Below are positions 1 to 56,606 of a DNA stretch of 56,606 bases, piece after piece. How positions within the stretch are numbered: position 1 is the first letter of the stretch; each line of letters starts with the position of its first letter. The stretch is from Candidatus Korobacteraceae bacterium. GTDB taxonomy: Bacteria > Acidobacteriota > Terriglobia > Terriglobales > Acidobacteriaceae. Made by a program: the position numbers and the translations under genes. A model generated the notes under the pieces. The model did no database searches. It was not told where the DNA came from and worked only from the letters and a program-made list of their open reading frames with translations. The stretch is from contig JBEKQY010000004.1 in the NCBI GenBank assembly GCA_049519235.1, positions 1 through 56,606 of the forward strand. The letters are read 5' to 3'.

Positions 1-89
1 TATGCGACATTTACTCATTTGTCAACATGCAGGAGCACAATCATGGCAATAGGTCGGCATTATGCACATGACTTGCGGGGAGGTTTTGG

Positions 90-2450
90 ATGGCCACTGT
101 CCGCAGTGAGGCGTGGCTGGAATCGCCCCGCTTGCAGGACATGGCAGACCTCGCGCTGGATCAGTTGCCCTTCGGCGTCGGCGACGCCACCGCCGGCAGC
201 GAGGACGAACTACAAGCCGTCGTGGTTGGGTCGTCCGGCGACTGCGACCTGCCGCTGAGCGTGCGCGAATCGCGTTTCTTCCGCAACATCGCCCGCCGCA
301 GTGCCAGCGGTGAAGCGCCGCGCCGCACCTTGACCGAACTGGAAGCCTTCCTCAGCGACACACGCGAAGTGTGGGAGAACAGTTGGATTCGCTTTCCCGA
401 GTCGCGCCTGAGCAAGCGCGCACTCCAGATTTTGCAAAGCGATTTGCAGGTAGCGAGAAATGGCTCCAGCAGCGAACGCTCCGATGCGCTGCGTTTTCGC
501 TTCACCCGGAACGGCGAGCCGTGGCTCCGCATACCTATCAGCTACGCGCTGAAGCTGTCGCTCGCCGACCTGGTGGGCATGCAGCCTCACATGCCGCAGG
601 CCATGCAGGCCGAAGCGTCCCGCCTGATGCGCCATTTTCTGAACGACAATACCTCGCCCGAGACAACGTCTTTTCACATCGTGGCGGGGGAGCGAACGCG
701 CTCCCTGGGCGAGCAAACCGCGCGCGAGACGGCGCGCCGCTTCTTGTTTACCTCGCTGTTGATGTCCTGGGCCAATCTGCGGTTCGGTCTGCTGGAGAGC
801 GGGCAGCGCGCCCTCGTGTACCATGCTCCCCTTCCGTCGGTGCATCAGGAAGAGCTATCGTCGTGCATCTCCGATTCGTTCTACCGCGAACTCTTCATGA
901 GTCCCTGCCTTTCAGGCTGGAGCGACGGCGAAGAAAAGTGCCAGTACATGCACCTTTGCCATCAGGTGCTCAGCCGCAGCCAGTTGAACGCAGTGGCCAA
1001 ACTGCGCGAGGCAGGCATCATCGCCAACGAATTGATCGTGCTGCCCAGCCTGTCGAACGTAAGTCTGTCCAATAACGGCATCCACATCAGCATCGGCAGC
1101 CGGCTGCTGGAAGGAAAACTTCGTGCAGGCTTCGACTTGTTGCCTGGGGATGAGAAACGGCTGGGCGATCTGGCCATCAAGATCTACGAACATTTCTTGT
1201 GTTTGTTCGTCGGCACCTACACGGCAGCTCCCTACCGGTTCGGATTTAATCAGTTCCATCCTGAACGGCTGCTGTCATTTCTGCCGCACGAGCTTGACTT
1301 CACGCACCTGCGCCTGCTGTGGCGGGAGTGGAAGGAAAAAGCGAAGCTTAGCGTCTGTGGGCATCCGGTTACGCCTTATGGGCCCGGTTGGCTGGATGGA
1401 ATGATGGCCAGGCTGTTTCGACTTCAGGGCGATTGCGTTCCCGATGCCAGGCTGCTGACCTATCCCGTGGCATGGCTGGGGAGCGAGCACTCGTCAGCAT
1501 TGGATGGCACCGCCGGAAATATCGGCCGGTTGTCATCGGAGCTCGATGAGTTGGGAATTGTGGACCAGCGGATGTCGTTTTATATGCCGCTGCGCTTGCG
1601 GGAGCGGCAGCGCGATGGCTATGCGGGCTTTGAGGCCCGCTATTACAGCTTGTTTCCCAGCTATGACGGCGATATGGCGGCCGCGGCCAATCTGCAACAG
1701 TTCTTTTTGGCCTTCGCCTACAAATTGGCGTTGCAGGGAGAAATAAGCCACCACCAGATTCCCGACGATCCCACGTCAGAGAGCGAGCGGCGGCAGCCGT
1801 TCTTTTTCTCAGCGGCGGGATTGCCTGCCTTCTACGTGCATCGAGATTCACGCAATGAACTGTTGCGCATGGTGCTTCTCAATTGCAAGAAGACGCGGCC
1901 GAGTCGCAGGCATCCGAAATATATTCGCATCGCCATCGCCGACTATCGCCGCGCGTTGCTCGCATTCGTGCAGCAAGCGGGCTCCGATCTCGCCGAGGCC
2001 ATGAACCTGCAGCCGGTGCTGGCTGAACTGGCGGAACGTTGCCAGGACGAACAACAGCATGCCAGTCGGCGCCTGGAAAAGAGTATCGCCGGCGATTCGG
2101 CGAAGAATGCTATGAAGCTCGAGGCCCGCGAGTTCAATCGCGCGGCCGAAGACTTCTATCGCGACGGCCTGCGGCGCCAGCACCTGCGCGAGGCTGTCGC
2201 CCATTTGCGCGAAGACGTGGCATATCTGGAACGCTTCGCCTGTGATGAAACAAAAATACGGCTCCGCCACGGCGTGCGTATTCAGGACTTGGCACGATTT
2301 CTTCAGGACGCTGAGAAGCGGGTGTTGACGGACGATTTGTCGCTGCCCGAAATTACCGCGCTCTTAAACCTGATGCTGGTGCTGACGGAGTGGAACCGCG
2401 CCCGGGCCGCACAGGCCGCAGAAGGACTTGATGCAACACCAGTACATTGA
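90..2450 (+). CDS. hypothetical protein, 786 aa, family not recognised
   Basis: Long uninterrupted ORF. ATG at 90 is preceded by GGGGAGG. Its last ~20 nt overlap the start of the next ORF (coupling). I can name no catalytic motif by eye. Confidence 0.6.
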   Translation: MATVRSEAWLESPRLQDMADLALDQLPFGVGDATAGSEDELQAVVVGSSGDCDLPLSVRESRFFRNIARRSASGEAPRRTLTELEAFLSDTREVWENSWIRFPESRLSKRALQILQSDLQVARNGSSSERSDALRFRFTRNGEPWLRIPISYALKLSLADLVGMQPHMPQAMQAEASRLMRHFLNDNTSPETTSFHIVAGERTRSLGEQTARETARRFLFTSLLMSWANLRFGLLESGQRALVYHAPLPSVHQEELSSCISDSFYRELFMSPCLSGWSDGEEKCQYMHLCHQVLSRSQLNAVAKLREAGIIANELIVLPSLSNVSLSNNGIHISIGSRLLEGKLRAGFDLLPGDEKRLGDLAIKIYEHFLCLFVGTYTAAPYRFGFNQFHPERLLSFLPHELDFTHLRLLWREWKEKAKLSVCGHPVTPYGPGWLDGMMARLFRLQGDCVPDARLLTYPVAWLGSEHSSALDGTAGNIGRLSSELDELGIVDQRMSFYMPLRLRERQRDGYAGFEARYYSLFPSYDGDMAAAANLQQFFLAFAYKLALQGEISHHQIPDDPTSESERRQPFFFSAAGLPAFYVHRDSRNELLRMVLLNCKKTRPSRRHPKYIRIAIADYRRALLAFVQQAGSDLAEAMNLQPVLAELAERCQDEQQHASRRLEKSIAGDSAKNAMKLEAREFNRAAEDFYRDGLRRQHLREAVAHLREDVAYLERFACDETKIRLRHGVRIQDLARFLQDAEKRVLTDDLSLPEITALLNLMLVLTEWNRARAAQAAEGLDATPVH

Positions 2451-3441
2451 GCGCAACACCGGCAACGTGGTGCGCGAGCAATTGCTCGCCGATTCGCTGA
2501 TCAATGCGCTGTACTCGCCGGCGCTGGAACGAGCTCCACTTCTGTCTCGCATGGCGTCGAGCCGGTATGTGTCCCAGGTGCTCGGCTACCTGAACTACGA
2601 CAACCTCGTCTCTTCCCGGGCGACCGGCATGCTGCGCTTTCTGAGGCAGTCGGGCATACCCCTGTCGGAGTTCGTCGGTAACCTGTCGGATTACGATACC
2701 GCCCGCAAAATCTTCGAACGCCAGATCCGCTACTGGAACTGCCGTCCTATGCCTCAGACGCCCCGTCCTGTGCTGTGTCCAGCCGATGCCCGGGCCTTGA
2801 TCGGATCAATGGAGCAGACCTCGGGGCTGTATCTGAAGCAAAAATTTTTCTCCTTCCCGGAATTGCTGGGTGAGGCCTCGGCGTGGCACAGCTCGTTTCA
2901 GAACGGTGACTACGCTGTCTTCCGGCTGACTCCGGAGAAATATCACTACACCCACAGCCCGGTTTCGGGACGCGTGCTGGACATCTACTCCGTCGAGGGC
3001 CGCTACTACTCCTGCAACCCCAATGCGGCGGTGCAAGTGATCACGCCGTTCTCCAAGAATCGCCGGGTGATAACGATCCTGGACAGCGACTGCCCCAACG
3101 GGTCAAGGGTGGGTCGCGTGGCCATGATAGAAGTCGTGGCTCTGATGGTGGGACAAATCGAGCAACGCTACAGCGAGCACCGCTACGAGAACCCGCGACC
3201 GGTGGAAAAGGCGATGTTCCTAAAGGCAGGCGCCCCCAAGGCGCTGTTCCGGCCAGGAAGCAGCACCGTGGTCTTGCTGTTTCAGGCCGGTCGAATCAGC
3301 TTCGCCCCGGACCTTGCGGAGAACCAGCGCCGCAGCGGGGTGCAGAATCGCTTCGCGCTGACGCTGGGAGAGCCTGTCACCGAGACCGATGTTGCGGTGC
3401 GCTCGTTGCTGGCAACACCGGCAGAGGAGGAACCATGCTGA
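2431..3441 (+). CDS. phosphatidylserine decarboxylase-family proenzyme (divergent)
   Basis: 'FRLTPEKYHYTHSPVSGRV' resembles the PSD His-motif region. The C-terminal 'RPGSSTVVLLF' resembles the LGST-type self-cleavage (pyruvoyl-forming) site. The ORF track opens at TTG 2428; the first ATG is at 2431. Confidence 0.7.
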   Translation: MQHQYIERNTGNVVREQLLADSLINALYSPALERAPLLSRMASSRYVSQVLGYLNYDNLVSSRATGMLRFLRQSGIPLSEFVGNLSDYDTARKIFERQIRYWNCRPMPQTPRPVLCPADARALIGSMEQTSGLYLKQKFFSFPELLGEASAWHSSFQNGDYAVFRLTPEKYHYTHSPVSGRVLDIYSVEGRYYSCNPNAAVQVITPFSKNRRVITILDSDCPNGSRVGRVAMIEVVALMVGQIEQRYSEHRYENPRPVEKAMFLKAGAPKALFRPGSSTVVLLFQAGRISFAPDLAENQRRSGVQNRFALTLGEPVTETDVAVRSLLATPAEEEPC

Positions 3442-4487
3442 ACATAATCTCCGTCGCGGCATTGGCGCTGGGATTATTCGCGCTGCTTGCATGGGGTGTG
3501 CGAACGCTTTCGTCCGAGCGCTGGCAAATGCTTGCCGCGATACCGGTCGCCAAGTCAGCCGATGGGTCGTGGCGCGGACTGAACCTCACGTTCTACGGTT
3601 TCTTCAGCGCCGCCGGCACCACTTTTGGTTTTAGCGTCATGCTGCTGTTGCTGGCCGCGCTCCGAATTCCCGCTGCCATCGGCATTGCATTAGCGCTGCT
3701 GATCGTGCTGGTGAGCGTTCCGGCGTCGCGGATTGTGGCTGCCCTCGTGGAGCGCAAACGCGACACCTTTACCGTGGCCGGAGCGGCCTTTGTGACGGCC
3801 CTGATTTTTCCGCTGGTATTAGTGGCGTTGCGGCCGCTGCTGGCTACCCTATTGCATCGCCAGATCGCCGTCCTTCCGATACTGGCGGCCGGAGCAATTG
3901 CTTACGTGCTGGGCGAGTCCGTCGGCAGGCTGGCCTGCCTCAGCTTTGGCTGCTGCTATGGCATGCCGTTGCGCGAGGCCAGGCCGGCGATCGCGCGTCT
4001 CTTCCAAACTCACCATCTGGTGGTTCAGGGAGCAACCAAGAAAGCTGCTTACGCCTCCGGACTGGCCGGCGAACCGCTGGTCCCGGTACAGGCGATTACT
4101 TCGGCCATATACGCAGTTTCGGGCGTGGCGGGGGTAGCGCTGTTTCTGTGGCAGCAGTGGCGTCTGGCAGCTCTGGTTCCGATGGTCGCAAGCTGGGGAT
4201 GGCGCGCGTGCTCGGAATCCTTGCGAGCCGACCATCGCGGCAGTTCGCGAATCTCGGCCTATCAGGTCATGGCCATTTTCTCGGTGATGTATCTCAGCGT
4301 TTTTGTGGCGCTGTTACCCCTGCCAGTGGCCCTTGAAGCCGACCTCTCCTGGGCATTCGCGCAGGTGTTTTCGGCCCCGGTCATCCTGCTGCTCCAGATC
4401 TTCTGGCTGGCCTTGTTTCTGTATTACGGACGAAGCCGGGTAACCGGATCCACGCTGTTGTTCCACGTGATCCCGGAGCGCGTGTAA
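3435..4487 (+). CDS. polytopic membrane protein, prolipoprotein diacylglyceryl transferase (Lgt)-like
   Basis: Multiple hydrophobic helices. 'GRLACLSFGCCYGMP' resembles the conserved GR-x-G-x-F-x-x-G-C-C-Y-G loop seen in Lgt-family proteins. ATG 3435 overlaps the upstream stop (ATGCTGA). Confidence 0.45.
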   Translation: MLNIISVAALALGLFALLAWGVRTLSSERWQMLAAIPVAKSADGSWRGLNLTFYGFFSAAGTTFGFSVMLLLLAALRIPAAIGIALALLIVLVSVPASRIVAALVERKRDTFTVAGAAFVTALIFPLVLVALRPLLATLLHRQIAVLPILAAGAIAYVLGESVGRLACLSFGCCYGMPLREARPAIARLFQTHHLVVQGATKKAAYASGLAGEPLVPVQAITSAIYAVSGVAGVALFLWQQWRLAALVPMVASWGWRACSESLRADHRGSSRISAYQVMAIFSVMYLSVFVALLPLPVALEADLSWAFAQVFSAPVILLLQIFWLALFLYYGRSRVTGSTLLFHVIPERV

Positions 4488-4506
4488 GACGCATGAGCGC
4501 CGAAGC

Positions 4507-6129
4507 CTACCATTTGCTCACCGAGGTAAAGGCCCAAAACAAAGAAGCCGACAAGCCGATCGAGACCGGCAAGGTGAGCCCCCATGCCATGAGCAGATTG
4601 CGTAGGGTTGCCCACTGCAAGCCGGAGCGATTAGCGGCCATGGTACCCGCAACTCCGGACGACAACACGTGCGTGGTACTCACCGGCAATCCGTAAAAGT
4701 CGGCGGCACCGATGGTCACCATGGCCGTGATTTCCGCCGCTGCTCCCTGACCGTAGGTAAGGTGATCTTTGCCGATCTTTTCGCCCACCGTGATGACGAT
4801 TCGCTTCCAACCCACCATGGTTCCCATGCCCAGCGCCAGGGCAACCGCAACCTTCACCCAGGTGGGAATGAACTTGGTGGCATTGTCAATGTACTTCTTG
4901 TAGTTGGTGAGGACCGTCCAGTCCTGCGCGCTGAACTGGGGCTTGCCCGACTTCTTCATCAAACGCAGGGCCTCGCTCACCAGGTACATATCGTTGCGGA
5001 AGTTGCGGACCCGATCGTTCGGTATGTTCGCGAGCTCGTGGTAGAGCACCACCTCGTTGGAAATGTCGTTGATCAAGCCGCGCAGCCCCAGCATCGTGTT
5101 GGGCGTGAAGTCTTTTGTCCGGACATAGTCGGCAACTTCGTCGCGCGGATCGGCCACAACTGCATCGGGCGAGACGTAGGGATCGAGCGCGCGTGCAGCC
5201 TGCTGGGACACGGCTACAAAATCCACCGATTGTTGTGCGGTGAAGGCGTGATTCAGGGCATACGCGGTGGGAACGGTGCCGATCAGGATCAGCATGATCA
5301 GTCCCATACCCTTTTGGCCGTCGTTAGAACCGTGGGCAAAACTGACTCCCGTGCAAGTAAGGATGAGCAGCCCGCGAATCCAGAAAGGAGGCGGTTCCGT
5401 TCCTTTGGGAGCTTCGTACAAGCGCTTGTCCTTAATGAAAACCTTCGACAGGGTCAACAAACTCGCGGCCAGCGCGAAGCCGACGATGGGCGACAGCAGC
5501 AGCGATTTGCCCACGTTCAAGGCTTGTCCCCAGTCCACGCCACTGGTCGCGGTGTGCGCCTGCATCAACTGGTTGGCTATGCCGACACCGATGATGGAAC
5601 CAATCAGGGTGTGCGAACTCGAGGACGGCAGGCCAAACCACCATGTGCCCAGGTTCCAGATAATGGCTGCGGTCAACAGCGCGAACACCATCGCAAAGCC
5701 CGCGCCTTTGCCCACCTGCAAGATAAGTTCCACCGGCAGCAAAGAGATGATGCCGAAGGCGACCGCACCGGTCGATAACACGACTCCGACGAAGTTCCAG
5801 AACCCCGACCACGCAACCGCAATATGCGGATCCATCGAATGGGTATAGATAACGGTTGCCACCGCGTTGGCGGTATCGTGAAAACCGTTGACAAACTCGA
5901 ATCCCAGCGCGACCAGCAGCGCGACCCCGAGAAGGACATACGGAAAGAACGAGGCGCTGTGGACCGTGCGCAGATCGGAAACCAGATGGGCCGCGGCATA
6001 GACAACGCCGATGACCATCACCACTCCGAAGATGGCCATTCCCAGTTTTCCCGGTGACTTGGCGAGCTTGGCGTGAACTCCGTGGGTCTCTGGAACCGGC
6101 GATGATAAAGGAGCAGACGTGGTCGCCAT
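4507..6129 (-). CDS. inorganic phosphate transporter, PiT family
   Basis: 'FVNGFHDTANAVATVIYT' near the N-terminus and 'GLPVSTTHVLSSGVAGT' near the C-terminus form the duplicated PiT/PHO4 signature. Many TM helices. ATG 6129 is preceded by AAGGGGA. Confidence 0.85.
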   Translation of the reverse strand: MATTSAPLSSPVPETHGVHAKLAKSPGKLGMAIFGVVMVIGVVYAAAHLVSDLRTVHSASFFPYVLLGVALLVALGFEFVNGFHDTANAVATVIYTHSMDPHIAVAWSGFWNFVGVVLSTGAVAFGIISLLPVELILQVGKGAGFAMVFALLTAAIIWNLGTWWFGLPSSSSHTLIGSIIGVGIANQLMQAHTATSGVDWGQALNVGKSLLLSPIVGFALAASLLTLSKVFIKDKRLYEAPKGTEPPPFWIRGLLILTCTGVSFAHGSNDGQKGMGLIMLILIGTVPTAYALNHAFTAQQSVDFVAVSQQAARALDPYVSPDAVVADPRDEVADYVRTKDFTPNTMLGLRGLINDISNEVVLYHELANIPNDRVRNFRNDMYLVSEALRLMKKSGKPQFSAQDWTVLTNYKKYIDNATKFIPTWVKVAVALALGMGTMVGWKRIVITVGEKIGKDHLTYGQGAAAEITAMVTIGAADFYGLPVSTTHVLSSGVAGTMAANRSGLQWATLRNLLMAWGLTLPVSIGLSASLFWAFTSVSKW

Positions 6130-6328
6130 GCTATATCCCCTTTTTCCCTCTGTTGCTGGACATGTGATTGCCTCGAAAAGATACTATGTGCGGGCCGCGT
6201 GCCAGATGAATGGCGCTTGAATTTGCCGTGAATACATCATGAATATCGTTGTTGTTCAGAATTATCTTAGAGGGACGCATGCGAAGGGAGTGTCGGACCG
6301 GTTGGACACAAACATTGAGCTCGGGGGG

Positions 6329-6472
6329 TTAGAAGCCGTAGTCAATCTTCCGGAGTTCGTCCTTATAAAGGTCTCGAGCGGCCAGGGCCTCCTCAGCCCG
6401 AATGGCAGCTACCCATTGTTCCGTGGCAGCCTTGTAGTTAGCGCGTAGCTCGTCCAGCTTTGCAGTGTCCAT
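6329..6472 (-). CDS. possible small helical protein, 47 aa (MDTAKLDELRANYKAATEQWVAAIRAEEALAARDLYKDELRKIDYGF)
   Basis: Hand-translated, below the ORF-track length cutoff. Clean ATG..TAA with helical, charged composition. No convincing Shine-Dalgarno, and it overlaps the spurious-looking + ORF 6239..6448. Confidence 0.3.
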   Translation of the reverse strand: MDTAKLDELRANYKAATEQWVAAIRAEEALAARDLYKDELRKIDYGF

Positions 6473-6673
6473 AGGTCTTGTGGATGCTAGTGCAACATTG
6501 ACTAGCGGTCAACTGCGAACCGATTCTTTCATTAACATTTCACGATACATTCACAAAGAATGTCTTGCGGTGGGGAGTTTGGCACGCCTCTGGTGGTTGT
6601 CGGTGGTCTTTCCGCTAGACTCTTCGCGAGGCAGACGCCTTGAGTCCTCAATCAAGTAATATTTGAAGACCGA

Positions 6674-8671
6674 ATGGAAATTTCTATACACTCTGGTGAT
6701 CTCCGCCCCGCGCTGGCCACATGTAAGACGCTCTCGAACGCGGTCGGGACCATCAACCCGCGACCTCCAGGTTTGCACAACCACCTGATCCAACTGGTTA
6801 AGCAGGGACTTGCTCGCTTGCTGGCTGGCTATACGCGGTCCCAGCGTGAGTTCAACTTATCGGTTGTTCGGTCCCTTCACATCCTCGCCAGCTCGATTGA
6901 AAAACTTCGAACCAACGTGCAGGCAATGGACGGGAGATTACCTCAGTTGGAGCGGGAAAACACAGAGCTGACGTCCACCTTGCAGAAGTGCCTGGAGATT
7001 CTGGTCAAACTGGAATCGCTGGCCAACTCGCAGAAGAACGCCGGTCCTGAGACCGCGCTCTCCGGCATCGAAAGACAAGCGCCGAGCCCGCAGGCAGCCC
7101 CCTCGGTCGGGCCCTGTGACTGCGCTGAACTGCGCAGTGCAGCGGCCGCCATTGAGAAATGCAGAAACGCTTTGGCGACCAGCAACCCGCGCCCCTCCGC
7201 GTGGCACGACAGCCTGGTCCAATTTATTCAGAAGCCGCTGGCTCGCTTGCTGGCTTGGTATGCGCGGCCCCAGCGTGAGTTCAACCTATCGGCTGTTCGA
7301 TGCCTCGACATCCTCGCCAGCTCCATGCAAAACCTCCAAATTAACTTGCAGGCAATCGACGGAAGACTACCCCAGTTGGAGCGGGACAACGCGGCGCTTA
7401 CGTCTTCCTTGCAGGAGTGCCTGGAGCTCTTCGCCAAACTGGAATCGCTGGCCACCCCGCAGAAGAACATCGATCTTGAGACCGCTCTCGAAACCGCTCT
7501 GGCCAGCATGGAAGGGCCCGCGTCCAACTCGCAGCCATCCCCCTCGGTCAAGCTGTATGACTTCGATGAACCGCACAGCGCAGTGGCCGCCACTGAGAAG
7601 CCCAGCAACGCAACCACCGCTAGCCTGTGGCCTTGGCGTGATTTCAATGCCTCCATAGGTCAATCGCTCAAAGAAGTAGTCCGCGCCGTTGGGAAGCTTT
7701 CCACTGTCATAGTTACCCTTGACTGCCGCTTGGCACAGGCGGAGAAGAGGAGCGCCACCCTGGCGGAGGCAATACAAGAGCAGCTTTCGCTCTTGCACGG
7801 GTTGGTAAAAGCGATAGTTAGCTTACAGAAGACGGCAATCCTGGAAGTCCCTGCTAGCAGGATGGAAACCGACTGGGACAAACAGGCCCGTGAGGTTTCT
7901 CAGTTCTACATCGACACGGGTCTTGGGAACGACAGAACAACTTATCTTATTGGACTGTTCGGCACCGGCCGTTTGTATGTCAATGGACTGATGCTACAGA
8001 ACAGTGGAGAAAGAGCGAAATATTTTAGGGATGGGATCCGCTTGCATCGAGGTCCGACATCTATGATCTATAGCGGCCACGCCACAAGGAGGTATGTCTC
8101 TCGCGGCCAGTTTTTGCCAGCGGTAATGAGCTGTATCTTGGAAGCGGTCAGATTGGGATTTGCCGATTTGATTTTTCTCTGTCGTCATCCCCTCGATTCG
8201 TTGCTGACAAATTGGATTTGGTGGCGGACATACATTCACGCCCACAAGGGGATTGGGGGTATCTCGGAGATTTATAAGAACACGGACAATCTATGCGCCG
8301 ATTTAGAGCAGAATTTCTCTGAATTCAAGGCCTTTGCCGAAGGCGACCCGGATTTTTTCGCGGCCGAACCAGGCACGCGATTTCTGTCTTTCCAGGAATT
8401 TGTTGAGGAAACTGCGCTTCATCTCCAATCCGCCACGCTCACGCTGCGGCTGGAAGACTTCATGGTCGATCCGCTCAAGGAATTTTCTAAGATCGTTGAA
8501 CTCATGTCGGTTGATTTTAATTCGATTCGTTTACCTATAGTCCCTCCCCATACCAAGCCTTATCGCTATTTGGCGATTAAAGACAAAGTCCCTCGATTTA
8601 GAAACTTTATCGATGGGCTGGATGCGGAGACAAAAGGACGGATTCAGAAGATCGGCTATAGTCTAGATTAA
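6674..8671 (+). CDS. coiled-coil repeat protein with C-terminal sulfotransferase-like (PAPS-type donor binding) domain
   Basis: The N-terminal ~390 aa are 2.5 tandem copies of a heptad-rich module ('..NPRP..W..L(V/I)Q..(K)..LARLL(A)WY.RPQREFNLS.VR.L.ILASS...L..N.QA.DGRLPQLER.N..LTS.LQ.CLE....KLESLA..QKN'). The C-terminal ~270 aa carry 'YLIGLFGTGRLYV' (5'-PSB-like P-loop) and 'FLCRHPLDSLLTNW' (R-x-P-x-D-x-x-x-S/T, 3'-PB-like), as in sulfotransferases. Confidence 0.6.
   Translation: MEISIHSGDLRPALATCKTLSNAVGTINPRPPGLHNHLIQLVKQGLARLLAGYTRSQREFNLSVVRSLHILASSIEKLRTNVQAMDGRLPQLERENTELTSTLQKCLEILVKLESLANSQKNAGPETALSGIERQAPSPQAAPSVGPCDCAELRSAAAAIEKCRNALATSNPRPSAWHDSLVQFIQKPLARLLAWYARPQREFNLSAVRCLDILASSMQNLQINLQAIDGRLPQLERDNAALTSSLQECLELFAKLESLATPQKNIDLETALETALASMEGPASNSQPSPSVKLYDFDEPHSAVAATEKPSNATTASLWPWRDFNASIGQSLKEVVRAVGKLSTVIVTLDCRLAQAEKRSATLAEAIQEQLSLLHGLVKAIVSLQKTAILEVPASRMETDWDKQAREVSQFYIDTGLGNDRTTYLIGLFGTGRLYVNGLMLQNSGERAKYFRDGIRLHRGPTSMIYSGHATRRYVSRGQFLPAVMSCILEAVRLGFADLIFLCRHPLDSLLTNWIWWRTYIHAHKGIGGISEIYKNTDNLCADLEQNFSEFKAFAEGDPDFFAAEPGTRFLSFQEFVEETALHLQSATLTLRLEDFMVDPLKEFSKIVELMSVDFNSIRLPIVPPHTKPYRYLAIKDKVPRFRNFIDGLDAETKGRIQKIGYSLD
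6713..7590 (+). repeat. intragenic tandem duplication, two ~429-nt units, with a degenerate partial third unit continuing to ~7845
   Basis: NPRP motifs at aa 28 and aa 171 give a 143-aa (429-nt) period. The DNA of the two units aligns by eye with many identical runs, e.g. 'cccagcgtgagttcaac', 'ccagttggagcggga', 'aaactggaatcgctggcca'. Confidence 0.75.
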
Positions 8672-8758
8672 GTATAGTGTGAATTATCAGACTATCTGCA
8701 TTTGTGTGCCATATTAAAGCAGTTTCACAGTTAGTGTAGTCCGGGACGCACGGGTGGA

Positions 8759-8886
8759 GCGGCGCTTTAGCGCCGCGTCTGGCCGCGGGCAAGAGAACCG
8801 CTTGGGCCGCTGCGGTCATTGGAAATGTCCGCAGCGGCCCAAGCCTTATAAGAGTGAATTGCCTGGACGCCAGCCTGAAGGCTGGC
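8759..8886. repeat. cluster of three GC-rich perfect hairpins (REP-like) between convergent genes; the middle one is a plausible bidirectional terminator
   Basis: Hairpin at 8759-8776: GCGGCGC-TTTA-GCGCCGC. Hairpin at 8800-8844: 16-bp perfect stem (GCTTGGGCCGCTGCGG / CCGCAGCGGCCCAAGC) with a 13-nt loop. Hairpin at 8869-8886: GCCAGCC-TGAA-GGCTGGC. Confidence 0.6.
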
Positions 8887-8941
8887 TCTACCCGGTCTAC
8901 ACTAACTCCGAAACTGGTATAGCCATGCCGGTCAAAAGTTC

Positions 8942-9712
8942 CTATGCACGCCGCGCAGCCCAGGCGCGAGTTACATAGGTCGTCTCAATCGCGGTCAGAC
9001 CTTCTATGCGCTTCTCTACGTAATCCAGAAACTCGCGGAATAGCTCCTGGCCTAATTGCACTTGCAGGTCGTTCACTGAGTGCCACACGCCGATATACTG
9101 CTCGGGGGTCTGGTGCACGGAATGCCTGCCTTCCAGGTACAGCACCTCGGTGAATTGCGGCTTGGCGCTCAACAGGTCGGTCAGCCGCTCGGTGATGCCG
9201 GAGCGTCCCGACGATACCCGCCTGACGTCGGGCTTGAGTCGCGTGATCTGCGCTTCGATCTCGACGAGCAGCGGGTTGGCCTCGATGAAGCGCGGATTCC
9301 ACAAGGCAACGAAGACGCCGCCCGGCCGCAGGATGCGGTGGAACTCGTCGCAGGCCTTGTCGAAATCGGCCCAGTGGAGTGAGGAGGCCATGCTGACCAG
9401 GTCGGCTGAGCTGTCCGGCAATCCAGTGGCTTCCGCCGAACCTTTGCGCCAGACAATCTCCGTACCGCGCGAGCTCTCGATTCCCTGCCCGCGCATGTCG
9501 TCATTGGGTTCCACGGCTACGACGGAATGCAGGCCGCGGGCGGCGAGGGTGCGCGTCCAAATGCCAGTGCCGGCGCCGATGTCGGCGGCATCGATGCTGG
9601 CCGCATCGCGTCCCACATAATGCAGGATCGCGGTCGCGACCTGCGGCGCATACCCAGCTCGAAACTTGGCGTAGTCGCCAGCTAGCCCGGTAAAGTCTCC
9701 GTGTTTCATCAT
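8942..9712 (-). CDS. class I SAM-dependent methyltransferase
   Basis: Motif I 'AADIGAGTGIWTRTLAARG', an acidic residue after beta-2 ('VVAVEPNDDM'), and 'LRPGGVFVALWN'. Confidence 0.85.
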   Translation of the reverse strand: MMKHGDFTGLAGDYAKFRAGYAPQVATAILHYVGRDAASIDAADIGAGTGIWTRTLAARGLHSVVAVEPNDDMRGQGIESSRGTEIVWRKGSAEATGLPDSSADLVSMASSLHWADFDKACDEFHRILRPGGVFVALWNPRFIEANPLLVEIEAQITRLKPDVRRVSSGRSGITERLTDLLSAKPQFTEVLYLEGRHSVHQTPEQYIGVWHSVNDLQVQLGQELFREFLDYVEKRIEGLTAIETTYVTRAWAARRA

Positions 9713-9775
9713 GACTGACAGCTTGCGGACAATGGTTTAAACGCCAAGTGGCTCTGTTGACATCCTGCTTGAAGG

Positions 9776-9926
9776 GGCGCGCCTTTAGGCGCGCCGTAAA
9801 TCCATCGAAACCCGCCGGCTTTAGCCGCCGAGAAGACTCGTTCTCTATGCCGCCTAAATTCGAGTTTCCTCTGTGGCTAAAGCCCGCCGTCGAGATGGTG
9901 TCGATCGGCGCGGCTGAAGCCGCGCC
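9776..9926. repeat. second cluster of REP-like GC hairpins with TTTA/TGAA loops
   Basis: Hairpin at 9776-9795: GGCGCGCC-TTTA-GGCGCGCC. An imperfect CCGCCGGC-TTTA-GCCGCCG lies near 9812-9830. Hairpin at 9907-9926: GGCGCGGC-TGAA-GCCGCGCC, 3 nt beyond the nucleotidyltransferase stop. Confidence 0.6.
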
Positions 9927-9929
9927 CCT

Positions 9930-10688
9930 TCAAACTGGATCTTCGAGCCGAAGCTCGCCCTCGCTCACCATCTTTTCGTACAGCGCCACGTCCTCCGGAT
10001 TGTCGATTTCACCCCATTGGCCATCGGTGGCGAAAGTGCCGATGGGGAGTTGCTTTCCGGCCAGCAGTCGGCGCAGCAATCCGGTCACGTCGAGGCGATC
10101 GCGGATCGCTGGGTCGAGTGCACTGACTACCGCCTCGACGGTACTCCACGCCGGAGGCGTGAATTTCAGCAGGCCCATATATTGCCCCTCGATATCTTCG
10201 ATTCGCGTCGTCCTGCCGCCGATCTCCAGCAATTGGCCCGCGGCATCGATGCGGAAAGTTTCCGCGTCGGCCAAAGGATCGGCGAAACGGCGGCTCCACA
10301 GGCGGCGCCAGGCCCGGTCGTAGCTGATGACCAACTGGCCTGGCGCATCGGCCAGACCGCGCACCAACTCACTGCGATAGAAGATGTCTCCGTAGCTGAC
10401 GATGACCGGCCCCGAGCGCAGCCAGGGAGCGGCTGCGGCGAGCGACATCACCATATTGGTTTCGGCCCATCGTGGGTTGGCGAAATAGCTGAGGCCGGGA
10501 AAATCGATCATCTCGGCGCGATAGCCGCGGACAACCCCGATCTCATCCACGCCGCCTCGCTGTAGCGCCGCAATCTGGCGCTCGATCAAAGGCTTGCCGT
10601 CGAGCTCGACCAGGCATTTCGGGCGGTCGTCGCCGCAATGTCCCATGCGGCTACCGCGACCGGCGGCGAGAATAACTGCGCGCATCAT
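9930..10688 (-). CDS. nucleotidyltransferase (LicC/sugar-phosphate NTP-transferase fold); candidate CTP:phosphoglutamine cytidylyltransferase (Cj1416-like)
   Basis: 'MRAVILAAGRGSRMG' (G-x-G-x-R loop) and 'PKCLVELDGKPLIERQI'. I place the start at ATG 10688, which forms an ATGA overlap with the upstream stop; the ORF track extends to 10745. Confidence 0.8.
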   Translation of the reverse strand: MMRAVILAAGRGSRMGHCGDDRPKCLVELDGKPLIERQIAALQRGGVDEIGVVRGYRAEMIDFPGLSYFANPRWAETNMVMSLAAAAPWLRSGPVIVSYGDIFYRSELVRGLADAPGQLVISYDRAWRRLWSRRFADPLADAETFRIDAAGQLLEIGGRTTRIEDIEGQYMGLLKFTPPAWSTVEAVVSALDPAIRDRLDVTGLLRRLLAGKQLPIGTFATDGQWGEIDNPEDVALYEKMVSEGELRLEDPV

Positions 10689-11287
10689 TCGACTCCGAAG
10701 ACTTGGCGGAACAGCAGCATGTCGGCAGGCGAGAACGGGGCGCACCGCTCAGGGTGCCACATAATCGCCGTTATCGGCTGGGTGGGATGGCGAATCGCTT
10801 TGACAACGCCGTCGGCGGCCACCGCCCAGACTTCGAGCGGCGGCTGCGAGTCAAAGGCGGCAAAGCAATGATAGCTGTTGACCTCTCTTGGCTCGCCGTC
10901 GATGCGGATGAGCTGGCATTTGGTCACATGGCCTTCGACGCGGCGTAACGGAATACCGAAGCGCTGCTGAATCATTTGCATGCCGCGACAAACGCCCAGC
11001 ACCGGCAGCCCGCGCCGCTCCGCCAAATCGAGCAGGGCATTTTCCACTGCGTCGCGTTCCGGGGCATCGCCGCCTAAAACAGCCAGATCGTTACCGCCGG
11101 TCAACACCAACCCGACAATGCCAGCCCGCTCGCACAAGGCAACAGCAGCCTCGACGACGTTGGGGAGCAATACGGGGAGCAGCCCGCAGGCCGCCAGGAA
11201 CTTGGTCCATGCTTGATCCAGGCAATCACGGCGCTCGCCATAGTCCGGATCGACCGATACCCGCTGGGTGATGGCGACCGCCTTCAT
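10685..11287 (-). CDS. class I glutamine amidotransferase / peptidase C26-fold hydrolase; candidate gamma-glutamyl-CDP-amidate hydrolase (Cj1417-like)
   Basis: Nucleophile elbow 'LPVLGVCRGMQMI' and 'IMWHPER' (His/Glu). The start at ATG 11287 (MKAVAITQR) forms an ATGA overlap with the upstream stop. Confidence 0.8.
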   Translation of the reverse strand: MKAVAITQRVSVDPDYGERRDCLDQAWTKFLAACGLLPVLLPNVVEAAVALCERAGIVGLVLTGGNDLAVLGGDAPERDAVENALLDLAERRGLPVLGVCRGMQMIQQRFGIPLRRVEGHVTKCQLIRIDGEPREVNSYHCFAAFDSQPPLEVWAVAADGVVKAIRHPTQPITAIMWHPERCAPFSPADMLLFRQVFGVE

Positions 11288-14208
11288 GCGATGACCATGA
11301 CCCTCTGGTTCGTGCAATCGAGGCACAGCTTGCGCGCTGTCTGCCATCGCTGGAACAGGGCTTCACCGGCGCCGATTACAGCGGGTATGCCGAGCTCGCC
11401 GGCGCGGATCGCCATGTGCGAATTGGCGCCGCCGAACTGGGTAACAAATCCGCTGATATCACGAGTGAAAATCCAGTCGAAGCCGGGGTCCGCGCTGGGC
11501 ACAAAAAGAATCCGTCCGGCGAAGCTCTCCGGAGGGTCACCGACTAAGGCGACCGGTGCGGTGATCTGTTTCTGGGTAATGAAATTCGGCTGGCTGGGGG
11601 GAAGGTGAAATGCGAACACTTCCTCGGGCGACGCGATGATGGGCGGAAGCACGAGATTGCGCGTGAGCGCGTGACGCTCTCTGCCCCGGGCGACACTCTC
11701 CCGCAACGCCTGGCGCACCGAGCCGCTTTCGCTGTACAGCGTGCGGACGATGTCGTAGTCAAGAAATGCACAATCCTCCGCCGATAGACCATGGTCCTCG
11801 CCCAGCTTCTTGATCAGCGACAGGGCGTCGCTCAGGCTTCGCGTAAACACGAACTTCGCGTACTCGCGGCCCTCAATGCCGGCCTTGATGAACTCGATCA
11901 AACTCAAAACGTCGATGTCAAGCTCATGTTCCTTGAGCAGTTGCTCAACGCGGCGCAACTGCTCGATGGAGAGCGCGAAGCGCTGGGGCGCAGACGCTCT
12001 CGGCCGGACACTCGACCAGTCGAAGTAGAGATCGGGCGCTTCGTCGTAGCGCGGCGACAGGATGTCGTACGTCCCTGGCCGGAGGTGGCCGTAGCGCGCC
12101 AGGAAGTCTGCCTTCGGAAGCTGCGCGAAATCCTGCCCGATGCGCGACACCACGGTATCGACACTTGCCATGAATGTGGCAGCCTCTTCGGCATTGAAAA
12201 CACCCACTTCGACGAAGGACTGGAGCAACTGGACCGCGATGAAGCCTGCCCGCGCCAGACCGGCGAACGGCAGCGTGCCGTAGCGCTTGCAGTCCTCGAT
12301 CAGCCAGTAAATGCGGCTGATCTTGTCGATCTCCGCGTTGCAGATGGTGGGAAACCGCTGTGCCAGAAGATCGATCTTGGCGCGGTCGCGCCGCCACAGT
12401 GCGCTCTCGCCATGAATGATGCGATTGGTGAGGCGCCGTAAGGCGCCCGAAAGTTCGGCAAGGTCTTCTGGAGAAAAGCCGTGCTCGGCGAGCCTGCCCA
12501 TCCGCTTCGGCAAATCGAGGGTGTAGCAGGAGAAGATGATCTCAAATTCGACCTTGTCATGGAGATGCGGCTCGGAGAGCAGGCGATCGATGTAGTAATT
12601 CACCAGACGCCCGGCGAGATCGTCGGGCACATCGCGTGGTACGAAGGAGTTGAAGCTGACCCGCACGTCGATGTAGGGCAGTCCGTGAAAGCTGACCAGC
12701 AGCGGAAAACTGCGAAGATTCTGGTAGCCGTAATTGTCCCGCTGATAGGCCCAGATCGCGTCGGTGATGAGTTCGCGATAGAGCGATAGCGAGAGCGGCC
12801 ATGGCCGCAGCCCAATGATTTCGGCTGGGTTCCAGTCCGGCATAACGCCGAATATCGCTCGGCTGCCGTGCAGATAAGGGTGCGGACGGCTGAGCAGCTC
12901 AACCTTGCGCGCGACATCGGCGAGCGCGGTTTCGACCTTCGCGTCCGCTACCTGCCCCTGGCAGTCGACGGCGAGCGGGCGGACTTGCAGAAGGTAAAGC
13001 TGCCCGTCACCGCCGACGGCGAATTCCACGTCGATTGCGTCACACGCTAGAAGGGTTTCCAGCTCGCTGACCAGAGCGATGACCGGCGCCAGCGAAGGTG
13101 GGCAGGCATCCGGCCGCGATTTGAGGCAAACAAAAGTCTCGAGATTCTCGCCGACACCGGCAGTTACGCGATCGGTCCGGCCGGAGCGGTCGTCGTAATT
13201 GATAACGAAATAGGGACCGCCGCTGGGATTGCGCGAGAAGACCACCCCGGCCATCGCCACCCGGTCAAGCATGGGCTGTACGAAGATCTGGTCGGCGTCG
13301 CTTCCGCCATCGGCAAACGAATCAATCACCCGCTCGATGGCCTGGGCCACGGCTGCGCTGCCGGCGACCCCGAGGACAGAATCGTACCTCCCTGCCTGCG
13401 AGCTTGCGGCGCCGTCCTCGCCCCGTGCGCTGCTGCGCACAATGACCCGATCCGAACCCCAGGGCGCAGCGGTGATGGCACCGAGCACGCCAGCGGCATC
13501 CGAGCGCCAATCGCTAACTGAAAACCGGACCTGCGGCAGGACGCGTCCATTGCGCAACAGCGGCGCCAGCGCCTCCAGAGATTCCGCCTTGGTTTTGAAG
13601 GCGATGAGGCGCGCCGGCTGCGCGGCATCCGCGCCATCCCGCCGGGCGCATATCGCCAGGATGCGGTCCACCGCCGTGGCAACGTCCAGCGCCCCATAAT
13701 TGTCGAGGACCAGGTCCGGCGCCTCGGGAGCCTCCGCCGGCACGTCAAGGCCAACCACGTCGCGCGCATGGCCGCGCTGGGCCCCCGCGTAGATGCCCTT
13801 GCTGTCCCGCCGCCGCAGCTCGTCTATCGGGACCCGAAGGTAGATCTCGCGATAACCGGGGATGTTCTCGCGGTTCCAACGCTGCACTTCGTGAAACAGC
13901 GAGATGGTCGCGCAGACGACATCGGCGCCCTGCTCAGCCAGCAACCGGCACAGCCGCGCATTGCGCATCGCCGAGCGCCGCCGGTCCTCTGCACTGTGGC
14001 CAAGGTCCTCGGCAATCACAGAACGGAGCGTGTCGCCATCCAGGAACGTAACCGGACGGCCCGCGGCACGCAGCCGGTTCCACAATTCTCGCCCCAAGGT
14101 TGTCTTGCCGGCGCCAGATAACCCGGTAATCCAGAAAACGTGCCCAGATGAAGCTTCATGTTTGGCCTCGAGCTGGCGTCCCGTCTTCTTTTTTATGTTC
14201 GTCAGCAT
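11284..14208 (-). CDS. fusion protein: N-terminal adenylylsulfate-kinase-like P-loop domain plus PEP-synthase/PPDK-like ATP-grasp with C-terminal swivel phosphohistidine domain (Cj1415-like + Cj1418-like)
   Basis: N-terminal 'VFWITGLSGAGKTTLGREL...LDGDTLR' (APS kinase/CysC type). 'VIVRSSARGEDG' (PPDK_N-type ATP-grasp). Extreme C-terminal 'GGANSHMAIRAGELGIPAVIGAG' (PEP-utilizer mobile His domain). ATG at 14208. Confidence 0.85.
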   Translation of the reverse strand: MLTNIKKKTGRQLEAKHEASSGHVFWITGLSGAGKTTLGRELWNRLRAAGRPVTFLDGDTLRSVIAEDLGHSAEDRRRSAMRNARLCRLLAEQGADVVCATISLFHEVQRWNRENIPGYREIYLRVPIDELRRRDSKGIYAGAQRGHARDVVGLDVPAEAPEAPDLVLDNYGALDVATAVDRILAICARRDGADAAQPARLIAFKTKAESLEALAPLLRNGRVLPQVRFSVSDWRSDAAGVLGAITAAPWGSDRVIVRSSARGEDGAASSQAGRYDSVLGVAGSAAVAQAIERVIDSFADGGSDADQIFVQPMLDRVAMAGVVFSRNPSGGPYFVINYDDRSGRTDRVTAGVGENLETFVCLKSRPDACPPSLAPVIALVSELETLLACDAIDVEFAVGGDGQLYLLQVRPLAVDCQGQVADAKVETALADVARKVELLSRPHPYLHGSRAIFGVMPDWNPAEIIGLRPWPLSLSLYRELITDAIWAYQRDNYGYQNLRSFPLLVSFHGLPYIDVRVSFNSFVPRDVPDDLAGRLVNYYIDRLLSEPHLHDKVEFEIIFSCYTLDLPKRMGRLAEHGFSPEDLAELSGALRRLTNRIIHGESALWRRDRAKIDLLAQRFPTICNAEIDKISRIYWLIEDCKRYGTLPFAGLARAGFIAVQLLQSFVEVGVFNAEEAATFMASVDTVVSRIGQDFAQLPKADFLARYGHLRPGTYDILSPRYDEAPDLYFDWSSVRPRASAPQRFALSIEQLRRVEQLLKEHELDIDVLSLIEFIKAGIEGREYAKFVFTRSLSDALSLIKKLGEDHGLSAEDCAFLDYDIVRTLYSESGSVRQALRESVARGRERHALTRNLVLPPIIASPEEVFAFHLPPSQPNFITQKQITAPVALVGDPPESFAGRILFVPSADPGFDWIFTRDISGFVTQFGGANSHMAIRAGELGIPAVIGAGEALFQRWQTARKLCLDCTNQRVMVIA

Positions 14209-14523
14209 TTGAACTTGTAACGTCCCTGTGACAACGACCTTACCCCGTTAGTAACATTCCCGTAACAAATTGGCAATATATATGAACCCACTGTGGCAGT
14301 AAATGGTATGCGCATCCGGCGACGTGTGGCGCCGTTCGTACTCGCCCTCACCGGAGCGGATGACGACAACTCCCAAAAATTCTGCTGCCCCATGCCGCCT
14401 TGGCTGACAGCTCTTTGCGGCTCTTCGCGCGAGATGGTTGCGGGTACAGAGCGAGATCCTTCATTCAAAAAGAGCCGACAGAAGTCTTTCGTATGGAGTT
14501 GGAGCCATGTGGAGTGGGACAGT

Positions 14524-14576
14524 GGTAGCGCTATCGGGAATCGAACCCGGGCTTGAAGGTTGAGAATCTGAAAACC
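14524..14576 (-). repeat. tRNA 3'-half-like sequence (anticodon-arm remnant, T-arm, acceptor 3' strand, CCA at 14523-14525); copy 1 of a 53-nt direct repeat; not a complete tRNA
   Basis: The reverse complement reads ..CCGGGTTCGATTCCCGATAGCGCTACCA. 47/53 positions are identical to 52274-52326 by my count. The T-stem has a C.A mismatch, and no matching 5' acceptor strand (AGCGCTA) or D-arm lies upstream. Confidence 0.55.
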
Positions 14577-14840
14577 TGAGAACATTCCATAGGACTGCCA
14601 TTCTGCAAGTGGTTATGAACAAGTCAATTCGCTTTCGCTAAGAGATGCGGGGTCCGTTCTCGGCACAGTCAACTGGTGATGATCCCATTTCAGCGCGGGG
14701 CTCTCAGTTCTGAGATGGACGACGAACACAGTGTTGCAGCGGCCGGCGAGGTCGATGTTATCCGCCGTCCTTAGGCGGAACCTTGGGAGGCTCCGGTTTT
14801 CCCTACGTATGCGGCATATGGGTGCACGAGAAGAAATGCT

Positions 14841-17480
14841 CTACCGCAGCTTGGCGTACTCGGCTTTGGCTTGCTTGTAGATGGGGATGTCGGGATCGGC
14901 GTCCTTCCAGAGGGTGAGGAAATCCTGGTAGGCAGCTTTCGCTTTCGCCGGATCACCGGAAAGGGCATAAGCGCGGCCCAGCCCCAAATGCGCTAACGCG
15001 CCGATCGGCTCGTTAGCCACGGCGCCGGGATGATCGAGGACCTTCTGGAACTCGGCGGCTGCGGCCGTGCCCTGACGTTGTGCCAGATACGCCTCTGCCC
15101 GCAGATGAGCGGGGTAAAGAACAAAGTCCGCGCTGCCGGAAACCACCCCGAGTTCGTAAGGCGTGGCCGGAGCCAGCGCCTCAACCGCGCTGGCAGCGCT
15201 CCCTCTCCCCAGGGCAGCGGCGCCGCGGATTGCAGGCAGATAGTTAAACTGCACGATCGTATCTTCCGGGAAGCGCTTGGCGAGATCGTCGGCCAGTCTT
15301 GCGGCTTGCGCCGAATCGCCGATCAGCCCCAGCGCAATCGCGGATAGTGGCACAACGTCCTTGTCTTTGGAGAGTGCAATTGCTTCTTCCGCCTTCTGCT
15401 TTGCCAATGCCCGGTTGCCGGCCAAGGCCTCACGCAATGCTCCCGCCGCCACATAGCCGGCCGCTGTCTCCTTTTCGTCGGCACGTTGGGCGGAATCGGC
15501 TGCATGTTCGGTCAGCTCTCGGGCGTGGACAAAATGGCCGGCATAGGCAGCGGTGTCCGATTCAAGGTAGAGCATTGTGTCTTCCAGGCCCGGCTTCCCC
15601 ATCATGCCTGCGGCCTCGCGGTCCATGCCGGCCGGATCATGCTGCAAAAAGGCAATAACGTAGAGGCTCTGGTGGATGGTTGGTGAGTCCAGATGGCGGG
15701 CTGGCGCGGCCTGCGCTGCCGCCTTGGCTTCGCTCAGACGATTCAAGGTCACGTAGCTGACAACCAGATTTCCGTATGTGAGCCCACTTCGTGGATTAAG
15801 CGTGAAGGATTCCTGAAAGGCTGCGAGAGCGGCCTCCTGGTCGCCAAGCTGTGCGTAGGTGGCGGCCAGGTCGTTCAACGGAACCTCACGGGGATAGATC
15901 TGCTTCCACAGCTCATAGGTTTTGCGGGCGGCCACCAGATCTCCGGTTACCTGAGTCTCATAGGCCGACGTGATGTACAGTCTCTCGCGTTCGTTCACGC
16001 GCTCGCGCAGCTCGTAGGCTTTGCGGAGGCTGTCCTTCGCACGTGCAGTTTGGCCCATGTTGAAGTAGCTGGTTCCCAGCCGGGCATAAGCCATGGCGAA
16101 GTTCCGATCCAAGCCGACGGCTCGCTCCAACAGCAAGGCCGCGGAAGGGAAATTGTTTCCCACCACTTGTGCGTGGTAGCCCAAGTTATAAGCCTTCAGC
16201 GCCTCAAGTGAAGCTGTGGTCACTTCCTCCGCAGGTGCGTCATACTTCTGCACCGAGGCCAGCGATTCGCCCAACTTTGTGCGCAGCTTCTTGGCCCCTT
16301 CGCCCAGTGCTTTCACCACTTGCTCTTTGCCGTTGGCTGTCACCTGGTCGTCGGCCAGCAGCTCACCGTTGCCGCAGTTCACTGCTTTCAAACCCAACAC
16401 GTACTGGGTTCCGAGGCTAGCAATGGAGCCTTCGATGATGGCCGCGCTCGCGGTACGCTGGCAGACCTCACGCGCCAGCTTCCCCGTGAGTCGTGCGTCT
16501 TTTGGCTGCGCCATCAGGGAGAGCGTCTGCGCGATCCGCTCGTCCGAAAGCAGGTTCAAAAAGGGTGACTGCTCCAGTTGTGCCGAAAGCCCCTGGCGTA
16601 GCGCTGAGTCGAAGACCGCTTCGCCGGTCTTGTTGTCGAACTCTGCGACTACGACGGTGTCCTTCTCCGTGAGCGTGCGAACCTTGTGCGCCCGCCAATA
16701 CAGTCCGCCGCCAATGACGGCGGCCAGCACAAACAGCGCACCAATCCAGAGCGCACCAAGTCGCCAGACGCGCGAGCGCGGTTCGACAATGCCTTTGACC
16801 TCGGGTCCCGGCGCTGCCTCTGCTCGCTCCGGCGTAAGGGCCGGAAAAGCTGGCGCCAGCGCTCCGGCCACCGACGCGGGCGCTCCACCTGCACTGGCAC
16901 TCAAAGCTGGCGCGTGGCTCCGTTCGCCCGACTCGAACTCGACTACCCGCGGCCGCGGCACGGCAACGGTGGTCGAGACTACCGGCGCAACAAAACGGTA
17001 TCCACGGCGAGGCAGCGTCTCGATGTAGAGCGGGTGGTCGGAATTGTCGCCGAGCACACCCCGAATCTGGTTGATGCAGCGGTTGACCCCGTGCTCAAAG
17101 TCAACGAAAGTTTCCTCATACCAAAGTTGCTTTTGGATTTCGTCCCGCGACACCAGTTGGCCGGCCTGGCTGGCCAGCAGCGCTAGCAGCTTGCAGGACT
17201 GCGGCGGCAACTTGATGACGGTGCCGGATTTGCGCAGCTCTTCGGTGTCGAGATTTAGCTCGAAGACACCGAAGCGAAGTAATTTCTGCGTGGCGCTCAC
17301 AACTGCTGCCTTCCCATCGGCGCACTGGAATGGGTTCCGACTGGACACCAAGACTTGCTTATCGCGGCTGCCGCCAGACTTTCGTCCATGTGCAGCAGTT
17401 CTCTTCCGTGTTGAGCGCGCTCCAGCGTTGTGTCCGCCCGTCAGGGGGTTGGATATCACAAGGATATAAGCACGCCCCAA
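14841..17480 (-). CDS. winged-helix (OmpR/CadC-type) DNA-binding protein with TM segment and C-terminal TPR repeats
   Basis: 'LRFGVFELNLDTEELRKSGTVIKLPPQSCKLLALLASQAGQLVSRDEIQKQLW...ETLPRRGYRF' is a trans_reg_C-type wHTH. TM helix 'LGALWIGALFVLAAVIGGGLYW'. The C-terminal half is TPR-like. The true start is probably downstream of 17480 (non-ATG). Confidence 0.8.
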   Translation of the reverse strand: MGRAYILVISNPLTGGHNAGARSTRKRTAAHGRKSGGSRDKQVLVSSRNPFQCADGKAAVVSATQKLLRFGVFELNLDTEELRKSGTVIKLPPQSCKLLALLASQAGQLVSRDEIQKQLWYEETFVDFEHGVNRCINQIRGVLGDNSDHPLYIETLPRRGYRFVAPVVSTTVAVPRPRVVEFESGERSHAPALSASAGGAPASVAGALAPAFPALTPERAEAAPGPEVKGIVEPRSRVWRLGALWIGALFVLAAVIGGGLYWRAHKVRTLTEKDTVVVAEFDNKTGEAVFDSALRQGLSAQLEQSPFLNLLSDERIAQTLSLMAQPKDARLTGKLAREVCQRTASAAIIEGSIASLGTQYVLGLKAVNCGNGELLADDQVTANGKEQVVKALGEGAKKLRTKLGESLASVQKYDAPAEEVTTASLEALKAYNLGYHAQVVGNNFPSAALLLERAVGLDRNFAMAYARLGTSYFNMGQTARAKDSLRKAYELRERVNERERLYITSAYETQVTGDLVAARKTYELWKQIYPREVPLNDLAATYAQLGDQEAALAAFQESFTLNPRSGLTYGNLVVSYVTLNRLSEAKAAAQAAPARHLDSPTIHQSLYVIAFLQHDPAGMDREAAGMMGKPGLEDTMLYLESDTAAYAGHFVHARELTEHAADSAQRADEKETAAGYVAAGALREALAGNRALAKQKAEEAIALSKDKDVVPLSAIALGLIGDSAQAARLADDLAKRFPEDTIVQFNYLPAIRGAAALGRGSAASAVEALAPATPYELGVVSGSADFVLYPAHLRAEAYLAQRQGTAAAAEFQKVLDHPGAVANEPIGALAHLGLGRAYALSGDPAKAKAAYQDFLTLWKDADPDIPIYKQAKAEYAKLR

Positions 17481-17774
17481 GCCACGTCGGCGACCCTTCC
17501 AGGCACCCTATGGGCGCATATTATAGCCCGTCTGGCAAGCCGGCTGAGTACCTCACAATCTAAGTCCCATTGCAGCAACACGTTATCCGCGTACATAAAA
17601 CTCACCCTCAAAGTACCCGTTGCGCATTGCTTACCAGAGCGAGCTGCCCTACTGTGCGCCCACGAAGCGGGAAATTGAGCACAGCTTGATGGCCTGCTTT
17701 TCGGGGGAACGTTTCCGGAGGTGGGCAAACATCCCGCCTCCGGGGACGCAACAAGAAACTGAAGGAGAAGCTCA

Positions 17775-18044
17775 ATGAAAGTTGCTCGTTCCATCTTCTA
17801 TTGCCTGTTCGTTTCACTGCTGTGGCTACGCGCGGCCACCTGGCTTGACCGCCTCACCCACGATGCCAAGGTTGCCCTGCTGTTGTGCGGAACGCTGGCC
17901 TGGTTTGCATTCCTCGCGCTGCGGCAAGCGATGAAGCTGTTGTCGCGCCACAGCCGCAGGGCCAACGTACTGCGCCGGCTGCGCGGGTTCAGCGAGCAAG
18001 CGGCCGCGCTGCGGCGGCTGCGCGCAGCCTGCGAACGCGGCTGA
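17775..18044 (+). CDS. small hypothetical membrane protein, 89 aa
   Basis: ATG preceded by GAAGGAGAAG. Two hydrophobic segments followed by an Arg-rich tail. No homology recognised. Confidence 0.4.
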   Translation: MKVARSIFYCLFVSLLWLRAATWLDRLTHDAKVALLLCGTLAWFAFLALRQAMKLLSRHSRRANVLRRLRGFSEQAAALRRLRAACERG

Positions 18045-18261
18045 GGCGCCGGCGGGCTGCGGTGCAGGACCATGTCACCCAGGTCTTACACACGCGGAGC
18101 GTGAGCACGTGGAGCTGGCCCAGCGAAACGATGAGCGAATCACGCCACGGATGCGTTCTGGCCGTGCGCTACAGGTCGCGACGAAGGGGAGTGCCTGGGT
18201 TAGGAGTAGTGATTTGGACAAGTGCCAAATGCTAAGTGCCAACGGCTAATTGCTGTAGTGA

Positions 18262-18342
18262 AGAGCAGTTAAAGCGGTGAAGTTGCTCCTCACTCTTCAA
18301 AACTACATCGCCGCCACAACCTATGACCGAAAGGGGGTCAAT
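18262..18342 (+). promoter_or_regulatory. conserved ~80-nt leader module, copy 1 (hairpin 18263-18288, conserved ATCGCCGCCACAACCTATGACC box, then SD)
   Basis: Aligns with 18843-18922 and 20220-20299. It is the most divergent of the three copies. Confidence 0.6.
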
Positions 18343-18813
18343 ATGAAACAAGTAGCTCTGCTCGCTACCATCGTCCTGGCTCTGGCGATGTCTGCCAGCG
18401 CCCAAGACAAGATAACCTTTTCCAACCTCAAGTGCTATCCCATACCAAACGACAAGTCGAGCTATAAGGTTGTCGATAGCAAATGCGATATCAAACAGCT
18501 CGACGACGGCTACAGCATCAACTACACGTACACAATTACAGCAAACGAAGCAGGCACATTCATCAGCACAGGCTGGAGATCCGCGGCGAGCTTTTCGGTA
18601 CAAGGCGACCCAGATGTGCTGCCTGACTTCGCCGTCAGGATTTACGGCAGTACGAGCCTAAAAATGTCGGACCTTGCAATCTCCGACGGCACGGAATACG
18701 TACTTGGGATGCAATGCGGAGTGCTCTTGGCTCCAGATAAGGTGGGCGGCACGCTCGAAACCCTCTCCGCGACCTACAAAATAACCTTGGTGCCGGTTCG
18801 GCCACAACAATAG
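18343..18813 (+). CDS. secreted hypothetical protein, 156 aa
   Basis: ATG 18343 follows AAGGGGG. Signal peptide 'MKQVALLATIVLALAMSASAQ'. The ORF-track start (GTG 18277) would translate through the conserved leader, so I prefer 18343. Confidence 0.6.
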   Translation: MKQVALLATIVLALAMSASAQDKITFSNLKCYPIPNDKSSYKVVDSKCDIKQLDDGYSINYTYTITANEAGTFISTGWRSAASFSVQGDPDVLPDFAVRIYGSTSLKMSDLAISDGTEYVLGMQCGVLLAPDKVGGTLETLSATYKITLVPVRPQQ

Positions 18814-18842
18814 AACAGACGGCCGACAAGGTACGGGTAAAA

Positions 18843-18922
18843 CGAGCAGCTAACGCGGTGAAGTTGCTCCTCACTACTCAAGACTAATCGCCGCCACAAC
18901 CTATGACCACAAGGAGGTCACT
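18843..18922 (+). promoter_or_regulatory. conserved ~80-nt leader module, copy 2 (hairpin 18844-18869)
   Basis: GAGCAGC-TAACGCGGTGAA-GTTGCTC hairpin, then CTCAC..TCAAGACTAATCGCCGCCACAACCTATGACCACAAGGAGGTCACT-ATG. Confidence 0.65.
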
Positions 18923-20185
18923 ATGAAAAGCAAAGTGATGCTATCTCTGTTTGCCGCAACCATCCTATTGTCCATCTGCACGCCGGCCGCATTCGGACAG
19001 GAATGCTTTAGGGATTGGCAGGGTCTTCCTCCCGGTGCAGGGGTTACGTTTTCCCAGATTACCTATTACTTCGACGGCACCGATGGTCAACCGTCAGGCA
19101 CCGGGCAGATCGATGTCAATATTTCCCAACTGGTAGCTTACACCGGAATGAACAGCGGTTATCTTAACGTGGTGGACGATGCTGGATGGGTTGTAGCGAA
19201 CCTACCGGTGCTGCCAGGCTTTCCGCTGAACGACATGTCCACCACCTTCACCTTGGACGTTAGTCGCGGAACTCTAGTCACCGACCTGCCGGCATACGTC
19301 TGCTACGGTCCGGACGCTCTTTCCCAAGCTCCGAGGTACAACAATCCCCTCTCCTACAGCGACTTCGCGGTAAATGCGATCGGGTTCGCTGCCGACCTGA
19401 CTTCCGAACCATCGCCTCCTTCCGTAGGTTTCACCTTTCCCGGAGGGCCGACCTACTTCTCATGTCAGGCCAACCATCAGAACGTGCAGGCGGCGAATAA
19501 CCAGTGTGCTCCAGCGGCGGTCGCCAACAACTTTCAATGGTTGAAAGATACTTACGGCATCGCCATTCCGGATATGAACATCCCCGGCCTGCGCGATGCC
19601 CAGAATCTCAACTCCATAGTGGGTCACCTGGACATGGACATGTGGTCCTGCGATCAGCCGGCGGGCCGCTGGGCGAACCTGGTGAACGGTGCGCAGAGTG
19701 GCCGCCTACAGGGACACGGAATAGCTCCGTATTTCCAACTGGCAGGCGCCCTGCAGTACCTCAACGACAACAACATTCAACTAAATCTCAAACATCAGGG
19801 GCTGTCATCCGGGTGTCTTGGGTTCGGCTTCAGTGGTGCGATCAATTATGGGCTGGGAAATCAGACTTCTATAGGTCAAGGCACAATCGTCCAACCCAGC
19901 TTCATCTACAACGAGATCGCTGCCGGCAGGGCTGTCGAGTGGGGCTGGCAGTCTTCATCCTCAGGTCACGCCGAGGATGTGATTTGCGCTGGAATGATTC
20001 TTGGCGTGCCGTTTGTTGCCCGCGTCTCCGATCACCTGCAAACCGATCATGATCCTGGCGACAATCAAGGCACCGGCTTCGTTGACTTCAGCTTGCTGTC
20101 CCAACCGACTGGTCAGCAGCCGATTCTGGTGGGTGGCATCGGCAGCGGTGCAACCGTAGTCTCGGTTATCACTCAAGGGCCGTGA
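18923..20185 (+). CDS. secreted hypothetical protein, 420 aa; possibly a papain-like cysteine peptidase fold
   Basis: Signal peptide 'MKSKVMLSLFAATILLSICTPAAFGQ'. 'NNQCAPAAVANNFQWL' (Gln then Cys) plus the later 'SSGHAEDVICAG' resemble a Q/C/H peptidase arrangement. The peptidase call is weak. Confidence 0.6.
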   Translation: MKSKVMLSLFAATILLSICTPAAFGQECFRDWQGLPPGAGVTFSQITYYFDGTDGQPSGTGQIDVNISQLVAYTGMNSGYLNVVDDAGWVVANLPVLPGFPLNDMSTTFTLDVSRGTLVTDLPAYVCYGPDALSQAPRYNNPLSYSDFAVNAIGFAADLTSEPSPPSVGFTFPGGPTYFSCQANHQNVQAANNQCAPAAVANNFQWLKDTYGIAIPDMNIPGLRDAQNLNSIVGHLDMDMWSCDQPAGRWANLVNGAQSGRLQGHGIAPYFQLAGALQYLNDNNIQLNLKHQGLSSGCLGFGFSGAINYGLGNQTSIGQGTIVQPSFIYNEIAAGRAVEWGWQSSSSGHAEDVICAGMILGVPFVARVSDHLQTDHDPGDNQGTGFVDFSLLSQPTGQQPILVGGIGSGATVVSVITQGP

Positions 20186-20219
20186 GGGGCAGCGTCATCC
20201 GTGATGCTCTCTATGGTGA

Positions 20220-20299
20220 GGAGCAGCTAACGCGGTGAAGTTGCTCCTCACCATTCAAGACTAATCGCCGCCACAACCTATGACCAAAAGGAGGTCACT
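20220..20299 (+). promoter_or_regulatory. conserved ~80-nt leader module, copy 3 (hairpin 20220-20247, 8-bp stem, 12-nt loop)
   Basis: Differs from copy 2 at about 4 positions by my count. Ends in AAAGGAGGTCACT-ATG. Confidence 0.65.
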
Positions 20300-20620
20300 A
20301 TGACAACGAACATTACACGATACTCAAGGCCGGTCGTAAGCCTTGTTCTCCTACTGGCATGTTCCCTTGCTCTGCAAGCGGCGGCACCTGCGGGCTGGAT
20401 CTTAAATCAGACGAAACCGGGAACATATGAAGCCGGCACTGATCCGCAAGCCGCGTACAACGGTCATCCCAGCGCTTACCTGAAGTGCACGAAGCCCGCT
20501 GCTGGCGAAATCGCTAATCTCATGCAGCGCGTTCGCGCCGACAAGTATGCAGGCAAGCGCGTGCGCCTCAGCGCCTTTGTAAAGTCGGCGACTCTCGAGA
20601 TCGCGCCTGGATTATGTTAG
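20300..20620 (+). pseudogene. 5' fragment of a secreted-protein gene (106 codons), apparently truncated
   Basis: Signal peptide 'VVSLVLLLACSLALQAAAP'. The motif run '..YNGHPSAYLKC......NLMQRVRADKYAGKRVRLSAFVKS' stops abruptly. I remember homologues of this type continuing for roughly another 70-100 aa (unverified). ~280 nt of non-coding sequence follows. Confidence 0.4.
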
Positions 20621-20902
20621 TGCCTTACCGGAGGCGCGTTTTCAGCAGAAGGGTGGAGGGCGTCAGCATTCTGGCGGTTGAGGCATCCTCCCTTTTCAAT
20701 ACGTTCGCGGGTCGGAGGGATACTTGCCGTTCTGGGGGCAAATACCGGACACACAACCAGAATTACGAGCGGCAACAACGAATGACAAGATTCTGTACGC
20801 GGTCGACCCGGCGAGGCGACTGGGGATACAATACCGCCTACTCGAGGGAATTCCGCATGCCCCGGCCTCTCTTGTGAGCCTCCGGTTGCAGGCAGTTGGT
20901 GA

Positions 20903-21676
20903 TTGTTCTTTTGTATGCCAAAAAGGATGGCAGGAATCGCGCCGCTAGCTTTCGTAGCTCTTCTAATCGCGCTGTGGCAATTGGGCGCGAGTCGCCAGAT
21001 TACGCCGATCGTGCCCGGCCCGTGGGCGGTGGTGAAAGGAATTATCGAGCTGATGCGCAAAGGGTTGCTGCTCAAATACGCAGTGGCATCGCTGTTTCGC
21101 GTTACCTGGGGTTTTCTTTTGGCAGCAGCTTTAGCCATTCCCTTCGGCCTGTTTCTCGGCTGGCGTCGCCGTTTCGCAATGGCGTTCAACCCCATACTCC
21201 AAGTCTTACGTCCCATCTCACCTTTGGCCTGGATTCCGATCGCTATTCTGTGGTTCGGCGTGGGCGATCTCTCGGCGATTTTCTTGATCTTTGTTGCTTC
21301 ATTTCTCCCGCTCGCGATGAGCGCAATGAATGCGGTGCGCAGCATAGACACCGTGCACCTTAATGCTGGCCGTAATTTCGGGCTTTCCGAGGCACAGGTT
21401 GTATATCGAGTCCTGTATCCAGCCGTCATGCCGCAACTGATTGTTGGCTTGCGCATTACGATGGGCATCGCATGGCTGGTGGTAGTGGCCGCGGAAATGA
21501 TCGCCGTGAATTCTGGGCTCGGTTTCTTGATCGTCGATGCTCGCAACGCAGGTAACCGGTATGATCTGGTCATCGCTGCGATGGTCCTTATCGGAGTGAT
21601 TGGGCTACTGCTTGATACTGCCATGCGAAGACTGGAAACCCTTCCGTCTGTTCGCTGGGGCTACAGGAGCAACTGA
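20903..21676 (+). CDS. ABC transporter permease, NitT/TauT (SsuC/TauC-like) family
   Basis: 'LRPISPLAWIPIAILWFG' and 'VVVAAEMIAVNSGLGFLI' are typical of this permease family. 6 TM segments. Confidence 0.85.
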   Translation: MFFCMPKRMAGIAPLAFVALLIALWQLGASRQITPIVPGPWAVVKGIIELMRKGLLLKYAVASLFRVTWGFLLAAALAIPFGLFLGWRRRFAMAFNPILQVLRPISPLAWIPIAILWFGVGDLSAIFLIFVASFLPLAMSAMNAVRSIDTVHLNAGRNFGLSEAQVVYRVLYPAVMPQLIVGLRITMGIAWLVVVAAEMIAVNSGLGFLIVDARNAGNRYDLVIAAMVLIGVIGLLLDTAMRRLETLPSVRWGYRSN

Positions 21677-22479
21677 TGCGGGAAATTGAATGGGCGCCAA
21701 GTGCGACGGGTACAAGTGTGACGGCTGCCAGGACGAAGTTGGAGATCGAAGCCGTGAGCATGGCGTTTCATGACAGTGGCAGGACGCTTCACGTGCTCGA
21801 AAATATTAGCCTGCGGATTCGTGAGGGGGAATTCGTCTGTCTTCTGGGACCCTCTGGATGCGGCAAAACAACCCTGCTGAACATTGTATGCGGATTCAGC
21901 GAACCAACCAAGGGTGGTGTTCGCATTGACGGCGAACCTGTCCATGGGCCCGATCCAAGGCGAATCTTTGTCTTCCAGGAATGTGGGGTTTTCCCCTGGC
22001 TCGACGTGGAGGCCAACATTGGATTCGGTTTATTCAATCTGAGCAAGAAGGAAAAACGACAGCGCATCGAACACTACGTTGGGTTAGTGGGACTGCGGGG
22101 TTTCGAGCGTGCCTACCCCATGGAGCTCTCAGGTGGCATGAAGCAGAGGCTGGAGGTGGCGCGGGCGCTGGCGGTAAACCCGGACATGCTCTTTCTAGAC
22201 GAACCGTTCGGGGCGCTCGATTCTATAACTCGGCTCATCATGCGTGGCGAGTTGTTGCGTATCTGGCAGGCCGAGCGCAAAACCATACTCTTTGTCACAC
22301 ACGATATTGAGGAGTCAGTTCAGCTCGCTGATCGGGTTGTGGTGCTGTCAGCCAGGCCTGCCCAGATTCGCCGCATCGTAGAAATTGATATCCCGCACCC
22401 ACGCGATATCACCTCAAGTCGCTATCTGCAACTGCGCGACGATCTTTTGCGGGAGATTGGACTGGCCCACAAGGTTTAG
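21676..22479 (+). CDS. ABC transporter ATP-binding protein (SsuB/TauB-like)
   Basis: Walker A 'GPSGCGKTT', signature 'LSGGMKQR', Walker B 'MLFLDEPF'. The start overlaps the upstream stop (ATGA-type junction at 21674-21678). Confidence 0.9.
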   Translation: MREIEWAPSATGTSVTAARTKLEIEAVSMAFHDSGRTLHVLENISLRIREGEFVCLLGPSGCGKTTLLNIVCGFSEPTKGGVRIDGEPVHGPDPRRIFVFQECGVFPWLDVEANIGFGLFNLSKKEKRQRIEHYVGLVGLRGFERAYPMELSGGMKQRLEVARALAVNPDMLFLDEPFGALDSITRLIMRGELLRIWQAERKTILFVTHDIEESVQLADRVVVLSARPAQIRRIVEIDIPHPRDITSSRYLQLRDDLLREIGLAHKV

Positions 22480-22486
22480 GAGCTCG

Positions 22487-23245
22487 ATGAAACGCTGGGA
22501 GCCCTATTTCTGGCCTCTTGGGGCGGCAGCCTTTGTTTTGGCGCTGTGGCAAGGAGGTGTGATGTGGAGCCACACCCTCATTTTTCCATCTCCCCTAAAT
22601 GTGTTGCACGGCATCGAGGAGTTGGCGCAAAAGGGTCTGCTATGGAGATCTGCCGGAGACTCCTTGTTCCGGGTGGGCACTGGATTCGTGATAGCGCTCG
22701 TGGTCGCGATTCCCCTCGGTGTGGTGCTGGGTTTCTATCGGACCGTGGCCGGCACAGTAAATCCTGTGATCCAGATGTTGCGCCCCATAAGTCCACTTGC
22801 CTGGATTCCGCTTGCTATAGTTTGGTTTGGTATAGGCAATATTGCCGCTATTTTCCTCATATTCTTGACCGCCTTCTTTCCGATGGTCGTGTCGACCATG
22901 AATGCAGTCCGTAATGTTCCCGGCATAGTTCTGCAGGCCGGGCGCAACTTTGGTCTGTCGCCATGGGCATTACTTGGACGGGTTGTTTTTCCCGCCGCCC
23001 TGCCGCGCATTCTGATTGGGCTTCGGATCTCACTGGGTGTTGCCTGGCTCGTAGTCGTCGCGGCCGAAATGATCGCAATCGATTCCGGCCTTGGCTATCT
23101 CGTAATCGATTCACGCAATGCAGGAAAGCGCTACGATCTGGTGGTCGCAGCCATGTTGCTGATCGGTCTGATTGGATTAGGTCTTGATACCGGAATCCGT
23201 TGCTCGAACAAACTCAAGTCCGTAAGCTGGGGGGCCTTGCCTTGA
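22487..23245 (+). CDS. second ABC transporter permease, NitT/TauT family
   Basis: Paralogue of 20903..21676 ('LRPISPLAWIPLAIVWFG', 'VVVAAEMIAIDSGLGYLV'). ATG 22487 (MKRWEPYF) is preferred over the ORF-track start at 22385, which overlaps the ATPase. Confidence 0.85.
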   Translation: MKRWEPYFWPLGAAAFVLALWQGGVMWSHTLIFPSPLNVLHGIEELAQKGLLWRSAGDSLFRVGTGFVIALVVAIPLGVVLGFYRTVAGTVNPVIQMLRPISPLAWIPLAIVWFGIGNIAAIFLIFLTAFFPMVVSTMNAVRNVPGIVLQAGRNFGLSPWALLGRVVFPAALPRILIGLRISLGVAWLVVVAAEMIAIDSGLGYLVIDSRNAGKRYDLVVAAMLLIGLIGLGLDTGIRCSNKLKSVSWGALP

Positions 23246-24300
23246 GTGTTGCGCAGCGAGTCCTGCTCGGCGTTTTCCTCTGGGTTGCCGTAGTGTCAGG
23301 GTTACACCTCTGGTTGAATGTCAATTGGTCCGTGCTCCTGAATGACCGGCTGCCAGAAAATGAGCGCAAGCTGTATGTGGCATATATCCCGGTTACCTGC
23401 CATTTGACGTGTCCGGTAACTGACTTTATTTCCCAGCGGTCGAAGTCTGGAAACCTGTACATTCCGAGGATGTTCCAGGGCTTCCCGGAGATCAAGGAGG
23501 CGTTGGTATCAAATAAGGTTCAAGCCGCCTTTTTGATAGCGCCCATGGCCATTGCCTTGCGGTCACAAGGGGTACCGATCAAAGTGGTTTACCTGGGCCA
23601 TCGTTACGGAAGCGCAGTGGTGGTGCGCAAGGACGGTCCAATAAGAACTCCTGCCGACCTACGTGGACGCATCATTGCCATTCCCAGCCGTTTCTCCGAT
23701 GAAAGGCTTATCGTCATCCGCGTGCTGCGGAAATATGGCATAAGAACAAGCGAAGTTAAGATGGTGGAAATTGCTCCTCCTGATGCCGCCGGGGCCTTGG
23801 CGGTGGGCGCTATCGACGCCTTTTCCATGGGCGAGCCCTATCCGTCGCAAGCGGAAATGGGCGGTTACGGGAGAGTGCTCTTCCAGGCACGCGATTATTG
23901 GCCGGATTACATCTCTTGCGTTCTGGTAGTACGCCAGGATGTGATTGACCAGCGACCGGAGGCGGTACAAGTACTGGTGGACGGGATCGCCCGCTCCGGG
24001 CTCTGGCTTGACCAGGGCCGGCCGCACCGGGAGGATGCGGCGGATTTCGTGGGCCGCCTTTACTTCCACCAGGATCCAAAGCTATTGCGGTGGGCGCTAA
24101 CCAATCCTCTGAATCGAGTTATGTATACGCCGCTGACGCCGTTCAAGCCTGACTTCGATCTGGTTCGCGATTTAATGCTCGAAACTGGCGTCCTCGACCG
24201 GTCTATCGAGTTCGCAGACTATGTGGATACCAGGTTTGCAGAAGGCGCAAAGATCCAGACCGCATGGTATTACGAACCTGGAGACCTAGAAGCGCACTGA
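23200..24300 (+). CDS. ABC transporter substrate-binding protein, NMT1/THI5 (SsuA/TauA-like) fold, membrane-anchored
   Basis: N-terminal anchor 'VLLGVFLWVAVVSGLHLWL' followed by a periplasmic-binding-protein-like body. Sits in the operon after the permeases. Start ambiguous: TTG 23200, or TTG 23242 overlapping the upstream TGA. Confidence 0.65.
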   Translation: MLEQTQVRKLGGLALSVAQRVLLGVFLWVAVVSGLHLWLNVNWSVLLNDRLPENERKLYVAYIPVTCHLTCPVTDFISQRSKSGNLYIPRMFQGFPEIKEALVSNKVQAAFLIAPMAIALRSQGVPIKVVYLGHRYGSAVVVRKDGPIRTPADLRGRIIAIPSRFSDERLIVIRVLRKYGIRTSEVKMVEIAPPDAAGALAVGAIDAFSMGEPYPSQAEMGGYGRVLFQARDYWPDYISCVLVVRQDVIDQRPEAVQVLVDGIARSGLWLDQGRPHREDAADFVGRLYFHQDPKLLRWALTNPLNRVMYTPLTPFKPDFDLVRDLMLETGVLDRSIEFADYVDTRFAEGAKIQTAWYYEPGDLEAH

Positions 24301-24404
24301 GTGAAGCTGCGCCGCCAGTAATCTGGCGAGCTAATGAGATCTCATCTTGGCTTCATAACTGCGGCACGCGCCCTGCCGTAATCTTGCTTGCTGTAGAGAC
24401 GCCT

Positions 24405-25523
24405 ATGAGACTGGCCTGGCGAAATCTAAAATATGATCGCCTTCGCTTCGCGGCGACAATTCTTGGCATTGCCTTCGCCACATTCCTGATGGTTTTTCAG
24501 GGCGACCTGTTCATGGGGTTTCTCCATTCCGCCTCCAATGTCATCGACGCGGCGGATGCCGATCTATGGATTGTCCCGCGGAGAGTGAGTTGTTTCCAAT
24601 ATGGCGCGCCCATGCCAAAGCGATTTCGGGATCTTGCCTTTGGGGTGCCGGGAGTGCAATCCGTGGCGCGGGTGCTTTCCGGCTGGGTGCCGTATCAGAC
24701 GCCCTCAGGTTCGCAACGGATCGTTTTCGTGATCGGCGGAGATAGCGATATGGGTGCAAGAGTCCCCTTGCCTTACCTGCAAGGCAATTCCGGTCCGCTG
24801 TTGCGGGAAAACCTCGTGATCGACAAGAGCAATTTGCAGATCCTGGAGATCACCTCGTTGCCGGTGCAGGTGGAGGTGAATGGCTCCCGGGCGTCTGTGG
24901 TGCGAGTAACCGACGGTTTTGGTTCTTTTGTCGGAGCGCCTTTTGTTTTCACCAGCTATTTCGATGCCGAGCGGTATCTGGAGATCGCTCCCGAGTACAC
25001 TATGTTCCTCCTGGTGTCGGTCTCCCCGGGAGCAGATATTCATCGGGTACAACAAGAGCTACAGGAAAGGCTTCCGGAAGCGGATGTGCTCACCAAGCGG
25101 CAGTTCTCCAACCACGCGCGATTCTTCTGGGCGATCGAGACCGGCGCCGGTGGCGCGCTGCTGATCGCTGCGCTTCTGGGCTTTCTGGTGGGACTTGTTG
25201 TGGTGTCACAAAATATCTATGCCACCACAATCGAAGGTTTGGATGAATTTGCGACCCTGAAAGCAATGGGTGCTTCGCGACGATATATCCAGGGCGTGGT
25301 ACTCAATCAGGCCATAATCAGTGGATTGATAGGATCGTTTCTGGGATTAGCTATGACCTTTCCCATTGTAAAGGTATCGCGGAGTATAGTTTCATGGGTT
25401 GAGACCCCATGGTGGATTCCAGTCGTCATGATTGCCGTTAGTCTGGCGATGTGCGCGCTGGCGTCCTTGATATCGATAAGAAAGGCTGTTTCGGTAGAAC
25501 CGGCCAGGGTGTTCCGTGAGTAA
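24405..25523 (+). CDS. FtsX/MacB-type (DevC-like) ABC exporter permease
   Basis: 'MRLAWRNLKYDRLRF' is the classic N-terminus. Large periplasmic loop, 'FATLKAMGASRRYI', and 3 C-terminal TM segments. ATG 24405 is preferred over the ORF-track start at 24264. Confidence 0.8.
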   Translation: MRLAWRNLKYDRLRFAATILGIAFATFLMVFQGDLFMGFLHSASNVIDAADADLWIVPRRVSCFQYGAPMPKRFRDLAFGVPGVQSVARVLSGWVPYQTPSGSQRIVFVIGGDSDMGARVPLPYLQGNSGPLLRENLVIDKSNLQILEITSLPVQVEVNGSRASVVRVTDGFGSFVGAPFVFTSYFDAERYLEIAPEYTMFLLVSVSPGADIHRVQQELQERLPEADVLTKRQFSNHARFFWAIETGAGGALLIAALLGFLVGLVVVSQNIYATTIEGLDEFATLKAMGASRRYIQGVVLNQAIISGLIGSFLGLAMTFPIVKVSRSIVSWVETPWWIPVVMIAVSLAMCALASLISIRKAVSVEPARVFRE

Positions 25524-26208
25524 TCCACATCTCGCCGTCAAAGACATTTCTGTGAGTTATGGCTCAGGCCGCGCGAGATTGCGAGCCCTAAATGCAGTAT
25601 CGCTTAGCCTTACGCCCGGCTGCCTGACTCTGGTCACGGGACCGTCTGGTAGCGGGAAGACGACGCTGCTGTCCGTGCTGGGCTGCCTGTTGTCGCCGGA
25701 GAGCGGGGATGTCTGGGTCATGGAGCGGCTGACCACCAACCTCAACGAAGCAGAGAAGACGGCCCTGCGGAGGCAATCAATTGGCTTCATCTTCCAGGCA
25801 TTCCGACTATTCAGGTCGCTCTCGGCACTGGAGAATGTGAGCCTGGCTCTGGAAGTCGCGGGCCGCCGTGGTGCTCCGTCCGAAGCGCTCGCAGCTAGCA
25901 TGCTCGACGAGATTGGACTGTCTGACAAGGCCCACCTGAAGCCAGTGGAATTGAGCGGGGGCGAAAAGCAGCGGGTAGCAATTGCTCGTGCCCTGGTGGG
26001 TGGTCCCTCAATCCTGCTTGCCGATGAGCCTACGGCTGCACTTGACAGTGCATCAGGCTCGCAGGTCATGGAAATACTGAAGCGGATAGCGAAAAAAGAA
26101 AACCGTACCGTCGTGGTCGTAAGTCATGATATGAGATGGCTACCACTGAGCGACAGAAGCATATCCTTACAGGATGGCCGGGTGACCGGCAATAGCGAGT
26201 TACAGTGA
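25516..26208 (+). CDS. ABC exporter ATP-binding protein (MacB/LolD/DevA-like)
   Basis: 'GPSGSGKTT', 'LSGGEKQRVAIARAL', 'ILLADEPT'. GTG 25516 overlaps the permease stop. Confidence 0.9.
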   Translation: MSNPHLAVKDISVSYGSGRARLRALNAVSLSLTPGCLTLVTGPSGSGKTTLLSVLGCLLSPESGDVWVMERLTTNLNEAEKTALRRQSIGFIFQAFRLFRSLSALENVSLALEVAGRRGAPSEALAASMLDEIGLSDKAHLKPVELSGGEKQRVAIARALVGGPSILLADEPTAALDSASGSQVMEILKRIAKKENRTVVVVSHDMRWLPLSDRSISLQDGRVTGNSELQ

Positions 26209-27302
26209 GCACTTCCTTCCACAAGGCTTGGACGTTAAAGCATGGCGGCTTGGCTGGGCTGGTCATTGGTTTGCTTTTGGCTGCGGCCATTGTCATCGGT
26301 GTAGGGCGCTCAACCCCGCATAACGCGAGCGTGGCAGCCGCCGACGGGGGCCGGCCGACCGACACCTCATCGCAGACCCAAGTAGTGCTGGCCGCACCCG
26401 GACGAGTGGAAGGACTCACCGAAGTCGTTGAGATCGGCGCCGGAGTCGGCGGTGTTCTCGCGGAGGTCGATGTCCAAGAGGGGCAACACGTCAAGGCTGG
26501 CGCGATTCTCGCGCGCATTGATCGAGCTGACCTTGAGGCCGATCTCGAAGCCGCCAATGACGCACTGGAATCCGCGCGGCAGTCTCGCGCCCTGCTCAAG
26601 TTGGGAAGTCCACTAACGGAACGCGGCGAAGCGACCGCTAAACTGAGTTCCGCACAAGCTTCAGCACAGGCGGCTGCGCAACAATTTACCCGCGCTCAAA
26701 CGCTCTTTGCCAAGGGCCTTATCTCATCCTCCGATATTGTGAAGCAATACAAGACGGGGCTGGCTCAGGCGCAAGCCGATCTGGAAGCCGCGCAAAAGCA
26801 TTATCGCCGGGTAGCGGACGGGCCGCAGCCTGAGGAGCTGGCGCGGGCTGACGCTGAGGTGCGCAAAGCGGAAGCAGTTGCGCAAGCAGCCAAGGCACAA
26901 GTGGAGCAATGCGTTGTAAAAGCCAGGACCTCCGGCACTGTCCTACGGGTCTATATGAGGCCGGGCGAGGTTTACAGTCCCCAGTTTCCGCGGCCAATTG
27001 TCAGCATGGCGGACACGTCTCGTCTCCGGGTCAGGGTAGAAGTGGATGAGCGCGACATCGGACGCATCTTTGAGGGCCAGCGTGCGGTGGTTTTGGTTGA
27101 CGCTTATCCGGGGCAACGATTTACGGGCACGGTCTCGCACATTGAGCCTTTGATGGGACGCAAGAAGGTGCGTACCGGCGATCCTGCGGAAAAGAGTGAC
27201 CGTGACGTGCTGGAAGCAGTTGTAGACTTGGATCCCAGCAAGTCCCTTCTGATAGTTGGACTGCGAGTCAACGTCCAGTTTCTGACTAAGGAGGCAAGCT
27301 AA
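26205..27302 (+). CDS. HlyD/DevB-family periplasmic adaptor (membrane fusion protein)
   Basis: N-terminal anchor, lipoyl-like 'VKAGAILARID', a long Ala/Gln-rich coiled-coil hairpin and a C-terminal beta-barrel region. The start overlaps the ATPase stop. Confidence 0.8.
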   Translation: MSTSFHKAWTLKHGGLAGLVIGLLLAAAIVIGVGRSTPHNASVAAADGGRPTDTSSQTQVVLAAPGRVEGLTEVVEIGAGVGGVLAEVDVQEGQHVKAGAILARIDRADLEADLEAANDALESARQSRALLKLGSPLTERGEATAKLSSAQASAQAAAQQFTRAQTLFAKGLISSSDIVKQYKTGLAQAQADLEAAQKHYRRVADGPQPEELARADAEVRKAEAVAQAAKAQVEQCVVKARTSGTVLRVYMRPGEVYSPQFPRPIVSMADTSRLRVRVEVDERDIGRIFEGQRAVVLVDAYPGQRFTGTVSHIEPLMGRKKVRTGDPAEKSDRDVLEAVVDLDPSKSLLIVGLRVNVQFLTKEAS

Positions 27303-27593
27303 GCCCGTTTGCCAAGATCACACTTAAGTGCCAGCAGTAGCTTGATGGGAAGTTCCCTAGAAATCTGCTGCAAGACATTGCATCTCGAATATTTAGCAGG
27401 TTTGCAACATGTTGAAATCGCTACACCGACCTTTGGAAACAAAAGTGCCGAAGCTCACCAGATTCTTAACCTAAGTTCATACGCCCACGGGCCGACGCTA
27501 TTGTAATTTGCTGTAAAGGGCTCCTATCCCGGGCTGGGCCGAATCCAGGGAATCCAAAGGTCTTAAGTTCTGAAAAACAGAGGAGGGCAAGCC

Positions 27594-28439
27594 ATGCTCT
27601 GCCGCGTCGCAACATGGAGACTGCTTTTCATTTTGGCGGTTATGGTGCTGCTTACAGCCATTACCGCAAACGCACAGACCTGTACCGCGCCAGCGTGTGT
27701 TGCGGGAGGTTCCGACTACTTCCAGACGACCGCCGCGTCCGTTACCCTCCCCAGCGGCGAGGGCTTCGGCACGACGCCGATTCCCCTCACCTCACTGCCC
27801 AACGATAATGAACCTGGGGCACACCTGGTGGACACGATTATTCAGCGCCAGGAGGATACCGGAGTCGAGCCGACGGGCGGCACTGCTGTCCCAAGCCTGG
27901 CTTTGGATCTTTCTTTGATAGCGACGGGGGTCCTCAACACCAACAATGGCCATCGATACAACATATATGTCACCCTCGATCCGACGGCCCTGCCCGTTAA
28001 CGCGGGGATGATTACGATCAACGGGAACGCCAGCGGTGGCACTTACACTACCTGCACCAACGTATATCTTCAGGTGAGTTTCATGCAGACCGACGGAAGC
28101 GACGACCCTATTGCGCCATTCACGCCGGGAGCGGCATGCACGCTGGGTAATACCTCACCATGCACGAACACAACGACGCCGTATTCGTGGAGTTCGACGT
28201 CCCCGACTGGAGCGTATCTGTTGAGCGCTGTTTACCCGGCTTTCAACGCCAACCAGCACACCGGCGCACCCGTGAACTATGTGCCGGATTTCTATCTCAC
28301 ACAGACCACGACGCAGTCGTGCACCGTTAACGCCTTCACGTTTAGTCAAACGACGCAACTAGCGCAGGCGTCGTCAACCGCGCCGGAGTCGAAACCAGCG
28401 CAAAACAACGGGAGATCGGAAGGGAAAGCGCGGAAATAA
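27594..28439 (+). CDS. secreted hypothetical protein, paralogue A (281 aa)
   Basis: Signal peptide 'LLFILAVMVLLTAITANAQ'. Shares 'GSDY', 'DTIIQRQ(E/Q)D', 'NNGH(R/H)Y.IY.TLDP.ALP.N.G.(M)TI.G..SGGT(Y/F)' with the next ORF. Confidence 0.65.
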   Translation: MLCRVATWRLLFILAVMVLLTAITANAQTCTAPACVAGGSDYFQTTAASVTLPSGEGFGTTPIPLTSLPNDNEPGAHLVDTIIQRQEDTGVEPTGGTAVPSLALDLSLIATGVLNTNNGHRYNIYVTLDPTALPVNAGMITINGNASGGTYTTCTNVYLQVSFMQTDGSDDPIAPFTPGAACTLGNTSPCTNTTTPYSWSSTSPTGAYLLSAVYPAFNANQHTGAPVNYVPDFYLTQTTTQSCTVNAFTFSQTTQLAQASSTAPESKPAQNNGRSEGKARK

Positions 28440-28594
28440 GTTAACCCATAATCCGCCTCACACATGGTATGCCTCGCGGACTAATGCTTTGTAAGGTTCT
28501 TTCGTTAGAAGGCGGCGTCCCGAGGTTCTGGTTCCAGGGATCAAAGGGTCAATCGGTTGGTGAATTTCGAAACGACCTAGAGGAGGAGCGAGCC

Positions 28595-29602
28595 ATGCTC
28601 TGCCGTATTGCAAGATTGCTTGTTAGTTTGGCGGTTGTGGTGTTGTTGATCGCCCTTACCGCGGGCGCGCAGGACTATGTTGCCCCGGGTAGTGACTATC
28701 TGCTGACGGGTCCTGGTACCAGTTTTGACATGAGCGCAAGAGGATTCTCGACCAACGTGGTGTTCAAATCAAATCCCAGTTCAGTCGTTTGTACGAACTT
28801 GAACACCTGCACCAGTGACACGATTATCCAGCGCCAGCAGGACGCAGACCTCACGAATCCGGCTCCCATCCCCATTCAGATTATATATCTTTCTCTGTGT
28901 TCCCAAGATCCAGCGGGTGGGCCGTGTTACGGGGTGCCCAACAACAATGGCCACCACTACGTCATATACGCTACCCTCGATCCCAGGGCACTCCCCAATA
29001 ACACGGGGACGATGACGATTACGGGGGATACCAGCGGCGGTACTTTCAGCTCGAGCTTCACAGTGAATTTGCTGGCAACATTTGTAACCACGGATGGTGG
29101 GCCGAACCTGACGCCATTTCGCGGCAGTTTCACGGTGCAATCGAGCGAATCACCACCACCAGCGTGGACCTCGACTGAGCCGATGAGCCCGCCGTACTTC
29201 GCGATAACGGCTCCCTATCCAGCTCAGCAAGCCAACGTGAACACCAACTTCCCGCGGCAGCCTCAGCCTATGTTTGTGAATTTCTTCCCTGTGACCTTTT
29301 TTAGGGAGTTACACTTCGGCGGGGGGGTTTGTCATGTTGTCTCACTTGCGTGCGTTGGCGGGATTCTAGTTGCGAGGCCGCCAAACATCGCCCTTTTCTG
29401 GTTGATTTGCTTCTTCCTTCAAAATAACAACGGCTCTTTGGATCAAATCGCCGACTTCATGCTGCCGCCGGATGATTTTGGGGCCATATACACCCAGAAT
29501 GCGTCGTGGGACAGGGTGCAGGAGCCAGCCGGCCACGCGCCAGTGGGGGCGAGCGGCGCGGCCCGATTGCCACATATGAGCACTGCGGCGGTGAGGAATT
29601 AG
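28595..29602 (+). CDS. secreted hypothetical protein, paralogue B (335 aa), with a unique hydrophobic C-terminal extension
   Basis: ATG 28595 lies in the same GAGGAGG..GCCATGCTCTGCCG context as paralogue A. Signal peptide 'LLVSLAVVVLLIALTAGAQ'. The ORF-track start at 28469 is not preferred. Confidence 0.6.
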   Translation: MLCRIARLLVSLAVVVLLIALTAGAQDYVAPGSDYLLTGPGTSFDMSARGFSTNVVFKSNPSSVVCTNLNTCTSDTIIQRQQDADLTNPAPIPIQIIYLSLCSQDPAGGPCYGVPNNNGHHYVIYATLDPRALPNNTGTMTITGDTSGGTFSSSFTVNLLATFVTTDGGPNLTPFRGSFTVQSSESPPPAWTSTEPMSPPYFAITAPYPAQQANVNTNFPRQPQPMFVNFFPVTFFRELHFGGGVCHVVSLACVGGILVARPPNIALFWLICFFLQNNNGSLDQIADFMLPPDDFGAIYTQNASWDRVQEPAGHAPVGASGAARLPHMSTAAVRN

Positions 29603-29696
29603 CAGTTCGGAATCAAAGGTGTGTTGCCGGCGGTTCGAAATCCGGACCGCCGGTTTTGGTCAGTGATCGCTGTGGGATGAGAGGGAGCACGCCGCC

Positions 29697-30689
29697 GTGT
29701 TGGAGCCCCAGACCGCTTACTCAGCGCCGGTCAGTTCTCCCCACCAACACGTCCTAAAGCCTGGCAGATCCAACTCCGGCTGGCTCACCCGCTGGATGCG
29801 CCTGGACGAAAGCGAAGCCTCATTTTCCGTTCGCTCCTTCCAGGCTAGCTCCAAAGATGCGCAACGGCGCCTGGAGCTGATCGGTCGCACCTTCATCACG
29901 GGTTACAATTCGGCGATCGAGCGCAAGGGCCTCGATGAAATCAGCGCCGTCCTGGACGAAGTACAGCCGGAGTTGCGTGGTTTTGCGTTCGAAGGCGCAT
30001 CGATGGCGTCTTCACTTCTGGATCTTTTGTCGCTTCGGTCTTCGCGATTCATGGGCCTATTGCGCGGCCCGGGACAACAATACATCCATTTGTGCTGGGT
30101 CGGTACTGGATGGGCCTGTGCGCGGCTGAAGCTGTTGCACGGCCGCTTCCGCCGTAAGTTTTTTCCGCATGATCCCTTGTTGAGCACGCTGGCTTACGAT
30201 GGCTGGGGTTTCCACGAAGGATACTTTTCCTCCCAGCGCTACCTGCGTAGGCAAGCGCCCGCCCCTGGAATTCTGAAGGGAGATACCAGACGGATTTTCG
30301 ACCAGGGCTTTGGACGCAGCTTGTGGTTTGTAGGTGGAGCAAGAGTGACAGCCATTAAGAGCATGATCGCGCCGTATCCCGTCGAACGGCAGGCAGACAT
30401 GTGGAGCGGCGTTGGCCTGGCGTGCGCTTATGCGGGATGCGCCGGGGGCAGCGATCTGGAGATGCTGCTTACTATCGACAATTCGTTCCTGCCTCACCTT
30501 AGGCAGGGTGTCGCATTTGCCGCCAAGGCGCGGGTGCATTCCGGGAATGTGATCGAAGATACATATCTCGCCGCGCAGCTCCTTTGCGGAACTTCACCCG
30601 AGAAGTTAGCCGAAGTGACGGACGCCGCACAACGGCGAACCAACGATTACATGAGCTGGAGAGCCGAACTCCAGCGCTATTTCACGTGA
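29697..30689 (+). CDS. UnbL / E3-type enediyne-cassette protein (DUF1702-like)
   Basis: Assigned mainly by size (~330 aa) and its position as first gene of the E3-E4-E5-E-E10 order. GTG start follows GGGATGAGAGGGA. I recall E3/UnbL being the DUF1702 family, but cannot verify this here. Confidence 0.55.
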   Translation: MLEPQTAYSAPVSSPHQHVLKPGRSNSGWLTRWMRLDESEASFSVRSFQASSKDAQRRLELIGRTFITGYNSAIERKGLDEISAVLDEVQPELRGFAFEGASMASSLLDLLSLRSSRFMGLLRGPGQQYIHLCWVGTGWACARLKLLHGRFRRKFFPHDPLLSTLAYDGWGFHEGYFSSQRYLRRQAPAPGILKGDTRRIFDQGFGRSLWFVGGARVTAIKSMIAPYPVERQADMWSGVGLACAYAGCAGGSDLEMLLTIDNSFLPHLRQGVAFAAKARVHSGNVIEDTYLAAQLLCGTSPEKLAEVTDAAQRRTNDYMSWRAELQRYFT

Positions 30690-30700
30690 GAAGGGCTAAG

Positions 30701-32692
30701 ATGGAGCCTTCCAGGCATCCGCAGGCCAAGAAGATTGCCGCCACGGTCATCGCCCTCGGGGCGTTGGGCGTGGCTTGGATGTATAGACCTGCTCCGGTCA
30801 ATGCACATACCATCCCCGGCCTCAAGGACAGATTTTCTTTTCGCGCCTACGACCTTCCAACTCTGCCCGGCCCACAGCAAACCACCCGGCAAGTAAACGG
30901 CTCGCTCGCCCATATCGACGGATGGATTTCGTCGGTCGGAGCGGCTGTGGCGATCAACGATATCGATGGCGACGGACTGGCCAATGACATTTGCTATGTC
31001 GATACGCGAACCGACCAGGTCATTGTTGCCCCGGCGCCCGGCACCCCGGCACGTTACGCTCCATTCGCTCTCGATCCTTCTCCTGTCAAAGTCGATAAGC
31101 GCACCACGGCTCCCATGGGCTGTTTGCCAGGAGACTTCGATGAAGATGGCAGGATCGATCTGCTGGTTTACTACTGGGGACGCACGCCCATTGTCTTTCT
31201 GAACCACTACGACCGTAGTAAACAACATGAGCTGAATGCTCAGTCATTCCAGGCGGTCGATCTGGTACCGGGTGGGGAGAGATGGTTTACGAATGCGGCA
31301 GTACTCGCCGACCTGGATGGCGATGGCCATGTTGACATCGTCATTGGGAATTATTTTCCTGACGGCGCCGATATCCTGGATCCGGACAACCCTCAGCCGC
31401 AACACATGCAGTCGTCTATGTCACACGCTTATAACGGCGGCGACAAACATTTTCTGTTGTGGCAGCCACCCGCTCCCGGCGCGCCAATCCGATTTCGCGA
31501 TGTAGTGCCGGAATTCCTGGTTGGAAATTACCGGCCAGTAAGCGCCACTTTGCAGGACGAGATTTTGCATGGCTGGACGCTTGCGCTTGGAGCGGCTGAC
31601 CTGAATGGCGATCTTTTGCCTGAACTCTATATCGCCAACGATTTCGGTCCCGACCGCCTGCTGGAGAATCTCTCATCGCCCGGCCATTTGAAGTTCCGGC
31701 TGCTGGAGGGAGCGAGAACGTTTTTTACCCCGAAGTCAAAGGTGCTTGGCCACGATTCTTTTAAGGGCATGGGGGTGGATTTCGCGAATCTCAAGGGTGA
31801 TGGCCGTCTGGACATATTAGTCGGCAATATCACCGACGAATTCGCGTTAGAAGAGAGCAATTTCGCCTTTGTCCCCACCGATAACAGTTTGACCGACCAG
31901 CGCGGCATTGCCCATTACCAAGATGAGAGTGAAGAACTTGGGATATCGCGCACCGGCTGGACCTGGGACGTCAAGGCGGCAGACTTCGACAACGAGGGCG
32001 CGCCCCAGATTGTGCTGGCGACAGGATTTCTGAACTCAGCTACCGCCCGAGAAGGTATCGACCGTTGGCCCGAGCTGCATGAGATCGCGATGGGCAACGA
32101 CGTTCTTCTTCAGTACCCATGGGCTTGGCATAGGTTTAAGGACAGCGACGCCCTTAGCTCGCACAACCATACGCCGTTTTTTGTAATGAATCGCGACGGA
32201 ACCTACAGCGACATTTCGCAGGAAATCGGTCTGGAACACATCTATCCGGGAAGAGGCATTGCGGTCGCGGACGTGAGGGGAGACGGCCTTCTCGACTTCG
32301 CAATCGCCAATCAGTGGGGCACGTCCGTGTTCTACCAGAATACGAGCGTCTCGCATGGAGCCGCCCTCACGCTAAGGCTCTTATTGCCAACCCACACGGG
32401 AGTAACGAATTTCCGGATCGAGAACGGATCCAGCGACAGTATTAGCGGGTCTCCCGCCATCGGAGCCACCGCAAGCCTACGTCTTCCCAATGGCCGGGTC
32501 CTGGTTGATCAGGTGAATGGAGGAAATGGGCATTCTGGAAAGAATAGCTTCGAGATTCACTTTGGACTGGGTCGTCAGGACCCAAGCCAGCGGTACCAAG
32601 TAATCCTGAATTGGCGCGATCGCGGCGGCAAAACCAATACGCACAGCGTGTCTCTGGTTGCCGGACGATACAGCGTTCTTCTGGGGCAATAG
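30701..32692 (+). CDS. UnbV / E4-type protein: FG-GAP (VCBS) repeats plus C-terminal ASPIC/UnbV domain
   Basis: Repeats 'DIDGDGLANDICYVD', 'DFDEDGRIDLLVYYWG', 'DLDGDGHVDIVIGNYF', 'ADLNGDLLPELYIANDFGPDRLLEN', 'NLKGDGRLDILVGN', 'VRGDGLLDFAIANQWG'. C-terminal 'NGGNGHSGKNSFEIHFGLG' is the ASPIC/UnbV hallmark. ATG 30701 follows GAGAAGGG. Confidence 0.8.
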   Translation: MEPSRHPQAKKIAATVIALGALGVAWMYRPAPVNAHTIPGLKDRFSFRAYDLPTLPGPQQTTRQVNGSLAHIDGWISSVGAAVAINDIDGDGLANDICYVDTRTDQVIVAPAPGTPARYAPFALDPSPVKVDKRTTAPMGCLPGDFDEDGRIDLLVYYWGRTPIVFLNHYDRSKQHELNAQSFQAVDLVPGGERWFTNAAVLADLDGDGHVDIVIGNYFPDGADILDPDNPQPQHMQSSMSHAYNGGDKHFLLWQPPAPGAPIRFRDVVPEFLVGNYRPVSATLQDEILHGWTLALGAADLNGDLLPELYIANDFGPDRLLENLSSPGHLKFRLLEGARTFFTPKSKVLGHDSFKGMGVDFANLKGDGRLDILVGNITDEFALEESNFAFVPTDNSLTDQRGIAHYQDESEELGISRTGWTWDVKAADFDNEGAPQIVLATGFLNSATAREGIDRWPELHEIAMGNDVLLQYPWAWHRFKDSDALSSHNHTPFFVMNRDGTYSDISQEIGLEHIYPGRGIAVADVRGDGLLDFAIANQWGTSVFYQNTSVSHGAALTLRLLLPTHTGVTNFRIENGSSDSISGSPAIGATASLRLPNGRVLVDQVNGGNGHSGKNSFEIHFGLGRQDPSQRYQVILNWRDRGGKTNTHSVSLVAGRYSVLLGQ

Positions 32693-32695
32693 CAC

Positions 32696-33616
32696 ATGGA
32701 GGGGGCGCAGAAGATGGATACCCGATTGGCCGCGCTGAGGCGGTTCGCCATCGCGATAACCGTACTCAATATCCTGGGCCATAGCTTCCTCGGCTTTGAA
32801 CAGTCCCCAGCGCAGCCGGTTTTTTCTGTGCTGCTGGCGTGGTCCATCGAACTTGTCCTGGAAACTGTGCAGTCGTGGGGGGATGGCCGAAAACCTCGAT
32901 TCTTAGGAGGCGGGATCGTCGGCTTCGTGGACTTTCTTTTGCCCGCCCAAATCACTGGATTGGCTGTCGCCATGCTGTTGTACGCCAACGACAGGTTGCT
33001 CCCAATTCTGTTTGCGACGACCATCGCTATGTGTTCTAAGGCGATCTTTACCATCAAGCAGGGCCCTGCCATACGTCACTTCTTTAATCCATCGAATTTT
33101 GGCATCACTCTTACTCTTCTGTTGTTTCCCTCGGTAGGCATTACACCGCCGTATATGTTCACCGAAGGGTTGGGAGTCGCCGGCAGCCTGATTCTTCCTT
33201 TGTTCATTACTGTCAGTGGTACCTACATCAACACCAAGCTAACTGGCCGACTGCCGCTGCTGCTGGCTTGGATCAGCGGCTTCACGCTGCAGGCGTTAGT
33301 GCGGCACTATCTTTTCGGCACCAGCTTGCTACCCATGCTGGGGGTCATGACCGGCGTAACTTTCGTTCTCTATACGTTCTATATGATCACCGACCCGGCA
33401 ACGACACCGGCCGCGGTTCGAGGGCAAGTGGCTTTCGGCCTTTCCGTCGGGCTGCTCTACGGAGTTCTTGTCATGTCTCACATCGTGTTCGGAATGTTCT
33501 TCGCGCTTACGATTGTGTGCTTCAGCCGGGGCATGGCGCTGTTGCTGTTGCCGCTGTTGGAGAAAGCCAAGAGCCCGGCGCGGGAAGAGCAGCGAGTGTT
33601 GGCAGCGGTAAGGTGA
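32696..33616 (+). CDS. UnbU / E5-type integral membrane protein
   Basis: ~8 TM helices, 306 aa, located directly between the UnbV-type gene and the PKS as in enediyne minimal cassettes. Confidence 0.6.
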   Translation: MEGAQKMDTRLAALRRFAIAITVLNILGHSFLGFEQSPAQPVFSVLLAWSIELVLETVQSWGDGRKPRFLGGGIVGFVDFLLPAQITGLAVAMLLYANDRLLPILFATTIAMCSKAIFTIKQGPAIRHFFNPSNFGITLTLLLFPSVGITPPYMFTEGLGVAGSLILPLFITVSGTYINTKLTGRLPLLLAWISGFTLQALVRHYLFGTSLLPMLGVMTGVTFVLYTFYMITDPATTPAAVRGQVAFGLSVGLLYGVLVMSHIVFGMFFALTIVCFSRGMALLLLPLLEKAKSPAREEQRVLAAVR

Positions 33617-33619
33617 GCC

Positions 33620-36600
33620 ATGGCCGATGCAATCGCGATCATCGGGCTAGGATGCGAATACCCAGACGCTTCTACGCCCGTAGAGTTGTGGCACAGCGTT
33701 CTGGCACAACGGCGGAGTTTTCGCCGCATTCCCCGGGAAAGACTTGATCTGGAAGCGTACTGGTCGCCGGACCGAACGGACTGTGATCGCACATACTGCA
33801 CCAAGGCGGCGCTGCTCAAGAACTTTTCCTTTGACCGCGCAGCTTTTGGCATATCGGGCGCTACCTTTCGCGCCACTGATCTTGCGCATTGGCTGGCGCT
33901 GTCCACTGCCGCCAAGGCACTGAACGAGGCATTTGCCGACAGCGAGATCGTGCATTGGCGGGAAACGACCGGCGTATTCGTCGGAAATTCGCTGACCGGG
34001 GAGTTTTCCCGCGCCAGTTGTCTTCGCGTCCGCTGGCCTTTTGTCGAGAGTGTTCTGGAAGGACAACTGCGAGCACAAGGCTGGTCCGACAGCGACGCTG
34101 CGGACTTTTTGCGGCGATGCGAAGAACAGTACAAGGCGCACTTTGAGCCGTTTTCCGAGGACACTCTTCCCGGTGGACTTTCCAACACCATCGCTGGCCG
34201 GATCTGCAATTTCTTCGATCTGAAGGGCGGCGGATATGTGCTGGACGGCGCCTGCGCGTCGTCGCTGCTGGCCGTCATCAACGGTTGTTCCGCTCTGGAG
34301 TCGCGCGACCTGAATGTTGCCATCTGTGGCGGAGTTGATCTCAGCCTGGATCCGTTCGAGCTGGTCGGCTTTGCCCGCAACGGCGCGCTCGCCGCCGATG
34401 AAATGAGGGTCTTCGACAGCAACCCGACCGGGTTCCTGCCTGGAGAAGGCTGCGGATTTGTGGTGATGATGCGCCTCCAGGATGCGCTGGCCGCAGGCTG
34501 CAATGTTCGCGGAGTCATTCGCGGCTGGGGCATTTCGTCTGACGGGCAAGGGGGCATGACCCGGCCCGAGCCGCAAGGACAGTTGCTGGCGCTGACGCGC
34601 GCCTATCGGCGGGCGGGCCTCGATTCATCCCAGGTTCCGTATTTCGAGGCCCATGGTACGGGGACGGCGGCCGGGGATGACGCCGAACTCACCGCGCTCG
34701 CCGAAGCCGTGCGATCTCCATCGGGGAGCCCCGCCGTCGTCAGCTCCATCAAGGCCATCATCGGACACACCAAGGCGGCAGCGGGAATCGCCGGGTTGAT
34801 GAAAGCCATGATGGCTTTGGAATTCGGGACACTGCCTCCTACGACTGGTTGCATTACTCCACACCGAATTCTGACCGAGAAGCCGGAACTGCTGCGGGCG
34901 CAATCGGAGTCTTCGTCGTGGCCGCAGGACCGCGAATTGCTTGCCGGAGTTAGCGCCATGGGCTTTGGCGGAATCAACACCCATGTGGTGTTGCAGAGCG
35001 CCGGCGCCGTTCCACGGCAAATTCCGGCCTCCATGCGAGCTGCATGCCATTCGTCTCAAGACGCGGAGCTGTTCCTGTTTTCTGCGGACACCTCGGCGGC
35101 ACTGCAAGCGGCAGTCGATTCCGTAGTCACGAAGGCGGCATCGCTATCGGCCGCGGAATTGACGGACTTGAGCGCTTACCTGATTCGCCGCACAGGGCGC
35201 GGCCAGTGGAAAGCCGCGTTGGTCGCCCGCACTGCCGAAGAATTGAGCCGGGAAGCAGCAGGGCTAGCGAGCTGGATCGGCGCCGGAATAACGAATCGAT
35301 ATCAATACAACGACGGCATCTTCTTGTCGAGCGAAAACAGGCGCCTGCGGCTCTGCTATCTGTTTCCTGGGCAGGGAGTATCCTATTGCGCGGACGATTG
35401 GCCGCTCTACAGCAGACTGGTGGGCGATGGAGCGCTGACCGAATTCGCGCCTCTGTCCGCGGACGCTGGAGAAACTGAGAAAGCTCAGGTCGGGATCTCG
35501 CTGCAGTGCCTGAAGCAGTTGCGGGTGCTCTCCTCGTTGGCAATTCAGGCCGACGCTGCCATTGGCCATAGCGTAGGCGAACTCGTGGCGTTGTGTTGGT
35601 CCGGCACCATTGCTGAATCGCAATTGCTGGAGATGGTGCAGGCTCGAGGCCGCGTCATGCATCACTGCTCGCCTTCGGGCGGAGCGATGATCGCGGTGAT
35701 GGCGAGCGCTGCCAGCGTCAACGGATTTCTTCCCGCCGAGACCGTCATCGCGGCGCTCAACGGAAGCCACATCGTCGTATCCGGGCCTGTAGAGCTGATT
35801 GCCAAGGCAGAGGCTATCTGCCTAGAGAAAAACATCCATACCGTACGGCTCCCCGTGAAGTATGCATTTCATTCGCCGGCCTTCGCGCCGGCCGCAAAGT
35901 TGTTTGCGGCTGAACTTGAACATCATGCCTTTCAAAAGCCCACGAGAACAGTTTTTTCGACCGTGACCGGAAACGTATTTCGGGAAGATGCCGACCTCGT
36001 CCGTCACCTATCAGAACAGATCATCAACCCCGTCCGGTTCGAATCTGCGGTTCAGCAGGCTTCGGCAGTGGTCGACCTGTTCCTGGAAGTGGGCTCGCCG
36101 GGCGTGCTGCGTGATATGGTGCAAGCTGTCTCAGAGGTCCCGGTAATTAGCTGGACTCCTCGCAGCGACACAGGCTTGCTCACCACGGCTGCTGTCCTGC
36201 ACGTGTCTGGATCTCCAGTCGATCTTCGGCGCCTGGTGACAACGCGCTTTGTCCGCGACTTCTCTCCTGACGCGCGATTCGATTTTCTCCGGAATCCCTG
36301 CGAATCCCTGGAGGATTCCCAGCGCGAGCGGAAGGCCTGCCGCGTACCTCAAGCTGTTCGTCCTGAAGAACCGGTTGTTGCTGCATCCATAATCCCGGCG
36401 GGGATGCAGACTGGCAATGTTCGGCAAGCGGCCTTAGACAAATTGCTGGAGATTGTCTCAAGGAAGACAGAGTTACCGAAGGACCGGCTACAGCCCTCGA
36501 TGAACCTGTTGACCGATTTGCATTTGAGCTCCATTACGGTGGCGCAGATCGCGATCGAAACCGCAAGGGCATTGGGTAGGAAGCCGCTTCTGGCGCCTAC

Positions 36601-39364
36601 GAGTGCTGCCGGAAAGACTCTCGAACAGCTCGCGGCCACCATTGCGGAATCTGCCCAGGCAGGCGAAGCGGAGGGACCGCTTCCGGCGATACGCGGCATA
36701 GATAGCTGGGTGGGAATGGCAGTGGTGGAGGACCAGCCGCTGCCGCTTACTGCTCCCGCCATCGCAGCGCAGGTCCGCGGGCACTGGGATGTGCTTGGCG
36801 CGTTATCGCCCAACGCAAAGCGCATTGCGCAAGGTGTCGTAGGAGAGCTTTCAGGAGACGGCGTTCTGCTGCTCTACGATTCCACAACATCACTCGCGCT
36901 GCTGCTGAGTGCCGTTCAGCAGGCTCATCTCAAGCACTGTGCCTTGCTGGTCGTCTGCGATTCTTTAGCGCCGTCATTGTCGGGATTCGCTCGCAGTGTA
37001 TTCCTTGAAGGTGGCGCAAGCCGAGCACTTGTGGTGCGGCTGGATTTCGCCGATCCGGGTGCGCCGCAATGCATCCTTCAGGAATTCGGCAATCCCGCTC
37101 GCTTCGTAGAGAGCAGCTATATGTCCGGGCAGCGATACGAGCCCGTTGTACGGTTGCTGGAACCGGGCACAACCGAGGCGTCACCTTTCTTCACAGCGGA
37201 AGATTGCCTTCTAGTTCTGGGAGGCGGCAAGGGCATTGCAGCGGAATGTGCGTTTGAACTTGCCCGCAACTACGGCTTATCACTCGCTCTGGTGGGACGC
37301 TCTGACCCTTCCGCCGATAGTGAGCTAAGGAACAATCTCGACCGGCTGTCTCATGCCGGAATTCGCTTCCGCTATGAGCGCGGGGACGTCACCTCCGAGG
37401 AATTTTGCACTACCATCCCCGCTCTGGAAGCCGAGATGGGCCCCATCACCGCGATCCTGCACGCTGCCGGACTGAACCAGCCGAAGTCGCTGGCAGCCTT
37501 GACGGCGGCCGACCTGGAAGCGGCGCTTGCGCCGAAGCTTGCCCCGCTGGCGTCACTGCAAGGCGTGCTGGGCTTCGATCGTCTCAAGGCAGTCATCGCG
37601 TTCGGTTCGATCATTGCCCGTATGGGCCTCGCCGGTGAGGCCCATTATGCTCTTGCCAACGAACGGCTGCGTGAACAAATGGAAGAGCTTTCCACGCGCT
37701 ACACCAATTGCCGGTTTGGCTGCCTGGAATGGTCGGTGTGGTCTGGGCTGGGCATGGGGGAGCGGCTGGCCAGAGTCGATGAACTGGCACGGCAAGGAGT
37801 TGAGCCGTTAACGCCAGAGATGGGCACCAGAGCGCTTATCGATTTCCTGCAATCAGAATCTCCGGGCACGTCGGTCATTGTCACCTCGCGGTTCCCGTCC
37901 ATGCCGACTCTGAATGTCAGCAGGCCGGCCATCAAACCGTATCGCTTTCTGGAACGCACGCTTGTGGACTATCCGCATATCGAACTGGTGGCGGAGGCCG
38001 ACTTGGCGATACAAAAGGATTTGTACCTTAACGACCACAAGCTGGACGGAACGGTGCTTTTCCCCGCCGCTCTGGGTTTAGAAGCAATGGCCCAGGCGGC
38101 TACCGCGCTATTTAGAAAGAGCGGTGCCTTAACTTTATCCGACATTCGATTTGAGTCGCCCATTACGGTTGATGCTGCCAACGGAACGACGATCAGAATA
38201 GTGGCCCTCAGGCGGGATTTCGCCTCGGCTGACATCGTCATTCGCTCTAGCCAAACCGCCTTCCAGGTTGACCACTTCCGGGCGACCTGCTCGCTACAGG
38301 AAGGACCCAGGCCGCGCCCGCACAATCATCCGGTTCCTGCAACGCCGCTAATCGAGGGCGACGATCTATATGGCTTCATGCTTTTTCAACGTGGGCGCTT
38401 TCAAGCGGTGAAGGGATACCTCCATCTGGATTCGCGGTCCTGCACTGCGTTGCTCTCGCCCTCTGAACAGCAGTGGTTCAGTCAATTTCTGCCGCAGTCC
38501 TTTGTGCTTTTGAATCCAGCGTTTGCGGATGCGGCCATGCACGCCATACAAGCATGCATACCCCACCGAAAGCTCGCTCCCACAGCGATAAAGCAAATTA
38601 TCGCGCACTCTTCTTCCTGCAAATTGGAGACCGCGGTCTGTAAAGCGGTCGAGCGCGCTTCCAACCAGGACGAGTTTGTCTACGACCTCGACATCCAGGA
38701 TCAAGACGGAAATCCGCTGCAGTCATGGAAGGGACTCACCCTTCGCGCGGTGGCGGAAAACGATGCGACTTTGCTGAGTACCCCGGCCTTCATCGTGAAC
38801 ATGCTGGAGCGGCGGTGGCGCGAGATTACCGGGGACGACGGGGCAACTGTCTCGCTGCGGGAACAGGGCTCGGATCGCGTGCAGGTCTTAGAACCGCGCC
38901 CGCGGCGTGCCGATGGCAAACCGGCGCAATCCGGGCGGACCGCGGCACGCGCTTGGTCCGGCCGTACCCTGTTGGAACTCCGGTCTTCGCTTGACAGCAG
39001 TTGCGATCTGGAACGAGTCGTCACGCGCGACGAAGCCACCTGGCGCGACCTGCTCGGCGGGCCAGGATTTGAATCGGCGCTTTTCTTTTCTCAAGAGCAC
39101 GGTGAAGACCTGGACTTGTCGGCTACGCGCGCATGGTGTCTCGCCGAGTGCCTGAAGAAGATCGGAAAACCGGCATCCGCTCCGGTCACGTTGGCTGCCT
39201 GTCTGCCCGGCCGCTGGATGGTCATGCGGTGCGGCGGCTGCACGCTTTGCACGGTTCCAATTGTGGCTTCGGGAAATCGAATGGTCGCGGCATTTGCTGC
39301 CCGCTCACGGGCTACCCGCCACAACCTTCCGGCCGAGGTGGCACGTGCCTTCGTTTCTCTATGA
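33620..39364 (+). CDS. iterative type I polyketide synthase of the enediyne (PKSE) architecture: KS-AT-ACP-KR-DH-PPTase, 1914 aa
   Basis: KS: 'LDGACASSLLAV' (Cys ~aa 212), 'EAHGTGTAAGD', 'GHTKAAAG'. AT: 'AIGHSVGELVAL'. ACP-like: 'LTDLHLSSITVAQIAIE' (~nt 36510-36560). KR Rossmann: 'LVLGGGKGIAAECAFELA'. DH hotdog: 'HKLDGTVLFPAALGLE'. C-terminal PPTase-like: 'RAWCLAECLKKIGK'. The length is typical of PKSE. Confidence 0.85.
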   Translation: MADAIAIIGLGCEYPDASTPVELWHSVLAQRRSFRRIPRERLDLEAYWSPDRTDCDRTYCTKAALLKNFSFDRAAFGISGATFRATDLAHWLALSTAAKALNEAFADSEIVHWRETTGVFVGNSLTGEFSRASCLRVRWPFVESVLEGQLRAQGWSDSDAADFLRRCEEQYKAHFEPFSEDTLPGGLSNTIAGRICNFFDLKGGGYVLDGACASSLLAVINGCSALESRDLNVAICGGVDLSLDPFELVGFARNGALAADEMRVFDSNPTGFLPGEGCGFVVMMRLQDALAAGCNVRGVIRGWGISSDGQGGMTRPEPQGQLLALTRAYRRAGLDSSQVPYFEAHGTGTAAGDDAELTALAEAVRSPSGSPAVVSSIKAIIGHTKAAAGIAGLMKAMMALEFGTLPPTTGCITPHRILTEKPELLRAQSESSSWPQDRELLAGVSAMGFGGINTHVVLQSAGAVPRQIPASMRAACHSSQDAELFLFSADTSAALQAAVDSVVTKAASLSAAELTDLSAYLIRRTGRGQWKAALVARTAEELSREAAGLASWIGAGITNRYQYNDGIFLSSENRRLRLCYLFPGQGVSYCADDWPLYSRLVGDGALTEFAPLSADAGETEKAQVGISLQCLKQLRVLSSLAIQADAAIGHSVGELVALCWSGTIAESQLLEMVQARGRVMHHCSPSGGAMIAVMASAASVNGFLPAETVIAALNGSHIVVSGPVELIAKAEAICLEKNIHTVRLPVKYAFHSPAFAPAAKLFAAELEHHAFQKPTRTVFSTVTGNVFREDADLVRHLSEQIINPVRFESAVQQASAVVDLFLEVGSPGVLRDMVQAVSEVPVISWTPRSDTGLLTTAAVLHVSGSPVDLRRLVTTRFVRDFSPDARFDFLRNPCESLEDSQRERKACRVPQAVRPEEPVVAASIIPAGMQTGNVRQAALDKLLEIVSRKTELPKDRLQPSMNLLTDLHLSSITVAQIAIETARALGRKPLLAPTSAAGKTLEQLAATIAESAQAGEAEGPLPAIRGIDSWVGMAVVEDQPLPLTAPAIAAQVRGHWDVLGALSPNAKRIAQGVVGELSGDGVLLLYDSTTSLALLLSAVQQAHLKHCALLVVCDSLAPSLSGFARSVFLEGGASRALVVRLDFADPGAPQCILQEFGNPARFVESSYMSGQRYEPVVRLLEPGTTEASPFFTAEDCLLVLGGGKGIAAECAFELARNYGLSLALVGRSDPSADSELRNNLDRLSHAGIRFRYERGDVTSEEFCTTIPALEAEMGPITAILHAAGLNQPKSLAALTAADLEAALAPKLAPLASLQGVLGFDRLKAVIAFGSIIARMGLAGEAHYALANERLREQMEELSTRYTNCRFGCLEWSVWSGLGMGERLARVDELARQGVEPLTPEMGTRALIDFLQSESPGTSVIVTSRFPSMPTLNVSRPAIKPYRFLERTLVDYPHIELVAEADLAIQKDLYLNDHKLDGTVLFPAALGLEAMAQAATALFRKSGALTLSDIRFESPITVDAANGTTIRIVALRRDFASADIVIRSSQTAFQVDHFRATCSLQEGPRPRPHNHPVPATPLIEGDDLYGFMLFQRGRFQAVKGYLHLDSRSCTALLSPSEQQWFSQFLPQSFVLLNPAFADAAMHAIQACIPHRKLAPTAIKQIIAHSSSCKLETAVCKAVERASNQDEFVYDLDIQDQDGNPLQSWKGLTLRAVAENDATLLSTPAFIVNMLERRWREITGDDGATVSLREQGSDRVQVLEPRPRRADGKPAQSGRTAARAWSGRTLLELRSSLDSSCDLERVVTRDEATWRDLLGGPGFESALFFSQEHGEDLDLSATRAWCLAECLKKIGKPASAPVTLAACLPGRWMVMRCGGCTLCTVPIVASGNRMVAAFAARSRATRHNLPAEVARAFVSL

Positions 39365-39800
39365 ACACACCGTTTCGTTTGAGGAAACCAATGTCCTGGG
39401 AAATGTATATTTCACTAATTTCCTGAGGTGGCAAGGTATTTGCCGTGAGCTGTTTCTGAAGGAGCACGCTCCACAGCTACTATCGCAGCTCCCGGACACG
39501 AAGATTGCGACCTTGCACTGTTCGTGCTCCTACTATTGGGAGCTCTATGCCTTTGATCGAGTCACGGTTGAGATGTATCTTGGCAGTGCAGGCGAATCCG
39601 GCAAACCAGTTGAATCAGATGTACTCTGGATTTGCTTCAAGTACTGGAAGGACGCGGTTCCCGATAGATTGCTAGTAGGGGAAGGGGAACAGAAACTTGC
39701 TTTTATGTACTCGACGAATGGAAGCAAGTGGGACAGGGGTCCTATACCGGACTCTTTGCAAAACGCATTGGTGCCCTTTGGATTTACCAAGCTGCGCTGA
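39345..39800 (+). CDS. hotdog-fold (4HBT-type) thioesterase, TEBC / E10-like
   Basis: 'YEHTVSFEETNVLGNVYFTNFLRWQG' is the 4-hydroxybenzoyl-CoA-thioesterase-type N-terminus. The start is uncertain: GTG 39345 is proposed, overlapping the PKS end by 20 nt, whereas the ORF track opens at 39261. Confidence 0.7.
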   Translation: MPSFLYEHTVSFEETNVLGNVYFTNFLRWQGICRELFLKEHAPQLLSQLPDTKIATLHCSCSYYWELYAFDRVTVEMYLGSAGESGKPVESDVLWICFKYWKDAVPDRLLVGEGEQKLAFMYSTNGSKWDRGPIPDSLQNALVPFGFTKLR

Positions 39801-39815
39801 ACTCGGCGTTCGACA

Positions 39816-40439
39816 ATGAGCCGCCACGATCATATTGAAGAAAGTAGCGGGGACGACAACCATTCGGTTCCGCACCCTAAGCCTAAAATTCGCATCATTG
39901 AAGACCAGGATGCGACCGGCGAGACGGCGGCAGCCTACGACTTCTGGCGAACTGCTTCGGGCCGGCAACAGGTGCCGGGCATCATCAAGTGTTTTGGTGC
40001 ACGGCCTGACTTCCTGCGCCAGGTTGTGGAATTCTCCAACACCATCCATTTCTCCGACGGCCACCTTTGTCGCCGCCACAAGGAAATGATCGCCTGTTAT
40101 GTGTCGTATCTGAATCATTGTCCCTATTGAATGGACAGCCACGGATACTTCCTGCGTGTTCAGGGAGCCAGCGAGCAATGCGTAGCGGCGATTTTGGAAG
40201 GAAAGCTGGAAGAGGCAGGCCTGACTGCGGCCGAGTATGCCCTTCTGCAATATGCAGAACTGATAACCCGCGACGCTGCTCGCTCGTCCGCTGCTGATGT
40301 CGATCGCTTGCGCGGTTGTGGTTGGACAGAAGAACAGATCTCGGAGGCGGTCTATGTGATCGCGATGTTCGCTTTCTTCAATCGCATCGCCGATGCGTTT
40401 GGCATCCCATCCCAGAATTACCTGTTGTCGGGGCGATAA
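39816..40439 (+). CDS. AhpD/carboxymuconolactone-decarboxylase-family peroxidase-related protein, read through in-frame TGA 40128-40130 (candidate selenocysteine; C-P-Y-U-M-D-S-H)
   Basis: ORFs 39816..40130 and 40131..40439 are in the same frame, separated only by TGA. Joined, they give '..YVSYLNHCPY[TGA]MDSHGYFL..', i.e. the family CxxCxxxH motif with TGA at the second Cys. The combined length of ~207 aa is typical. Confidence 0.55.
40143..40169 (+). promoter_or_regulatory. candidate bacterial SECIS-like stem-loop downstream of the in-frame TGA
   Basis: Upper stem 40148-40154 (CTTCCTG) pairs with 40161-40167 (CAGGGAG): 7 bp including one G.U. 6-nt loop CGTGTT, with GU ~26 nt after the TGA. 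Possible 2-bp lower stem GG 40143-44 / CC 40168-69 across a 3-nt bulge. Folded by hand only. Confidence 0.3.
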
Positions 40440-40642
40440 ACCGTACGTCGACAAACCAAGTATTGTGTTCATCCTGCGGTACGTGATCCTCGGGGGCAGG
40501 ATGTGCTTGCGCCTGGCAAGTCTCAAAGCCGGGTCCGCAGAGTATTTTCCCAGAACCTGTTTCTGGTCTCGTTGGCCGATCAATTGCCTGTTGTTTTCGT
40601 GAACTGGGCCACTACGAATGGACTTGGGGTTCGTCGGCGCCC

Positions 40643-41062
40643 TCACCTACGGCTTAGAGGCGAATGAGGAATGATGATTCTCCGTCGTCCAAACAGCACT
40701 GCGTCGAGCGAGAACGCGCCGGGGCCAAGGAGCGCGATCGCCACATCGATGATGATTACGTTGAGGATCAATGGATTGCCGCGGAGTGAATGGATTGGAG
40801 ACGTCATAACCCAACGACGTATAATAGCACCAGTAAGAACAGCCCCAAGTATGGCAGCAGTCCTGGTCAAGATGCCCACGATCAGTGACGCACCAACTAC
40901 CAGCGCGAGCAAGCCAAGAACGAAACTGCTCAGGCTCGGATCGTTCGCGTCAGAGATAGACGGAACTGTGTAGACCACAAGGGCCGCACCGACCGCGATT
41001 CGCAGCAGCAGCAACCCCGCGCCGGGAGCTCTACCCGGAAATCCAGAATGTAGCCTCGCCAC
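40643..41062 (-). CDS. DoxX-like small membrane protein
   Basis: 139 aa, four hydrophobic helices, and a 'LLLLRIAVGAALVVY' N-terminal helix typical of DoxX-type proteins. Assignment by pattern only. Confidence 0.5.
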   Translation of the reverse strand: MARLHSGFPGRAPGAGLLLLRIAVGAALVVYTVPSISDANDPSLSSFVLGLLALVVGASLIVGILTRTAAILGAVLTGAIIRRWVMTSPIHSLRGNPLILNVIIIDVAIALLGPGAFSLDAVLFGRRRIIIPHSPLSRR

Positions 41063-41186
41063 AGGGCCTCCTCGGAATTGTTGGCCTTAGCCGCCACAAG
41101 AAGGCTACCGTCCCGGGAAGCCAGATAAATCCCTAAGCTTAGGATTTGTTTTGTAACACTTTCTCGGTATCAGCTTGCGAAGAGAG

Positions 41187-41816
41187 TCATAAGTGAATCA
41201 TGCCACGTTTGATTGCAATCGCAACAGCTTGTGTGCGGTCGTTAGCTCCGAGTTTCTCCATGATGTGTTTGATGTGTACCTTCACCGTCTCTTCGGAGAT
41301 GAACAATCGGTCCGCGATGTCGCGGTTGCGATTGCCTCCGGCGACGTGTTGAAGTACCTCAATTTCGCGTGCGGTGAGGTCTTCGTCGGCATAGTGTTCG
41401 GCCAGGTGCGCCGCAATGCCAGGGGGAATCCGCTTCCTGCCGGCATGGACAATGCGAACAGCATCGACCACATCCTTGGGCGGCATGCTCTTCAGGATGT
41501 AGCCTTGTGCCCCTGCCCCCAGCGCCCGCTGGATTTCCACGTCACCTTCCGAGGTGGTCAGCATAATGACGCGCGCATTGGGGAACTCGCTCCGAATTGC
41601 CAGCATCGCCTCGATACCGTTTTTGTCCGGAAGCCTGACATCCATCAGCGTTATGTCGGGTCGAAGTTCGCGAAACCGCTCCAGGGCCTCGGCGCCAGTC
41701 GACGCCTCACCCACAATGGACATGTCGGGCTGACTATTAATCAGGGTGCAGATTCCCTCCCGCAAAAGGGGATGGTCATCGACCGTCAGCACCCGAATGG
41801 GGGCCTGCTTGCTCAC
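41187..41816 (-). CDS. response regulator, NarL/LuxR family (REC + HTH)
   Basis: 'RVLTVDDHPLLREG', 'DITLMDVRLPDKNG', and the LuxR HTH 'LTAREIEVLQHVAGGNRNRDIADRLFISEETVKVHIKHIMEKLG'. Confidence 0.9.
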   Translation of the reverse strand: MSKQAPIRVLTVDDHPLLREGICTLINSQPDMSIVGEASTGAEALERFRELRPDITLMDVRLPDKNGIEAMLAIRSEFPNARVIMLTTSEGDVEIQRALGAGAQGYILKSMPPKDVVDAVRIVHAGRKRIPPGIAAHLAEHYADEDLTAREIEVLQHVAGGNRNRDIADRLFISEETVKVHIKHIMEKLGANDRTQAVAIAIKRGMIHL

Positions 41817-41825
41817 CGATTTCCC

Positions 41826-44800
41826 TCACTCTTTGGGCACGGAAATATCGCTCTTGGGCTTGGCAACCAACCAGGGGGTCAGCCATCGCCACAAGGATTT
41901 GGACGTCGTGGTTTCGAACGCCACCTTACCAGGCACGGTCAGCTGAACTTCAGTTCCGGCCCCTGGGCGGCTCAAAAGATTTAGTTTCGCGCCGATTCTC
42001 TCCGCTCGCTCCCGCATGTTCGAGAGCCCCCAATGACCTTCGCGTCCGGTTTGAAGCATTTTCGCGTCGATGCCCGATCCGTTATCCCGCACTGTGATAG
42101 TCAGGGTGCGGGCAGCGTACTCGATTTCGACTGCGATGCGGGAGGCGTTTGCGTGGCGGAACGCGTTAAGGATCGCCTCACGCGCGATGCGGCAGACTTC
42201 TTCGCGAATCACCGGATGTAACGTTCTGGGCTTGCCTTCCACAACAATCCGGAAGTCAGGCGGCGTTTGCGAGGCAAATTCCTCTTGAACGCGCGCCAGC
42301 ACCTGCTCCAGATCATTACCGTCGGAACCAGGTAAGCGCAGGCTGCGTATCGCAGCCCGACCTTCTTCACTCACCTGCTTCATCAGAGCAAGAACGCGCT
42401 GCACCAGCGGCTTTGCCGGCGAATCCGACGGCAAACGGTCGTTGGCGACGTCCAGTTGCATGTAAGCGCTGACGAAACCTTGCAGAAGAGTGTCATGCAG
42501 GTCGCGAGCAATCCGTTCGCGTTCCGCAAGACGTTCTTCCAGCCTCGTCTGCATGCGCGCCGCGACCCGCCGCAGGCGAAGCCGCAAGAATAACCAGAGC
42601 AGAAATGCCAAGATAGCACCGCACAATACTCGAAACCATGCGGTTTGGTAGTAGGCCGGCAAGATCGTGAAGCTCATCGTCGCGCCCGTCTCATTCCACA
42701 CTCCGTCATTGTTGCTGGCGATGACATGGAATCGATAGGAACCAGGCGCAAGATCAGTGTAGAAAGCTTGCCGGCGATCATGAGGATCCTGCCAATCGCG
42801 ATCGCGACCCTCCAACTGGTAGTGGAAGCGTACCTTCTGCGGGACTGTAAGGCTGAGGGCGGTGTAGTCAATTTCAAGATCTCGCGCTAAGGCGGGGAGT
42901 TGCAAATCTCCTGTCATCCCATAGGCTTTATGGTCGGCAATGACTTGCTCAATATGCACGGGCGGCGCCACATCGTTGTGGTGCAGACGACTCGGATCAA
43001 TTTCCTGCAGAATCGTCTGGTTCGCAAACCAGAGCTTGCCGTCAATCGAGCGGGAGGCAGTCGGGCGGAAATGGGTTATGCCCGTCTGAGCGCCGTCGAA
43101 TGCGTCGAGCAGTAGTGTCTTAACTGGGTGTGCAGGTTGCTGCCACCAGGTTTCGAGTTCGGAGCGAGCGATGGCGACATAACCGCACGCAGCGTCCAGC
43201 CACAAAGAACCGCGGTCGTCAGCCACGACTGTATTGATAGAGTCGCAGGGTAGACCGTTGCGGGAGTCGAGCCTCTGGGTCCGGCTCGCCTTCCAACGAA
43301 GCAAACCGTTGCCCGTTGCAGCCCATAGTGAGCCATCGGAATCGACAAGCAGGTTATTGATCGCACCAGAGCTTGGAGATGGAGCGGTCACGACCGTTTC
43401 GATCCGCCCTTGCCGGTATCGGGCGAGGTCGCCGTTGAGAAGTCCCAGCCAGATGCCGCCGGCTGAGTCAGCGGCCAAGGACTCTGCCCGTGGAACTCTC
43501 GGCGGAGAGATTTCCTCCTGGACAGCGAAATTGTGGATGCGAAGAAGAGCCGGAGTCGTTACCGCTGCCCAAATATCATGATCCTGATCTTCGGTGATTG
43601 CTACCACAACTCCCAAGGGTTTTCCGTTCGGCTCTTTGACCAATCGAAATCGGCCTTGCTCGTAGACCGTCAAGCCGCCATCAATTCCCACCCACAGCCG
43701 GCCGGAATGATCCTCGAACAGCGACGTCACCAGGCGGCCCGGTAATCCGTTGGCCTTGGTTATGGCGGACAGCTTGCCTTGACGCCAGAAATCGAGGGCC
43801 CCCACATTTGCGATCCATACCGTCCCGTCGTTGGCGGCGAGCACAGACTGCACGCTTTCGGTCGTCAGGCCTTCCCGCTTCGAAACCGTTGCTACCGGGA
43901 TATCGCGAAAGCGGTCGATGCCCTTCGTCGTAACAACCCACAGGTCGCCTTCCCGATCTTCATAGAAGCCGCTGACATTGTCGCTGGAGAGGCCATCGGA
44001 GCTGCCAAAGCGATCTACCTTGTCCTTATAGATCCGGAAGAGTTGGTTATTATCGGTTCCAACCCAGAGTCCACCATCGTGGTCGAGTAATAAGGCACTG
44101 ACTTTCACGCTGTCGCCATTGAATCCAGGTACAACAGAGTCCTTCCATGCTCCTCGTTCGAAGCGTTGCAACCCCAGTCCCTTTCCCGTCCACGCAGTGC
44201 CCACCCAAAGCGCGCCGTCCGGTTCAGCGGCTATCGCACTCACTCCTTGCAGGCCTTTGGCTCGTTCCAATTGTTTGGGAAGGTAGGCGTAGGCTTTCTC
44301 CGAGCCAGCATTCCACGAGCAGATTCCAGTCGAGCTGCCCACCCACACATTGCCAGAAGGGTCTCGTGCTATCGCCTGTACATAGAGGAAGGGAATTCCA
44401 TCCGACGGTCCGTAGCAACGCACTGGGCCGGAACCAGTGATCTTGCAAAGGCCGCCTTGCTGGTCTCGCACTCCGGAACGAACGATCCAGACCGTGCCTT
44501 GGGGATCCTGCAAAATGGATTCAACGTAGCCTGATGCAGCGGGGTAATCGACAAGGGTCCCATCCTTCCAGTGTGCCAGGCCGCGAACGGTTCCTATCCA
44601 GAGGCTGCCATCGCTGGCACCCAAGAGTGAGGAAATCCTGCGACTCGGAAGGCGTTTGCCTACGGGCGGTATCCACGGAACGACGCGAACTCCATCGAAG
44701 CGGACCAGACCAGCCTCGGTGCCGATCCAGAGGTATCCATCCGTGGTCTGCGTGATGGCGTGAGGAGTTCCGCTGAAGTCTCCGTCCTGAGTCCGCCAAG

Positions 44801-44960
44801 CGGTGTGTGCATACTGCGAAATCTGACGGCTCGGATCGAGGGCCATTCCTGAGGCACATAGCAGAACGAGCGCCAGCCAGAGCTCAAGCACTGGTGTGTG
44901 CAGATGCAGTTTGCCTCTTCTCCAACTCAACCCAGGCATTAATCCTTCCCCACACGCCAT
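41826..44960 (-). CDS. sensor histidine kinase with periplasmic two-component-regulator propeller repeats, HisKA_3 and HATPase_c
   Basis: At least 8 repeats of the type 'DG.LW(I/V)GT..G(L/I)' (e.g. TTDGYLWIGTEAGL, ASDGSLWIGTVRGL, DHDGGLWVGTDNN). TM helix 'AWFRVLCGAILAFLLWLFL'. 'ERERIARDLHDTLLQ' (H-box, HisKA_3). 'VRDNGSGI' (G1). Confidence 0.9.
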   Translation of the reverse strand: MACGEGLMPGLSWRRGKLHLHTPVLELWLALVLLCASGMALDPSRQISQYAHTAWRTQDGDFSGTPHAITQTTDGYLWIGTEAGLVRFDGVRVVPWIPPVGKRLPSRRISSLLGASDGSLWIGTVRGLAHWKDGTLVDYPAASGYVESILQDPQGTVWIVRSGVRDQQGGLCKITGSGPVRCYGPSDGIPFLYVQAIARDPSGNVWVGSSTGICSWNAGSEKAYAYLPKQLERAKGLQGVSAIAAEPDGALWVGTAWTGKGLGLQRFERGAWKDSVVPGFNGDSVKVSALLLDHDGGLWVGTDNNQLFRIYKDKVDRFGSSDGLSSDNVSGFYEDREGDLWVVTTKGIDRFRDIPVATVSKREGLTTESVQSVLAANDGTVWIANVGALDFWRQGKLSAITKANGLPGRLVTSLFEDHSGRLWVGIDGGLTVYEQGRFRLVKEPNGKPLGVVVAITEDQDHDIWAAVTTPALLRIHNFAVQEEISPPRVPRAESLAADSAGGIWLGLLNGDLARYRQGRIETVVTAPSPSSGAINNLLVDSDGSLWAATGNGLLRWKASRTQRLDSRNGLPCDSINTVVADDRGSLWLDAACGYVAIARSELETWWQQPAHPVKTLLLDAFDGAQTGITHFRPTASRSIDGKLWFANQTILQEIDPSRLHHNDVAPPVHIEQVIADHKAYGMTGDLQLPALARDLEIDYTALSLTVPQKVRFHYQLEGRDRDWQDPHDRRQAFYTDLAPGSYRFHVIASNNDGVWNETGATMSFTILPAYYQTAWFRVLCGAILAFLLWLFLRLRLRRVAARMQTRLEERLAERERIARDLHDTLLQGFVSAYMQLDVANDRLPSDSPAKPLVQRVLALMKQVSEEGRAAIRSLRLPGSDGNDLEQVLARVQEEFASQTPPDFRIVVEGKPRTLHPVIREEVCRIAREAILNAFRHANASRIAVEIEYAARTLTITVRDNGSGIDAKMLQTGREGHWGLSNMRERAERIGAKLNLLSRPGAGTEVQLTVPGKVAFETTTSKSLWRWLTPWLVAKPKSDISVPKE

Positions 44961-45370
44961 TCCACAGCCACTTTCAGCCGCGTCTTGAATCAGGGCCCGT
45001 CGCTCGATACAAGCGTTCTGGATTTGTAGGCTAAGTATAGGTGGGCGGACTGGGTTCGTGCAGAGAATCCTGGCCGAGTTGCCACAAGCTCACCTTTCAA
45101 AGCCCCACAGGCCTGGCGCACGGATTCGTCTGCCATCACCGATCTCCCTAGCGGGTGCAGGGTTGCGTCTGATCTACCCGATAGTGGTATCTCCGGCCAT
45201 CCCCCGCAGCGTTAGCCAAAAAACCACTTATCCCGTGATGTGCGTTGGGACGCCAAAGCCGCATAGTACCGGTATGCAAACGATAAGCACGCAGCCGATG
45301 GAGGAGCCAAGATCGGAATTGCAGGACCGGTAAGGGCGACATCAACGCGTGCCCACAGAACTCATGGAGG

Positions 45371-47365
45371 ATGGTCATGAAAGGAATGAAAGTTATTGCA
45401 AACCTGGCCGGCATCGCTCTCCTGGCACTTGTGCTTGGTGTGCCCATGCTGGCCCAGCAGGCGCCGGACAACATTCAGGGCGACTGGACGATTTACTCCA
45501 CCAGCATCCAGACCGGCGAAACGGTCGTGAAGCACGTACAGATTGCGCAGTACGGAAACCAGCTCTCGGGATATTTCGAAGGTCCCGACCAGTCGGGCCC
45601 GATTGAAGGCGAAGTGAACGGACATCACGTCCGCTTCAGCACCGTTACCAGGAACGTTCTTAACTTCCACGGCCAGATCTTTGGCGACAACATGACGGGT
45701 GAGTATGGCATCCACGGCAAACATGCCGCGTGGCAAGCGGTGCGTCCCGCGACGGCCGCGGCGCCCGTCGCGCCCGTCGCACCGGCAACTGGAGTCGTCT
45801 ATGCTTCGCAGCCCGAACTGACTCCCCCTACGCCCCCGACGCCCGCGCTGGCCCCCGTAGCTCAACCTGCCTCGTATTCCACGACGCAGGTCAGCTCAGG
45901 CCCGGCGCCCGCGACGCTCTCGGCTAGTCAGCTCGACTCGCTGGTTGCGCCCATCGCGCTGTATCCCGATGCGCTCGTAGCGCAGGTGCTGGCAGCGGCG
46001 ACGAATCCGCAGCAGATCACGTACGCGGACGACTGGCTCGCGCAGAACGAGAGCCTGACGGGCACAGCGCTCACGCAGGCGGTCGACCAGCAGACCTGGG
46101 ACCCGAGCGTGAAGGCCCTGACCCAGTTCCCTTCGGTGCTGGACAACCTGGCGCATAACCTCTCGTGGACCTCGAGTCTCGGCCAGGCATTCGCGAATCA
46201 GCAGGCCGATGTGATGGCCGCGGTGCAGACGATGCGCGCTCGCGCGCAAGCAGCCGGGACGCTCCAGTCCAGCGCCCAGATCACGGTCGCGCAACCGGCG
46301 CCGAACACGATCGTGATTCAACCGGCGAATCCACAAGTCGTCTACCTTCCGCAGTACAACCCCGCGATCGTTTACGGCGCGCCCGTAGTGGTGCCGTGGT
46401 ATGTCGCTCCACCAGTGCCTGTCGCTTCGGTTGGTCTCTTTTTCGGAAACGGCATCACGGTGGGCGCGGTGTTCGCCGGCGGCGGATGGGGCGGCGGCTT
46501 CGGCTGGAGCTGGCACGCCTGGAACGTGAACTGGGGCGGCGGCGGCGGCTCGACCATCATTTACAACAACAACACCTATATTAATAACCACGTCTGGAAT
46601 ACAAACAACTACAACGGCTATCGCCCGTGGGCCAACGGAGCGGCCGGTTCGCAGAACCATGCGTACTACGCCAACAACGGCACGTTTCATCCTGACGCGA
46701 ACTACCGTCCGGGTACCGACACGCACTACGGCCCGAACGGCGCCTACCATCCCAATGGCTACTACGGCCCCGACGGCGGCTGGCACCCTGGCTCCGTCAA
46801 CCATGCGGGCGGTGCGACCGGATCGGAAAACACTGGGTACTACGGCGCCAACGGCACGTATCATCCCGACGCTGGCTATAAGCCGGGCGAAGACACCCAC
46901 GATGGACCGAACGGCGCCTATCACCCGAACGGCTACTACGGCCCTGACGGCGGTTGGCACCAGGACAAACCCGGCACTAATCCCGCGGACCAGCCAAACG
47001 GCGGAAACAACGGCAACCACGGGCTGATTGGCGGCAACGGCGGCGTGCAGAACCCGAATGCGGGACAGAACGTCGCCGAAGCAAGACCGGCCGGCACGAA
47101 CAGCGGAATGTTGGGCGCTTCCCGCGCCGCTGCTCCCCAGACGACCCGAACCAGCAGCGGCGAGCTCGGTCCGCAGCGCAGCAATGGCAATCACTACGCC
47201 AGCACCGACCAGAATCGTTCTCGCTGGAGCGGAGACGGCGCCGCCAATCGCGCCGAGAGCAATCGTGGCCGCAACAGCATGGCTGGGCGCCGTCCGCAGC
47301 AGCACATGTCCCGCGAGCACGCGCCCGCTGAGCACCATGGCGGTGGTGGCGGACACCGCCGCTAA
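45371..47365 (+). CDS. DUF3300-family secreted protein with long Gly/Asn/Tyr/His-rich C-terminal region
   Basis: Signal peptide 'VIANLAGIALLALVLGVPMLAQQ'. 'LDSLVAPIALYPDALVAQVLAAATNPQQI' and 'WDPSVKALTQFPSVL' are DUF3300 hallmarks. The antisense ORF 45896..47356 is rejected. Confidence 0.8.
   Translation: MVMKGMKVIANLAGIALLALVLGVPMLAQQAPDNIQGDWTIYSTSIQTGETVVKHVQIAQYGNQLSGYFEGPDQSGPIEGEVNGHHVRFSTVTRNVLNFHGQIFGDNMTGEYGIHGKHAAWQAVRPATAAAPVAPVAPATGVVYASQPELTPPTPPTPALAPVAQPASYSTTQVSSGPAPATLSASQLDSLVAPIALYPDALVAQVLAAATNPQQITYADDWLAQNESLTGTALTQAVDQQTWDPSVKALTQFPSVLDNLAHNLSWTSSLGQAFANQQADVMAAVQTMRARAQAAGTLQSSAQITVAQPAPNTIVIQPANPQVVYLPQYNPAIVYGAPVVVPWYVAPPVPVASVGLFFGNGITVGAVFAGGGWGGGFGWSWHAWNVNWGGGGGSTIIYNNNTYINNHVWNTNNYNGYRPWANGAAGSQNHAYYANNGTFHPDANYRPGTDTHYGPNGAYHPNGYYGPDGGWHPGSVNHAGGATGSENTGYYGANGTYHPDAGYKPGEDTHDGPNGAYHPNGYYGPDGGWHQDKPGTNPADQPNGGNNGNHGLIGGNGGVQNPNAGQNVAEARPAGTNSGMLGASRAAAPQTTRTSSGELGPQRSNGNHYASTDQNRSRWSGDGAANRAESNRGRNSMAGRRPQQHMSREHAPAEHHGGGGGHRR
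46664..46966 (+). repeat. intragenic tandem repeat, period 174 nt (58 aa), ~1.7 copies
   Basis: 'YYANNGTFHPDANYRPGTDTHYGPNGAYHPNGYYGPDGGWHPG' (from 46664) versus 'YYGANGTYHPDAGYKPGEDTHDGPNGAYHPNGYYGPDGGWHQD' (from 46838). Confidence 0.75.
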
Positions 47366-47417
47366 CGCCTAAGCAAATGCATTCATCCAGGATCACAACA
47401 TCGAAAGGAGATTAAAG

Positions 47418-48377
47418 ATGCAAGCTCGTATGAACAGGACTCATGTATGGAAGCGCTTCGCCGCAATCGCTCTACTGGTTGTGCTCGGCTTCGGAATGGC
47501 AGTGATGGAGGCAGCGACCGAGGCCCTCGCAGCCGAAAAGACAACCCAGATTACGTTTGACACCCCGGCCGCGGGAGGCGCTGCGCTGGTTCAGGCAGCA
47601 AAGGATGACGACGAACTGGCCCTCTCAGGAATCTTGGGCGTCGATACCAGGACGCTGCTCTCCAGTGGAGACAAGAAACAGGACAAGGCTGACCTTCAGG
47701 CGTTCGCCGCCAAGTACGAAAAGATGAACCGGTGGGTCGAGATGAGCGACGGCACGCGCCTGCTCTACATCGGGGCCGACAATTTCGCCTTCCCGGTTCC
47801 CCTCGCGCAGGACTCCTCGGGCCGGTGGTACTTCGACAGTATCGCCGGCGCGCAGGAGATTCGGGCGCGGGACATCGGGCGCAACGAGCTGCTGGCCATC
47901 GATGCCTGCGAGGCGCTCGCCAATGCGGAACAGGTGTACTTCGCGATGAACAGCAACGCGCCGGCATACGCGCAGCGCATCATCAGCACGAAGGGCAAGC
48001 GCGATGGGCTGTACTGGCCGGCGTGGGCATCGCAGTCGCCCAGTCCGCTGGCGGCGCTGGACGATTTCGCCCAATCGTTCCGGGCTTCCGCCTCTCCTGA
48101 TCCGCCGTTCGTGATTGACGGCTACCGCTTCCGCGTCCTGACGTCGCAGGGTGACAACGCTCCTGGCGGAGCACGGAACTACGTGACTAACGGCAAGCTG
48201 ACCGAAGGCTTCGCCGTGCTGGCCACGCCGGTGAAGTACGCGGAGACGGGAATCATGACCTTCATGGTTGGACCGGATGGGACTATCTACCAGCAGGACT
48301 TCGGGCCGGATACGGCAAAGATCGCCGGCTCCATCCGGGCATACGATCCCAACGACGACTGGTCGCCGGTTGAGTAG
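47418..48377 (+). CDS. DUF2950-family secreted protein
   Basis: Signal peptide. 'DSSGRWYFD' and 'GYRFRVLTSQGDNAPGGARNYVTNGKLTEGFAVLATPVKYAETGIMTFMVGPDGTIYQQDFG' match my memory of the DUF2950 core. This family is the usual partner of DUF3300 genes. Confidence 0.7.
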   Translation: MQARMNRTHVWKRFAAIALLVVLGFGMAVMEAATEALAAEKTTQITFDTPAAGGAALVQAAKDDDELALSGILGVDTRTLLSSGDKKQDKADLQAFAAKYEKMNRWVEMSDGTRLLYIGADNFAFPVPLAQDSSGRWYFDSIAGAQEIRARDIGRNELLAIDACEALANAEQVYFAMNSNAPAYAQRIISTKGKRDGLYWPAWASQSPSPLAALDDFAQSFRASASPDPPFVIDGYRFRVLTSQGDNAPGGARNYVTNGKLTEGFAVLATPVKYAETGIMTFMVGPDGTIYQQDFGPDTAKIAGSIRAYDPNDDWSPVE

Positions 48378-48407
48378 CCCGGAACCGATGGGAACCGTCG
48401 TCATGCT

Positions 48408-48445
48408 CTGGCAACTGCTCACCGGACGGTGATAGCAGTTGCCAG
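48408..48445. terminator. 12-bp perfect inverted repeat between convergent genes (possible bidirectional terminator)
   Basis: CTGGCAACTGCT (48408-48419) / AGCAGTTGCCAG (48434-48445) with a 14-nt loop, followed by ACTTTACAAT. The T-tract is weak. Confidence 0.45.
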
Positions 48446-48574
48446 ACTTTACAATGCAGCAACTCCTGACCCGCCAACTGGCACCTCAGCTCCCGCCGCA
48501 CCCACTGCGGCGAACGCGCCTCGGAGAGGAGAGCGTTTTCCGCTCCGGCCTAAACGCGCCGTAGCCGTGGCTCT

Positions 48575-50236
48575 TTATCGAACGCAGCTTGTTGCGAGGC
48601 GCTTCGGCCCGGCCTCGCGGATGTGCTCGGGGCACTCGGCAACCATCAGCTTGAAGTTCTCGATGAAGCGGGCGGCGAGAGCGTCGTACTTGCTGAAGTA
48701 CTCCTCCCGGCTTGGCCAGGTATTGGCCGGATCGAGAATCTGCGACGGCACGCCTTCGCATTCGATAGGCACTTCGAAGCCGAACACCGGGTCTTGCCTG
48801 TACTCGACGTCGAGCAGAGATCCGCTCAGTGCGGCGTTCAATAAAGCGCGCGTGTGATGAATGCTGATGCGCTTGCCTATTCCAAATGGCCCGCCAGTCC
48901 AGCCGGTGTTTACCAGCCACACGTTTGCTCCATGCTTCTTGATCTTGTCCTTCAACAACTCCGCATAAGCAACCGGATGATGCACCATGAAGGGCCCACC
49001 AAAACAAGTGCTGAAAGTAATCTCCGGCTCCGTGCCCAAGCCGATTTCTGTTCCTGCGATCTTGCTGGTGTAGCCAGAAATGAAGTGATAGATGGCCTGA
49101 TCGGGACTCAGCTTCGAAATCGGAGGCATCACCCCCGAGGCGTCACAGGTAAGGAATATGACGTTCTTGGGATGTCCCGCCCGTTTTTCAGGCAGGCAGT
49201 TTGCGATATAAGAAAGCGGATAAGCGGCCCGCGTGTTCTCCGTTACGCTGTAGTCGTTCAAGTCCAGATGACGCGACAGTAGGTCGAAGGTAACGTTTTC
49301 CAGCACTGTACCGAACATCCGCGTGCACGCATAGATTTGGGGCTCGGCCTCCGGAGAAAGGCGAATGACCTTCGCGTAACAACCGTCTTCGAAGTTGAAT
49401 ACTCCGTTATCGCTCCAGCCGTGTTCGTCATCCCCTATCAGCCGACGCTTGGGATCGGCGGAAAGGGTGGTCTTGCCCGTCCCCGAGAGCCCGAAGAAGA
49501 TCGCAACGTCACCGTCATCGCCCACATTGGCCGAGCAGTGCATGGAGAGCACACCCTGCAGCGGCAAGAGGAAGTTCAGCACCGTGAAAATGGTTTTCTT
49601 GATCTCGCCGGCGTAGCTGGTGCCCCCGATGATAGCCAGTCGCTCGCGGAAATTGATGATGATGAACGTCTCGCTCCGCGTGCTATCCACCATCGGTGAC
49701 GCCTGGAACGACGGAACTGCGATCACCGTGAACTCCGGCACGTGCCGTTGCAATGCGTCGTGGCTACGGACCTTGGAAAACATCGTCCGCGCAAACAGGC
49801 TGTGCCATGCCTTTTGCGTAATGATGCGGATCGGGAGCCTGTACTCCTCGTCTGCACCGGCGTAGCAGTCCTGAACAAATACATCGCGACCCTGGAGGTA
49901 ACCTTGCAGGCGTGCCAGCAGCGAACTGAAGCTCTCGCTGGTGAACGGCCGGTTGTAGGTGCCCCACCAGATTTTGTCTTCGGTGAATTGCTCGCGCACG
50001 ACGAATTTGTCCGCTGCCGCTCGTGCAGTGTGCTTGCCGGTGTCGACCACCAGAGGCCCAAGGTGCGACAGGCTTCCTTCGGAGCGGAAAATGCTTTCCT
50101 CATACAGCGCCGGAGTTGGCAGATTCCAGTAGACACGCCGGAGGTTCAACAGCCCATGGTTCTGCAAGCCGTAGCTGCTGGCCAGCTTTCCGGCCTGATT
50201 GACTGCGGGAGATTGGACATCGAGATAGATGTTCAT
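48575..50236 (-). CDS. pckA: phosphoenolpyruvate carboxykinase (ATP)
   Basis: 'FFGLSGTGKTTLSADPKRRLIGDDEHGW' (kinase-1a / PEPCK-ATP signature) and 'GGTSYAGEIKK'. ATG 50236 forms an ATGA overlap with the upstream stop; the ORF track starts at GTG 50242. Confidence 0.9.
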   Translation of the reverse strand: MNIYLDVQSPAVNQAGKLASSYGLQNHGLLNLRRVYWNLPTPALYEESIFRSEGSLSHLGPLVVDTGKHTARAAADKFVVREQFTEDKIWWGTYNRPFTSESFSSLLARLQGYLQGRDVFVQDCYAGADEEYRLPIRIITQKAWHSLFARTMFSKVRSHDALQRHVPEFTVIAVPSFQASPMVDSTRSETFIIINFRERLAIIGGTSYAGEIKKTIFTVLNFLLPLQGVLSMHCSANVGDDGDVAIFFGLSGTGKTTLSADPKRRLIGDDEHGWSDNGVFNFEDGCYAKVIRLSPEAEPQIYACTRMFGTVLENVTFDLLSRHLDLNDYSVTENTRAAYPLSYIANCLPEKRAGHPKNVIFLTCDASGVMPPISKLSPDQAIYHFISGYTSKIAGTEIGLGTEPEITFSTCFGGPFMVHHPVAYAELLKDKIKKHGANVWLVNTGWTGGPFGIGKRISIHHTRALLNAALSGSLLDVEYRQDPVFGFEVPIECEGVPSQILDPANTWPSREEYFSKYDALAARFIENFKLMVAECPEHIREAGPKRLATSCVR

Positions 50237-51450
50237 ACCCACTCCCTCACGAGCTTGTGGTCGCCTAAATAGAGTTCATTCGGCGAGTTCGGATCAAGTG
50301 CCCACTTGATGCGGTCCAGGCCCTCGGTAATGTCCTTCATAGTTCCACAGTAGCTAAGGCGCAGATGCCCGTCGAAGCCGAATTCCTTGCCGGGCACGGT
50401 GACCACCCGTACCTGATCCAGCAGGAAATTGCTCAGCTTCTGGGAGTCTTTCATATACGCGCTGAAGTCGGGGAAGCAGTAGAACGTTCCGTCAGGCACG
50501 TGCAGGTTCACGCCCTCGAAAGCGCGCAGGCGATCAACCATCACGTTGCGATTGTTCTGCAGCGTCACCCGCAGGCTCTCAATGGACGACTGCACGCCGT
50601 TGAGCGCGCCCACTGCCGCCCACTGTCCGGGCGAAGACGGCCCCGAAGTCTGTTGCGACTGAATGGTTGCCATGGCCTCGATCAACCGCTTGTTGGCGAT
50701 TGCCCAGCCGATGCGGAAACCCGTCATGGCATACATCTTCGAAACGCCATTGATCACCACCAGCTTCGATTCCTCGATCGGCTCGTGCATGAAGTCATAA
50801 CCAATGGGCGCGCTTTTGCCGTCGAACACCAGCCGGTTGTAGATATCGTCCATGATGAGATAGAGACCTTTGCTCTCGCAAAACTCGACCATCTCCTGGA
50901 CGAAATCCTTGGAATACATCACGCCGCAAGGATTATTGGGACTATTCAGAATGATTGCCTTGGTGTATGAGCTAACCACGCTGATGATCTCATCTACGGT
51001 TGGCGTGAAGCTTCCATCCTCAGCGGTGACGGGAACAGGAACACCACCGGCGAGCTTCACCATTTCCGGATAACTCACCCAGTACGGCGCCGGAAAGATC
51101 ACTTCTTCCTTGGGATCGAGGATGGCGTGAAGCAGTACCATGAGCGCTTGCTTGGCGCCTCCGGAAGCGATTACATTGGCCGCCGACACAAACTTGCGGT
51201 AATGCTCTTCCGTGTAGCGAATGATGGCTTTCTTCAGCGCGGGGATCCCGTCGGGCGGGGTGTACCGGATTTCTCCCGTGTTCAGCAATGACGCACAGTT
51301 AATCACCGCATCAAGGGGGGCTTTGCTTTTGGGTTCACCACCTCCCAAATGAATGACCGGCTCCCCCTTTTCGCGGAGCAGAGCGGCTGTTTCGTTCAGT
51401 TTGAGAGTCGCCGACTCACGGATATCACGAGCGAGCTGACTAAGACTCAT
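50233..51450 (-). CDS. pyridoxal-phosphate-dependent aminotransferase, class I/II (aspartate aminotransferase-like)
   Basis: 'ILNSPNNPCGVMY' and 'NGVSKMYAMTGFRIGWA' (PLP-Lys in SK). ~400 aa. Confidence 0.85.
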   Translation of the reverse strand: MSLSQLARDIRESATLKLNETAALLREKGEPVIHLGGGEPKSKAPLDAVINCASLLNTGEIRYTPPDGIPALKKAIIRYTEEHYRKFVSAANVIASGGAKQALMVLLHAILDPKEEVIFPAPYWVSYPEMVKLAGGVPVPVTAEDGSFTPTVDEIISVVSSYTKAIILNSPNNPCGVMYSKDFVQEMVEFCESKGLYLIMDDIYNRLVFDGKSAPIGYDFMHEPIEESKLVVINGVSKMYAMTGFRIGWAIANKRLIEAMATIQSQQTSGPSSPGQWAAVGALNGVQSSIESLRVTLQNNRNVMVDRLRAFEGVNLHVPDGTFYCFPDFSAYMKDSQKLSNFLLDQVRVVTVPGKEFGFDGHLRLSYCGTMKDITEGLDRIKWALDPNSPNELYLGDHKLVREWV

Positions 51451-51531
51451 GACGCTTACCTACCCTCCTTATGCAGATTGCAATCCTGACAGCTACACGG
51501 TGGTCAGGGGCACGCTTGATGCTGGGGCGCC

Positions 51532-51918
51532 TCAGCAGCGACAGGAAACCTCAAAGCATTCAGCATCGGCTCTCTCCAGTTCCTCTTCCTTCACCATTGC
51601 CTGTTTGAACATCTCATCCGATGGCACAGGATGGTTGAGCCAGTCATAGAGGAAGACGCGTGACTGTTGCGCCGACAAATCGCGGACTTCGCGGAGACAC
51701 TCATTGCCGGGCCGGCCGGTAACTGGGTCAATCACGATCGCGTTCAGGGGCGGTAGATGGTGTTGCTTGCAGTAACAGTAGATGTAGTGCAAGACGCTGC
51801 CGGTCGTTTCAGGAAATTCCGTTATCTCCGACAAAAGTGAATAGCTGACAACTTTCTGTTCTCTGGCTGCAAATGCCAGTACTGGCCAAAACTGCTGCGC
51901 TCGCTGCTCCAGTGTCAT
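51532..51918 (-). CDS. hypothetical protein, 128 aa, Cys-rich C-terminus
   Basis: ATG 51918 (MTLEQRAQQFWPVLAF..) is preferred over the ORF-track start at 52023. Ends '..ADAECFEVSCRC'. No family recognised. Confidence 0.4.
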   Translation of the reverse strand: MTLEQRAQQFWPVLAFAAREQKVVSYSLLSEITEFPETTGSVLHYIYCYCKQHHLPPLNAIVIDPVTGRPGNECLREVRDLSAQQSRVFLYDWLNHPVPSDEMFKQAMVKEEELERADAECFEVSCRC

Positions 51919-52273
51919 GAGGAGACCTCGTCGTGCATCGGGAAATCGAGTGTGAGTTGTCGGAAGCCACCTCGCCGAGCTCGAGGGCTCCAACCAGAAG
52001 TTACAGGCTATGTCCGGCCACACCGCCTGTCAGTGAGCGTTATCACCGAGGGGCGTGTCGCGAGCAGACGGCGCAGGGTTCGTGGGCGCATAAATGGTCC
52101 TTGAAATGTCATCATGATGTCATCATGGTGTTGACATCGCGCGCGGTGTCGTCGACTCCATTAACTCTTCTGAAATGAACTGCTTAAGATTTTCTGCCAA
52201 CCGAAATGGCGGCATAAATTGTGGTCGTCGGAAGAGAAGCGGTAAGCAATTGATTGCAGAGGCATTAAGGTTC

Positions 52274-52326
52274 GGTAGCGCTATCGGGAATCGAACCCGA
52301 GTTTGAAGATTGAGAATCTTATTACC
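52274..52326 (-). repeat. tRNA 3'-half-like sequence, copy 2 of the 53-nt direct repeat; candidate att core next to the integrase
   Basis: The reverse complement reads AAGA-TTCTCAA-TCTT (anticodon-arm-like, CTC), AAAC, TCGGG-TTCGATT-CCCGA (perfect T-arm), TAGCGCT-A-CC. No matching 5' acceptor strand or D-arm lies upstream, so this is not a complete tRNA. Confidence 0.55.
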
Positions 52327-52357
52327 TAGCTAGTGCCATCAATGACTTACGGGTGAT

Positions 52358-52388
52358 TGTGACCACTCTGTGTACCGCCTTGTGTACC
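52358..52388. promoter_or_regulatory. three direct TGTG(T)ACC repeats at ~11-12-bp spacing (candidate integrase arm-type binding sites)
   Basis: TGTGACC at 52358-64, TGTGTACC at 52369-76 and TGTGTACC at 52381-88. They lie between the integrase stop (52407) and the tRNA-like core. Confidence 0.4.
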
Positions 52389-52406
52389 ACAAATTCAAAA
52401 ACTGCC

Positions 52407-53558
52407 CTATTGAACGGCATCGCTTGCCTCGGGGAAGGCGGCTGCAATTCCTTCCGCCACGTTGCGGGTCTGATACTCGACAAACTTCCCGAACCCGGCA
52501 GCAACATGCGTCTCTGTAACGTGGACGTAGTAGCGAGCAGCAACGGCGGGTGAGCTATGGCCCATTAAGCGGGCGAGCGAGAATCTGTCCATCCCCGACT
52601 GTGCGGCCCGCGTGCCGAACGTGTGACGCCAGCAGTAGAACTCAAACGGCTCCAGCTTGGCATCCTTCACGGCCTTTTCGTGCGGATGCTGAAACGAGAT
52701 AACGTGTCCCGCATTGCTAGTGCCGGGAAACACGAACTCGGGTTGGTTCGACTTCGATTCCGCCACTCTCTTGCGCCGCTGTAGCACCTCAGCAGCACGC
52801 GGAGTCAGCGGAAGGCTTCGCTGTGCGCTCACCGTCTTGCCCTGGCGAACGTGAATGACGCCATGCGGACACTCGGGGCGTGCGATCAAGTCCACATCGG
52901 CCCACAGCAGCGGGAACAATTCGCTGTTGGGCCGCATCCCGGTATCTACCGCGAGGATGGTTGCGTCCCGCAGATTCTCGGAAGCCTTCGCCAAGTACAG
53001 CGCCTCTTCCTTGAAACTGAGCACGCGGTCACGGCCCTTCGGCTGTGGCAGTTCATGGACGGCGGGCGCGAGAGTAAGTTTGCCCCATTCAGCCGCGACT
53101 TTCAGAATGCGCCGCAACGTGCGCAGATCGCCGTTGACAGTCACAACGGAATTTTCCGCTACCTCTTGCCTATGGCGGGCGTATTTGCTCGCCAGATCGC
53201 CTGTAATGACGTTTAGCGGGGCATCTGCGATAGCAGCGAATGCCAGAAGCCTCTCCAGGCAGCCATCGTAAAACGTGTGCGTTCCCGGCTTCGTGTGCGT
53301 CTTGGCGTACTGCAAGAATTCTCTTGCGAACGCGCGGAAGATCGGCGGGGAAACGGCACTAAGTTTCGGCCACGGATCGCGCGGGTGAATCTCCCCGAGT
53401 CGCAACGCCCGCCGGTGTTCGTCCTCAGCGTCCTTCGCGTCTTGCTTGTTTTGTGTCCGGGCAGACTTCACGATGCGGAAGTTCTCCGCTGTGCCATCGG
53501 TGTTCCTGACACTCCAGCGGAAGTTGTACCAGTAGGTTTTTCCTCGTTTGTACAGCAT
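52407..53558 (-). CDS. tyrosine-type site-specific recombinase / phage integrase
   Basis: N-terminal SAM-like core-binding domain. 'CWRHTFGTRAAQSG' (H-x-x-R) and 'LARLMGHSSPAVAARYYVH' (His plus catalytic Tyr region). Confidence 0.9.
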   Translation of the reverse strand: MLYKRGKTYWYNFRWSVRNTDGTAENFRIVKSARTQNKQDAKDAEDEHRRALRLGEIHPRDPWPKLSAVSPPIFRAFAREFLQYAKTHTKPGTHTFYDGCLERLLAFAAIADAPLNVITGDLASKYARHRQEVAENSVVTVNGDLRTLRRILKVAAEWGKLTLAPAVHELPQPKGRDRVLSFKEEALYLAKASENLRDATILAVDTGMRPNSELFPLLWADVDLIARPECPHGVIHVRQGKTVSAQRSLPLTPRAAEVLQRRKRVAESKSNQPEFVFPGTSNAGHVISFQHPHEKAVKDAKLEPFEFYCWRHTFGTRAAQSGMDRFSLARLMGHSSPAVAARYYVHVTETHVAAGFGKFVEYQTRNVAEGIAAAFPEASDAVQ

Positions 53559-53567
53559 AAGCGCGCC

Positions 53568-53801
53568 TCACTTTGCAGCGGTCTTGCGTTTCGATTTTTT
53601 CTTGCGGCCCTTCGGCCTTCCGCCCAACTTGCCGTTAGCTCGTGATGCTGTGGCTTTCGCTTTCGATGTGACGGAGCCACGGCACGCGGGGCAGTAGCAG
53701 ATTAGCTCGATGTGGTGGATTGGAACAGCTATACTCCATGCAGCGAACACCGCGCGGTAGCCGCTGAGGAATAGCCGATGCCTAAGAAGCCCGACATGCA
53801 C
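53568..53801 (-). CDS. possible small basic protein upstream of the integrase; start unresolved
   Basis: C-terminal 'CYCPACRGSVTSKAKATASRANGKLGGRPKGRKKKSKRK', a CxxC followed by a Lys/Arg tail. The full ORF would overlap the divergent 53778 gene, so the true start is probably internal (e.g. a GTG). Confidence 0.25.
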   Translation of the reverse strand: MHVGLLRHRLFLSGYRAVFAAWSIAVPIHHIELICYCPACRGSVTSKAKATASRANGKLGGRPKGRKKKSKRKTAAK

Positions 53802-54176
53802 GCAGCCGCGCTGAAATCATGGCGCACCCGGCGCAGAATGAGCGCCTTCGCCAAGGCCCGCGCTGCGGAAGCGGCCAGCAAAGAAGCGCTCCGCGTCTAC
53901 TGCCAAGAGCATGGTTGGAAGCTGGCGTTCTTCGAGGGCGCTACAGGTTCACCGCGCACGGGCATCATCGATGCGATTGCGTTCCGCCTTGGCCGCGAGA
54001 ATGCCGATCTGCTGGACGTGCGCCTGATTCAGTTAAAGGGCGGGAAAGCGGGCGTGAGCGGAGCCGAGATTGCACGGCTCAAGAAAGCCTCTGCCGGGGC
54101 AACGGTAAGCTGGCAAATCGCTGCCTTCGATGGCGAATCTCTTCATCTACTGCCCGACCATTTGCCCGTCAAGTAA
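53778..54176 (+). CDS. small PD-(D/E)xK (VRR-NUC-like) nuclease-fold protein, putative
   Basis: 'GIIDAIAF...DVRLIQLKGGKAGVSGAEI' fits a D...(Q/E)xK nuclease-core spacing, followed by the K-G-x-x-S segment seen in VRR-NUC proteins. By eye only. Lies 35 nt upstream of the methyltransferase on the same strand. Confidence 0.35.
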   Translation: MPKKPDMHAAALKSWRTRRRMSAFAKARAAEAASKEALRVYCQEHGWKLAFFEGATGSPRTGIIDAIAFRLGRENADLLDVRLIQLKGGKAGVSGAEIARLKKASAGATVSWQIAAFDGESLHLLPDHLPVK

Positions 54177-54211
54177 GATACTCCCGAAAACGAAAAACCC
54201 GGTGCTAACGA

Positions 54212-55717
54212 ATGAATAACCCGTCAGCGTCTCCCACGCGTAAGCCTTCGGTCCTGCTCGACACTCGCGTTATCTACTGCGGGGACAATCTCGACCAGCT
54301 AAAGAAACTGCCTGATGCCTGCATCGATCTGATATACATTGACCCGCCGTTCAACTCGAATCGCAATTACGAAGTGTTTTGGGGAGAGACGCAAGAGCGG
54401 CGCTCGTTCGAAGATCGCCACGAATCGACGCAAGCCTATATCGACTTCATGCGCCCGCGCTGCGTCGAACTGGCGCGCGTGCTAAAGAAAACGGGCAGCT
54501 TCTACTATCACTGCGATTGGCACGCCAGCCACTACGTCAAGGTGATGCTCGACCAGATTTTCGCAGAGAGCAAGTTCATCAACGAAGTTGTTTGGAAACG
54601 CTCTGGTTCCCACAATGACGCCAAACAAGGCAGCAAGCATTACGGACGAACCCACGATGTGCTGCTGTTCTATTGCGGAGGCAGTGACAGCTACACATGG
54701 AATCAGCAATATGTCCCGCTCGATAAGAGCTACATCGAATCGCACTACTCGCAACGAGACGACGCGGGAAGGGCGTTTCAATGGACTGATCTTCGTGCTC
54801 CCGGCGGAGCAGCCCCATCGAAAGGGAATCCCCGCTACAGAGTGCTTGGCGTTGACGGCTATTGGCGGTATACGCAGGAGAAGATGGAGCAGTTTATTCG
54901 AGAGGGGCGAGTAGCCATTCCGCCAAACGGCAACGTCCCCAGATACAAGAGATTTCTCGACGAGTCTAAAGGTCTTCCAGTCGGCAGCGTGTGGGACGAC
55001 ATCAATCCCGTGAACTCACAAGCGATAGAATCTCTCGGCTATCCCACTCAGAAGCCGCTGCCATTGCTTGAACGGATAATCAAGACATCCAGCAACGAGA
55101 ACGACATCGTGCTGGACGCATTCTGCGGCTGTGGGACAGCGCTCGTTGCTGCGCAGCAGCTAGGCCGTCAATGGATAGGCATAGACATCTCCCCGACCGC
55201 TTGCCGGGTGATGGCAAAGCGTCTCCGCGACGTGTGCCGACTGCCGGAGGATGAAAAGCTCTGGCGAGTAGGGCGTGGCTTCGTGGTGCGCGATCTGCCT
55301 TGGACGGAAGAAAAGCTCCGCAGGATTCCGCCGTTCGAGTTTGAGAACTGGGCTGTTATCGCGCTTGGCGGAATCCCGAACAAAGCTCAGGTTGGCGATA
55401 TGGGCGTGGATGGCCGTATCTATCCCGTCTCAGCGATGCCACGCCAGAGCGGGAAAGCAGCCGGGGAACTCGACTTCATGGATACTTGGTATCCCGTCCA
55501 AGTGAAGCAGAAAGACAAAGCGGGCAGGCCCGACATTGATATGTTCGAGGCAGCGATGATCCGCGAGGGACGCCCGAAAGGTTTCTTCGTTTCGTTCGAG
55601 TTTTCCTCCGATGCTCTCCGCGAGGTGGGCGCGTTCTTCCGGCGAGAGCACCGCGTCATTGTGCCGCTGACGGTGCGGGAGATTCTTGATGAGTCAATCG
55701 CGCAGAAGTTGGTTTAA
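54212..55717 (+). CDS. beta-class N4/N6 DNA methyltransferase fused to a C-terminal Mrr-like restriction-endonuclease domain
   Basis: Motif IV 'DLIYIDPPFNS' precedes motif I 'VLDAFCGCGTALVAAQQLGRQWIGIDISP' (beta order, PF01555 type). The C-terminal ~130 aa 'GDMGVDGRIY...WYPVQVKQKDKAGRPDIDMF' fit the Mrr_cat D-x-G-x-D...Q-x-K pattern. Confidence 0.8.
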   Translation: MNNPSASPTRKPSVLLDTRVIYCGDNLDQLKKLPDACIDLIYIDPPFNSNRNYEVFWGETQERRSFEDRHESTQAYIDFMRPRCVELARVLKKTGSFYYHCDWHASHYVKVMLDQIFAESKFINEVVWKRSGSHNDAKQGSKHYGRTHDVLLFYCGGSDSYTWNQQYVPLDKSYIESHYSQRDDAGRAFQWTDLRAPGGAAPSKGNPRYRVLGVDGYWRYTQEKMEQFIREGRVAIPPNGNVPRYKRFLDESKGLPVGSVWDDINPVNSQAIESLGYPTQKPLPLLERIIKTSSNENDIVLDAFCGCGTALVAAQQLGRQWIGIDISPTACRVMAKRLRDVCRLPEDEKLWRVGRGFVVRDLPWTEEKLRRIPPFEFENWAVIALGGIPNKAQVGDMGVDGRIYPVSAMPRQSGKAAGELDFMDTWYPVQVKQKDKAGRPDIDMFEAAMIREGRPKGFFVSFEFSSDALREVGAFFRREHRVIVPLTVREILDESIAQKLV

Positions 55718-55764
55718 ACCCGTCCCGCGAGTTCCCGCCGCGTCCCGGCGGGATTCGCCGCAAA

Positions 55765-56589
55765 CTACAGTGGCCGACCATCTGTGAGCTGTTTTAGCCT
55801 CTCCTGACGCCACGCATTGCACCTGGGCGTGTCTATGGTGACCAACCCACTGTCCAAACTGCTTGCCACGCCCTGGAAAACTACTATGAGATTGGAGAAG
55901 TTCCAATCCGCCTGAACGGTTGTGAACCTCGCGCCCATCTTGTTCTGAACCTCGACTGGCTGCGAAACAGTGGGCTTCCCGTACTTCTCCGTCAGCTTCT
56001 TCAAGACTTCGCCAGCATTTTCGACTCCAAGCGTGTTGAACCCGATGCCTTCAAGCCTGCCGTCCAGTATTTGCCCGATTAGCGATAGACCACTGACGAT
56101 CTCTGGCCTGTCGCCGAATGGAAACTTGATCTCAATGGTCTCGTTCACTACCGGGGTGCCGTCCTTACCTTTGTCGAGTCGCTCGTAGCACCAAAGCCGG
56201 TCATTGCCACTGTAAATAAATCTGTTTCTTGAGAGTTTCGTGCGCTGGCACTCCGGCAAACTCAGGTCCGCGCCTATTTCTAGTCCGAAGACTTTGGTGT
56301 TAGTTTTAACGTCGGGGGCAGATTGTGCAACGGTGCTCTGGGTCGGTACGGCATTCGAAGGAGCCTGCCCACGCGTAAGGTCGAGAGCAAGCTTTGTACC
56401 GCGGTCGTTCGCGCAAACAAATTGTGTGAACCCTATCCGGTGGAGATTCTCCGCGAACATCGCGTGCCCAGTGACGGTGCTGTAAAAGTCCTCAACTTGC
56501 GGAGCCGGAACTGGCAGATGGTAAACCAGCACTGTACCTTCTGCCTTGACTGATGCCCCAGGAATTAGTGCACTTATCCCTTTGTTCAT
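55765..56589 (-). CDS. hypothetical protein, 274 aa
   Basis: Clean ORF with ATG at 56589. No recognisable motif. Convergent with the methyltransferase. Confidence 0.45.
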   Translation of the reverse strand: MNKGISALIPGASVKAEGTVLVYHLPVPAPQVEDFYSTVTGHAMFAENLHRIGFTQFVCANDRGTKLALDLTRGQAPSNAVPTQSTVAQSAPDVKTNTKVFGLEIGADLSLPECQRTKLSRNRFIYSGNDRLWCYERLDKGKDGTPVVNETIEIKFPFGDRPEIVSGLSLIGQILDGRLEGIGFNTLGVENAGEVLKKLTEKYGKPTVSQPVEVQNKMGARFTTVQADWNFSNLIVVFQGVASSLDSGLVTIDTPRCNAWRQERLKQLTDGRPL

Positions 56590-56606
56590 CTGTGCCGCAA
56601 ATAATT

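What the first reader, a model, noticed from the sequence alone, without database searches (positions are those of the whole stretch)
6674..8671. Coiled-coil 'ruler' repeats fused to a sulfotransferase-like domain: candidate phosphoramidate transferase
The activated donor made by the neighbouring genes is a structural analogue of PAPS: a 3'-phospho-nucleoside 5'-diphospho-X.

The convergent 665-aa ORF ends in a domain with sulfotransferase-like 5'-PSB ('GLFGTGRLY') and 3'-PB ('RHPLDSLLT') motifs. This is the fold one would expect to bind such a donor.

Its N-terminal half is 2.5 tandem copies of a 143-aa heptad-rich module, still recognisable at the DNA level (429-nt period). This recalls coiled-coil molecular rulers such as E. 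coli O9a WbdD, which caps an O-antigen with methyl phosphate and sets chain length through its coiled coil.

Hypothesis: this protein transfers phosphoramidate to a glycan terminus, and repeat number tunes the spacing. I do not know whether Cj1421/Cj1422 share this fold.
Basis: inference. Interest (0 to 1): 0.7.

Follow-up and report, generated by a model that had tools for sequence, protein, structure and literature searches.

The report
Sulfotransferase-fold candidate phosphoramidate transferase
This 665-residue soil-bacterium protein has a sulfotransferase-type fold and almost always sits beside genes that make a phosphoramidate donor shaped like the sulfate donor PAPS, so it is probably the enzyme that transfers the phosphoramidate group, a step not yet characterised biochemically in any organism as far as the papers I could search show.

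Summary
ORF 6674-8671 (+) encodes 665 aa with two full copies and one truncated copy of a ~143-aa heptad-rich helical module (429-nt DNA period). Its C-terminal domain models confidently (pLDDT 92.8), and its 50 best PDB fold matches are all PAP(S) sulfotransferases.

The four convergent genes downstream are homologues of C. jejuni Cj1415+Cj1418 (fused), Cj1417, Cj1416 and Cj1420/1419 (29-41% identity).

The same protein family lies next to this gene set in 54 of 79 genome loci, nearly all from peat Acidobacteriota. It also does so in three distant relatives (29-32% identity over the domain, in the two with DNA) that have a different gene order.

The best reading is a transferase that uses 3'-phospho-CDP-amidate. 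This is strongly supported by context and fold but is untested biochemically.

The protein is not a detectable relative of Cj1421/Cj1422, which are DUF8374+DUF2972 proteins. Similarity is not significant by BLASTP or hhalign; only three colinear motifs look alike.

The "molecular ruler" idea is not supported. Most relatives have one module or none. About half of the close relatives sampled carry half of a BrxC/PglY ATPase instead. The window has no membrane anchor or polymerase context.

A glycan acceptor is supported only for short-form relatives that end glycosyltransferase operons.

The parts
6674..8671 (+). 665-aa ORF: three helical modules followed by a sulfotransferase-fold domain; candidate phosphoramidate transferase
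   Evidence: It has no hit in Pfam, NCBIfam or PADLOC.
6689..7036 (+). helical module copy 1 (aa 6-121), containing NPRPPGLHN (nt 6755-6781) and a ~75-aa heptad helix
7115..7465 (+). helical module copy 2 (aa 148-264), containing NPRPSAWHD (nt 7184-7210)
7616..7831 (+). helical module copy 3, truncated (aa 315-386; only the long heptad helix, the NPRP/WH segment is deleted)
   Evidence: AlphaFold2 predicts one long helix at model residues 30-98, which is aa 319-387.
7898..8668 (+). C-terminal alpha/beta domain (aa 409-665) with a sulfotransferase-type fold
   Evidence: AlphaFold2 model: pLDDT 92.8, pTM 0.90. The top 50 Foldseek PDB hits are all PAP(S) sulfotransferases, with E down to 2e-6. 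A family profile against PDB sequences hits sulfotransferase LGS1 at E=9e-7.
7952..7978 (+). P-loop GLFGTGRLY (G432 and R433 invariant, G430 nearly invariant in the family); putative binding site for the 5'-diphosphate and the transferred group
   Evidence: (strand-loop-helix)
8069..8086 (+). YSGHAT, containing the nearly invariant His469; candidate catalytic base
   Evidence: Conservation is. The catalytic role is an inference from SULT chemistry.
8183..8209 (+). RHPLDSLLT, the 3'-phosphate-binding-type motif (R504 and P506 nearly invariant)
   Evidence: It aligns with SULT 'R(N/E)PxDxxVS'.
8444..8461 (+). LRLEDF motif (E594 invariant), which aligns with the SULT 'L.YEDL' motif
8942..9712 (-). 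SAM-dependent methyltransferase, homologue of Cj1420 (39% identity) and Cj1419 (34%)
9930..10745 (-). nucleotidyltransferase, homologue of Cj1416 (36% identity over 249 aa)
10685..11347 (-). class-I glutamine amidotransferase/C26 protein, homologue of Cj1417 (gamma-glutamyl-CDP-amidate hydrolase; 29% identity)
   Evidence: The best NCBIfam hit is NF045546, but it scores below the model's cut-off.
11284..14208 (-). fusion of a Cj1415-type kinase (aa 18-185) and a Cj1418-type L-glutamine kinase (aa 201-972)
   Evidence: NF004041 scores 177 bits (cut-off 127) and NF004508 scores 946 bits (cut-off 501). Identity is 39% to Cj1415 and 41% over 784 aa to Cj1418.
8800..8844 (.). hairpin (21-nt arms, 95% complementary, 3-nt loop) between the convergent genes; possibly a bidirectional terminator
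   Evidence: The hairpin is. The terminator role is an inference.

Best explanation
The protein is the transferase of a five-gene methyl-phosphoramidate (MeOPN-type) cassette.

Proposed pathway:
- The fused kinase phosphorylates the amide nitrogen of glutamine.
- The nucleotidyltransferase makes CDP-glutamine.
- The amidotransferase-like hydrolase releases CDP-amidate.
- The APS-kinase-like domain adds the 3'-phosphate.

These steps are established for the C. jejuni homologues and are inferred here from homology.

Proposed transfer step, which is inferred:
- The C-terminal sulfotransferase-fold domain binds this PAPS-shaped donor. The R504/T512 motif holds the 3'-phosphate and the GxGR433 P-loop holds the 5'-diphosphate.
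- The domain transfers the phosphoramidate group to a hydroxyl of an acceptor, probably with His469 as base. This releases cytidine 3',5'-bisphosphate.
- The adjacent methyltransferase supplies the O-methyl group.

The N-terminal heptad modules most likely mediate oligomerisation or targeting, not chain-length measurement. The acceptor in this clade is unknown; a glycan is the leading guess.
For: Fold:
- The AlphaFold2 model has pLDDT 92.8.
- All 50 top PDB fold matches are PAP(S) sulfotransferases, with probability about 1.0 and E down to 2e-6.
- A family profile against PDB sequences hits LGS1 sulfotransferase at E=9e-7. The alignment is on the 3'-phosphate-binding and YEDL-type motifs.
- G432, R433, E579 and E594 are invariant, and H469, R504 and P506 nearly invariant, across members down to 22% identity.

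Pathway:
- NCBIfam equivalog and subfamily hits score above cut-off for the Cj1418 and Cj1415 types.
- BLASTP to a C. jejuni capsule locus gives 41% (Cj1418), 39% (Cj1415), 36% (Cj1416), 29% (Cj1417) and 39%/34% (Cj1420/Cj1419) identity.

Context:
- 44 of 79 genome loci have all four pathway genes within 10 kb. Ten more are cut by contig ends.
- 40 of the 44 share the window's convergent layout, while the flanks otherwise differ.
- Three distant relatives with a different N-terminus, an unfused kinase and a different gene order also sit in the same gene set (the two with DNA are 29-32% identical over the domain).
- One of these clusters adds a CysQ-like Inositol_P gene, which fits disposal of a nucleoside 3',5'-bisphosphate by-product.

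Gap filled: the cassette has homologues of every C. jejuni MeOPN gene except Cj1421/Cj1422. This protein takes that place.
Against: - There is no biochemical evidence here or in the papers I could search. The transfer step is also uncharacterised in C. jejuni (PMC12409886).
- TM-scores to sulfotransferases are only 0.40-0.51, and no Pfam sulfotransferase model is hit.
- The P-loop lacks the classical PKSGTT lysine.
- Thirteen loci are local orphans with no pathway genes within 8-10 kb. At least one such genome does carry the cassette elsewhere.
- There is no detectable homology to the genetically proven transferases Cj1421/Cj1422.
- The BrxC-like fusions are not explained by a simple glycan-decoration role.
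Confidence: 0.68

Rival explanations
1. It is the effector of a conflict or defence-type system. The sulfotransferase-like domain would phosphoramidate a protein, nucleic acid or small molecule, not a surface glycan. The helical module and the BrxC-like ATPase found in relatives would serve target sensing or assembly.
For: - 60 of the 120 closest relatives are 880 aa or longer. The two such proteins tested carry the first half of BrxC/PglY (PADLOC E=1e-117 and 6e-87), and 20 of 79 genome loci have that segment directly upstream of the domain.
- Several paralogues occur per genome, and orphan copies exist.
- Cassette proteins are 70-93% identical across orders and even phyla, while the flanks differ. 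Transposases lie near some copies.
- The window has no glycan genes nearby.
Against: - No other BREX or defence gene is conserved nearby.
- The family is absent from IMG/VR viral contigs and PLSDB plasmids.
- Short forms end operons rich in GT4 glycosyltransferases.
- The only known use of this pathway is capsule decoration.
Confidence: 0.15
2. It is a WbdD-like molecular ruler. The coiled-coil repeats set the length of a glycan chain, and the catalytic domain caps that chain with phosphoramidate.
For: - Each module holds a ~70-80-aa heptad helix.
- Module number varies from 0 to 3 among relatives. In one relative (P0017) the copies look almost identical by eye, which suggests a recent duplication.
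Against: - Among the 120 closest relatives, 89 have one module, and short forms with none appear in the genome scan.
- The module has a conserved non-coiled-coil part with its own motif.
- No transmembrane segment was found; an amphipathic membrane anchor was not examined.
- No polymerase, Wzm/Wzt transporter or glycosyltransferase lies beside it in the window, and none is conserved across related loci.
- Copy 3 in the window is partly deleted.
Confidence: 0.07
3. It is an ordinary PAPS-dependent sulfotransferase that happens to neighbour the cassette, using PAPS made by the APS-kinase-like domain.
For: - The fold matches sulfotransferases.
- An APS-kinase-family domain is adjacent.
Against: - The kinase domain passes the cut-off of the Cj1415-type subfamily (177 bits against 127) but not that of apsK (121 against 138.7).
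- That domain is fused to a Cj1418-type glutamine kinase.
- No ATP-sulfurylase was found among the window ORFs scanned.
- Linkage to the whole phosphoramidate gene set persists down to 29% identity.
- No Pfam sulfotransferase model is hit.
Confidence: 0.05

Closest known systems
C. jejuni MeOPN transferases Cj1421/Cj1422 (Pfam DUF8374 + DUF2972)
   Same: - They hold the same genomic role: the transferase gene beside homologues of Cj1415-Cj1420.
- They have three colinear look-alike motifs: G.SG loop, VRDPISRLKT and YIDM.EI.
   Different: - Similarity is not significant (BLASTP E of 5 or more; hhalign E 0.16-0.42, probability below 1%).
- The window protein hits neither DUF8374 nor DUF2972, even at E up to 10.
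- It has no poly-G phase-variation tract.
- Its N-terminal region is different.
PAPS-dependent sulfotransferases (cytosolic SULTs, plant SOT/LGS1, heparan 3-OST, StaL)
   Same: - The fold is shared.
- The 3'-phosphate-binding R...[ST] motif and the YEDL-type motif are shared.
- The presumed donor is a 3'-phospho-nucleoside 5'-diphospho-X, like PAPS.
   Different: - TM-scores are only 0.40-0.51 and sequence identity only about 12-17%.
- No Pfam sulfotransferase model is hit.
- The P-loop is G-[TS]-G-R, not PK(S/T)GTT.
- The predicted donor is cytidine-based and the group transferred is phosphoramidate.
E. coli O9a WbdD (coiled-coil chain terminator and ruler)
   Same: It combines a long heptad region with a domain that adds a phosphorus-containing cap. 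This comparison rests on general knowledge.
   Different: - The catalytic fold is different.
- The coiled coil is N-terminal and modular.
- There is no membrane anchor or polymerase context.
- The ruler function was not testable and is not supported by the family survey.
BREX BrxC/PglY ATPase
   Same: Relatives of 880 aa or more carry a segment that matches BrxC profile positions 6-542 of 1180.
   Different: - The window protein lacks this part (0 PADLOC hits).
- No other BREX genes are conserved nearby.

Membership tests
PAPS-type sulfotransferase fold superfamily | alpha/beta fold with a central parallel sheet that superposes on solved sulfotransferases | tested here: met
   The model has pLDDT 92.8. 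The top 50 Foldseek PDB hits are all sulfotransferases, with probability about 1.0 and E from 2e-6 to 3e-3. TM-scores are modest at 0.40-0.51.
PAPS-type sulfotransferase fold superfamily | 3'-phosphate-binding motif (Arg at the strand end, Ser/Thr in the first helix turn) | tested here: met
   'LIFLCRHPLDSLLT' aligns with SULT 'IVYVCREPKDVLVS' and 'VIYLMRNPRDVLVS'. R504 is nearly invariant.
PAPS-type sulfotransferase fold superfamily | 5'-phosphosulfate-binding loop of the PK(S/T)GTT type | tested here: inconclusive
   A strand-loop-helix P-loop, 'GLFGTGR', is present and G..GR is invariant. The basic residue is an Arg at the Walker-lysine position, so the classical motif is absent.
PAPS-type sulfotransferase fold superfamily | match to a curated sulfotransferase sequence model (Pfam Sulfotransfer_1 to _5) | tested here: not met
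   There is no Pfam hit, even at E up to 10.
PAPS-type sulfotransferase fold superfamily | sulfuryl transfer from PAPS | not testable with these tools
   This needs an enzyme assay. The genomic context argues for a different donor.
Campylobacter MeOPN transferases (Cj1421/Cj1422) | N-terminal DUF8374 (PF28160) and C-terminal DUF2972 (PF11186) | tested here: not met
   The C. jejuni proteins hit both models. The window protein hits neither.
Campylobacter MeOPN transferases (Cj1421/Cj1422) | significant sequence or profile similarity | tested here: not met
   BLASTP gives E of 5 or more. hhalign gives E 0.16-0.42 and probability below 1%.
Campylobacter MeOPN transferases (Cj1421/Cj1422) | encoded next to homologues of Cj1415-Cj1420 | tested here: met
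Campylobacter MeOPN transferases (Cj1421/Cj1422) | homopolymeric G tract giving phase variation | tested here: not met
   The gene has no G7 or C7 run. The C. jejuni copies have one.
WbdD-type coiled-coil ruler/terminator | extended coiled coil | tested here: inconclusive
   Each module has a ~70-80-aa helix with 3.5-residue periodicity, and the helices are separated by Pro-rich linkers. No dedicated coiled-coil predictor or oligomer model was run.
WbdD-type coiled-coil ruler/terminator | membrane anchor, and association with an ABC-transporter-dependent polymerase | tested here: not met
   No transmembrane segment was found; the maximum KD19 of 1.76 lies in a core strand of the catalytic domain, and an amphipathic anchor was not examined. 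No polymerase, Wzm/Wzt or glycosyltransferase is present in the window's neighbourhood or conserved across loci.
WbdD-type coiled-coil ruler/terminator | chain length scales with coiled-coil length | not testable with these tools
   This needs genetics and glycan sizing.
BREX BrxC/PglY | BrxC ATPase domain | tested here: not met
   The window protein has 0 PADLOC hits. The two long relatives tested match only the N-terminal half of BrxC.

The most novel reading that the evidence does not exclude
The family is a previously unrecognised class of sulfotransferase-fold phosphoramidate transferases. Its BrxC-ATPase-fused, horizontally mobile, multi-copy members would act on a non-glycan macromolecule (protein or nucleic acid) as part of a new conflict system built on methyl-phosphoramidate chemistry.
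Probability: 0.12. Interest if true: 0.88.

Novelty: new variant of a known kind. Interest (0 to 1): 0.66.

Why it matters
- A 2019 review (PMC6429109) says MeOPN-modified sugars have so far been identified only in Campylobacter. The enzyme step that attaches the group had not been reconstituted as of 2025 (PMC12409886).
- This analysis links an unannotated sulfotransferase-fold family to the complete donor pathway in dozens of peat-soil Acidobacteriota genomes. No Pfam, NCBIfam or PADLOC model covers the family, and it has only about 108 cluster representatives among 1.84 billion.
- The link fits the chemical logic that the 3'-phosphate on CDP-amidate exists so that a PAPS-type fold can use it.
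- Short members of about 250-300 aa would be tractable targets for the first in vitro phosphoramidate-transfer assay.
- It implies MeOPN-like modifications in abundant soil bacteria.
- The BrxC-half fusions are unexplained and raise a new question.

Tried and rejected
- Tandem Repeats Finder found nothing because the repeat is too diverged.
- The first AlphaFold2 run included a helical module and used a shallow alignment. It gave pLDDT 65 and only weak fold matches. It was replaced by a domain-only run with a diverse alignment.
- The genome-collection scan with the diverse alignment A2 failed for lack of a conserved stretch. It was rerun with A1.
- I tried to obtain C. jejuni sequences through PDB entries for Cj1415-1418. 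None came up.
- PMC5938747 is not held in the library.
- Two look-ups of Campylobacter fragments landed on contig ends, and one locus had lost the genes.
- Profile and BLAST comparisons with Cj1421/Cj1422 gave no significant similarity.
- A profile of the Cj1421-like proteins against PDB sequences found nothing.
- No relatives were found in IMG/VR viral contigs or PLSDB plasmids.
- The ~430-aa neighbour family has no Pfam or PDB hit.
- No flanking repeats were found that would delimit a mobile element in the window.
- I considered and rejected a classical sulfotransferase, a BREX component and a WbdD-type ruler. The reasons are in the rival explanations and membership tests.
Full report
**1. 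The observation**

The ORF at 6674-8671 (+) is real and encodes 665 aa.

The DNA repeat is real:
- 6690-6989 matches 7119-7418 (300 nt, 74% identity, spacing 429).
- 7041-7170 matches 7482-7611 (73%, spacing 441).
- It is too diverged for Tandem Repeats Finder.

At protein level the only strong self-offset is 143 aa. A module HMM finds two full copies (aa 6-121 and 148-264) and one truncated copy (aa 315-386). The truncated copy has lost the ~26-aa 'NPRP..WH..LARLLAWY' segment.

Each module holds a Pro-free stretch of ~70-80 aa with strong 3.5-residue hydrophobic periodicity. The stretches are separated by Pro-rich linkers. AlphaFold2 draws the last one as a single 69-residue helix. No transmembrane segment is evident.

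**2. The neighbours**

Four convergent genes lie downstream:
- a SAM methyltransferase;
- an NTP_transf_3 nucleotidyltransferase;
- a class-I amidotransferase/C26 protein;
- a 974-aa fusion of an APS-kinase-like domain with a PPDK_N/PEP-utilizers protein.

NCBIfam places the fusion in the Cj1418-type equivalog NF004508 (946 bits, cut-off 501). It also places it in the Cj1415-type kinase subfamily NF004041 (177 bits, cut-off 127). The amidotransferase's best hit is gamma-glutamyl-CDP-amidate hydrolase, but below the cut-off.

I recovered a C. jejuni capsule locus for direct comparison. A published primer (PMC3907429) found a metagenome contig, which gave an N-terminal query, which led to locus L090.

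BLASTP of the window proteins against that locus gives:

| Window protein | C. jejuni homologue | Identity |
|---|---|---|
| glutamine-kinase part of the fusion | Cj1418 | 41% over 784 aa |
| APS-kinase-like domain | Cj1415 | 39% |
| nucleotidyltransferase | Cj1416 | 36% |
| amidotransferase | Cj1417 | 29% |
| methyltransferase | Cj1420 / Cj1419 | 39% / 34% |

So the cassette has every MeOPN gene except a Cj1421/Cj1422 homologue.

**3. The C-terminal domain**

No Pfam, NCBIfam or PADLOC model matches the protein.

- A single-sequence search of PDB sequences gives only a weak sulfotransferase hit (E=0.018).
- A family profile that includes members down to 22% identity hits sorghum sulfotransferase LGS1 at E=9e-7, with many SULTs at marginal E-values.
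- The profile alignment pairs 'LIFVYRHPLDSLLTNW' with the SULT 3'-phosphate-binding motif. It also pairs 'LRFEDF..DP' with 'L.YEDL..D'.
- With that alignment AlphaFold2 gives pLDDT 92.8 and pTM 0.90.
- All 50 best Foldseek PDB matches are PAP(S)-dependent sulfotransferases. They include LGS1, SULT2B1b, SULT1E1, 3-OST-1, StaL and TPST2.
- For those matches E runs from 2e-6 to 3e-3 and probability is about 1.0, but TM-scores are a modest 0.40-0.51.

Conserved residues in the family are G432, R433, E579 and E594 (invariant) and G430, H469, R504, P506 and S572 (nearly invariant).

The P-loop is G-[TS]-G-R, not the classical PKSGTT.

**4. The family and its context**

An exhaustive HMMER pass over 1.84 billion cluster representatives finds only 108 relatives. 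The family is small and unannotated.

A scan of one genome per species finds 146 relatives. The 79 loci kept are almost all MAGs of Acidobacteriota from peat or bog soils: Acidobacteriaceae, Bryobacterales, Korobacteraceae and Acidoferrales. A few come from other phyla.

Co-location of the family with the four pathway genes, by tblastn over the 79 loci:

| Pathway genes within about 10 kb | Loci |
|---|---|
| all four | 44 (40 of them in the window's convergent layout) |
| partial set, cut by a contig end | 10 |
| none, with at least 8 kb of flank on both sides (true local orphans) | 13 |
| none, but flanks too short to judge | 12 |

At least one orphan is in a genome that has the cassette on another contig. 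The window's other flanking genes are never conserved.

The strongest test is the distant relatives. Three members have a different N-terminal region ('FD..Y...Y..HY..G' repeats); the two with DNA are 29-32% identical over the domain. All three again sit with an APS-kinase-like gene, a glutamine-kinase-like gene, an amidotransferase, a nucleotidyltransferase and a methyltransferase. There the kinases are unfused and the gene order differs. One of these clusters adds a CysQ-like Inositol_P gene. That would suit removal of a nucleoside 3',5'-bisphosphate by-product; this last point is an inference.

**5. Comparison with Cj1421/Cj1422**

The C. jejuni transferases are DUF8374 + DUF2972 proteins.

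Neither BLASTP (E of 5 or more) nor profile-profile comparison detects a relationship. hhalign used five Campylobacter sequences and gave E 0.16-0.42 and probability below 1%. Their profile also hits no sulfotransferase in the PDB.

The best, non-significant alignment is colinear over three motifs:
- 'G.SG..A' against 'GTGR';
- 'VRDPISRLKT' against 'YRHPLDSLLT';
- 'YIDM.EI' against 'LRFEDF'.

So a very remote common fold is possible but not shown. On present evidence the window family is a distinct transferase family occupying the Cj1421/Cj1422 slot.

**6. The N-terminal region**

The helical module is a conserved unit with its own motif (NPRPxGWHN...LARLLAWY) followed by a long heptad helix.

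Architectures among the 120 closest relatives:

| Length class | Proteins and module count |
|---|---|
| about 360-579 aa | 34 with one module, 1 with two |
| 580-760 aa | 15 with three, 3 with two, 7 with one |
| 880 aa or more | 48 with one, 12 scored as two |

The two long proteins tested carry the first half of a BrxC/PglY ATPase in front of the module (PADLOC E=1e-117 and 6e-87, profile positions 6-542 of 1180). Twenty of the 79 genome loci have that segment directly upstream of the domain.

Short forms without any module also exist. In several loci these end co-directional operons rich in GT4 glycosyltransferases and methyltransferases.

Nothing in the window resembles a polymerase, an ABC exporter or a glycosyltransferase. 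A WbdD-like ruler is therefore not supported. Oligomerisation or targeting is the more economical reading, and this is an inference.

**7. Mechanism and confidence**

- Shown here: the repeat structure, the fold class, the identity of the pathway genes, and the conserved linkage.
- Inferred: the donor is 3'-phospho-CDP-amidate. R504/T512 bind the 3'-phosphate and the G..GR433 loop binds the diphosphate. His469 acts as base. The product is methylated by the neighbouring methyltransferase. The acceptor is a glycan hydroxyl, at least in short-form relatives.

I put 0.68 on the transferase role, well under 0.5 on a glycan acceptor for this particular clade, and under 0.1 on the ruler idea.

**8. 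Novelty**

The pathway is known from C. jejuni. Cj1416-1418-like genes have also been noted in Borg elements (bioRxiv 10.1101/2024.11.05.622173).

I found no paper linking a sulfotransferase-fold protein to this pathway, or describing the cassette in Acidobacteriota. I rate it a new variant of a known kind. It gives a concrete, testable candidate for an uncharacterised enzymatic step.

Noticed in passing
relatives P0025, P0029, P0067; loci L002:10001-12883, L018, L024, L026, L035, L037: 60 of the 120 closest relatives are 880 aa or longer. The two tested fuse the first half of a BrxC/PglY (BREX) ATPase to one helical module and the sulfotransferase-like domain, and 20 of 79 genome loci carry that segment directly upstream. 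These forms sit next to the same phosphoramidate cassette, and no other BREX genes are nearby.
   Followed up: partly
L010:8115-9443 and 20 other loci (e.g. L049:6692-7972): A ~430-aa protein family lies beside the cassette in 21 loci. It has a Tat-like signal (RREFGATVLG) and motifs that by eye resemble a metallophosphoesterase (DPQ / GD / GNHD). It has no Pfam or PDB hit and is absent from the window.
   Followed up: partly
loci L008-L086 compared with window 8942-14208: Cassette proteins are 70-93% identical across Acidobacteriaceae, Bryobacterales and Acidoferrales, and also in MAGs labelled Nevskia, Binataceae and Eremiobacteraceae. The flanking genes are never shared. This suggests horizontal spread. 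Transposases lie near some copies (L047:18861-20174; IS66 in L005).
   Followed up: partly
L090:11881-13749, L090:10417-11802, L094:8053-13852: The Campylobacter Cj1421/Cj1422-like proteins share conserved 'YEF....G.SG..A', 'VRDPISRLKT.VNH' and 'YIDM.EI' motifs. These run in the same order as the P-loop, 3'-phosphate and 'LRFEDF' motifs of the window family. They may hide a very divergent sulfotransferase-like core, but the statistics are not significant.
   Followed up: partly
window 8715-8921 and 9762-9940: The intergenic regions of the cassette hold nested inverted repeats. A 21-nt-arm hairpin (8800-8844) sits inside a 31-nt inverted repeat (8715-8745 / 8891-8921). A 35-nt inverted repeat (9762-9796 / 9906-9940) and a 27-nt one (9814-9840 / 9861-9887) lie between the methyltransferase and nucleotidyltransferase genes.
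   Followed up: no
window 11284-14208 (-): The Cj1415-type kinase and the Cj1418-type glutamine kinase are fused into one 974-aa protein in most of the Acidobacteriota loci. They are separate genes in Campylobacter and in the distant clusters L087 and L088.
   Followed up: yes
contig of P0178 (no DNA held), genes at 8393-9178: A distant cluster includes an Inositol_P (CysQ-like) gene among the phosphoramidate genes. It could hydrolyse the cytidine 3',5'-bisphosphate by-product.
   Followed up: no
window 90-2450 (+), 2428-4487 (+), 4507-6129 (-): Upstream of the gene lie a 786-aa ORF with no hit in any library, a phosphatidylserine-decarboxylase-like gene, an Lgt-like membrane protein and a PHO4 phosphate transporter. 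None of these is conserved next to the cassette elsewhere.
   Followed up: partly
window 33620-39364 (+): A 1914-aa type I polyketide synthase module (KS-AT-KR-DH) lies about 20 kb from the cassette.
   Followed up: no
window 45371-48377 (+): An adjacent DUF3300 and DUF2950 gene pair.
   Followed up: no
L047:31-10753: A short-form family member (304 aa, no helical module) is the last gene of a co-directional operon. The operon has five GT4 glycosyltransferases, an FkbM methyltransferase and other methyltransferases. This is the best contextual hint of a glycan acceptor.
   Followed up: yes

Follow-up and report, generated by a model that had tools for sequence, protein, structure and literature searches.

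A probable Campylobacter-type operon for an activated phosphoramidate donor in a soil Acidobacteriota genome

The four genes of the operon described here lie on the minus strand of a 56,606-nucleotide stretch of contig JBEKQY010000004.1 (the window), and the host of the locus is a soil Acidobacteriota MAG. ORF and Pfam analysis places, in the direction of transcription, a 974-aa fusion of a kinase and a glutamine-kinase-type protein (11284-14208), a 200-aa class I amidotransferase/C26 hydrolase (10685-11287), a 252-aa LicC-like nucleotidyltransferase (9930-10688) and a 256-aa class I SAM methyltransferase (8942-9712). All four ORF boundaries are identical in the source contig's own gene calls. 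The hydrolase gene overlaps the upstream fusion gene, and the nucleotidyltransferase gene the upstream hydrolase gene, through ATGA start/stop overlaps (gtcgaATGAtgcgc and atcgcATGAaggcg), so that ORFs, gene calls and junction sequences bear out the layout given in the first-pass annotation. That annotation had also announced the four folds of MeOPN-donor synthesis; Pfam finds them as APS_kinase, PPDK_N/PEP-utilizers, Peptidase_C26/GATase and NTP_transf_3, with the refinement that they occupy three ORFs, kinase and PEP-utiliser being parts of one protein. All four enzymes have intact catalytic motifs. In C. jejuni the roles in the MeOPN pathway have been published: Cj1418 is the L-glutamine kinase, Cj1416 the CTP:phosphoglutamine cytidylyltransferase, Cj1417 the gamma-glutamyl-CDP-amidate hydrolase and Cj1415 the CDP-amidate 3'-kinase, with Cj1419/Cj1420 as methyltransferases and Cj1421/Cj1422 as transferases (PMC6429109; bioRxiv 10.1101/2024.11.05.622173; PMC9561416).

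The N-terminal domain of the fusion (13624-14208, minus strand) is an APS-kinase-like P-loop domain by Pfam and NCBIfam. Pfam APS_kinase covers residues 22-169 (E 2.6e-34), and the translation contains the P-loop GLSGAGKTT and an LDGD motif. Against the curated NCBIfam models the domain scores 177-182 bits with subfamily NF004041, above the cut-off of 127, and falls below every apsK/CysC cut-off (including apsK, PRK00889 and PRK03846); by these scores it is a member of NF004041, and its predicted role is that of a cytidine diphosphoramidate 3'-kinase (Cj1415). The rest of the protein (11284-13623, minus strand) combines an ATP-grasp with a C-terminal swivel His and matches PPDK_N and PEP-utilizers (residues 898-967) in Pfam. 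It scores 946 bits with NF004508 over residues 202-973 (cut-off 501), which by model score makes it a member of that family, and it would act as an L-glutamine kinase (Cj1418). The top PEP-synthase model reaches 57.5 bits and the rifamycin-phosphotransferase models at most 39, against cut-offs of 598-1700. The swivel His, proposed earlier as a check, lies in GGANSHMAIRA (H737 of the domain, H932 of the protein) and is invariant across 34 diverse homologues. The expectation that each gene would receive a generic annotation held in part: RefSeq names plasmid homologues 'PEP-utilizing enzyme', and close relatives of the methyltransferase are annotated merely 'UbiE' or 'class I SAM-dependent methyltransferase', but proteins at 86-91% identity already carry the automatic JGI name 'glutamine kinase'.

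The 200-aa protein matches Peptidase_C26 and GATase, and its best NCBIfam model, aligned end-to-end, is NF045546, gamma-glutamyl-CDP-amidate hydrolase (E 7.7e-34; 117.5 bits, below the equivalog cut-off of 250). We scored the conservation of the GATase triad, the nucleotidyltransferase motifs and the SAM motif over 52-120 cluster-linked homologues. The triad C100/H178/E180 is kept in at least 99% of 120 of them, and the protein is predicted to fill the hydrolase role of Cj1417. The 252-aa protein matches NTP_transf_3 and is of the LicC/MobA-like type, with G10, G12, R14, K24 and D101 conserved among 107 homologues. Its top PDB match, LicC 1jyk, is weak (E 2e-10), and in about 40 representative clusters a relative forms the N-terminal part of a fusion with a glutamine-kinase homologue. 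Because there is no model specific to this family, the substrate is assigned from context, which suggests a CTP:phosphoglutamine cytidylyltransferase (Cj1416).

The fourth protein matches Methyltransf_11 and Methyltransf_25 and conserves motif I (D44, G46, G48), in agreement with the class I SAM methyltransferase proposed earlier; its likely role, that of Cj1419/Cj1420, is to O-methylate the phosphoramidate. In Alphaproteobacteria, Bacillota and Bacteroidota the module contains homologues of 58-66% identity, so the methyltransferase is conserved as much as or more than the kinase. The spacer that separates it from the nucleotidyltransferase gene (9713-9929) is 217 bp long, compared with about 25-125 bp in most related loci. 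A repeat search finds a 24-nt GC-rich palindromic element in two inverted copies (9772-9795 and 9907-9930), the only two in the window; since shuffled sequence is expected to contain none, the label 'REP-like' is fair. Downstream, an inverted repeat at 8800-8844 (21-nt arms, 95% complementary, 3-nt loop) forms a hairpin between the methyltransferase gene and a convergent gene on the plus strand (6674-8671), and is likely a bidirectional terminator. Also near the operon are genes for a PHO4 phosphate transporter and a phosphatidylserine decarboxylase, together with an LGT-like gene.

The module and its gene order are strictly conserved across phyla. We found the module in at least 580 species genomes of many phyla and in 1,644 clusters at 50% identity, and its core also in 120 AT-rich metagenome contigs. 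The order glutamine kinase, hydrolase, nucleotidyltransferase, correctly recognised from the start as that of Cj1418-1417-1416, is kept in 143 of 148 loci from many phyla. All five functions occur together in 80 genome loci, spread over Acidobacteriota, Pseudomonadota, Bacillota, Bacteroidota, Planctomycetota, Verrucomicrobiota, Chlamydiota, Bdellovibrionota and Cyanobacteria-related lineages. Rosetta-stone fusions tie both the kinase (four representative clusters) and the nucleotidyltransferase to the glutamine-kinase homologue. Many related loci lie in sugar-nucleotide/polysaccharide islands with DegT, epimerase/dehydratase, NeuB, glycosyltransferase and exporter genes. The chemistry had been thought essentially restricted to Campylobacter. 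For biochemistry this stands, the literature searched having yielded no biochemical data on members from elsewhere; as a statement of rarity it does not. Hundreds of unrelated bacteria carry the module, so the locus is a genuine instance, though not the only one, of chemistry usually described as 'Campylobacter-specific'. It adds a member to a known pathway; the interpretation is supported, and the rarity was overstated.

The convergent gene encodes a 665-aa protein whose N-terminus is a repeated coiled coil and whose C-terminal domain of some 270 aa (7856-8668) is conserved; the protein has no match among Pfam and NCBIfam families. Of 43 close loci, 33-34 keep this C-terminal domain beside the module, and none retains any other window neighbour near it; one homologue of 73% identity, in another genome, has no such module nearby. 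A phmmer sulfotransferase signal is weak (E 0.065, at CRHPLDSLLTNW). The nine best Foldseek matches in the PDB are all PAPS sulfotransferases at non-significant values (E 0.04-0.4, TM 0.24-0.29), and hhalign and hmmsearch comparisons with the cluster-linked Sulfotransfer_3 family were not significant. The protein is a candidate for transferring the phosphoramidate or for another part in the pathway. Sulfotransferase-family genes (Sulfotransfer_3, Sulfotransfer_1) and CysQ-like (Inositol_P) 3'-nucleotidases are repeatedly found next to the module in related loci, and the window contains neither a Sulfotransfer_3 nor a CysQ gene. These recurring partners lend support to a 3'-phosphorylated donor and suggest that the phosphoramidate is moved by a PAPS-style transfer.

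Taken on homology and context, the locus is probably an operon for an activated phosphoramidate donor made by the C. jejuni route. The nucleotidyltransferase would couple CTP with L-glutamine phosphate to give CDP-L-glutamine, from which the hydrolase of C26/GATase fold would, by means of its Cys-His-Glu triad, release glutamate and leave cytidine diphosphoramidate. The APS-kinase-like domain would then phosphorylate the 3'-OH to yield 3'-phospho-cytidine-5'-diphosphoramidate, a PAPS-like donor; the co-transcribed SAM methyltransferase would contribute the O-methyl group, and a separate transferase, for which the conserved neighbour at 6674-8671 is the best local candidate, would pass the (methyl)phosphoramidate to an acceptor. 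We infer the substrates (Gln and CTP), and likewise when methylation takes place, which protein is the transferase and what the acceptor is. Three sequence-based findings that would speak against this pathway were looked for and none was obtained: the ATP-grasp/His enzyme groups with neither PEP synthases nor rifampin phosphotransferases, the kinase stays below every apsK/CysC cut-off, and the nucleotidyltransferase matches LicC only weakly.

The same families could instead make a related nucleotide-activated product (with another nucleotide, unmethylated or from a different amide donor) or serve a lipid, protein or small-molecule target rather than a capsule-like polysaccharide. Gene calls of this window show no glycosyltransferase, polysaccharide or polysaccharide-export genes within 10 kb of the operon, and the transporter, decarboxylase and LGT-like neighbours, the hydrolase score under the equivalog cut-off, a cluster-linked sulfotransferase-like domain fused to an AMP-binding (acyl-activating) enzyme in Paenibacillus and the alternation of two methyltransferase subtypes between loci all fit such variants. 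Taken together we nevertheless judge them unlikely: the five core proteins keep 45-65% identity across phyla, the methyltransferase most of all, which argues for a common small-molecule intermediate and not for divergent chemistry, and many related loci sit in the polysaccharide islands mentioned above. A second alternative, that the kinase is a genuine APS kinase, with the 665-aa protein as a genuine PAPS-dependent sulfotransferase, so that the locus is partly for sulfation and the glutamine-kinase link incidental, draws on the strong APS_kinase match, the domain's closest PDB matches (APS kinases), the recurrent sulfotransferase-family genes and a Vibrio plasmid on which cysD/cysN adjoin a glutamine-kinase fusion. 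It is very improbable given that NF004041, and none of the apsK/CysC models, accepts the kinase; that 28 of 28 cluster-linked kinases from other phyla match NF004041, only about half of them reaching E 1e-30 with generic apsK models; that the translational fusion to the glutamine-kinase homologue is retained in 40 of 43 close loci; that the contig's gene calls include no sulfate-activation genes (cysD/cysN/cysH, ATP sulfurylase) within 10 kb; and that the N-terminus of the Vibrio fusion is not an APS_kinase domain. Lastly, a chance juxtaposition of generic enzymes, the large one being a PEP synthase, PPDK or rifampin-type phosphotransferase of the usual kind, as the Pfam domains PPDK_N and PEP-utilizers and the RefSeq name might allow, is effectively refuted by the model scores, the fusions to nucleotidyltransferase and kinase and the conserved gene order.

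With the PEP synthase/pyruvate phosphate dikinase/rifampin phosphotransferase superfamily the large enzyme shares the ATP-grasp and the swivelling phospho-histidine domain. The alignment takes in no more than the short His-domain and a portion of the ATP-grasp (at most 57.5 bits against at least 598), and the 974-aa protein has no match to the PEP/pyruvate-binding TIM-barrel domain. PAPS sulfation (CysC, PAPS sulfotransferases and the CysQ 3'(2'),5'-bisphosphate nucleotidase) resembles the proposed operon in its APS-kinase-fold domain, which would make a 3'-phosphorylated nucleotide donor, and in the sulfotransferase-family and CysQ-like genes of related loci. It differs in that the present locus lacks an ATP sulfurylase and a Sulfotransfer_3/CysQ gene in the window, its kinase is of the NF004041 type, and its donor would bear phosphoramidate instead of sulfate. 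Borg extrachromosomal elements of Methanoperedens have also been reported to carry MeOPN-like gene clusters, in which a glutamine kinase, hydrolase and cytidylyltransferase outside Campylobacter were identified by structure/sequence similarity only; unlike the present locus, these lie on archaeal elements, include a PEP-mutase fusion and have no described kinase fusion or methyltransferase (bioRxiv 10.1101/2024.11.05.622173).

Compared with C. jejuni itself, the kinase is fused here to the N-terminus of the glutamine kinase and is there a separate gene at the operon end; one methyltransferase stands in place of two; capsule (kps) and heptose context is missing; the candidate transferase is the unannotated 665-aa neighbour, where C. 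jejuni has Cj1421/Cj1422; and the carrier is a soil bacterium, not a pathogen. The likeness, drawn from folds, family models and gene order, consists of the same four folds with a SAM methyltransferase, the same order of the three core genes, a hydrolase whose best model NCBI named for the Cj1417 function, and near-identical proteins to which JGI gave the name of the Cj1418 function. A soil bacterium appears to carry a full Campylobacter-type enzyme set for a rare nitrogen-phosphorus sugar decoration, and the conserved partners of the module, the 665-aa protein among them, offer new leads.

The phosphoramidate operon (8942-14208, minus strand) consists of four genes, for all of which the source contig's own gene calls give identical boundaries. 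Gene 1 (11284-14208) encodes a 974-aa protein in which Pfam recognizes an APS_kinase domain (residues 22-169), a PPDK_N ATP-grasp domain and a PEP-utilizers swivel domain (residues 898-967). It is followed, on the same minus strand and again with Pfam assignments, by gene 2 (10685-11287), encoding a 200-aa Peptidase_C26/GATase protein (GAT), gene 3 (9930-10688), encoding a 252-aa NTP_transf_3 nucleotidyltransferase (NT), and gene 4 (8942-9712), encoding a 256-aa Methyltransf_11 class I SAM methyltransferase (MT). ATGA overlaps are found at the gene 1/2 and gene 2/3 junctions, and the 217-bp gap upstream of the MT gene holds a 24-nt GC-rich palindromic element in two inverted copies. The open reading frames, junctions and Pfam domains confirm the first-pass annotation of three minus-strand frames joined by ATGA and then a methyltransferase after a spacer, which the two inverted palindromic copies show to be "REP-like" as described; the four protein folds that it listed are likewise all present, with the refinement that the kinase and the PEP-utilizer form one fused protein. 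A strong hairpin (8800-8844) lies between the MT gene and a convergent, unannotated gene for a 665-aa protein (6674-8671, plus strand).

The glutamine-kinase part (GK) of the fusion, residues 202-973, matches the NCBIfam equivalog model NF004508 with 946 bits against a cut-off of 501, while the best PEP-synthase model on the large protein reaches 57.5 bits and the PPDK, prodigiosin-ligase and rifamycin-phosphotransferase models score lower, so that the protein stands apart from the PEP synthases and rifampin phosphotransferases. Its Pfam architecture is PPDK_N plus C-terminal PEP-utilizers, with no PEP/pyruvate-binding domain. The swivel histidine (H737 of the domain, within GGANSHMAIRA), whose conservation had been proposed as a check, is invariant in all 34 homologues compared (37-55% identity). 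Acidobacteriota MAGs (Ca. Sulfotelmatobacter, Terriglobales, Korobacteraceae, Bryobacteraceae) abound in fusion relatives with 86-95% identity. JGI gives many of those that are 86-91% identical the name "glutamine kinase", and at NCBI the relatives are called "adenylyl-sulfate kinase". We take NF004508 to be the family containing Cj1418, the L-glutamine kinase of Campylobacter jejuni (EC 2.7.3.13), and the JGI naming gives indirect support.

The N-terminal kinase domain passes the cut-off of the NCBIfam subfamily model NF004041 (177 bits, cut-off 127) and falls short of those of the apsK/CysC models (121 bits against 138.7 for TIGR00455, 123 against 244 for NF002059 and 104 against 163 for NF003013). 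NF004041 is also matched by all 28 cluster-linked kinases from distant taxa, and no cysD, cysN or cysH gene lies within 10 kb of the operon. These results separate the domain from bona fide CysC, as had been anticipated; judged by its sequence, it is an APS-kinase fold with a P-loop outside the bona fide apsK/CysC equivalogs. NF004041 is presumably the subfamily that contains Cj1415, a placement with indirect support.

The catalytic triad C100/H178/E180 of the GAT is present in the window protein and conserved in at least 99% of 120 cluster-linked homologues. Its best NCBIfam model is NF045546 (gamma-glutamyl-CDP-amidate hydrolase), aligned end to end with an E value of 7.7e-34, and the next model is 22 orders of magnitude worse; the score of 117.5 bits lies under the equivalog cut-off of 250, and the protein would best be described as Cj1417-like by best match and context rather than as a certified equivalog. 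The NT carries the GxGxR...K signature (G10/G12/R14/K24/D101), conserved in at least 90-99% of 107 cluster-linked homologues. Among NCBIfam models it matched generic NTase models only, with E values of about 1e-16 or weaker and all under their cut-offs, and no family-specific model. Its best solved relative in the PDB is LicC (E 2e-10), and the PDB holds no closer relatives of any of the operon proteins. The functional link of the NT to the donor pathway rests on the ATGA coupling, its conserved position and the existence of NTase-GK fusions. The SAM motif D44/G46/G48 of the MT, present in the window protein, is conserved in at least 90-99% of 52 cluster-linked homologues. The MT gene is found in 38 of 43 close and 31 of 37 distant genome loci, and its identity across phyla (58-66%) is equal to or above that of the other module components. 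A second MT subtype, 30-35% identical to that of the window, replaces or joins the window-type MT in some related loci, lying between GK and GAT in four (L027, L037, L047, L053) and after the NT on the opposite strand in three (L009, L020, L036).

A search with the GK part against 1.84 billion representatives, clustered at 50% identity, returned 1,644 clusters at E <= 1e-30, of which the best 150 are all full-length. Three GK architectures occur: stand-alone (~770-800 aa), fused to an APS kinase (~970 aa) and fused to an NTase (~1000-1050 aa, in ~40 representatives). Because fusions of each with GK exist, the kinase and the NTase are independently tied to the GK homologue. A genome scan with one genome per species gave at least 580 confirmed GK relatives from more than 10 phyla. 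The best 80 loci, which we examined, include Acidobacteriota; Pseudomonas taiwanensis, Chitinibacter, Chitinilyticum, Azospirillum and Dongia; Paenibacillus, Cohnella, Clostridium guangxiense and Anaerotruncus colihominis; and MAGs of Planctomycetota, Chlamydiales, Sericytochromatia, Bdellovibrionota, Bacteroidota and Verrucomicrobiales. Cultured carriers include Azospirillum lipoferum 4B, Pseudomonas taiwanensis, Chitinibacter tainanensis, Anaerotruncus colihominis and species of Paenibacillus and Cohnella. Among these best 80 loci the kinase, GAT, NT and MT almost always adjoin the GK gene, and the order GK, GAT, NT is seen in 143 of the 148 loci with all three genes, so that the 1418-1417-1416 order reported for the window is preserved well beyond it. 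The same core was found on 120 further AT-rich metagenome contigs, mostly marine, by means of an AT-codon-biased DNA pattern for MPDWNPAE. Campylobacter appeared neither among the best 80 of the at least 580 loci nor among the AT-rich GK representatives matched by exact sequence. The RefSeq names of the plasmid homologues ("PEP-utilizing enzyme", "gamma-glutamyl-gamma-aminobutyrate hydrolase family", "phosphocholine cytidylyltransferase family", "adenylyl-sulfate kinase") are as generic as had been predicted.

The donor module is thus mobile and tightly conserved, and we count the complete pathway in at least 580 species genomes. The GK enzyme also occurs outside the full module in some genomes, since L028, L070 (Clostridium guangxiense) and L073 hold a GK homologue with no GAT, NT or MT within 10 kb; that of L028 is a kinase fusion. 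Eight loci with 80-92%-identical fusion genes (L004, L006, L013, L021, L023, L025, L029, L030) bear the titles Isosphaeraceae, Binataceae, Gemmatimonadales, Solirubrobacteraceae, Vulcanimicrobiaceae, Alphaproteobacteria or Gammaproteobacteria, a sign either that these MAGs were mis-binned or mislabelled or that the module was recently transferred horizontally. The Isosphaeraceae, Gemmatimonadales and Binataceae labels (85-92% identity) looked unreliable and were left out of use.

The donor-pathway interpretation of the first-pass annotation is upheld by the folds, the NF004508 and NF004041 matches, the NF045546 best match (below its cut-off), the conserved motifs, the gene order and the fusions. 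With the published Campylobacter route as the template for the proposed steps (PMC6429109; bioRxiv 10.1101/2024.11.05.622173), the GK part would convert ATP and L-glutamine to L-glutamine phosphate via a phospho-histidine intermediate, CTP would be added to give CDP-L-glutamine, hydrolysis would release CDP-amidate and the fused kinase domain would 3'-phosphorylate the CDP-amidate to yield the donor; SAM-dependent O-methylation and transfer to an acceptor would follow. For the present locus we infer the first four steps from family membership, motifs, fusions and context.

The C-terminal domain (~270 aa) of the 665-aa protein is the window's only conserved neighbour of the operon, and no Pfam or NCBIfam family matched it. 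It lies beside the module, sometimes on the module's other side, in 33-34 of the 43 close loci. None of these 43 has retained the phosphate transporter, the regulator or any further neighbour from the window; we therefore reject adjacency by mere local synteny and conclude that the module and the 665-aa gene move as a unit. The protein is absent from the more distant module loci, and a 73%-identical homologue exists elsewhere, away from the module. The domain family has the invariant strings GLFGTGR, CRHPLDSLLTNW and LRLEDFMVDP (LRLEDF..DP), which we read as similar to the sulfotransferase motifs 5'-PSB, 3'-PB and RxED. A phmmer comparison with a sulfotransferase gave a weak match (E 0.065) at the second of these motifs. 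The nine best Foldseek PDB matches of an AlphaFold model (pLDDT 67.7) are PAPS sulfotransferases, none of them significant (E >= 0.04, TM <= 0.29), and the cluster-linked Sulfotransfer_3 family was aligned to the domain by hhalign with a probability of only 1.8% and 1.2% and by hmmsearch with no match. On genomic context alone, we propose the 665-aa protein as a candidate transferase.

The N-terminal part of this protein (6674-7855, plus strand) contains two clear ~130-aa repeats and a third, degenerate one, which are coiled-coil-like and have the consensus NPRPxxxHxxLxQxxxxxLARLLAxYxRxQREFNLSxVRxLxILASS…RLPQLERxN; no tandem DNA repeat was found beneath them. The homologues, 260-440 aa in overall length, have much shorter and variable N-termini. 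Of two recurring "families" examined beside the module in close loci, one of 306 aa was rejected as probably no more than the opposite strand of the 665-aa homologue's coiled-coil region, because its sole match in the window is antisense within that region.

Additional neighbour families were counted across 159 non-close loci, and the following were the commonest. Sulfotransfer_3 proteins occur in 21 and Inositol_P/CysQ-like phosphatases in 13; by reading of the sequence, epimerase/dehydratase-like proteins occur in 25, a DegT-like aminotransferase in 19, an ABC-exporter-like protein in 15 and a NeuB-like protein in 10. Some close Acidobacteriota loci have a Sulfotransfer_3 gene directly upstream of the module and a CysQ-like gene nearby, and neither gene was found in the window. 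The recurrence of sulfotransferase-fold and CysQ-like genes would fit a last step like that of PAPS. We consider it possible, if somewhat short of probable, that sulfotransferase-fold enzymes transfer the phosphoramidate from 3'-phospho-CDP-(methyl)amidate as they would from PAPS, with CysQ-like phosphatases recycling cytidine 3',5'-bisphosphate and with the 665-aa protein and the Sulfotransfer_3 and Sulfotransfer_1 genes of other phyla serving as the transferases. If this is true, abundant soil Acidobacteriota and marine bacteria would widely use "phosphoramidation" to modify surfaces or metabolites, and it would be no Campylobacter curiosity. We know of no in vitro reconstitution of the transfer step, not even for Campylobacter; PAPS-like transfer may already be partly implicit in that system, and the literature searched held no paper linking the transferases Cj1421/Cj1422 to sulfotransferases.

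Several individual loci have unusual arrangements. Two Paenibacillus loci (L077:7185-9980 and L079:2799-5567) encode a 931-aa protein that combines an N-terminal AMP-binding (acyl/aryl-activating) enzyme and a TPR segment with the cluster-linked Sulfotransfer_3 domain; from this, the acceptor in Bacillota may be acylated or something other than a glycan. On the Vibrio alfacsensis plasmid pYa108 (L084, 5472-11334), cysD/cysN and an SLC13 permease stand head-to-head with a 966-aa GK fusion, whose ~190-aa N-terminal extension is not an APS_kinase domain; the module there is part of an EPS locus, in which glycosyltransferases and also a CDP-glycerol glycerophosphotransferase-like gene are found. 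On plasmid AZO_p6 of Azospirillum lipoferum 4B (L083, 5656-8196), an 846-aa protein ends in the cluster-linked kinase domain, while no Pfam family matched its first ~650 residues; two Sulfotransfer_1 genes, a C1q-domain protein and a histidine phosphatase are found downstream.

Elsewhere in the window, a sequence that resembles a tRNA 3' portion (T-arm, acceptor, CCA) is present in two direct copies, 14523-14551 and 52273-52301, both on the minus strand, with 2 mismatches over 29 nt and ~48 nt alike by eye; no such copies are expected by chance. ARAGORN and Rfam detected a complete tRNA at neither copy and no other RNA gene upstream of the operon, where the first copy, at a distance of 315 bp, is just the tRNA 3' fragment; just beyond the second are a tyrosine integrase (52407-53555, minus strand) and an N6/N4 DNA methylase (54212-55714, plus strand). 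The copies look like att remnants of integrative elements. The operon lies outside the stretch between them, which includes a 1914-aa type I polyketide synthase-like protein (KS-AT-KR-DH; 33620-39364, plus strand) that looks unrelated to the operon.

The glycobiology literature regards N-P bonded O-methyl phosphoramidate (MeOPN) as a hallmark of the Campylobacter capsule. Glutamine kinase is "C. jejuni-specific" according to a review of 2022 (PMC9561416), and in the literature searched phosphoramidate capsule chemistry is described as Campylobacter-restricted (PMC6429109, PMC9561416), the sole non-Campylobacter report found being the Borg preprint (bioRxiv 10.1101/2024.11.05.622173). The statement that this chemistry had been characterised essentially only in Campylobacter therefore holds for the literature searched, the Borg preprint excepted; it is the rarity that is overstated, given the breadth of the module. 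The function names already exist in public pipelines (NCBIfam, JGI) and the GK family is large; the locus owes its moderate interest mostly to the family's breadth and to the transferase lead. With the complete donor pathway spread beyond Campylobacter, cultured strains included, the phosphoramidate carrier and the transferase type become testable. The labels "adenylyl-sulfate kinase", "PEP-utilizing enzyme", "gamma-glutamyl-GABA hydrolase family", "phosphocholine cytidylyltransferase family" and "UbiE" are misleading in these clusters.

The likeness to the Campylobacter MeOPN system is one of fold, family models and gene order. Campylobacter has two methyltransferases (Cj1419 and Cj1420), of which the second MT subtype in some related loci is reminiscent. 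The window locus is a further carrier of a known pathway, in which the kinase fusion is an architectural twist and which is accompanied by an uncharacterised partner.

Follow-up and report, generated by a model that had tools for sequence, protein, structure and literature searches.

The 56.6-kb stretch of DNA analysed here (the window) contains, at positions 29697-39800, an intact minimal enediyne PKS cassette (E3-E4-E5-PKSE-TE) of an uncultured, soil-type Terriglobia acidobacterium. Our preferred reading, held with slightly better than even confidence, is that the cassette is functional and that its product is most likely an exported linear polyene or polyyne. Few natural products are as cytotoxic as the enediynes, which serve as antibody-drug-conjugate payloads. 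Their five-gene cassette is the one component that all enediyne clusters share; of 61 clusters, 54 were found in Actinomycetales and 7 elsewhere (PMC4480864). In the window, all six elements that define the minimal cassette are present, namely the PKS, the TE, E3, E4, E5 and their clustering. The five genes lie on the + strand and are tightly coupled, with intergenic gaps or overlaps of -20 to +11 nt:

29697-30689, + strand: E3, UnbL/SgcE3 type, DUF1702
30701-32692, + strand: E4, UnbV/SgcE4 type, FG-GAP beta-propeller plus ASPIC/UnbV, N-terminal signal/anchor
32696-33616, + strand: E5, UnbU/SgcE5 type, polytopic membrane protein
33620-39364, + strand: PKSE, iterative type I PKS, KS-AT-ACP-KR-DH-PPTase, 1914 aa
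39345-39800, + strand: E10 (TE), hot-dog thioesterase of the CalE7/SgcE10/DynE7 family, 151 aa

The original prediction had proposed a five-gene enediyne-type cassette in the order E3-E4-E5-E-E10 within a genome of non-actinomycete appearance, and both parts hold. All five ORFs are found where they were placed, each matching its claimed family, and the PEPCK encoded in the window is 86-89% identical to Terriglobales/Terriglobia MAG proteins. Alignment of SgcE3, SgcE4, SgcE5, SgcE and SgcE10 of C-1027 with the window proteins gave full-length matches at 37-48% identity, and the same gene order was found again in most of 85 related loci. The cassette genes are evidently translationally coupled and co-transcribable. 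They are also evidently under purifying selection: comparison with an 86%-identical relative (locus L001) gave dN/dS values of 0.05 to 0.16 (E5, 0.05; TE, 0.10; PKSE, 0.16).

The prediction had further hinged on the ORFs at 29697 and 32696 belonging to the E3 and E5 families, and both match clearly. E3 matches DUF1702 (PF08012) in Pfam with 302 bits against a cutoff of 25 (E 3e-90), shows 37% identity with SgcE3 over 298 aa and 38% with SgcE2, and has a homologue in 69 of the 85 related loci. E5 shares 48% identity with SgcE5 in an alignment of 297 aa and has about 7-8 hydrophobic segments predicted from hydropathy. It bears a distant resemblance to RnfD/NqrB, the RnfD match being weak and below cutoff, and its plasmid homologues carry the NCBI name 'enediyne biosynthesis protein UnbU'. 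Relatives of E5 occur in at least 589 genomes, mostly of Acidobacteriota, Cyanobacteria and Planctomycetota; the best 80 matches stem almost all from non-actinomycete MAGs, mostly Acidobacteriota, with the best listed match at 62%. E4 shows FG-GAP_3 (PF13517), FG-GAP (PF01839) and C-terminal UnbV_ASPIC (PF07593) domains, all above the Pfam cutoff; its identity with SgcE4 is 43% across 676 aa, and 82 of the 85 related loci encode a homologue. Its open reading frame spans 30584-32692, and the start is most likely the ATG at 30701, which gives a protein of 663 aa as in relatives, is served by a GAGAAGGG ribosome-binding site and leaves an N-terminal hydrophobic signal/anchor. Sequence searches of the PDB with E3, E4 and E5 returned no solved relative for any of the three and therefore no structural lead on mechanism. 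An E3-E4-E5 set also occurs on a Serratia plasmid, there with a type II-like KS/ACP set and without a PKSE.

Over 98% of its length, the PPTase included, the PKSE is co-linear with SgcE at 39.8% identity. Its KS, AT, KR and DH domains score above the Pfam cutoff and the ACP weakly, below cutoff; in the alignment with SgcE, the ACP Ser and the PPTase motifs are conserved. Every catalytic motif is intact, i.e., the KS Cys/His/His, the AT GHSxG, the ACP Ser in LHLSS, the Gly-rich motif and Tyr of the KR, the HxxxGxxxxP of the DH and the C-terminal PPTase motifs CDxE, R-x-DGKP and ECLKK. The best PDB match of the AT domain is DynE8. The tblastn hits fall into two sets: PKSE genes, aligned over 91-99% of the query with identities of 37-40% and scores of about 1000-1120 bits, and other type I PKSs, aligned along the KS-AT half only with 26-32% identity and 210-280 bits. 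PKSE homologues number more than 7000. In a KS-AT neighbour-joining tree with three cyanobacterial PKSs as outgroups, the window PKS falls inside the PKSE clade with 92% support, apart from the outgroups. Within this clade it belongs to a small group with 100% bootstrap support, which branches off deeply as sister to every other PKSE sampled. The group includes the window, L001, L002 and L087 in the tree, with L094 and L106 added by identity. Its members are 38-41% identical to the other sampled PKSEs; for mainstream acidobacterial and cyanobacterial PKSEs, identity is 43-49% with SgcE and 50-61% among themselves. Because of this sister position and low identity, the chain length or product could differ from that of SgcE.

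The thioesterase finds its best PDB matches in CalE7 (1e-27), SgcE10 (3e-26) and DynE7 (3e-21). As in relatives, it starts at a GTG, here at 39345, which gives the 151-aa protein a 20-nt overlap with the end of the PKSE gene. Asn19 and Arg37 of CalE7 have conserved counterparts, the catalytic Arg being invariant in 58 of 58 homologues. At the position of CalE7 Tyr29 the window protein has Phe, which is uninformative because this position varies among the 58 homologues (His in 40, Tyr in 9, Phe in 6); we therefore do not count Tyr29 as a required residue.

The cassette occupies the 3' portion of a one-strand array of 19.5 kb (20903-40439), which runs from an SsuA-type ABC importer through a DevCAB-like exporter and two secreted paralogues to the cassette and an AhpD-like candidate selenoprotein. 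The flanking genes are as follows:

20903-21676, + strand: ABC importer permease 1, BPD_transp_1-like, first gene of the array, 257 aa
21676-22479, + strand: ABC importer ATPase (ABC_tran, E 1e-31)
22385-23245, + strand: ABC importer permease 2 (BPD_transp_1, E 3e-19), true start probably downstream of 22385
23200-24300, + strand: periplasmic substrate-binding protein, SsuA/NMT1 (sulfonate/nitrate/taurine) type (NMT1_2, E 3e-27)
24264-25523, + strand: DevC/MacB-like ABC exporter permease (FtsX and MacB_PCD)
25516-26208, + strand: DevA-like exporter ATPase (heterocyst_DevA)
26205-27302, + strand: DevB/HlyD-like membrane-fusion protein with N-terminal TM anchor (HlyD_3, HlyD_D23)
27594-28439, + strand: secreted f11 paralogue a, 281 aa, with signal peptide and f11 motifs
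28595-29602, + strand: secreted f11 paralogue b, with signal peptide and f11 motifs; the ORF opens at 28469, and Met 28595, immediately ahead of the signal peptide, is the likely start
39816-40439, + strand: AhpD/CMD-like 'peroxidase-related' gene, candidate selenoprotein, with an in-frame TGA at 40128-40130 in the motif C-P-Y-U

The exporter, the two secreted paralogues and the candidate selenoprotein had been named as neighbours in the original prediction, and all of these genes prove to be real, the last of them as an AhpD-like frame interrupted by a TGA. For the three exporter genes, DevC, DevA and DevB are the top-ranked NCBIfam models, yet all fall below their curated cutoffs (devC, 119 bits against 290; heterocyst_DevA, 222 against 296; heterocyst_DevB, 126.5 against 129). 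The substrate-binding protein likewise scores 120 bits against a cutoff of 163 for SsuA_fam. The first permease has a homologue at the same place in L086, annotated as BPD_transp_1, and the longer antisense ORF at 20617-21624 was rejected as a gene, being a shadow of this + strand frame. A scan of the array for promoters and terminators returned fewer sites than in shuffled sequence and nothing above chance, and is thus uninformative.

The array from the importer through DevCAB, the f11 pair and E3-E4-E5 to the PKSE is kept in L086/L087, at a PKSE identity to the window of only 60-61%; in this relative the conserved stretch begins with the importer and reaches into the PKSE, at which point the contig data stop. 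In L086/L087 the exporter permease and ATPase are each 79% identical to those of the window, and in L086 the substrate-binding protein is 63-66% identical. Importer ATPase homologues adjoin the cassettes of L026, L045 and L086, and for the second permease, the homologues next to the L026 and L045 cassettes show 45% identity. DevCAB-like genes also adjoin the cassettes of L009, L056 and L079, the permease in L009 being 57% identical and lying just downstream of the cassette; for L058 and L019 the evidence for such genes near the cassette is weaker or consists of ORF clusters only. In the common acidobacterial layout (16 loci), an MMPL transporter takes the place of DevCAB.

The two secreted paralogues, members of an unnamed family labelled f11 here, are 37% identical to each other and share the motifs GSDYFQT, TDTIIQR, VTLDP, GGTF, ANxHTG and DFF. 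Paralogue a has no match in Pfam or NCBIfam. Its AF2 model is all-beta (pLDDT 81.6, pTM 0.76), and a Foldseek search of this model against the PDB returned no match below E = 0.76; the f11 domain of about 230 aa is thus an all-beta domain with neither a Pfam family nor a PDB fold match. Kinship with enediyne apoproteins or a known fold thus finds no support: among the 50 best-listed PDB fold matches, none is an enediyne apoprotein and none is significant. A homologue of paralogue b stands at the same position in L086/L087 (49%) and L106 (44%), and a member of the f11/f5 family adjoins 29 of the 86 cassettes examined. The linkage is not universal: it is absent in L002 and L094, and in L088 an f11 gene occurs with no cassette. 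Based on gene linkage alone, one might guess that the f11 proteins bind or handle the product outside the cell.

Downstream of the TE, both halves of the AhpD-like gene match PF02627, and the read-through protein (with U replaced by C) scores 101 bits with TIGR01926 against a cutoff of 81.8. The same in-frame TGA is found in L001, and the comparison with this relative gave dN/dS values of 0.12 and 0.23 for the two parts flanking the TGA, both of which are thus under purifying selection. The antisense ORF at 39672-40646 was rejected as a gene, with a dN/dS of 1.7 against 0.12-0.23 for the sense frame. A search for a SECIS element downstream of the TGA found only hairpins whose stability does not exceed that in shuffled sequence (z about 0) and which differ between the window and L001, and an Rfam scan found no element at the gathering threshold. 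The gene follows the TE directly only in the window and L001 and is absent from that place in L002 and L106.

Tailoring genes had been reported as missing from the neighbourhood, and our searches agree. Using tblastn with the proteins that flank sgcE in C-1027, accessory genes of a 9-membered core (E6, E7, E8, E9 and E11 types), no E6 flavin reductase, E7 P450, DUF5987, GMC oxidoreductase or TIGR03084 homologue was found in the 56.6-kb window, and these types occur in only 0-2 of the other loci. Pfam scans of most neighbouring ORFs gave no cyclase, epoxide hydrolase or sugar genes. As accessory genes for building or decorating a 9-membered core are lacking, the pathway most likely ends in a linear conjugated polyene or polyyne and not in a decorated cyclic enediyne, with the proviso that cyclisation genes could lie elsewhere in the genome. 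The original prediction had left open whether the product is an enediyne core or a simpler polyene or polyyne; this caution was apt, and the evidence leans towards the simpler product.

In actinomycetes, the cassette alone reportedly makes iodoheptaene, diiodotetrayne and pentaynes. By analogy with the characterised family, the PKSE of the window would phosphopantetheinylate its own ACP and iteratively build a conjugated polyene thioester from malonyl-CoA, which the hot-dog TE would release and decarboxylate to 1,3,5,7,9,11,13-pentadecaheptaene. A PKSE/TE pair is known to make pentadecaheptaene, which is on-pathway, and requires the TE to do so (PMC9992847). More tentatively, the polyene might be processed at the cytoplasmic membrane by E3 (soluble), E4 (an exported beta-propeller) and E5 (a membrane protein) to more oxidised linear products, which would be polyynes, and the product might leave the cell via the adjacent DevCAB-like tripartite ABC exporter, to be bound or handled outside, if we may guess, by the two secreted f11 proteins.

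Among the alternatives, the one that survives best, though we consider it unlikely, is that the product is a polyene or modified polyene that serves as a lipid or pigment of the cell envelope, photoprotective or antioxidant in the manner of aryl polyenes, with E3-E5 anchoring, transferring or oxidising it and no alkynes being formed. Such a role would be consistent with the very wide distribution of the cassette (the 589 or more genomes with E5 relatives and the PKSE homologues counted above), with lipid-type exporters, MMPL or DevCAB, as its usual partners, with the adjoining redox (AhpD-like) gene and with the PKSE-free E3-E4-E5 set of the Serratia plasmid. These arguments come from context alone, however, and Pfam scans of the array found no glycosyl- or acyl-transferase for a complex lipid. 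Moreover, the same five genes are said to be committed to alkyne-containing products in actinomycetes.

A genuine 9- or 10-membered cyclic enediyne core, with the remaining steps spontaneous or carried out by genes elsewhere or by neighbours such as f11 and the AhpD-like gene, appears somewhat less probable again. In its favour, an enediyne is the product of every characterised cluster with the cassette (PMC4480864), none of the five proteins is damaged and all are conserved, and the secreted f11 proteins could stabilise the product as apoproteins do. On the other hand, C-1027 core-accessory homologues are absent from the window and almost absent from the 85 related loci, the SgcE-containing clade does not include the PKSE of the window, the fold matches of the f11 model include no apoprotein among the 50 best listed and none that is significant, and an enediyne has never been reported from these phyla (PMC10308959).

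That the cassette is decaying or has fallen silent and yields no product today is very improbable. The AraC-type regulator, the commonest companion of the cassette, is absent here and no promoter or terminator signal rises above chance, but all ORFs are intact and of the same lengths as in homologues, every catalytic motif is kept, dN/dS is low (0.05-0.16) and the whole array is conserved in L086/L087 at 60% PKSE identity. Finally, a PUFA-type or heterocyst-glycolipid-type PKS with a superficial enediyne resemblance, the grouping that the original prediction had set against a PKSE, is effectively refuted: the adjacent DevCAB-like exporter is of the type that exports heterocyst glycolipids and the PfaA model (TIGR02813) matches the KS region with 425 bits, but this score is far under the cutoff of 1010 and covers residues 5-590 only, and the tblastn coverage, the co-linearity with SgcE, the DynE8 match of the AT, the tree and the flanking E3, E4, E5 and CalE7-type TE genes all favour a PKSE.

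Returning to the preferred reading of an exported linear polyene or polyyne, it is tempting to speculate that the 'enediyne' cassette is the core of a separate extracellular system in Acidobacteria and several other phyla, although we hold this wider proposal to be improbable as a whole. A reactive C15 polyene or polyyne would be made at the membrane by PKSE, TE and E3-E5, exported by a lipid-type exporter (DevCAB or MMPL) and captured, carried or used by secreted, often PEP-CTERM-anchored all-beta f11/f5 proteins of undescribed fold, as an independent analogue of the actinomycete apoproteins; the Sec-containing AhpD-like protein and the SsuA-type importer would be further parts in the lineage of the window. 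The enediyne cassette is far commoner outside than inside actinomycetes, and the window offers a compact test case, with 19.5 kb on one strand, no tailoring genes and a deep-branching PKSE clade. The f11/f5 family and the DevCAB/MMPL exporters are candidate partners that genome-mining pipelines currently leave out.

Several parts of the array resemble known systems. With the AhpD-like/TIGR01926 family, including its selenoprotein forms, the last gene shares the CMD fold signature and a CxxC-type redox motif with the TGA at the second Cys; it differs in its place directly after an enediyne-type TE, which is seen only in the window and L001. The exporter has in common with the DevBCA heterocyst-glycolipid and MacAB-type exporters a permease (FtsX plus MacB periplasmic domain), an ATPase and an HlyD-type adaptor encoded together, whereas its gene order is C-A-B, the array contains no TolC-like gene and the host is not heterocyst-forming. 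Most relatives of the two secreted paralogues end in a PEP-CTERM anchor (PF07589), as do exosortase-sorted proteins; in contrast, both copies in the window and their closest relatives have no anchor.

The cassette of C-1027 (Streptomyces globisporus plasmid SGLP1) consists of the same five families, with the order E3-E4-E5-PKSE and the same PKSE domains and motifs. Its TE lies 6.5 kb downstream, whereas in the window the TE follows the PKSE directly. The window also differs in having no second DUF1702 gene (E2), E6, E7, DUF5987, GMC, TIGR03084, AraC or StrR-like gene, SgcE sits in a clade that excludes the window PKSE, and the host is an acidobacterium. Further counterparts are the non-actinobacterial 'enediyne-like' PKS clusters (PMC10308959; sampled as L006-L085), which share the cassette, its order and the phyla, i.e., Acidobacteriota, Cyanobacteria, Planctomycetota and others; enediyne-type KS sequences from outside the actinomycetes have already been published from such sources without a known product (Singh et al., mSystems 2023, PMC10308959). 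Their common layout is f13-f8-f5, cassette, AraC and MMPL, in contrast to importer, DevCAB, f11-f11 and cassette in the window. What the present analysis adds is the deep PKSE outlier clade, the 19.5-kb array and the recurrence of the f11/f5 family beside cassettes.

All genes in window positions 20903-40439 lie on the + strand, and the five ORFs at 29697-39800 each fit the family named for them in the original prediction of an enediyne-type PKS cassette, namely a UnbL-type ORF of about 330 aa (E3), an FG-GAP and ASPIC/UnbV protein (E4), a polytopic UnbU-type protein (E5), a KS-AT-ACP-KR-DH-PPTase synthase (PKSE, or E) and a 4HBT hot-dog thioesterase (TE, or E10). The predicted flanks, a DevCAB-like exporter (24264-27302), two secreted paralogues (27594-29602) and a candidate selenoprotein (39816-40439), were likewise found in place.

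Genes of the array in the window
20903-21676, +, ABC importer permease
21676-22479, +, ABC importer ATPase
ending at 23245, +, second permease of the importer
23200-24300, +, SsuA/NMT1-type binding protein of the importer
24264-27302, +, DevC/DevA/DevB-like tripartite exporter
27594-28439 and 28595-29602, +, two secreted paralogues (family f11)
29697-30689, +, E3, 330 aa; DUF1702, E 3e-90 (Pfam)
30584-32692 (ORF), +, E4; four FG-GAP_3 stretches, an FG-GAP repeat and a C-terminal UnbV_ASPIC (Pfam)
32696-33616, +, E5, 306 aa; RnfD/NqrB resemblance sub-threshold only (Pfam, NCBIfam)
33620-39364, +, PKSE, 1914 aa; KS, KS-C, KS-AT linker, AT, weak PP-binding, KR and both halves of PKS DH (Pfam)
from GTG 39345, +, TE, 151 aa; 4HBT_2 hot-dog protein
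39816-40439, +, AhpD-like gene, after the five cassette genes

E5 carries about 7-8 hydrophobic segments, and a PDB search returned the enediyne thioesterases CalE7 (1e-27), SgcE10 (3e-26) and DynE7 as the top solved relatives of TE. The start of E4 is most likely ATG 30701 rather than 30584, giving 663 aa as in relatives; it is preceded by a GAGAAGGG ribosome-binding site and opens a hydrophobic N-terminus. Counted from its corrected start, TE shares 20 nt with the end of PKSE, again as in relatives. An antisense ORF of 335 aa at 20617-21624 (-) was rejected as a shadow of the + strand ABC permease at 20903-21676.

Two related loci, L086 and L087, preserve the gene order of the window starting at the importer and running into PKSE, at which point both break off, with identities of 44-66% for the importer genes, 79% for DevC, 78-79% for DevA, 78% for DevB, 57% and 49% for the first and second f11 paralogue, 75-76% for E3, 66-67% for E4, 73-74% for E5 and 60-61% for PKSE. 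In L001, a relative with 86% identity, co-linearity with the window extends from E4 through the whole AhpD-like gene. An f11 gene immediately precedes E3 in L106, and L002 and L094 hold the cassette between different flanks. At the level of sequence, the identity and intactness of the proteins and the linkage of the array genes are demonstrated. Four independent loci (window 20903-24300; L026 3753-6229; L045 849-3267; L086 3166-6678), of which two belong to the mainstream PKSE clade, have an importer of the SsuA/NMT1 type (sulfonate/nitrate/taurine family) a short way upstream of their cassette.

PKSE and TE together release 1,3,5,7,9,11,13-pentadecaheptaene, for which TE is required, and both enzymes can be swapped between enediyne classes (PMC9992847). 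By homology, the window PKSE would phosphopantetheinylate itself and assemble a polyene to be released by TE, which at the membrane the soluble E3, the exported beta-propeller E4 and the membrane protein E5 would turn into linear oxidised products; their export by DevCAB is suggested by gene linkage only. The five-gene cassette alone reportedly gives an iodoheptaene, a diiodotetrayne and pentaynes. We lean slightly towards this reading as a whole. A polyene envelope lipid or pigment as the end product appears unlikely to us. A true cyclic enediyne is more doubtful again. Pentadecaheptaene is the on-pathway intermediate in both enediyne classes (PMC9992847). The predicted absence of enediyne tailoring genes nearby held up: across the window's 56.6 kb, tblastn with C-1027 proteins found no homologue of the SgcE6 flavin reductase, P450, DUF5987, GMC oxidoreductase or TIGR03084 proteins. 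Most neighbouring ORFs were also scanned with Pfam, and none of those scanned encodes a cyclase, an epoxide hydrolase, a glycosyltransferase or anything apoprotein-like. The same sgcE-flanking proteins had matches in merely 0-2 other loci.

The original prediction had also proposed checking whether the synthase groups with PUFA or heterocyst-glycolipid synthases. The PfaA model covers only residues 5-590 of the window PKSE and scores 425 bits, where the cutoff is 1010. When the protein was searched against plasmids by tblastn, scores were sharply bimodal, with PKSE genes matching at 37-40% identity and 91-99% query coverage (about 1000-1120 bits) and other type I PKSs over the KS-AT half only, at 26-32% identity (210-280 bits). 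The top solved relative of the AT region is the DynE8 AT domain. Judged by these comparisons the synthase is a PKSE, and the probability of a PUFA-like enzyme is small. Aligned to SgcE plus nine further PKSEs, the window protein shows conservation of the KS Cys in DGACASS and His in HGTGT and GHTKAAAG, the AT motif GHSVG, the ACP Ser in DLHLSSITV, the KR motif GGGKGIAAECA and Tyr, the DH HxxxGxxxxP and the C-terminal PPTase signatures CDLE, RRADGKP and ECLKK. The window TE retains the equivalents of CalE7 Asn19 and Arg37, the latter invariant in 58 of 58 homologues; Arg37 is said to have a catalytic role in CalE7. Relative to L001, dN/dS is 0.05 for E5, 0.16 for PKSE and 0.10 for TE, which indicates purifying selection on the cassette genes, and the chance of a dead cluster is likewise small. 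At the AT substrate motif (residues about 748-752) the window's clade has YAFHS and all other aligned PKSEs HAFHS; L002 has GYSLG at the site (about 649-653) where others have GHSxG.

Within its family, the window PKSE is an outlier. Mainstream acidobacterial and cyanobacterial PKSEs are 50-61% identical among themselves and 43-49% identical to SgcE, whereas the window PKSE reaches only 38-41% with either. A neighbour-joining tree of 57 sequences (909 KS-AT columns, 100 bootstraps), with three cyanobacterial non-PKSE outgroups, a single experimentally verified reference and no PfaA or HglE references, supported the PKSE clade as a whole at 92%. The window, L001, L002 and L087 form one clade (100% support), sister to all other sampled PKSEs including SgcE, and L094 and L106 join it by identity (PKSE 57-59%, E3 73-77%). 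Given these identities and this deep position, the window PKSE is not assignable to the 9- or 10-membered class. In the same tree the actinomycete SgcE is nested within acidobacterial, cyanobacterial and planctomycete diversity and is not basal. The PKSE on pSymA of Sinorhizobium meliloti (L004) shares 33-35% identity with all others and falls outside the PKSE clade, among the outgroups, possibly by long-branch attraction; L004 nonetheless has the E3-E4-E5-E-E10 order.

To survey companions, ORFs were called and clustered in 85 loci plus the window. The E3-E4-E5-E-E10 order is nearly universal among the 85 loci, with homologues of E3 in 69, E4 in 82, E5 in 85, PKSE in 76 and TE in 57, contig ends cutting many loci. 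The commonest companion is an AraC regulator (28 loci), an MMPL transporter occurs in 16, and f5, a family of ~300 aa, is found in 20, where it sits upstream of E3 in divergent orientation; all three are missing from the window. In L009, L044, L053, L060 and L079, f11 genes adjoin the cassette or lie within it, and in the cyanobacterial L036, L047 and L058 they stand between E4 and E5. Its profile picks up f5 members (E 1e-15 to 1e-6), with motifs and a signal peptide in common, so that a combined f11/f5 family adjoins 29 of 86 cassettes. On long contigs two of three f11 homologues adjoin a cassette (P0122, P0134) and the third adjoins MacB-type permeases (P0126). The family has 2137 representatives at E <= 1e-3 and matched nothing in Pfam or NCBIfam; a PEP-CTERM anchor is present in most members but absent from the window's two copies. 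An AlphaFold model is all-beta and confident (pLDDT 81.6, pTM 0.76), and its best match among PDB folds was no better than E = 0.76. Any role of f11 would be suggested by gene linkage only. L009, L056 and L079 likewise have DevCAB-like genes beside their cassettes, and DevC is matched in part where L044 ends; the links in L019 and L058, from ORF clustering and low-identity matches, are weaker. E3, E4 and E5 homologues occur without a PKSE on the Serratia proteamaculans plasmid NZ_MT039191 (L005, 10233-14876), beside ACP, KS, SDR, KS-like, FAD-oxidoreductase and glycosyltransferase genes, and L067 and L076 have E4-E5 pairs, PKSE being absent; E3-E5 may be a portable unit able to function with other synthases.

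The AhpD/CMD-like 'peroxidase-related' gene begins 16 nt past TE and has an in-frame TGA at 40128-40130 within a C-P-Y-U motif, making it a candidate selenoprotein. L001 keeps the TGA, dN/dS is 0.12 and 0.23 on its two sides, and the read-through protein exceeds the TIGR01926 cutoff; a search for a SECIS element found no clear one. The gene is unlinked to the cassette in L002 and L106. An antisense ORF of 324 aa at 39672-40646 (-), with dN/dS 1.7 against L001, was discarded as its shadow. Elsewhere, the window has three copies of a conserved leader of ~95 nt (18253-18348, 18834-18928 and 20211-20305, +) and the related MAG a fourth (L001 8348-8443, -). The leader holds a GAGGAGCAGC...GTTGCTCCTC hairpin, ends in AAGGAGGTCAnTATG, which supplies the ribosome-binding site and start codon of three different ORFs, and matches no Rfam family; a cis-regulatory RNA and a shared promoter-leader cassette are possible readings. 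A Reg_prop/Y_Y_Y histidine kinase (41826-44960, -) is followed downstream by a DUF3300/DUF2950 gene pair (45371-48377, +), neither being kept with the cassette in relatives, and a borderline tRNA match (52276-52337, -) scores 30 bits against an Rfam gathering score of 29.

The host had been taken for a non-actinomycete, and the window PEPCK shares 86-89% identity with proteins of MAGs named as Terriglobales and Terriglobia, identifying an uncultured acidobacterium. The cassette is common outside actinomycetes. A protein search returned >7000 PKSE homologues, most 41-43% identical and many named 'enediyne polyketide synthase' by JGI, and an E5 alignment scan of species-representative genomes confirmed at least 589 E5 relatives, the best 80 of which are mostly Acidobacteriota (Thermoanaerobaculia, Pyrinomonadaceae, Holophagales, Terriglobia), with Cyanobacteria, Planctomycetota, Nitrospirota, Myxococcota and others also among them. 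Non-actinobacterial 'enediyne' KS lineages have been reported, their product not known (Singh et al. 2023, PMC10308959).

The E10/E/E5/E4/E3 cassette is the sole part common to all enediyne clusters, and Actinomycetales hold 54 of the 61 in GenBank (Shen et al. 2015, PMC4480864). Against the C-1027 cluster, located by tblastn on Streptomyces globisporus plasmid SGLP1, the window proteins are 37% (E3, SgcE3; 298 aa aligned), 43% (E4, SgcE4; 676 aa), 48% (E5, SgcE5; 297 aa), 39.8% (PKSE, SgcE; 1925 aa) and 40% (TE, SgcE10; 144 aa) identical; the C-1027 cluster has an AraC regulator, whereas the window is without one. As a cassette it is canonical, and earlier reports already place such cassettes outside actinomycetes. 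Modestly new are the deep-branching PKSE clade, the conserved extended array and a secreted family without known fold as a frequent, so far unremarked cassette neighbour, and the compact array of the window is a good object for testing what thousands of non-actinomycete cassettes make.

Follow-up and report, generated by a model that had tools for sequence, protein, structure and literature searches.

A predicted AhpD-like selenoprotein gene with a conserved hairpin past its in-frame UGA codon in soil Terriglobia

The window analysed here is a 56,606-nt stretch of DNA from a Candidatus Korobacteraceae bacterium (Acidobacteriota, Terriglobia). On its plus strand two open reading frames (ORFs), 39816–40130 (104 aa) and 40131–40439 (102 aa), share a common frame and are divided solely by the TGA at 40128–40130. 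Read through, they make up a complete gene (39816–40439) of 207 codons, the TGA included, ending in a TAA stop at 40437–40439. The joined translation runs ...LNHCPY-TGA-MDSHG... and holds the motif C102-P-Y-[TGA]-M-D-S-H109, in which the TGA is residue 105, the predicted selenocysteine (Sec) and second position of a C-x-x-U redox motif. A 324-aa antisense ORF (39672–40646, minus strand) was also considered as a gene and was rejected because variation among homologues falls mainly on the third positions of the plus-strand codons. Elsewhere in the window TGA terminates 12 or more long ORFs, among them that of the directly preceding gene, and the genetic code is therefore standard. A scan of the window for further ORF pairs split by TGA returned too many chance pairs, at 58% GC, to be informative.

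With Cys substituted for the stop, the joined product scores 101.1 bits against the TIGR01926 profile (cut-off 81.8), with residues 26–200 aligned end to end on profile positions 4–176 of 178, and it also matches the Pfam CMD family PF02627. The full-length TIGR01926 match is obtained with the joined product only and not with the separate halves. The closest solved structures are Deinococcus DR1765 (PDB 6K40, E 4.7e-19) and a Dgeo homologue (PDB 2OYO, E 3.6e-21), to which the similarity is modest and established by phmmer alignment only; both align over residues 18–205, spanning the two halves. They are Cys proteins, and the TGA column, where the window protein would carry Sec, coincides with the second Cys of their N-R-C-x-Y-C-x-x-S-H motif, as it does in Cys-form homologues. 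Around this column, Cys102 (TGT, 40119–40121), which opens the C-P-Y-U motif, and Glu90 (GAA, 40083–40085), 12 residues towards the N-terminus, are invariant in both of our homologue alignments. His109 (CAC, 40140–40142), four residues past the Sec codon, is His in 154 of 154 Sec-form genes and nearly invariant in the second alignment. Tyr104 (TAT, 40125–40127) lies immediately 5′ of the UGA and its codon is synonymously frozen. An earlier note on this DNA, made from the sequence by itself, had described the two same-frame ORFs, had placed the stop at the second Cys of the AhpD CxxCxxxH motif and had doubted that either half could stand alone. The ORF calls and the joined translation bear out the first point, and alignment with Cys-containing homologues, as the note had proposed, confirms the column.

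We next consider how the TGA behaves across relatives. It occupies the motif column in all 166 related loci that were fetched, which come entirely from Acidobacteriota (Terriglobia), include 80 species-level (representative) genomes and comprise 154 unique genes. TGA forms make up about 88 of the best 120 protein clusters, and about 25 clusters have Cys; 21 of the TGA forms end at CPY and 67 carry W (CPYW), apparently with TGA translated as Trp. More distant paralogues have Cys (TGC or TGT) at the column. Several of these Cys forms are tandem paralogues situated upstream of a Sec form. We rejected the idea that they make up a series of Sec-to-Cys conversions; since several are tandem paralogues, they serve as a control for RNA-level constraint rather than as orthologous replacements.

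A lone in-frame stop on one metagenomic contig looks just like a nonsense mutation or a miscalled base in an ordinary Cys-type AhpD-like gene. However, the identical gene sequence, with zero nucleotide differences, is present on six further contigs (seven in total) from several independent samples, which excludes sequencing error. The earlier note had named random interruptions in close homologues as the mark of pseudogenisation, and we find none: besides the universal TGA, the 154 unique genes contain no further stop and no frameshift. Variation is 0.40 at third codon positions and 0.04–0.10 at first and second positions in both halves, and omega between the window gene and its nearest relatives is ~0.04 for the N-terminal half and ~0.11 for the C-terminal half. 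By these measures both halves flanking the TGA, the downstream one included, are under purifying selection. A pseudogene or an assembly error thus retains practically no probability, and the compared sequences already refute it.

The same alignments bear on whether the locus is a split gene, in which translation would terminate at the TGA and re-initiate at the ATG at 40131 to give two polypeptides that assemble into a CMD-fold protein. The window does have ATG directly after the TGA, and gene callers annotate ORFs of 104 and 102 aa. Across the unique genes, however, this codon is CTG, CTC or CTA (Leu) in 148 of 154, so the C-terminal half is without a start codon of its own; the remainder are ATG (2/154), GTG (1/154) and ATT, ATC or GTA (3/154), which makes a non-start codon in 151 of 154. 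Moreover, the break would interrupt the active-site motif C-x-x-[C/U]-x-x-x-H midway, and a split protein would lose the catalytic residue that the Cys forms retain. We regard a split gene as extremely unlikely.

Past the TGA the mRNA is predicted to form a hairpin (40148–40167, plus strand) with a 7-bp stem, CUUCCUG (40148–40154) on CAGGGAG (40161–40167), and a 6-nt loop, CGUGUU (40155–40160). The stem begins 17 nt and the apical loop 24 nt past the UGA. RNAalifold, run on the homologue alignment, returns exactly this hairpin (−8.6 kcal/mol), and all seven pairs form in 154 of 154 unique genes. Just three stem variants occur, each a one-sided change that keeps a G-U pair, with no double changes. 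True compensatory covariation, in which both arms change, is therefore absent, and the support comes from the freezing of synonymous sites. Six of 109 conserved degenerate codons have near-zero synonymous entropy, and these are the five stem codons together with codon −1, the one before the UGA (p ~5e-8). The rare Gly codon GGA, with a family-wide frequency of 0.19, is fixed in the stem in 152 of 154 genes. The loop is confined to C-G-K-G-U-Y, in which the second nucleotide (G) and the fourth and fifth (GU) do not vary, and the preferred CGC codon is absent from it in all 154 genes. Codon −1 is TAT in every one of the 154 Sec forms against a family-wide TAC usage of 0.66, and TAC is found in five of the seven Cys forms. 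In these Cys-form genes (n=7) the stem codons vary and only three stems are perfect, indicating that the constraint is relaxed. Taken across homologues, the alignments argue for selection on the hairpin as RNA.

Folded singly, the window sequence does not reveal this. Over 40128–40190 and 40110–40230 its folding energies resemble those of shuffled sequences (z-score −0.3), the ViennaRNA minimum free energy structure favours a different local hairpin, and 13% of synonymous recodings yield the same 7/7 stem. As the single-sequence fold is indistinguishable from shuffles, we used the comparative data as the test instead. The stem-loop that the earlier note had folded by hand past the TGA is therefore real as a conserved element, with its limits moved from 40143–40169 to 40148–40167 and its start from 18 to 17 nt past the UGA; the RNA folding of 40128–40190 which that note had suggested is not significant for the single sequence. 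An Rfam scan of 39000–41200 (E up to 10) found no SECIS family and gave two chance matches, H19_2 and sR7.

The frozen TAT at codon −1 and a bias towards CAA at codon +16 are not accounted for by the simple hairpin. A lower helix that takes in the UGA (UAUUGA, 40125–40130, on UCAAUG, 40175–40180) was proposed for these two features and was not adopted. Its positions pair in 71–99% of genes, the two-helix model reaches −6.4 kcal/mol against −8.6 kcal/mol for the hairpin by itself, and RNAalifold folds the alignment without it.

Bacterial SECIS elements have been described as having a small apical loop that contains G, at a short distance past the UGA (PMC1088965), and the window hairpin has both features. 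It shares with the E. coli fdhF-type SECIS its position within the coding region soon after the UGA, a small apical loop, a conserved G and a GU dinucleotide. The fdhF SECIS starts 11 nt past the UGA, whereas the predicted window hairpin has a spacing of 17 nt and a short, perfect 7-bp stem with no bulged U.

We also searched for the machinery that decodes Sec. Querying all fetched Terriglobia DNA (~2 Mb) by tblastn with E. coli SelA, SelB and SelD gave matches to SelD only. ARAGORN detected no tRNA-Sec in the window or in the 167 fetched sequences (~2.08 Mb), and kb 17.7–93.6 of the source contig, a range that includes a 10-kb extension on each side, held no selA, selB, tRNA-Sec or other sel genes. 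In 13 related genomes a Cys-type SelD with an intact catalytic motif is encoded ~10 kb downstream of the selenoprotein gene, in an oriC-proximal core region (gidB, parAB, yidC, rpmH) with no adjoining selA or selB. This ~10-kb linkage looks like plain synteny, and SelD alone could equally serve other selenium uses. Acidobacteria have been recorded as Sec decoders, with three selenoprotein families and four selenoproteins (PMC1794560).

These observations bear on whether the UGA is instead suppressed independently of any SECIS, with a near-cognate or opal-suppressor tRNA inserting Trp, Cys, Ser or another residue and the hairpin merely slowing termination. Acidobacteria possess non-canonical allo-tRNAs that have been proposed as missense or nonsense suppressors (PMC5389517), selA, selB and selC went undetected in the fetched DNA, and the freezing of the codon just before the UGA could stem from an influence of stop-codon context on read-through. 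On the other hand, a suppressor of general action would be expected to read through the many ordinary TGA stops of the window as well, and SelD is encoded in related genomes that bear the selenoprotein gene. The recoded site is exactly the column of the redox-active Cys, at which Sec is already on record for this family, and the spacing and small G-containing loop of the hairpin are as in bacterial SECIS elements. We consider suppression of this kind very unlikely. On the sequence evidence, the in-frame TGA is almost certainly the Sec codon of an AhpD-like redox protein, as the earlier note had proposed.

The AhpD-like selenoprotein family (COG2128/TIGR01926) was first reported from the Sargasso Sea metagenome in 2005 (PMC1088965) and appears in a 2026 review (PMC13188914); both list it as a selenoprotein family with the motif CxxU, in keeping with the family assignment of the earlier note. 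The window gene is a fresh member of this established family and in that sense an ordinary feature. It shares with the family the profile, matched over its full length above the cut-off, the CxxU motif with Sec for the second Cys, the occurrence of Sec and Cys homologue pairs and a small G-containing hairpin past the UGA. It differs in that its clade belongs to soil Terriglobia, as opposed to marine bacteria, Clostridia and Deltaproteobacteria, and in that every locus fetched has the Sec form, with a predicted SECIS that hardly varies in sequence. We also considered membership of NF041238 (AhpD_rel_CFYUT, alkylhydroperoxidase-related (seleno)protein; 'hypothetical protein 1' of the Sargasso Sea), with which the window protein has an AhpD-related domain and a C-x-x-U motif in common. 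This was rejected: the score of 68.4 bits lies below the cut-off of 175, the match is partial (profile positions 156–337 of 357, the C-terminal domain) and the motif is CPYU(M/L) and not CFYUT.

A point of comparison for the chemistry is the AhpC-reducing AhpD of Mycobacterium tuberculosis, which has the CMD fold and the C-x-x-C-x-x-x-H spacing in common with the window protein and uses a proton relay of Glu118, Cys130, His132, Cys133 and His137 (PMC3141380). By analogy, E90, C102, U105 and H109 would be equivalent to Glu118, Cys130, Cys133 and His137, the equivalence of Glu90 being drawn from the same source; the distances from C102 to E90 and to H109 agree with those in the published relay. 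The window protein differs in having Tyr in place of His132, as does PA0269 (PMC3141380), and predicted Sec in place of Cys133. Against the canonical AhpD profile, TIGR00777, it scores 20.7 bits where the cut-off is 191.95, and it therefore falls outside that subfamily; no ahpC lies near the selenoprotein gene. A mutant of the Deinococcus protein DR1765 has been reported to be sensitive to H2O2 (PMC8945050).

We conclude that 39816–40439 very probably encodes one AhpD-like (TIGR01926, CMD-fold) thiol/selenol oxidoreductase whose UGA is read as Sec by means of a SECIS hairpin. In the mechanism we propose, the mRNA hairpin at 40148–40167 would serve as a bacterial SECIS and deliver SelB with its Sec-tRNA(Sec) to a ribosome that has paused on the UGA, so that translation would go on into the second half of the protein rather than terminate. 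Sec105 would then take the place of the second Cys in the AhpD C-x-x-C-x-x-x-H motif, with Glu90, Cys102, Tyr104 and His109 filling the remaining positions of the proton relay. Its selenolate may act as the nucleophile that attacks an oxidised partner, which could be a peroxiredoxin-type sulfenate, a disulfide or a hydroperoxide. Cys102 would resolve the intermediate to give an intramolecular selenenyl-sulfide, and a cellular reductant would recycle it. We infer Sec insertion, the binding of the hairpin by SelB, the physiological substrate and the catalytic role of residue 105 alike.

The genes upstream of the selenoprotein gene are an enediyne-type polyketide synthase (PKS) cassette. The nearest of them (39345–39800, plus strand) encodes an enediyne-type hotdog thioesterase whose best solved relatives are CalE7 (E 7e-28), SgcE10 and DynE7. 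Its stop codon (39798–39800) is separated from the ATG at 39816 by 15 nt. Because the gap is so short, the two genes lie on the same strand and no terminator-like site occurs between them, they are probably co-transcribed in the source organism; no promoter-like site was found between them either. The selenoprotein gene closes the co-directional block.

This arrangement, a short distance past a CalE7/SgcE10-like thioesterase and at the end of the block, is what would be expected if the selenoprotein were a dedicated component of the enediyne-type pathway, for Se-dependent redox tailoring or self-protection, and not a housekeeping enzyme. Yet neither a PKS nor a thioesterase gene adjoins any of the 122 other Sec-form loci for which at least 1 kb of upstream DNA was available, and no second, diverged genome with the PKS–selenoprotein adjacency was found. 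The recurrent neighbour of Sec and Cys forms alike is instead an APC amino-acid permease gene, which lies immediately upstream in 57 of 132 loci. As the adjacency is not repeated elsewhere and the permease recurs, a functional link to the polyketide is unsupported, and the placement beside the polyketide cluster is most likely fortuitous. Of the earlier note's suggestion that the polyketide locus may include a Sec-dependent enzyme, co-transcription thus stays plausible and the wider association is unsupported. We think it unlikely that the protein is a dedicated pathway component. The more specific proposal, that an AhpD-like selenoprotein was recruited in the source lineage as the last gene of the enediyne-type operon and there, as a selenium-dependent redox enzyme, tailors a reactive polyene/enediyne product or protects the producer from it, we hold to be quite unlikely; if true, polyketide biosynthesis would gain its first associated selenoprotein. 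Literature searches with enediyne cassette names and for enediynes in Acidobacteria returned nothing.

The locus leaves general knowledge of selenoproteins unchanged, and no evidence was gained for selenium chemistry in polyketide biosynthesis. Its consequences are for annotation and for the physiology of the group. Gene callers report the selenoprotein gene as a pair of hypothetical ORFs, on the source contig for example, and on short contigs they translate TGA as Trp, as seen in the 67 CPYW entries of the best 120 protein clusters; the result is systematic mis-annotation of a redox enzyme that is widespread in soil Terriglobia. The 20-nt hairpin, which hardly varies, gives together with the constraints on flanking codons a clean lineage-specific signature of the predicted SECIS that could be used to annotate further selenoproteins in Acidobacteriota and to test recognition by SelB. 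Because all 160 of the closest loci, drawn from 80 or more species-level genomes in one of the most abundant phyla of soil, use the TGA form, our analysis suggests that part of the thiol-redox defence of these bacteria depends on selenium supply.

The ORFs at 39816–40130 (104 aa) and 40131–40439 (102 aa) of the forward strand lie in one frame, with the TGA at 40128–40130 as their sole separator, and their joined translation reads ...YLNHCPY*MDSHGYFLRVQGA.... The bridged product of 207 residues gives a full-length match of 101.1 bits to the NCBIfam profile TIGR01926 "peroxidase-related enzyme" (cut-off 81.8 bits; residues 26–200 on profile positions 4–176 of 178) and also matches Pfam CMD (PF02627). 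Among solved structures it comes closest to the AhpD-like proteins 2OYO and 6K40, in an alignment spanning residues 18–205 that places the TGA column at the second Cys of their N-R-C-x-Y-C-x-x-S-H motif. Together, the ORFs, the profile and the structures confirm the earlier note's reading of two same-frame ORFs split only by a TGA at the second Cys of the motif, and we consider it very probable that 39816–40439 is one gene encoding an AhpD-like selenoprotein. Membership of canonical AhpD (TIGR00777, only 20.7 against a cut-off of 191.95) and of the CFYUT family (NF041238, 68.4 against 175) was ruled out by scores below the cut-offs.

We compared the gene with relatives from 80 metagenomic loci and 80 loci of species-representative genomes, 68–79% identical to the window protein; all named records among them are Acidobacteriota (Terriglobia, Terriglobales, Acidobacteriaceae, Candidatus Sulfotelmatobacter, Acidoferrum, Acidiferrales). 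TGA occupies the aligned codon in 166/166 loci, and none of the 154 unique gene sequences contains a further stop codon, so that the randomly placed interruptions of a decaying gene are not seen. Third codon positions vary at 0.40 versus 0.04–0.10 elsewhere, alike in both halves, and when the window gene is paired with each of its twelve nearest relatives, omega comes to ~0.04 before the TGA and ~0.11 after it. Directly after the TGA (codon +1) the window has ATG, whereas 148/154 relatives have CTG, CTC or CTA, so that separate initiation of the downstream half is not possible. Given the conserved TGA, the purifying selection and the non-start +1 codon, a pseudogene, a split gene and a sequencing error can each be excluded or taken as very unlikely; a base-calling error is ruled out by six more contigs, from several independent samples, that carry the identical gene sequence. 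Elsewhere in this genome TGA is an ordinary stop: 12 or more long ORFs of the window end in it, among them the thioesterase gene that lies 15 nt upstream. A 324-aa antisense ORF (39672–40646, reverse strand) spans the entire gene, with similar antisense ORFs in 118 related loci; since variation tracks the plus-strand frame, the sense gene's codon structure most likely produces it as a side effect.

Among the best 120 clusters of the protein database, 21 stop exactly at ...CPY, 67 (mostly JGI/IMG gene calls, e.g. P0001–P0042 and P0052–P0075) read CPYWLDSH, and some 25 more distant ones read CPYC(L/M/A)DSH, so that here too, as in 2OYO and 6K40, the TGA falls on a Cys column. Because all 166 fetched DNA loci carry TGA at this column, the CPYW clusters seem to be TGA rendered as Trp by a metagenome gene caller applying a TGA=Trp code to short contigs. 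The three-way split into truncated, Trp and Cys entries is a classic Sec/Cys signature. A few clusters carry Arg (P0034, P0098), Gly (P0076) or Leu (P0080, P0101) at the column and may be inactive variants, errors or other-code translations; Arg (CGA/AGA) and Gly (GGA) codons are one base from TGA, and Leu (TTA) requires a different change.

A predicted SECIS follows the TGA on the same strand as a seven-pair stem, CUUCCUG/CAGGGAG (40148–40154/40161–40167); counted from the UGA, the stem starts after 17 nt and the loop after 24 nt. The hairpin folded by hand in the earlier note is not significant in the window sequence alone (fold z-score −0.3; recoding the peptide synonymously yields a 7/7 stem in 13% of cases), but it proves real in comparison, with all seven pairs formed in 154/154 unique genes and exactly the same hairpin recovered by RNAalifold from 121 unique sequences. 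Near-zero synonymous entropy is found in only six of 109 conserved degenerate codons (hypergeometric p ~5e-8). Five are stem codons, Tyr+6 TAC, Phe+7 TTC, Leu+8 CTG, Gln+11 CAG and Gly+12 GGA, the last fixed there against a family-wide frequency of only 0.19; the sixth is the Tyr TAT directly 5′ of the TGA (40125–40127), present in 154/154 Sec forms. Stem variants number only three (CUG to UUG once, GGA to GGG twice), each keeping a G-U pair. The loop is limited to C-G-(U/G)-G-U-(U/C), never using the preferred Arg CGC, Val GTG or Val GTA, and its invariant G at position two agrees with how bacterial SECIS elements have been described (PMC1088965). In seven Cys forms used as a control the same codons vary (TTT, CTC, CTA, ATC, GGC), perfect stems number only three and five genes have TAC at codon −1; the stems that are kept might, as a suggestion only, be compared with the SECIS-like remnants that have been reported for Cys homologues (PMC1794560). 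As no double-sided compensatory stem change occurs among the 154 unique genes, the case for the hairpin rests on purifying selection at the nucleotide level rather than on covariation. Sec forms also favour CAA for Gln+16 (124:6) and GAT for Asp+15 (109:19) at 40170–40180, against the usual preferences of the family. These constraints and TAT(−1) lie outside what a 7-bp hairpin explains, and a lower helix including the UGA was tested as their cause and is not energetically supported.

Of the Sec-decoding genes selA, selB, selC and selD, on which the earlier note had made its reading depend, selD was found in related genomes, and selA, selB and tRNA-Sec were not seen in the DNA searched. In 13 related genomes selD lies ~9.5–10 kb downstream of the TGA-form gene, near the ends of the fetched loci (L119–L122, L127, L136, L137, L142, L143, L147, L153, L154 and L161; also L175–L177), within a conserved oriC-proximal block, gidB-parA-parB-bactofilin-selD...yidC-rpmH. 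The encoded SelD is of the Cys type, with catalytic Cys and Lys motif intact, and is very widespread in the Terriglobia lineage. The window and the fetched Terriglobia DNA (~2 Mb) yielded no tRNA-Sec, probing the latter with E. coli SelA and SelB gave no match, and the source contig carries no sel genes within 10 kb beyond each window edge. Since selenoproteins (3 families, 4 proteins) are recorded in Acidobacteria and the selenouridine trait is absent (PMC1794560), SelD here likely serves Sec synthesis.

Upstream on the same strand, 29697–39800 is, judged from gene content, an acidobacterial PKSE 'warhead' cassette of the enediyne type: DUF1702 (29697–30689), an FG-GAP/UnbV_ASPIC protein (30584–32692), a 306-aa membrane protein (32696–33616), a 1914-aa KS-AT-KR-DH PKS (33620–39364) and a hotdog thioesterase (39345–39800) whose best solved relatives are CalE7 (E 7e-28), SgcE10 and DynE7. 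DUF1702 proteins, type-I PKS and thioesterase are recognised components of enediyne clusters (PMC7692728, PMC8341276); a text search combining enediyne, Acidobacteria and PKSE found no paper. ABC/MacB/HlyD export genes lie just upstream (21676–27302). The 15-nt gap to the selenoprotein gene, the shared strand and the lack of a terminator-like site between the two make co-transcription with the thioesterase plausible. The proposal that the selenoprotein is part of the polyketide locus was not supported: a PKS or the same thioesterase adjoins the Sec-form gene in 0/122 other loci with upstream DNA, and an APC amino-acid permease lies immediately upstream in 57/132 loci, as it also does for Cys-form genes. 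The adjacency is specific to the window lineage, and a functional link with the polyketide pathway is very unlikely.

Elsewhere in the window, a 974-aa protein (11284–14208, reverse strand) has an unusual architecture, an APS-kinase domain fused to PPDK_N and PEP-utilising mobile domains, beside genes for a MobA-like nucleotidyltransferase, a C26 peptidase/GATase and a methyltransferase. Near the window end lie a phage-type integrase (52407–53558) and an N6/N4 DNA methylase (54212–55717), and just outside (13600–21506 of locus L182) come a RecA-like gene and genes for a Y-family polymerase (IMS) and a DnaE-type polymerase; the arrangement resembles the border of a mobile element beside an imuA-imuB-dnaE2-like mutagenesis cassette.

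In the mechanism we propose, the hairpin would act as the SECIS, through which SelB reaches the UGA carrying Sec-tRNA(Sec). The proton relay of M. tuberculosis AhpD (Glu118, Cys130, His132, Cys133, His137; PMC3141380) maps with identical spacing onto E90, C102, Y104, the TGA at 105 and H109, with Tyr104 replacing His132; PA0269 likewise has Tyr at this third relay position. Sec105 would take the place of the second Cys in the C-x-x-C redox pair. In M. tuberculosis AhpD the nucleophilic attack is made by the second Cys (Cys133), and the mixed intermediate is then resolved by the first. A selenolate at 105 may, by analogy, attack an oxidised partner, and Cys102 would then give a selenenyl-sulfide that is afterwards re-reduced. 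Among characterised relatives the nearest is DR1765, which has a part in tolerance of H2O2 (PMC8945050).

In a 2026 review of prokaryotic selenoproteomes, "AhpD-like protein, TIGR01926, CxxU" appears among the selenoprotein families (PMC13188914), first found in the Sargasso Sea (PMC13188914; PMC1088965), in line with the established family invoked by the earlier note. The window gene agrees with this family in every sequence-level criterion and falls below the TIGR00777 and NF041238 cut-offs, and therefore, by its sequence, adds a member, or a soil-acidobacterial clade, to a selenoprotein family already known; there is strong support for reading it as a selenoprotein gene with a SECIS. In some loci (L168 5001–6217; L180 902–2154; probably L169 and L179) an APC permease is followed by a Cys-form AhpD-like gene and then by a TGA-form gene with intact hairpin, an order that puts Cys and Sec versions side by side in the same genome. 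For annotation, the selenoprotein reading corrects an apparent systematic mis-translation of the AhpD-like protein, with Trp at the Sec column, and the hairpin offers a clean lineage-specific SECIS signature. The reading would also imply a selenium requirement of abundant soil Terriglobia for an AhpD-like redox enzyme.
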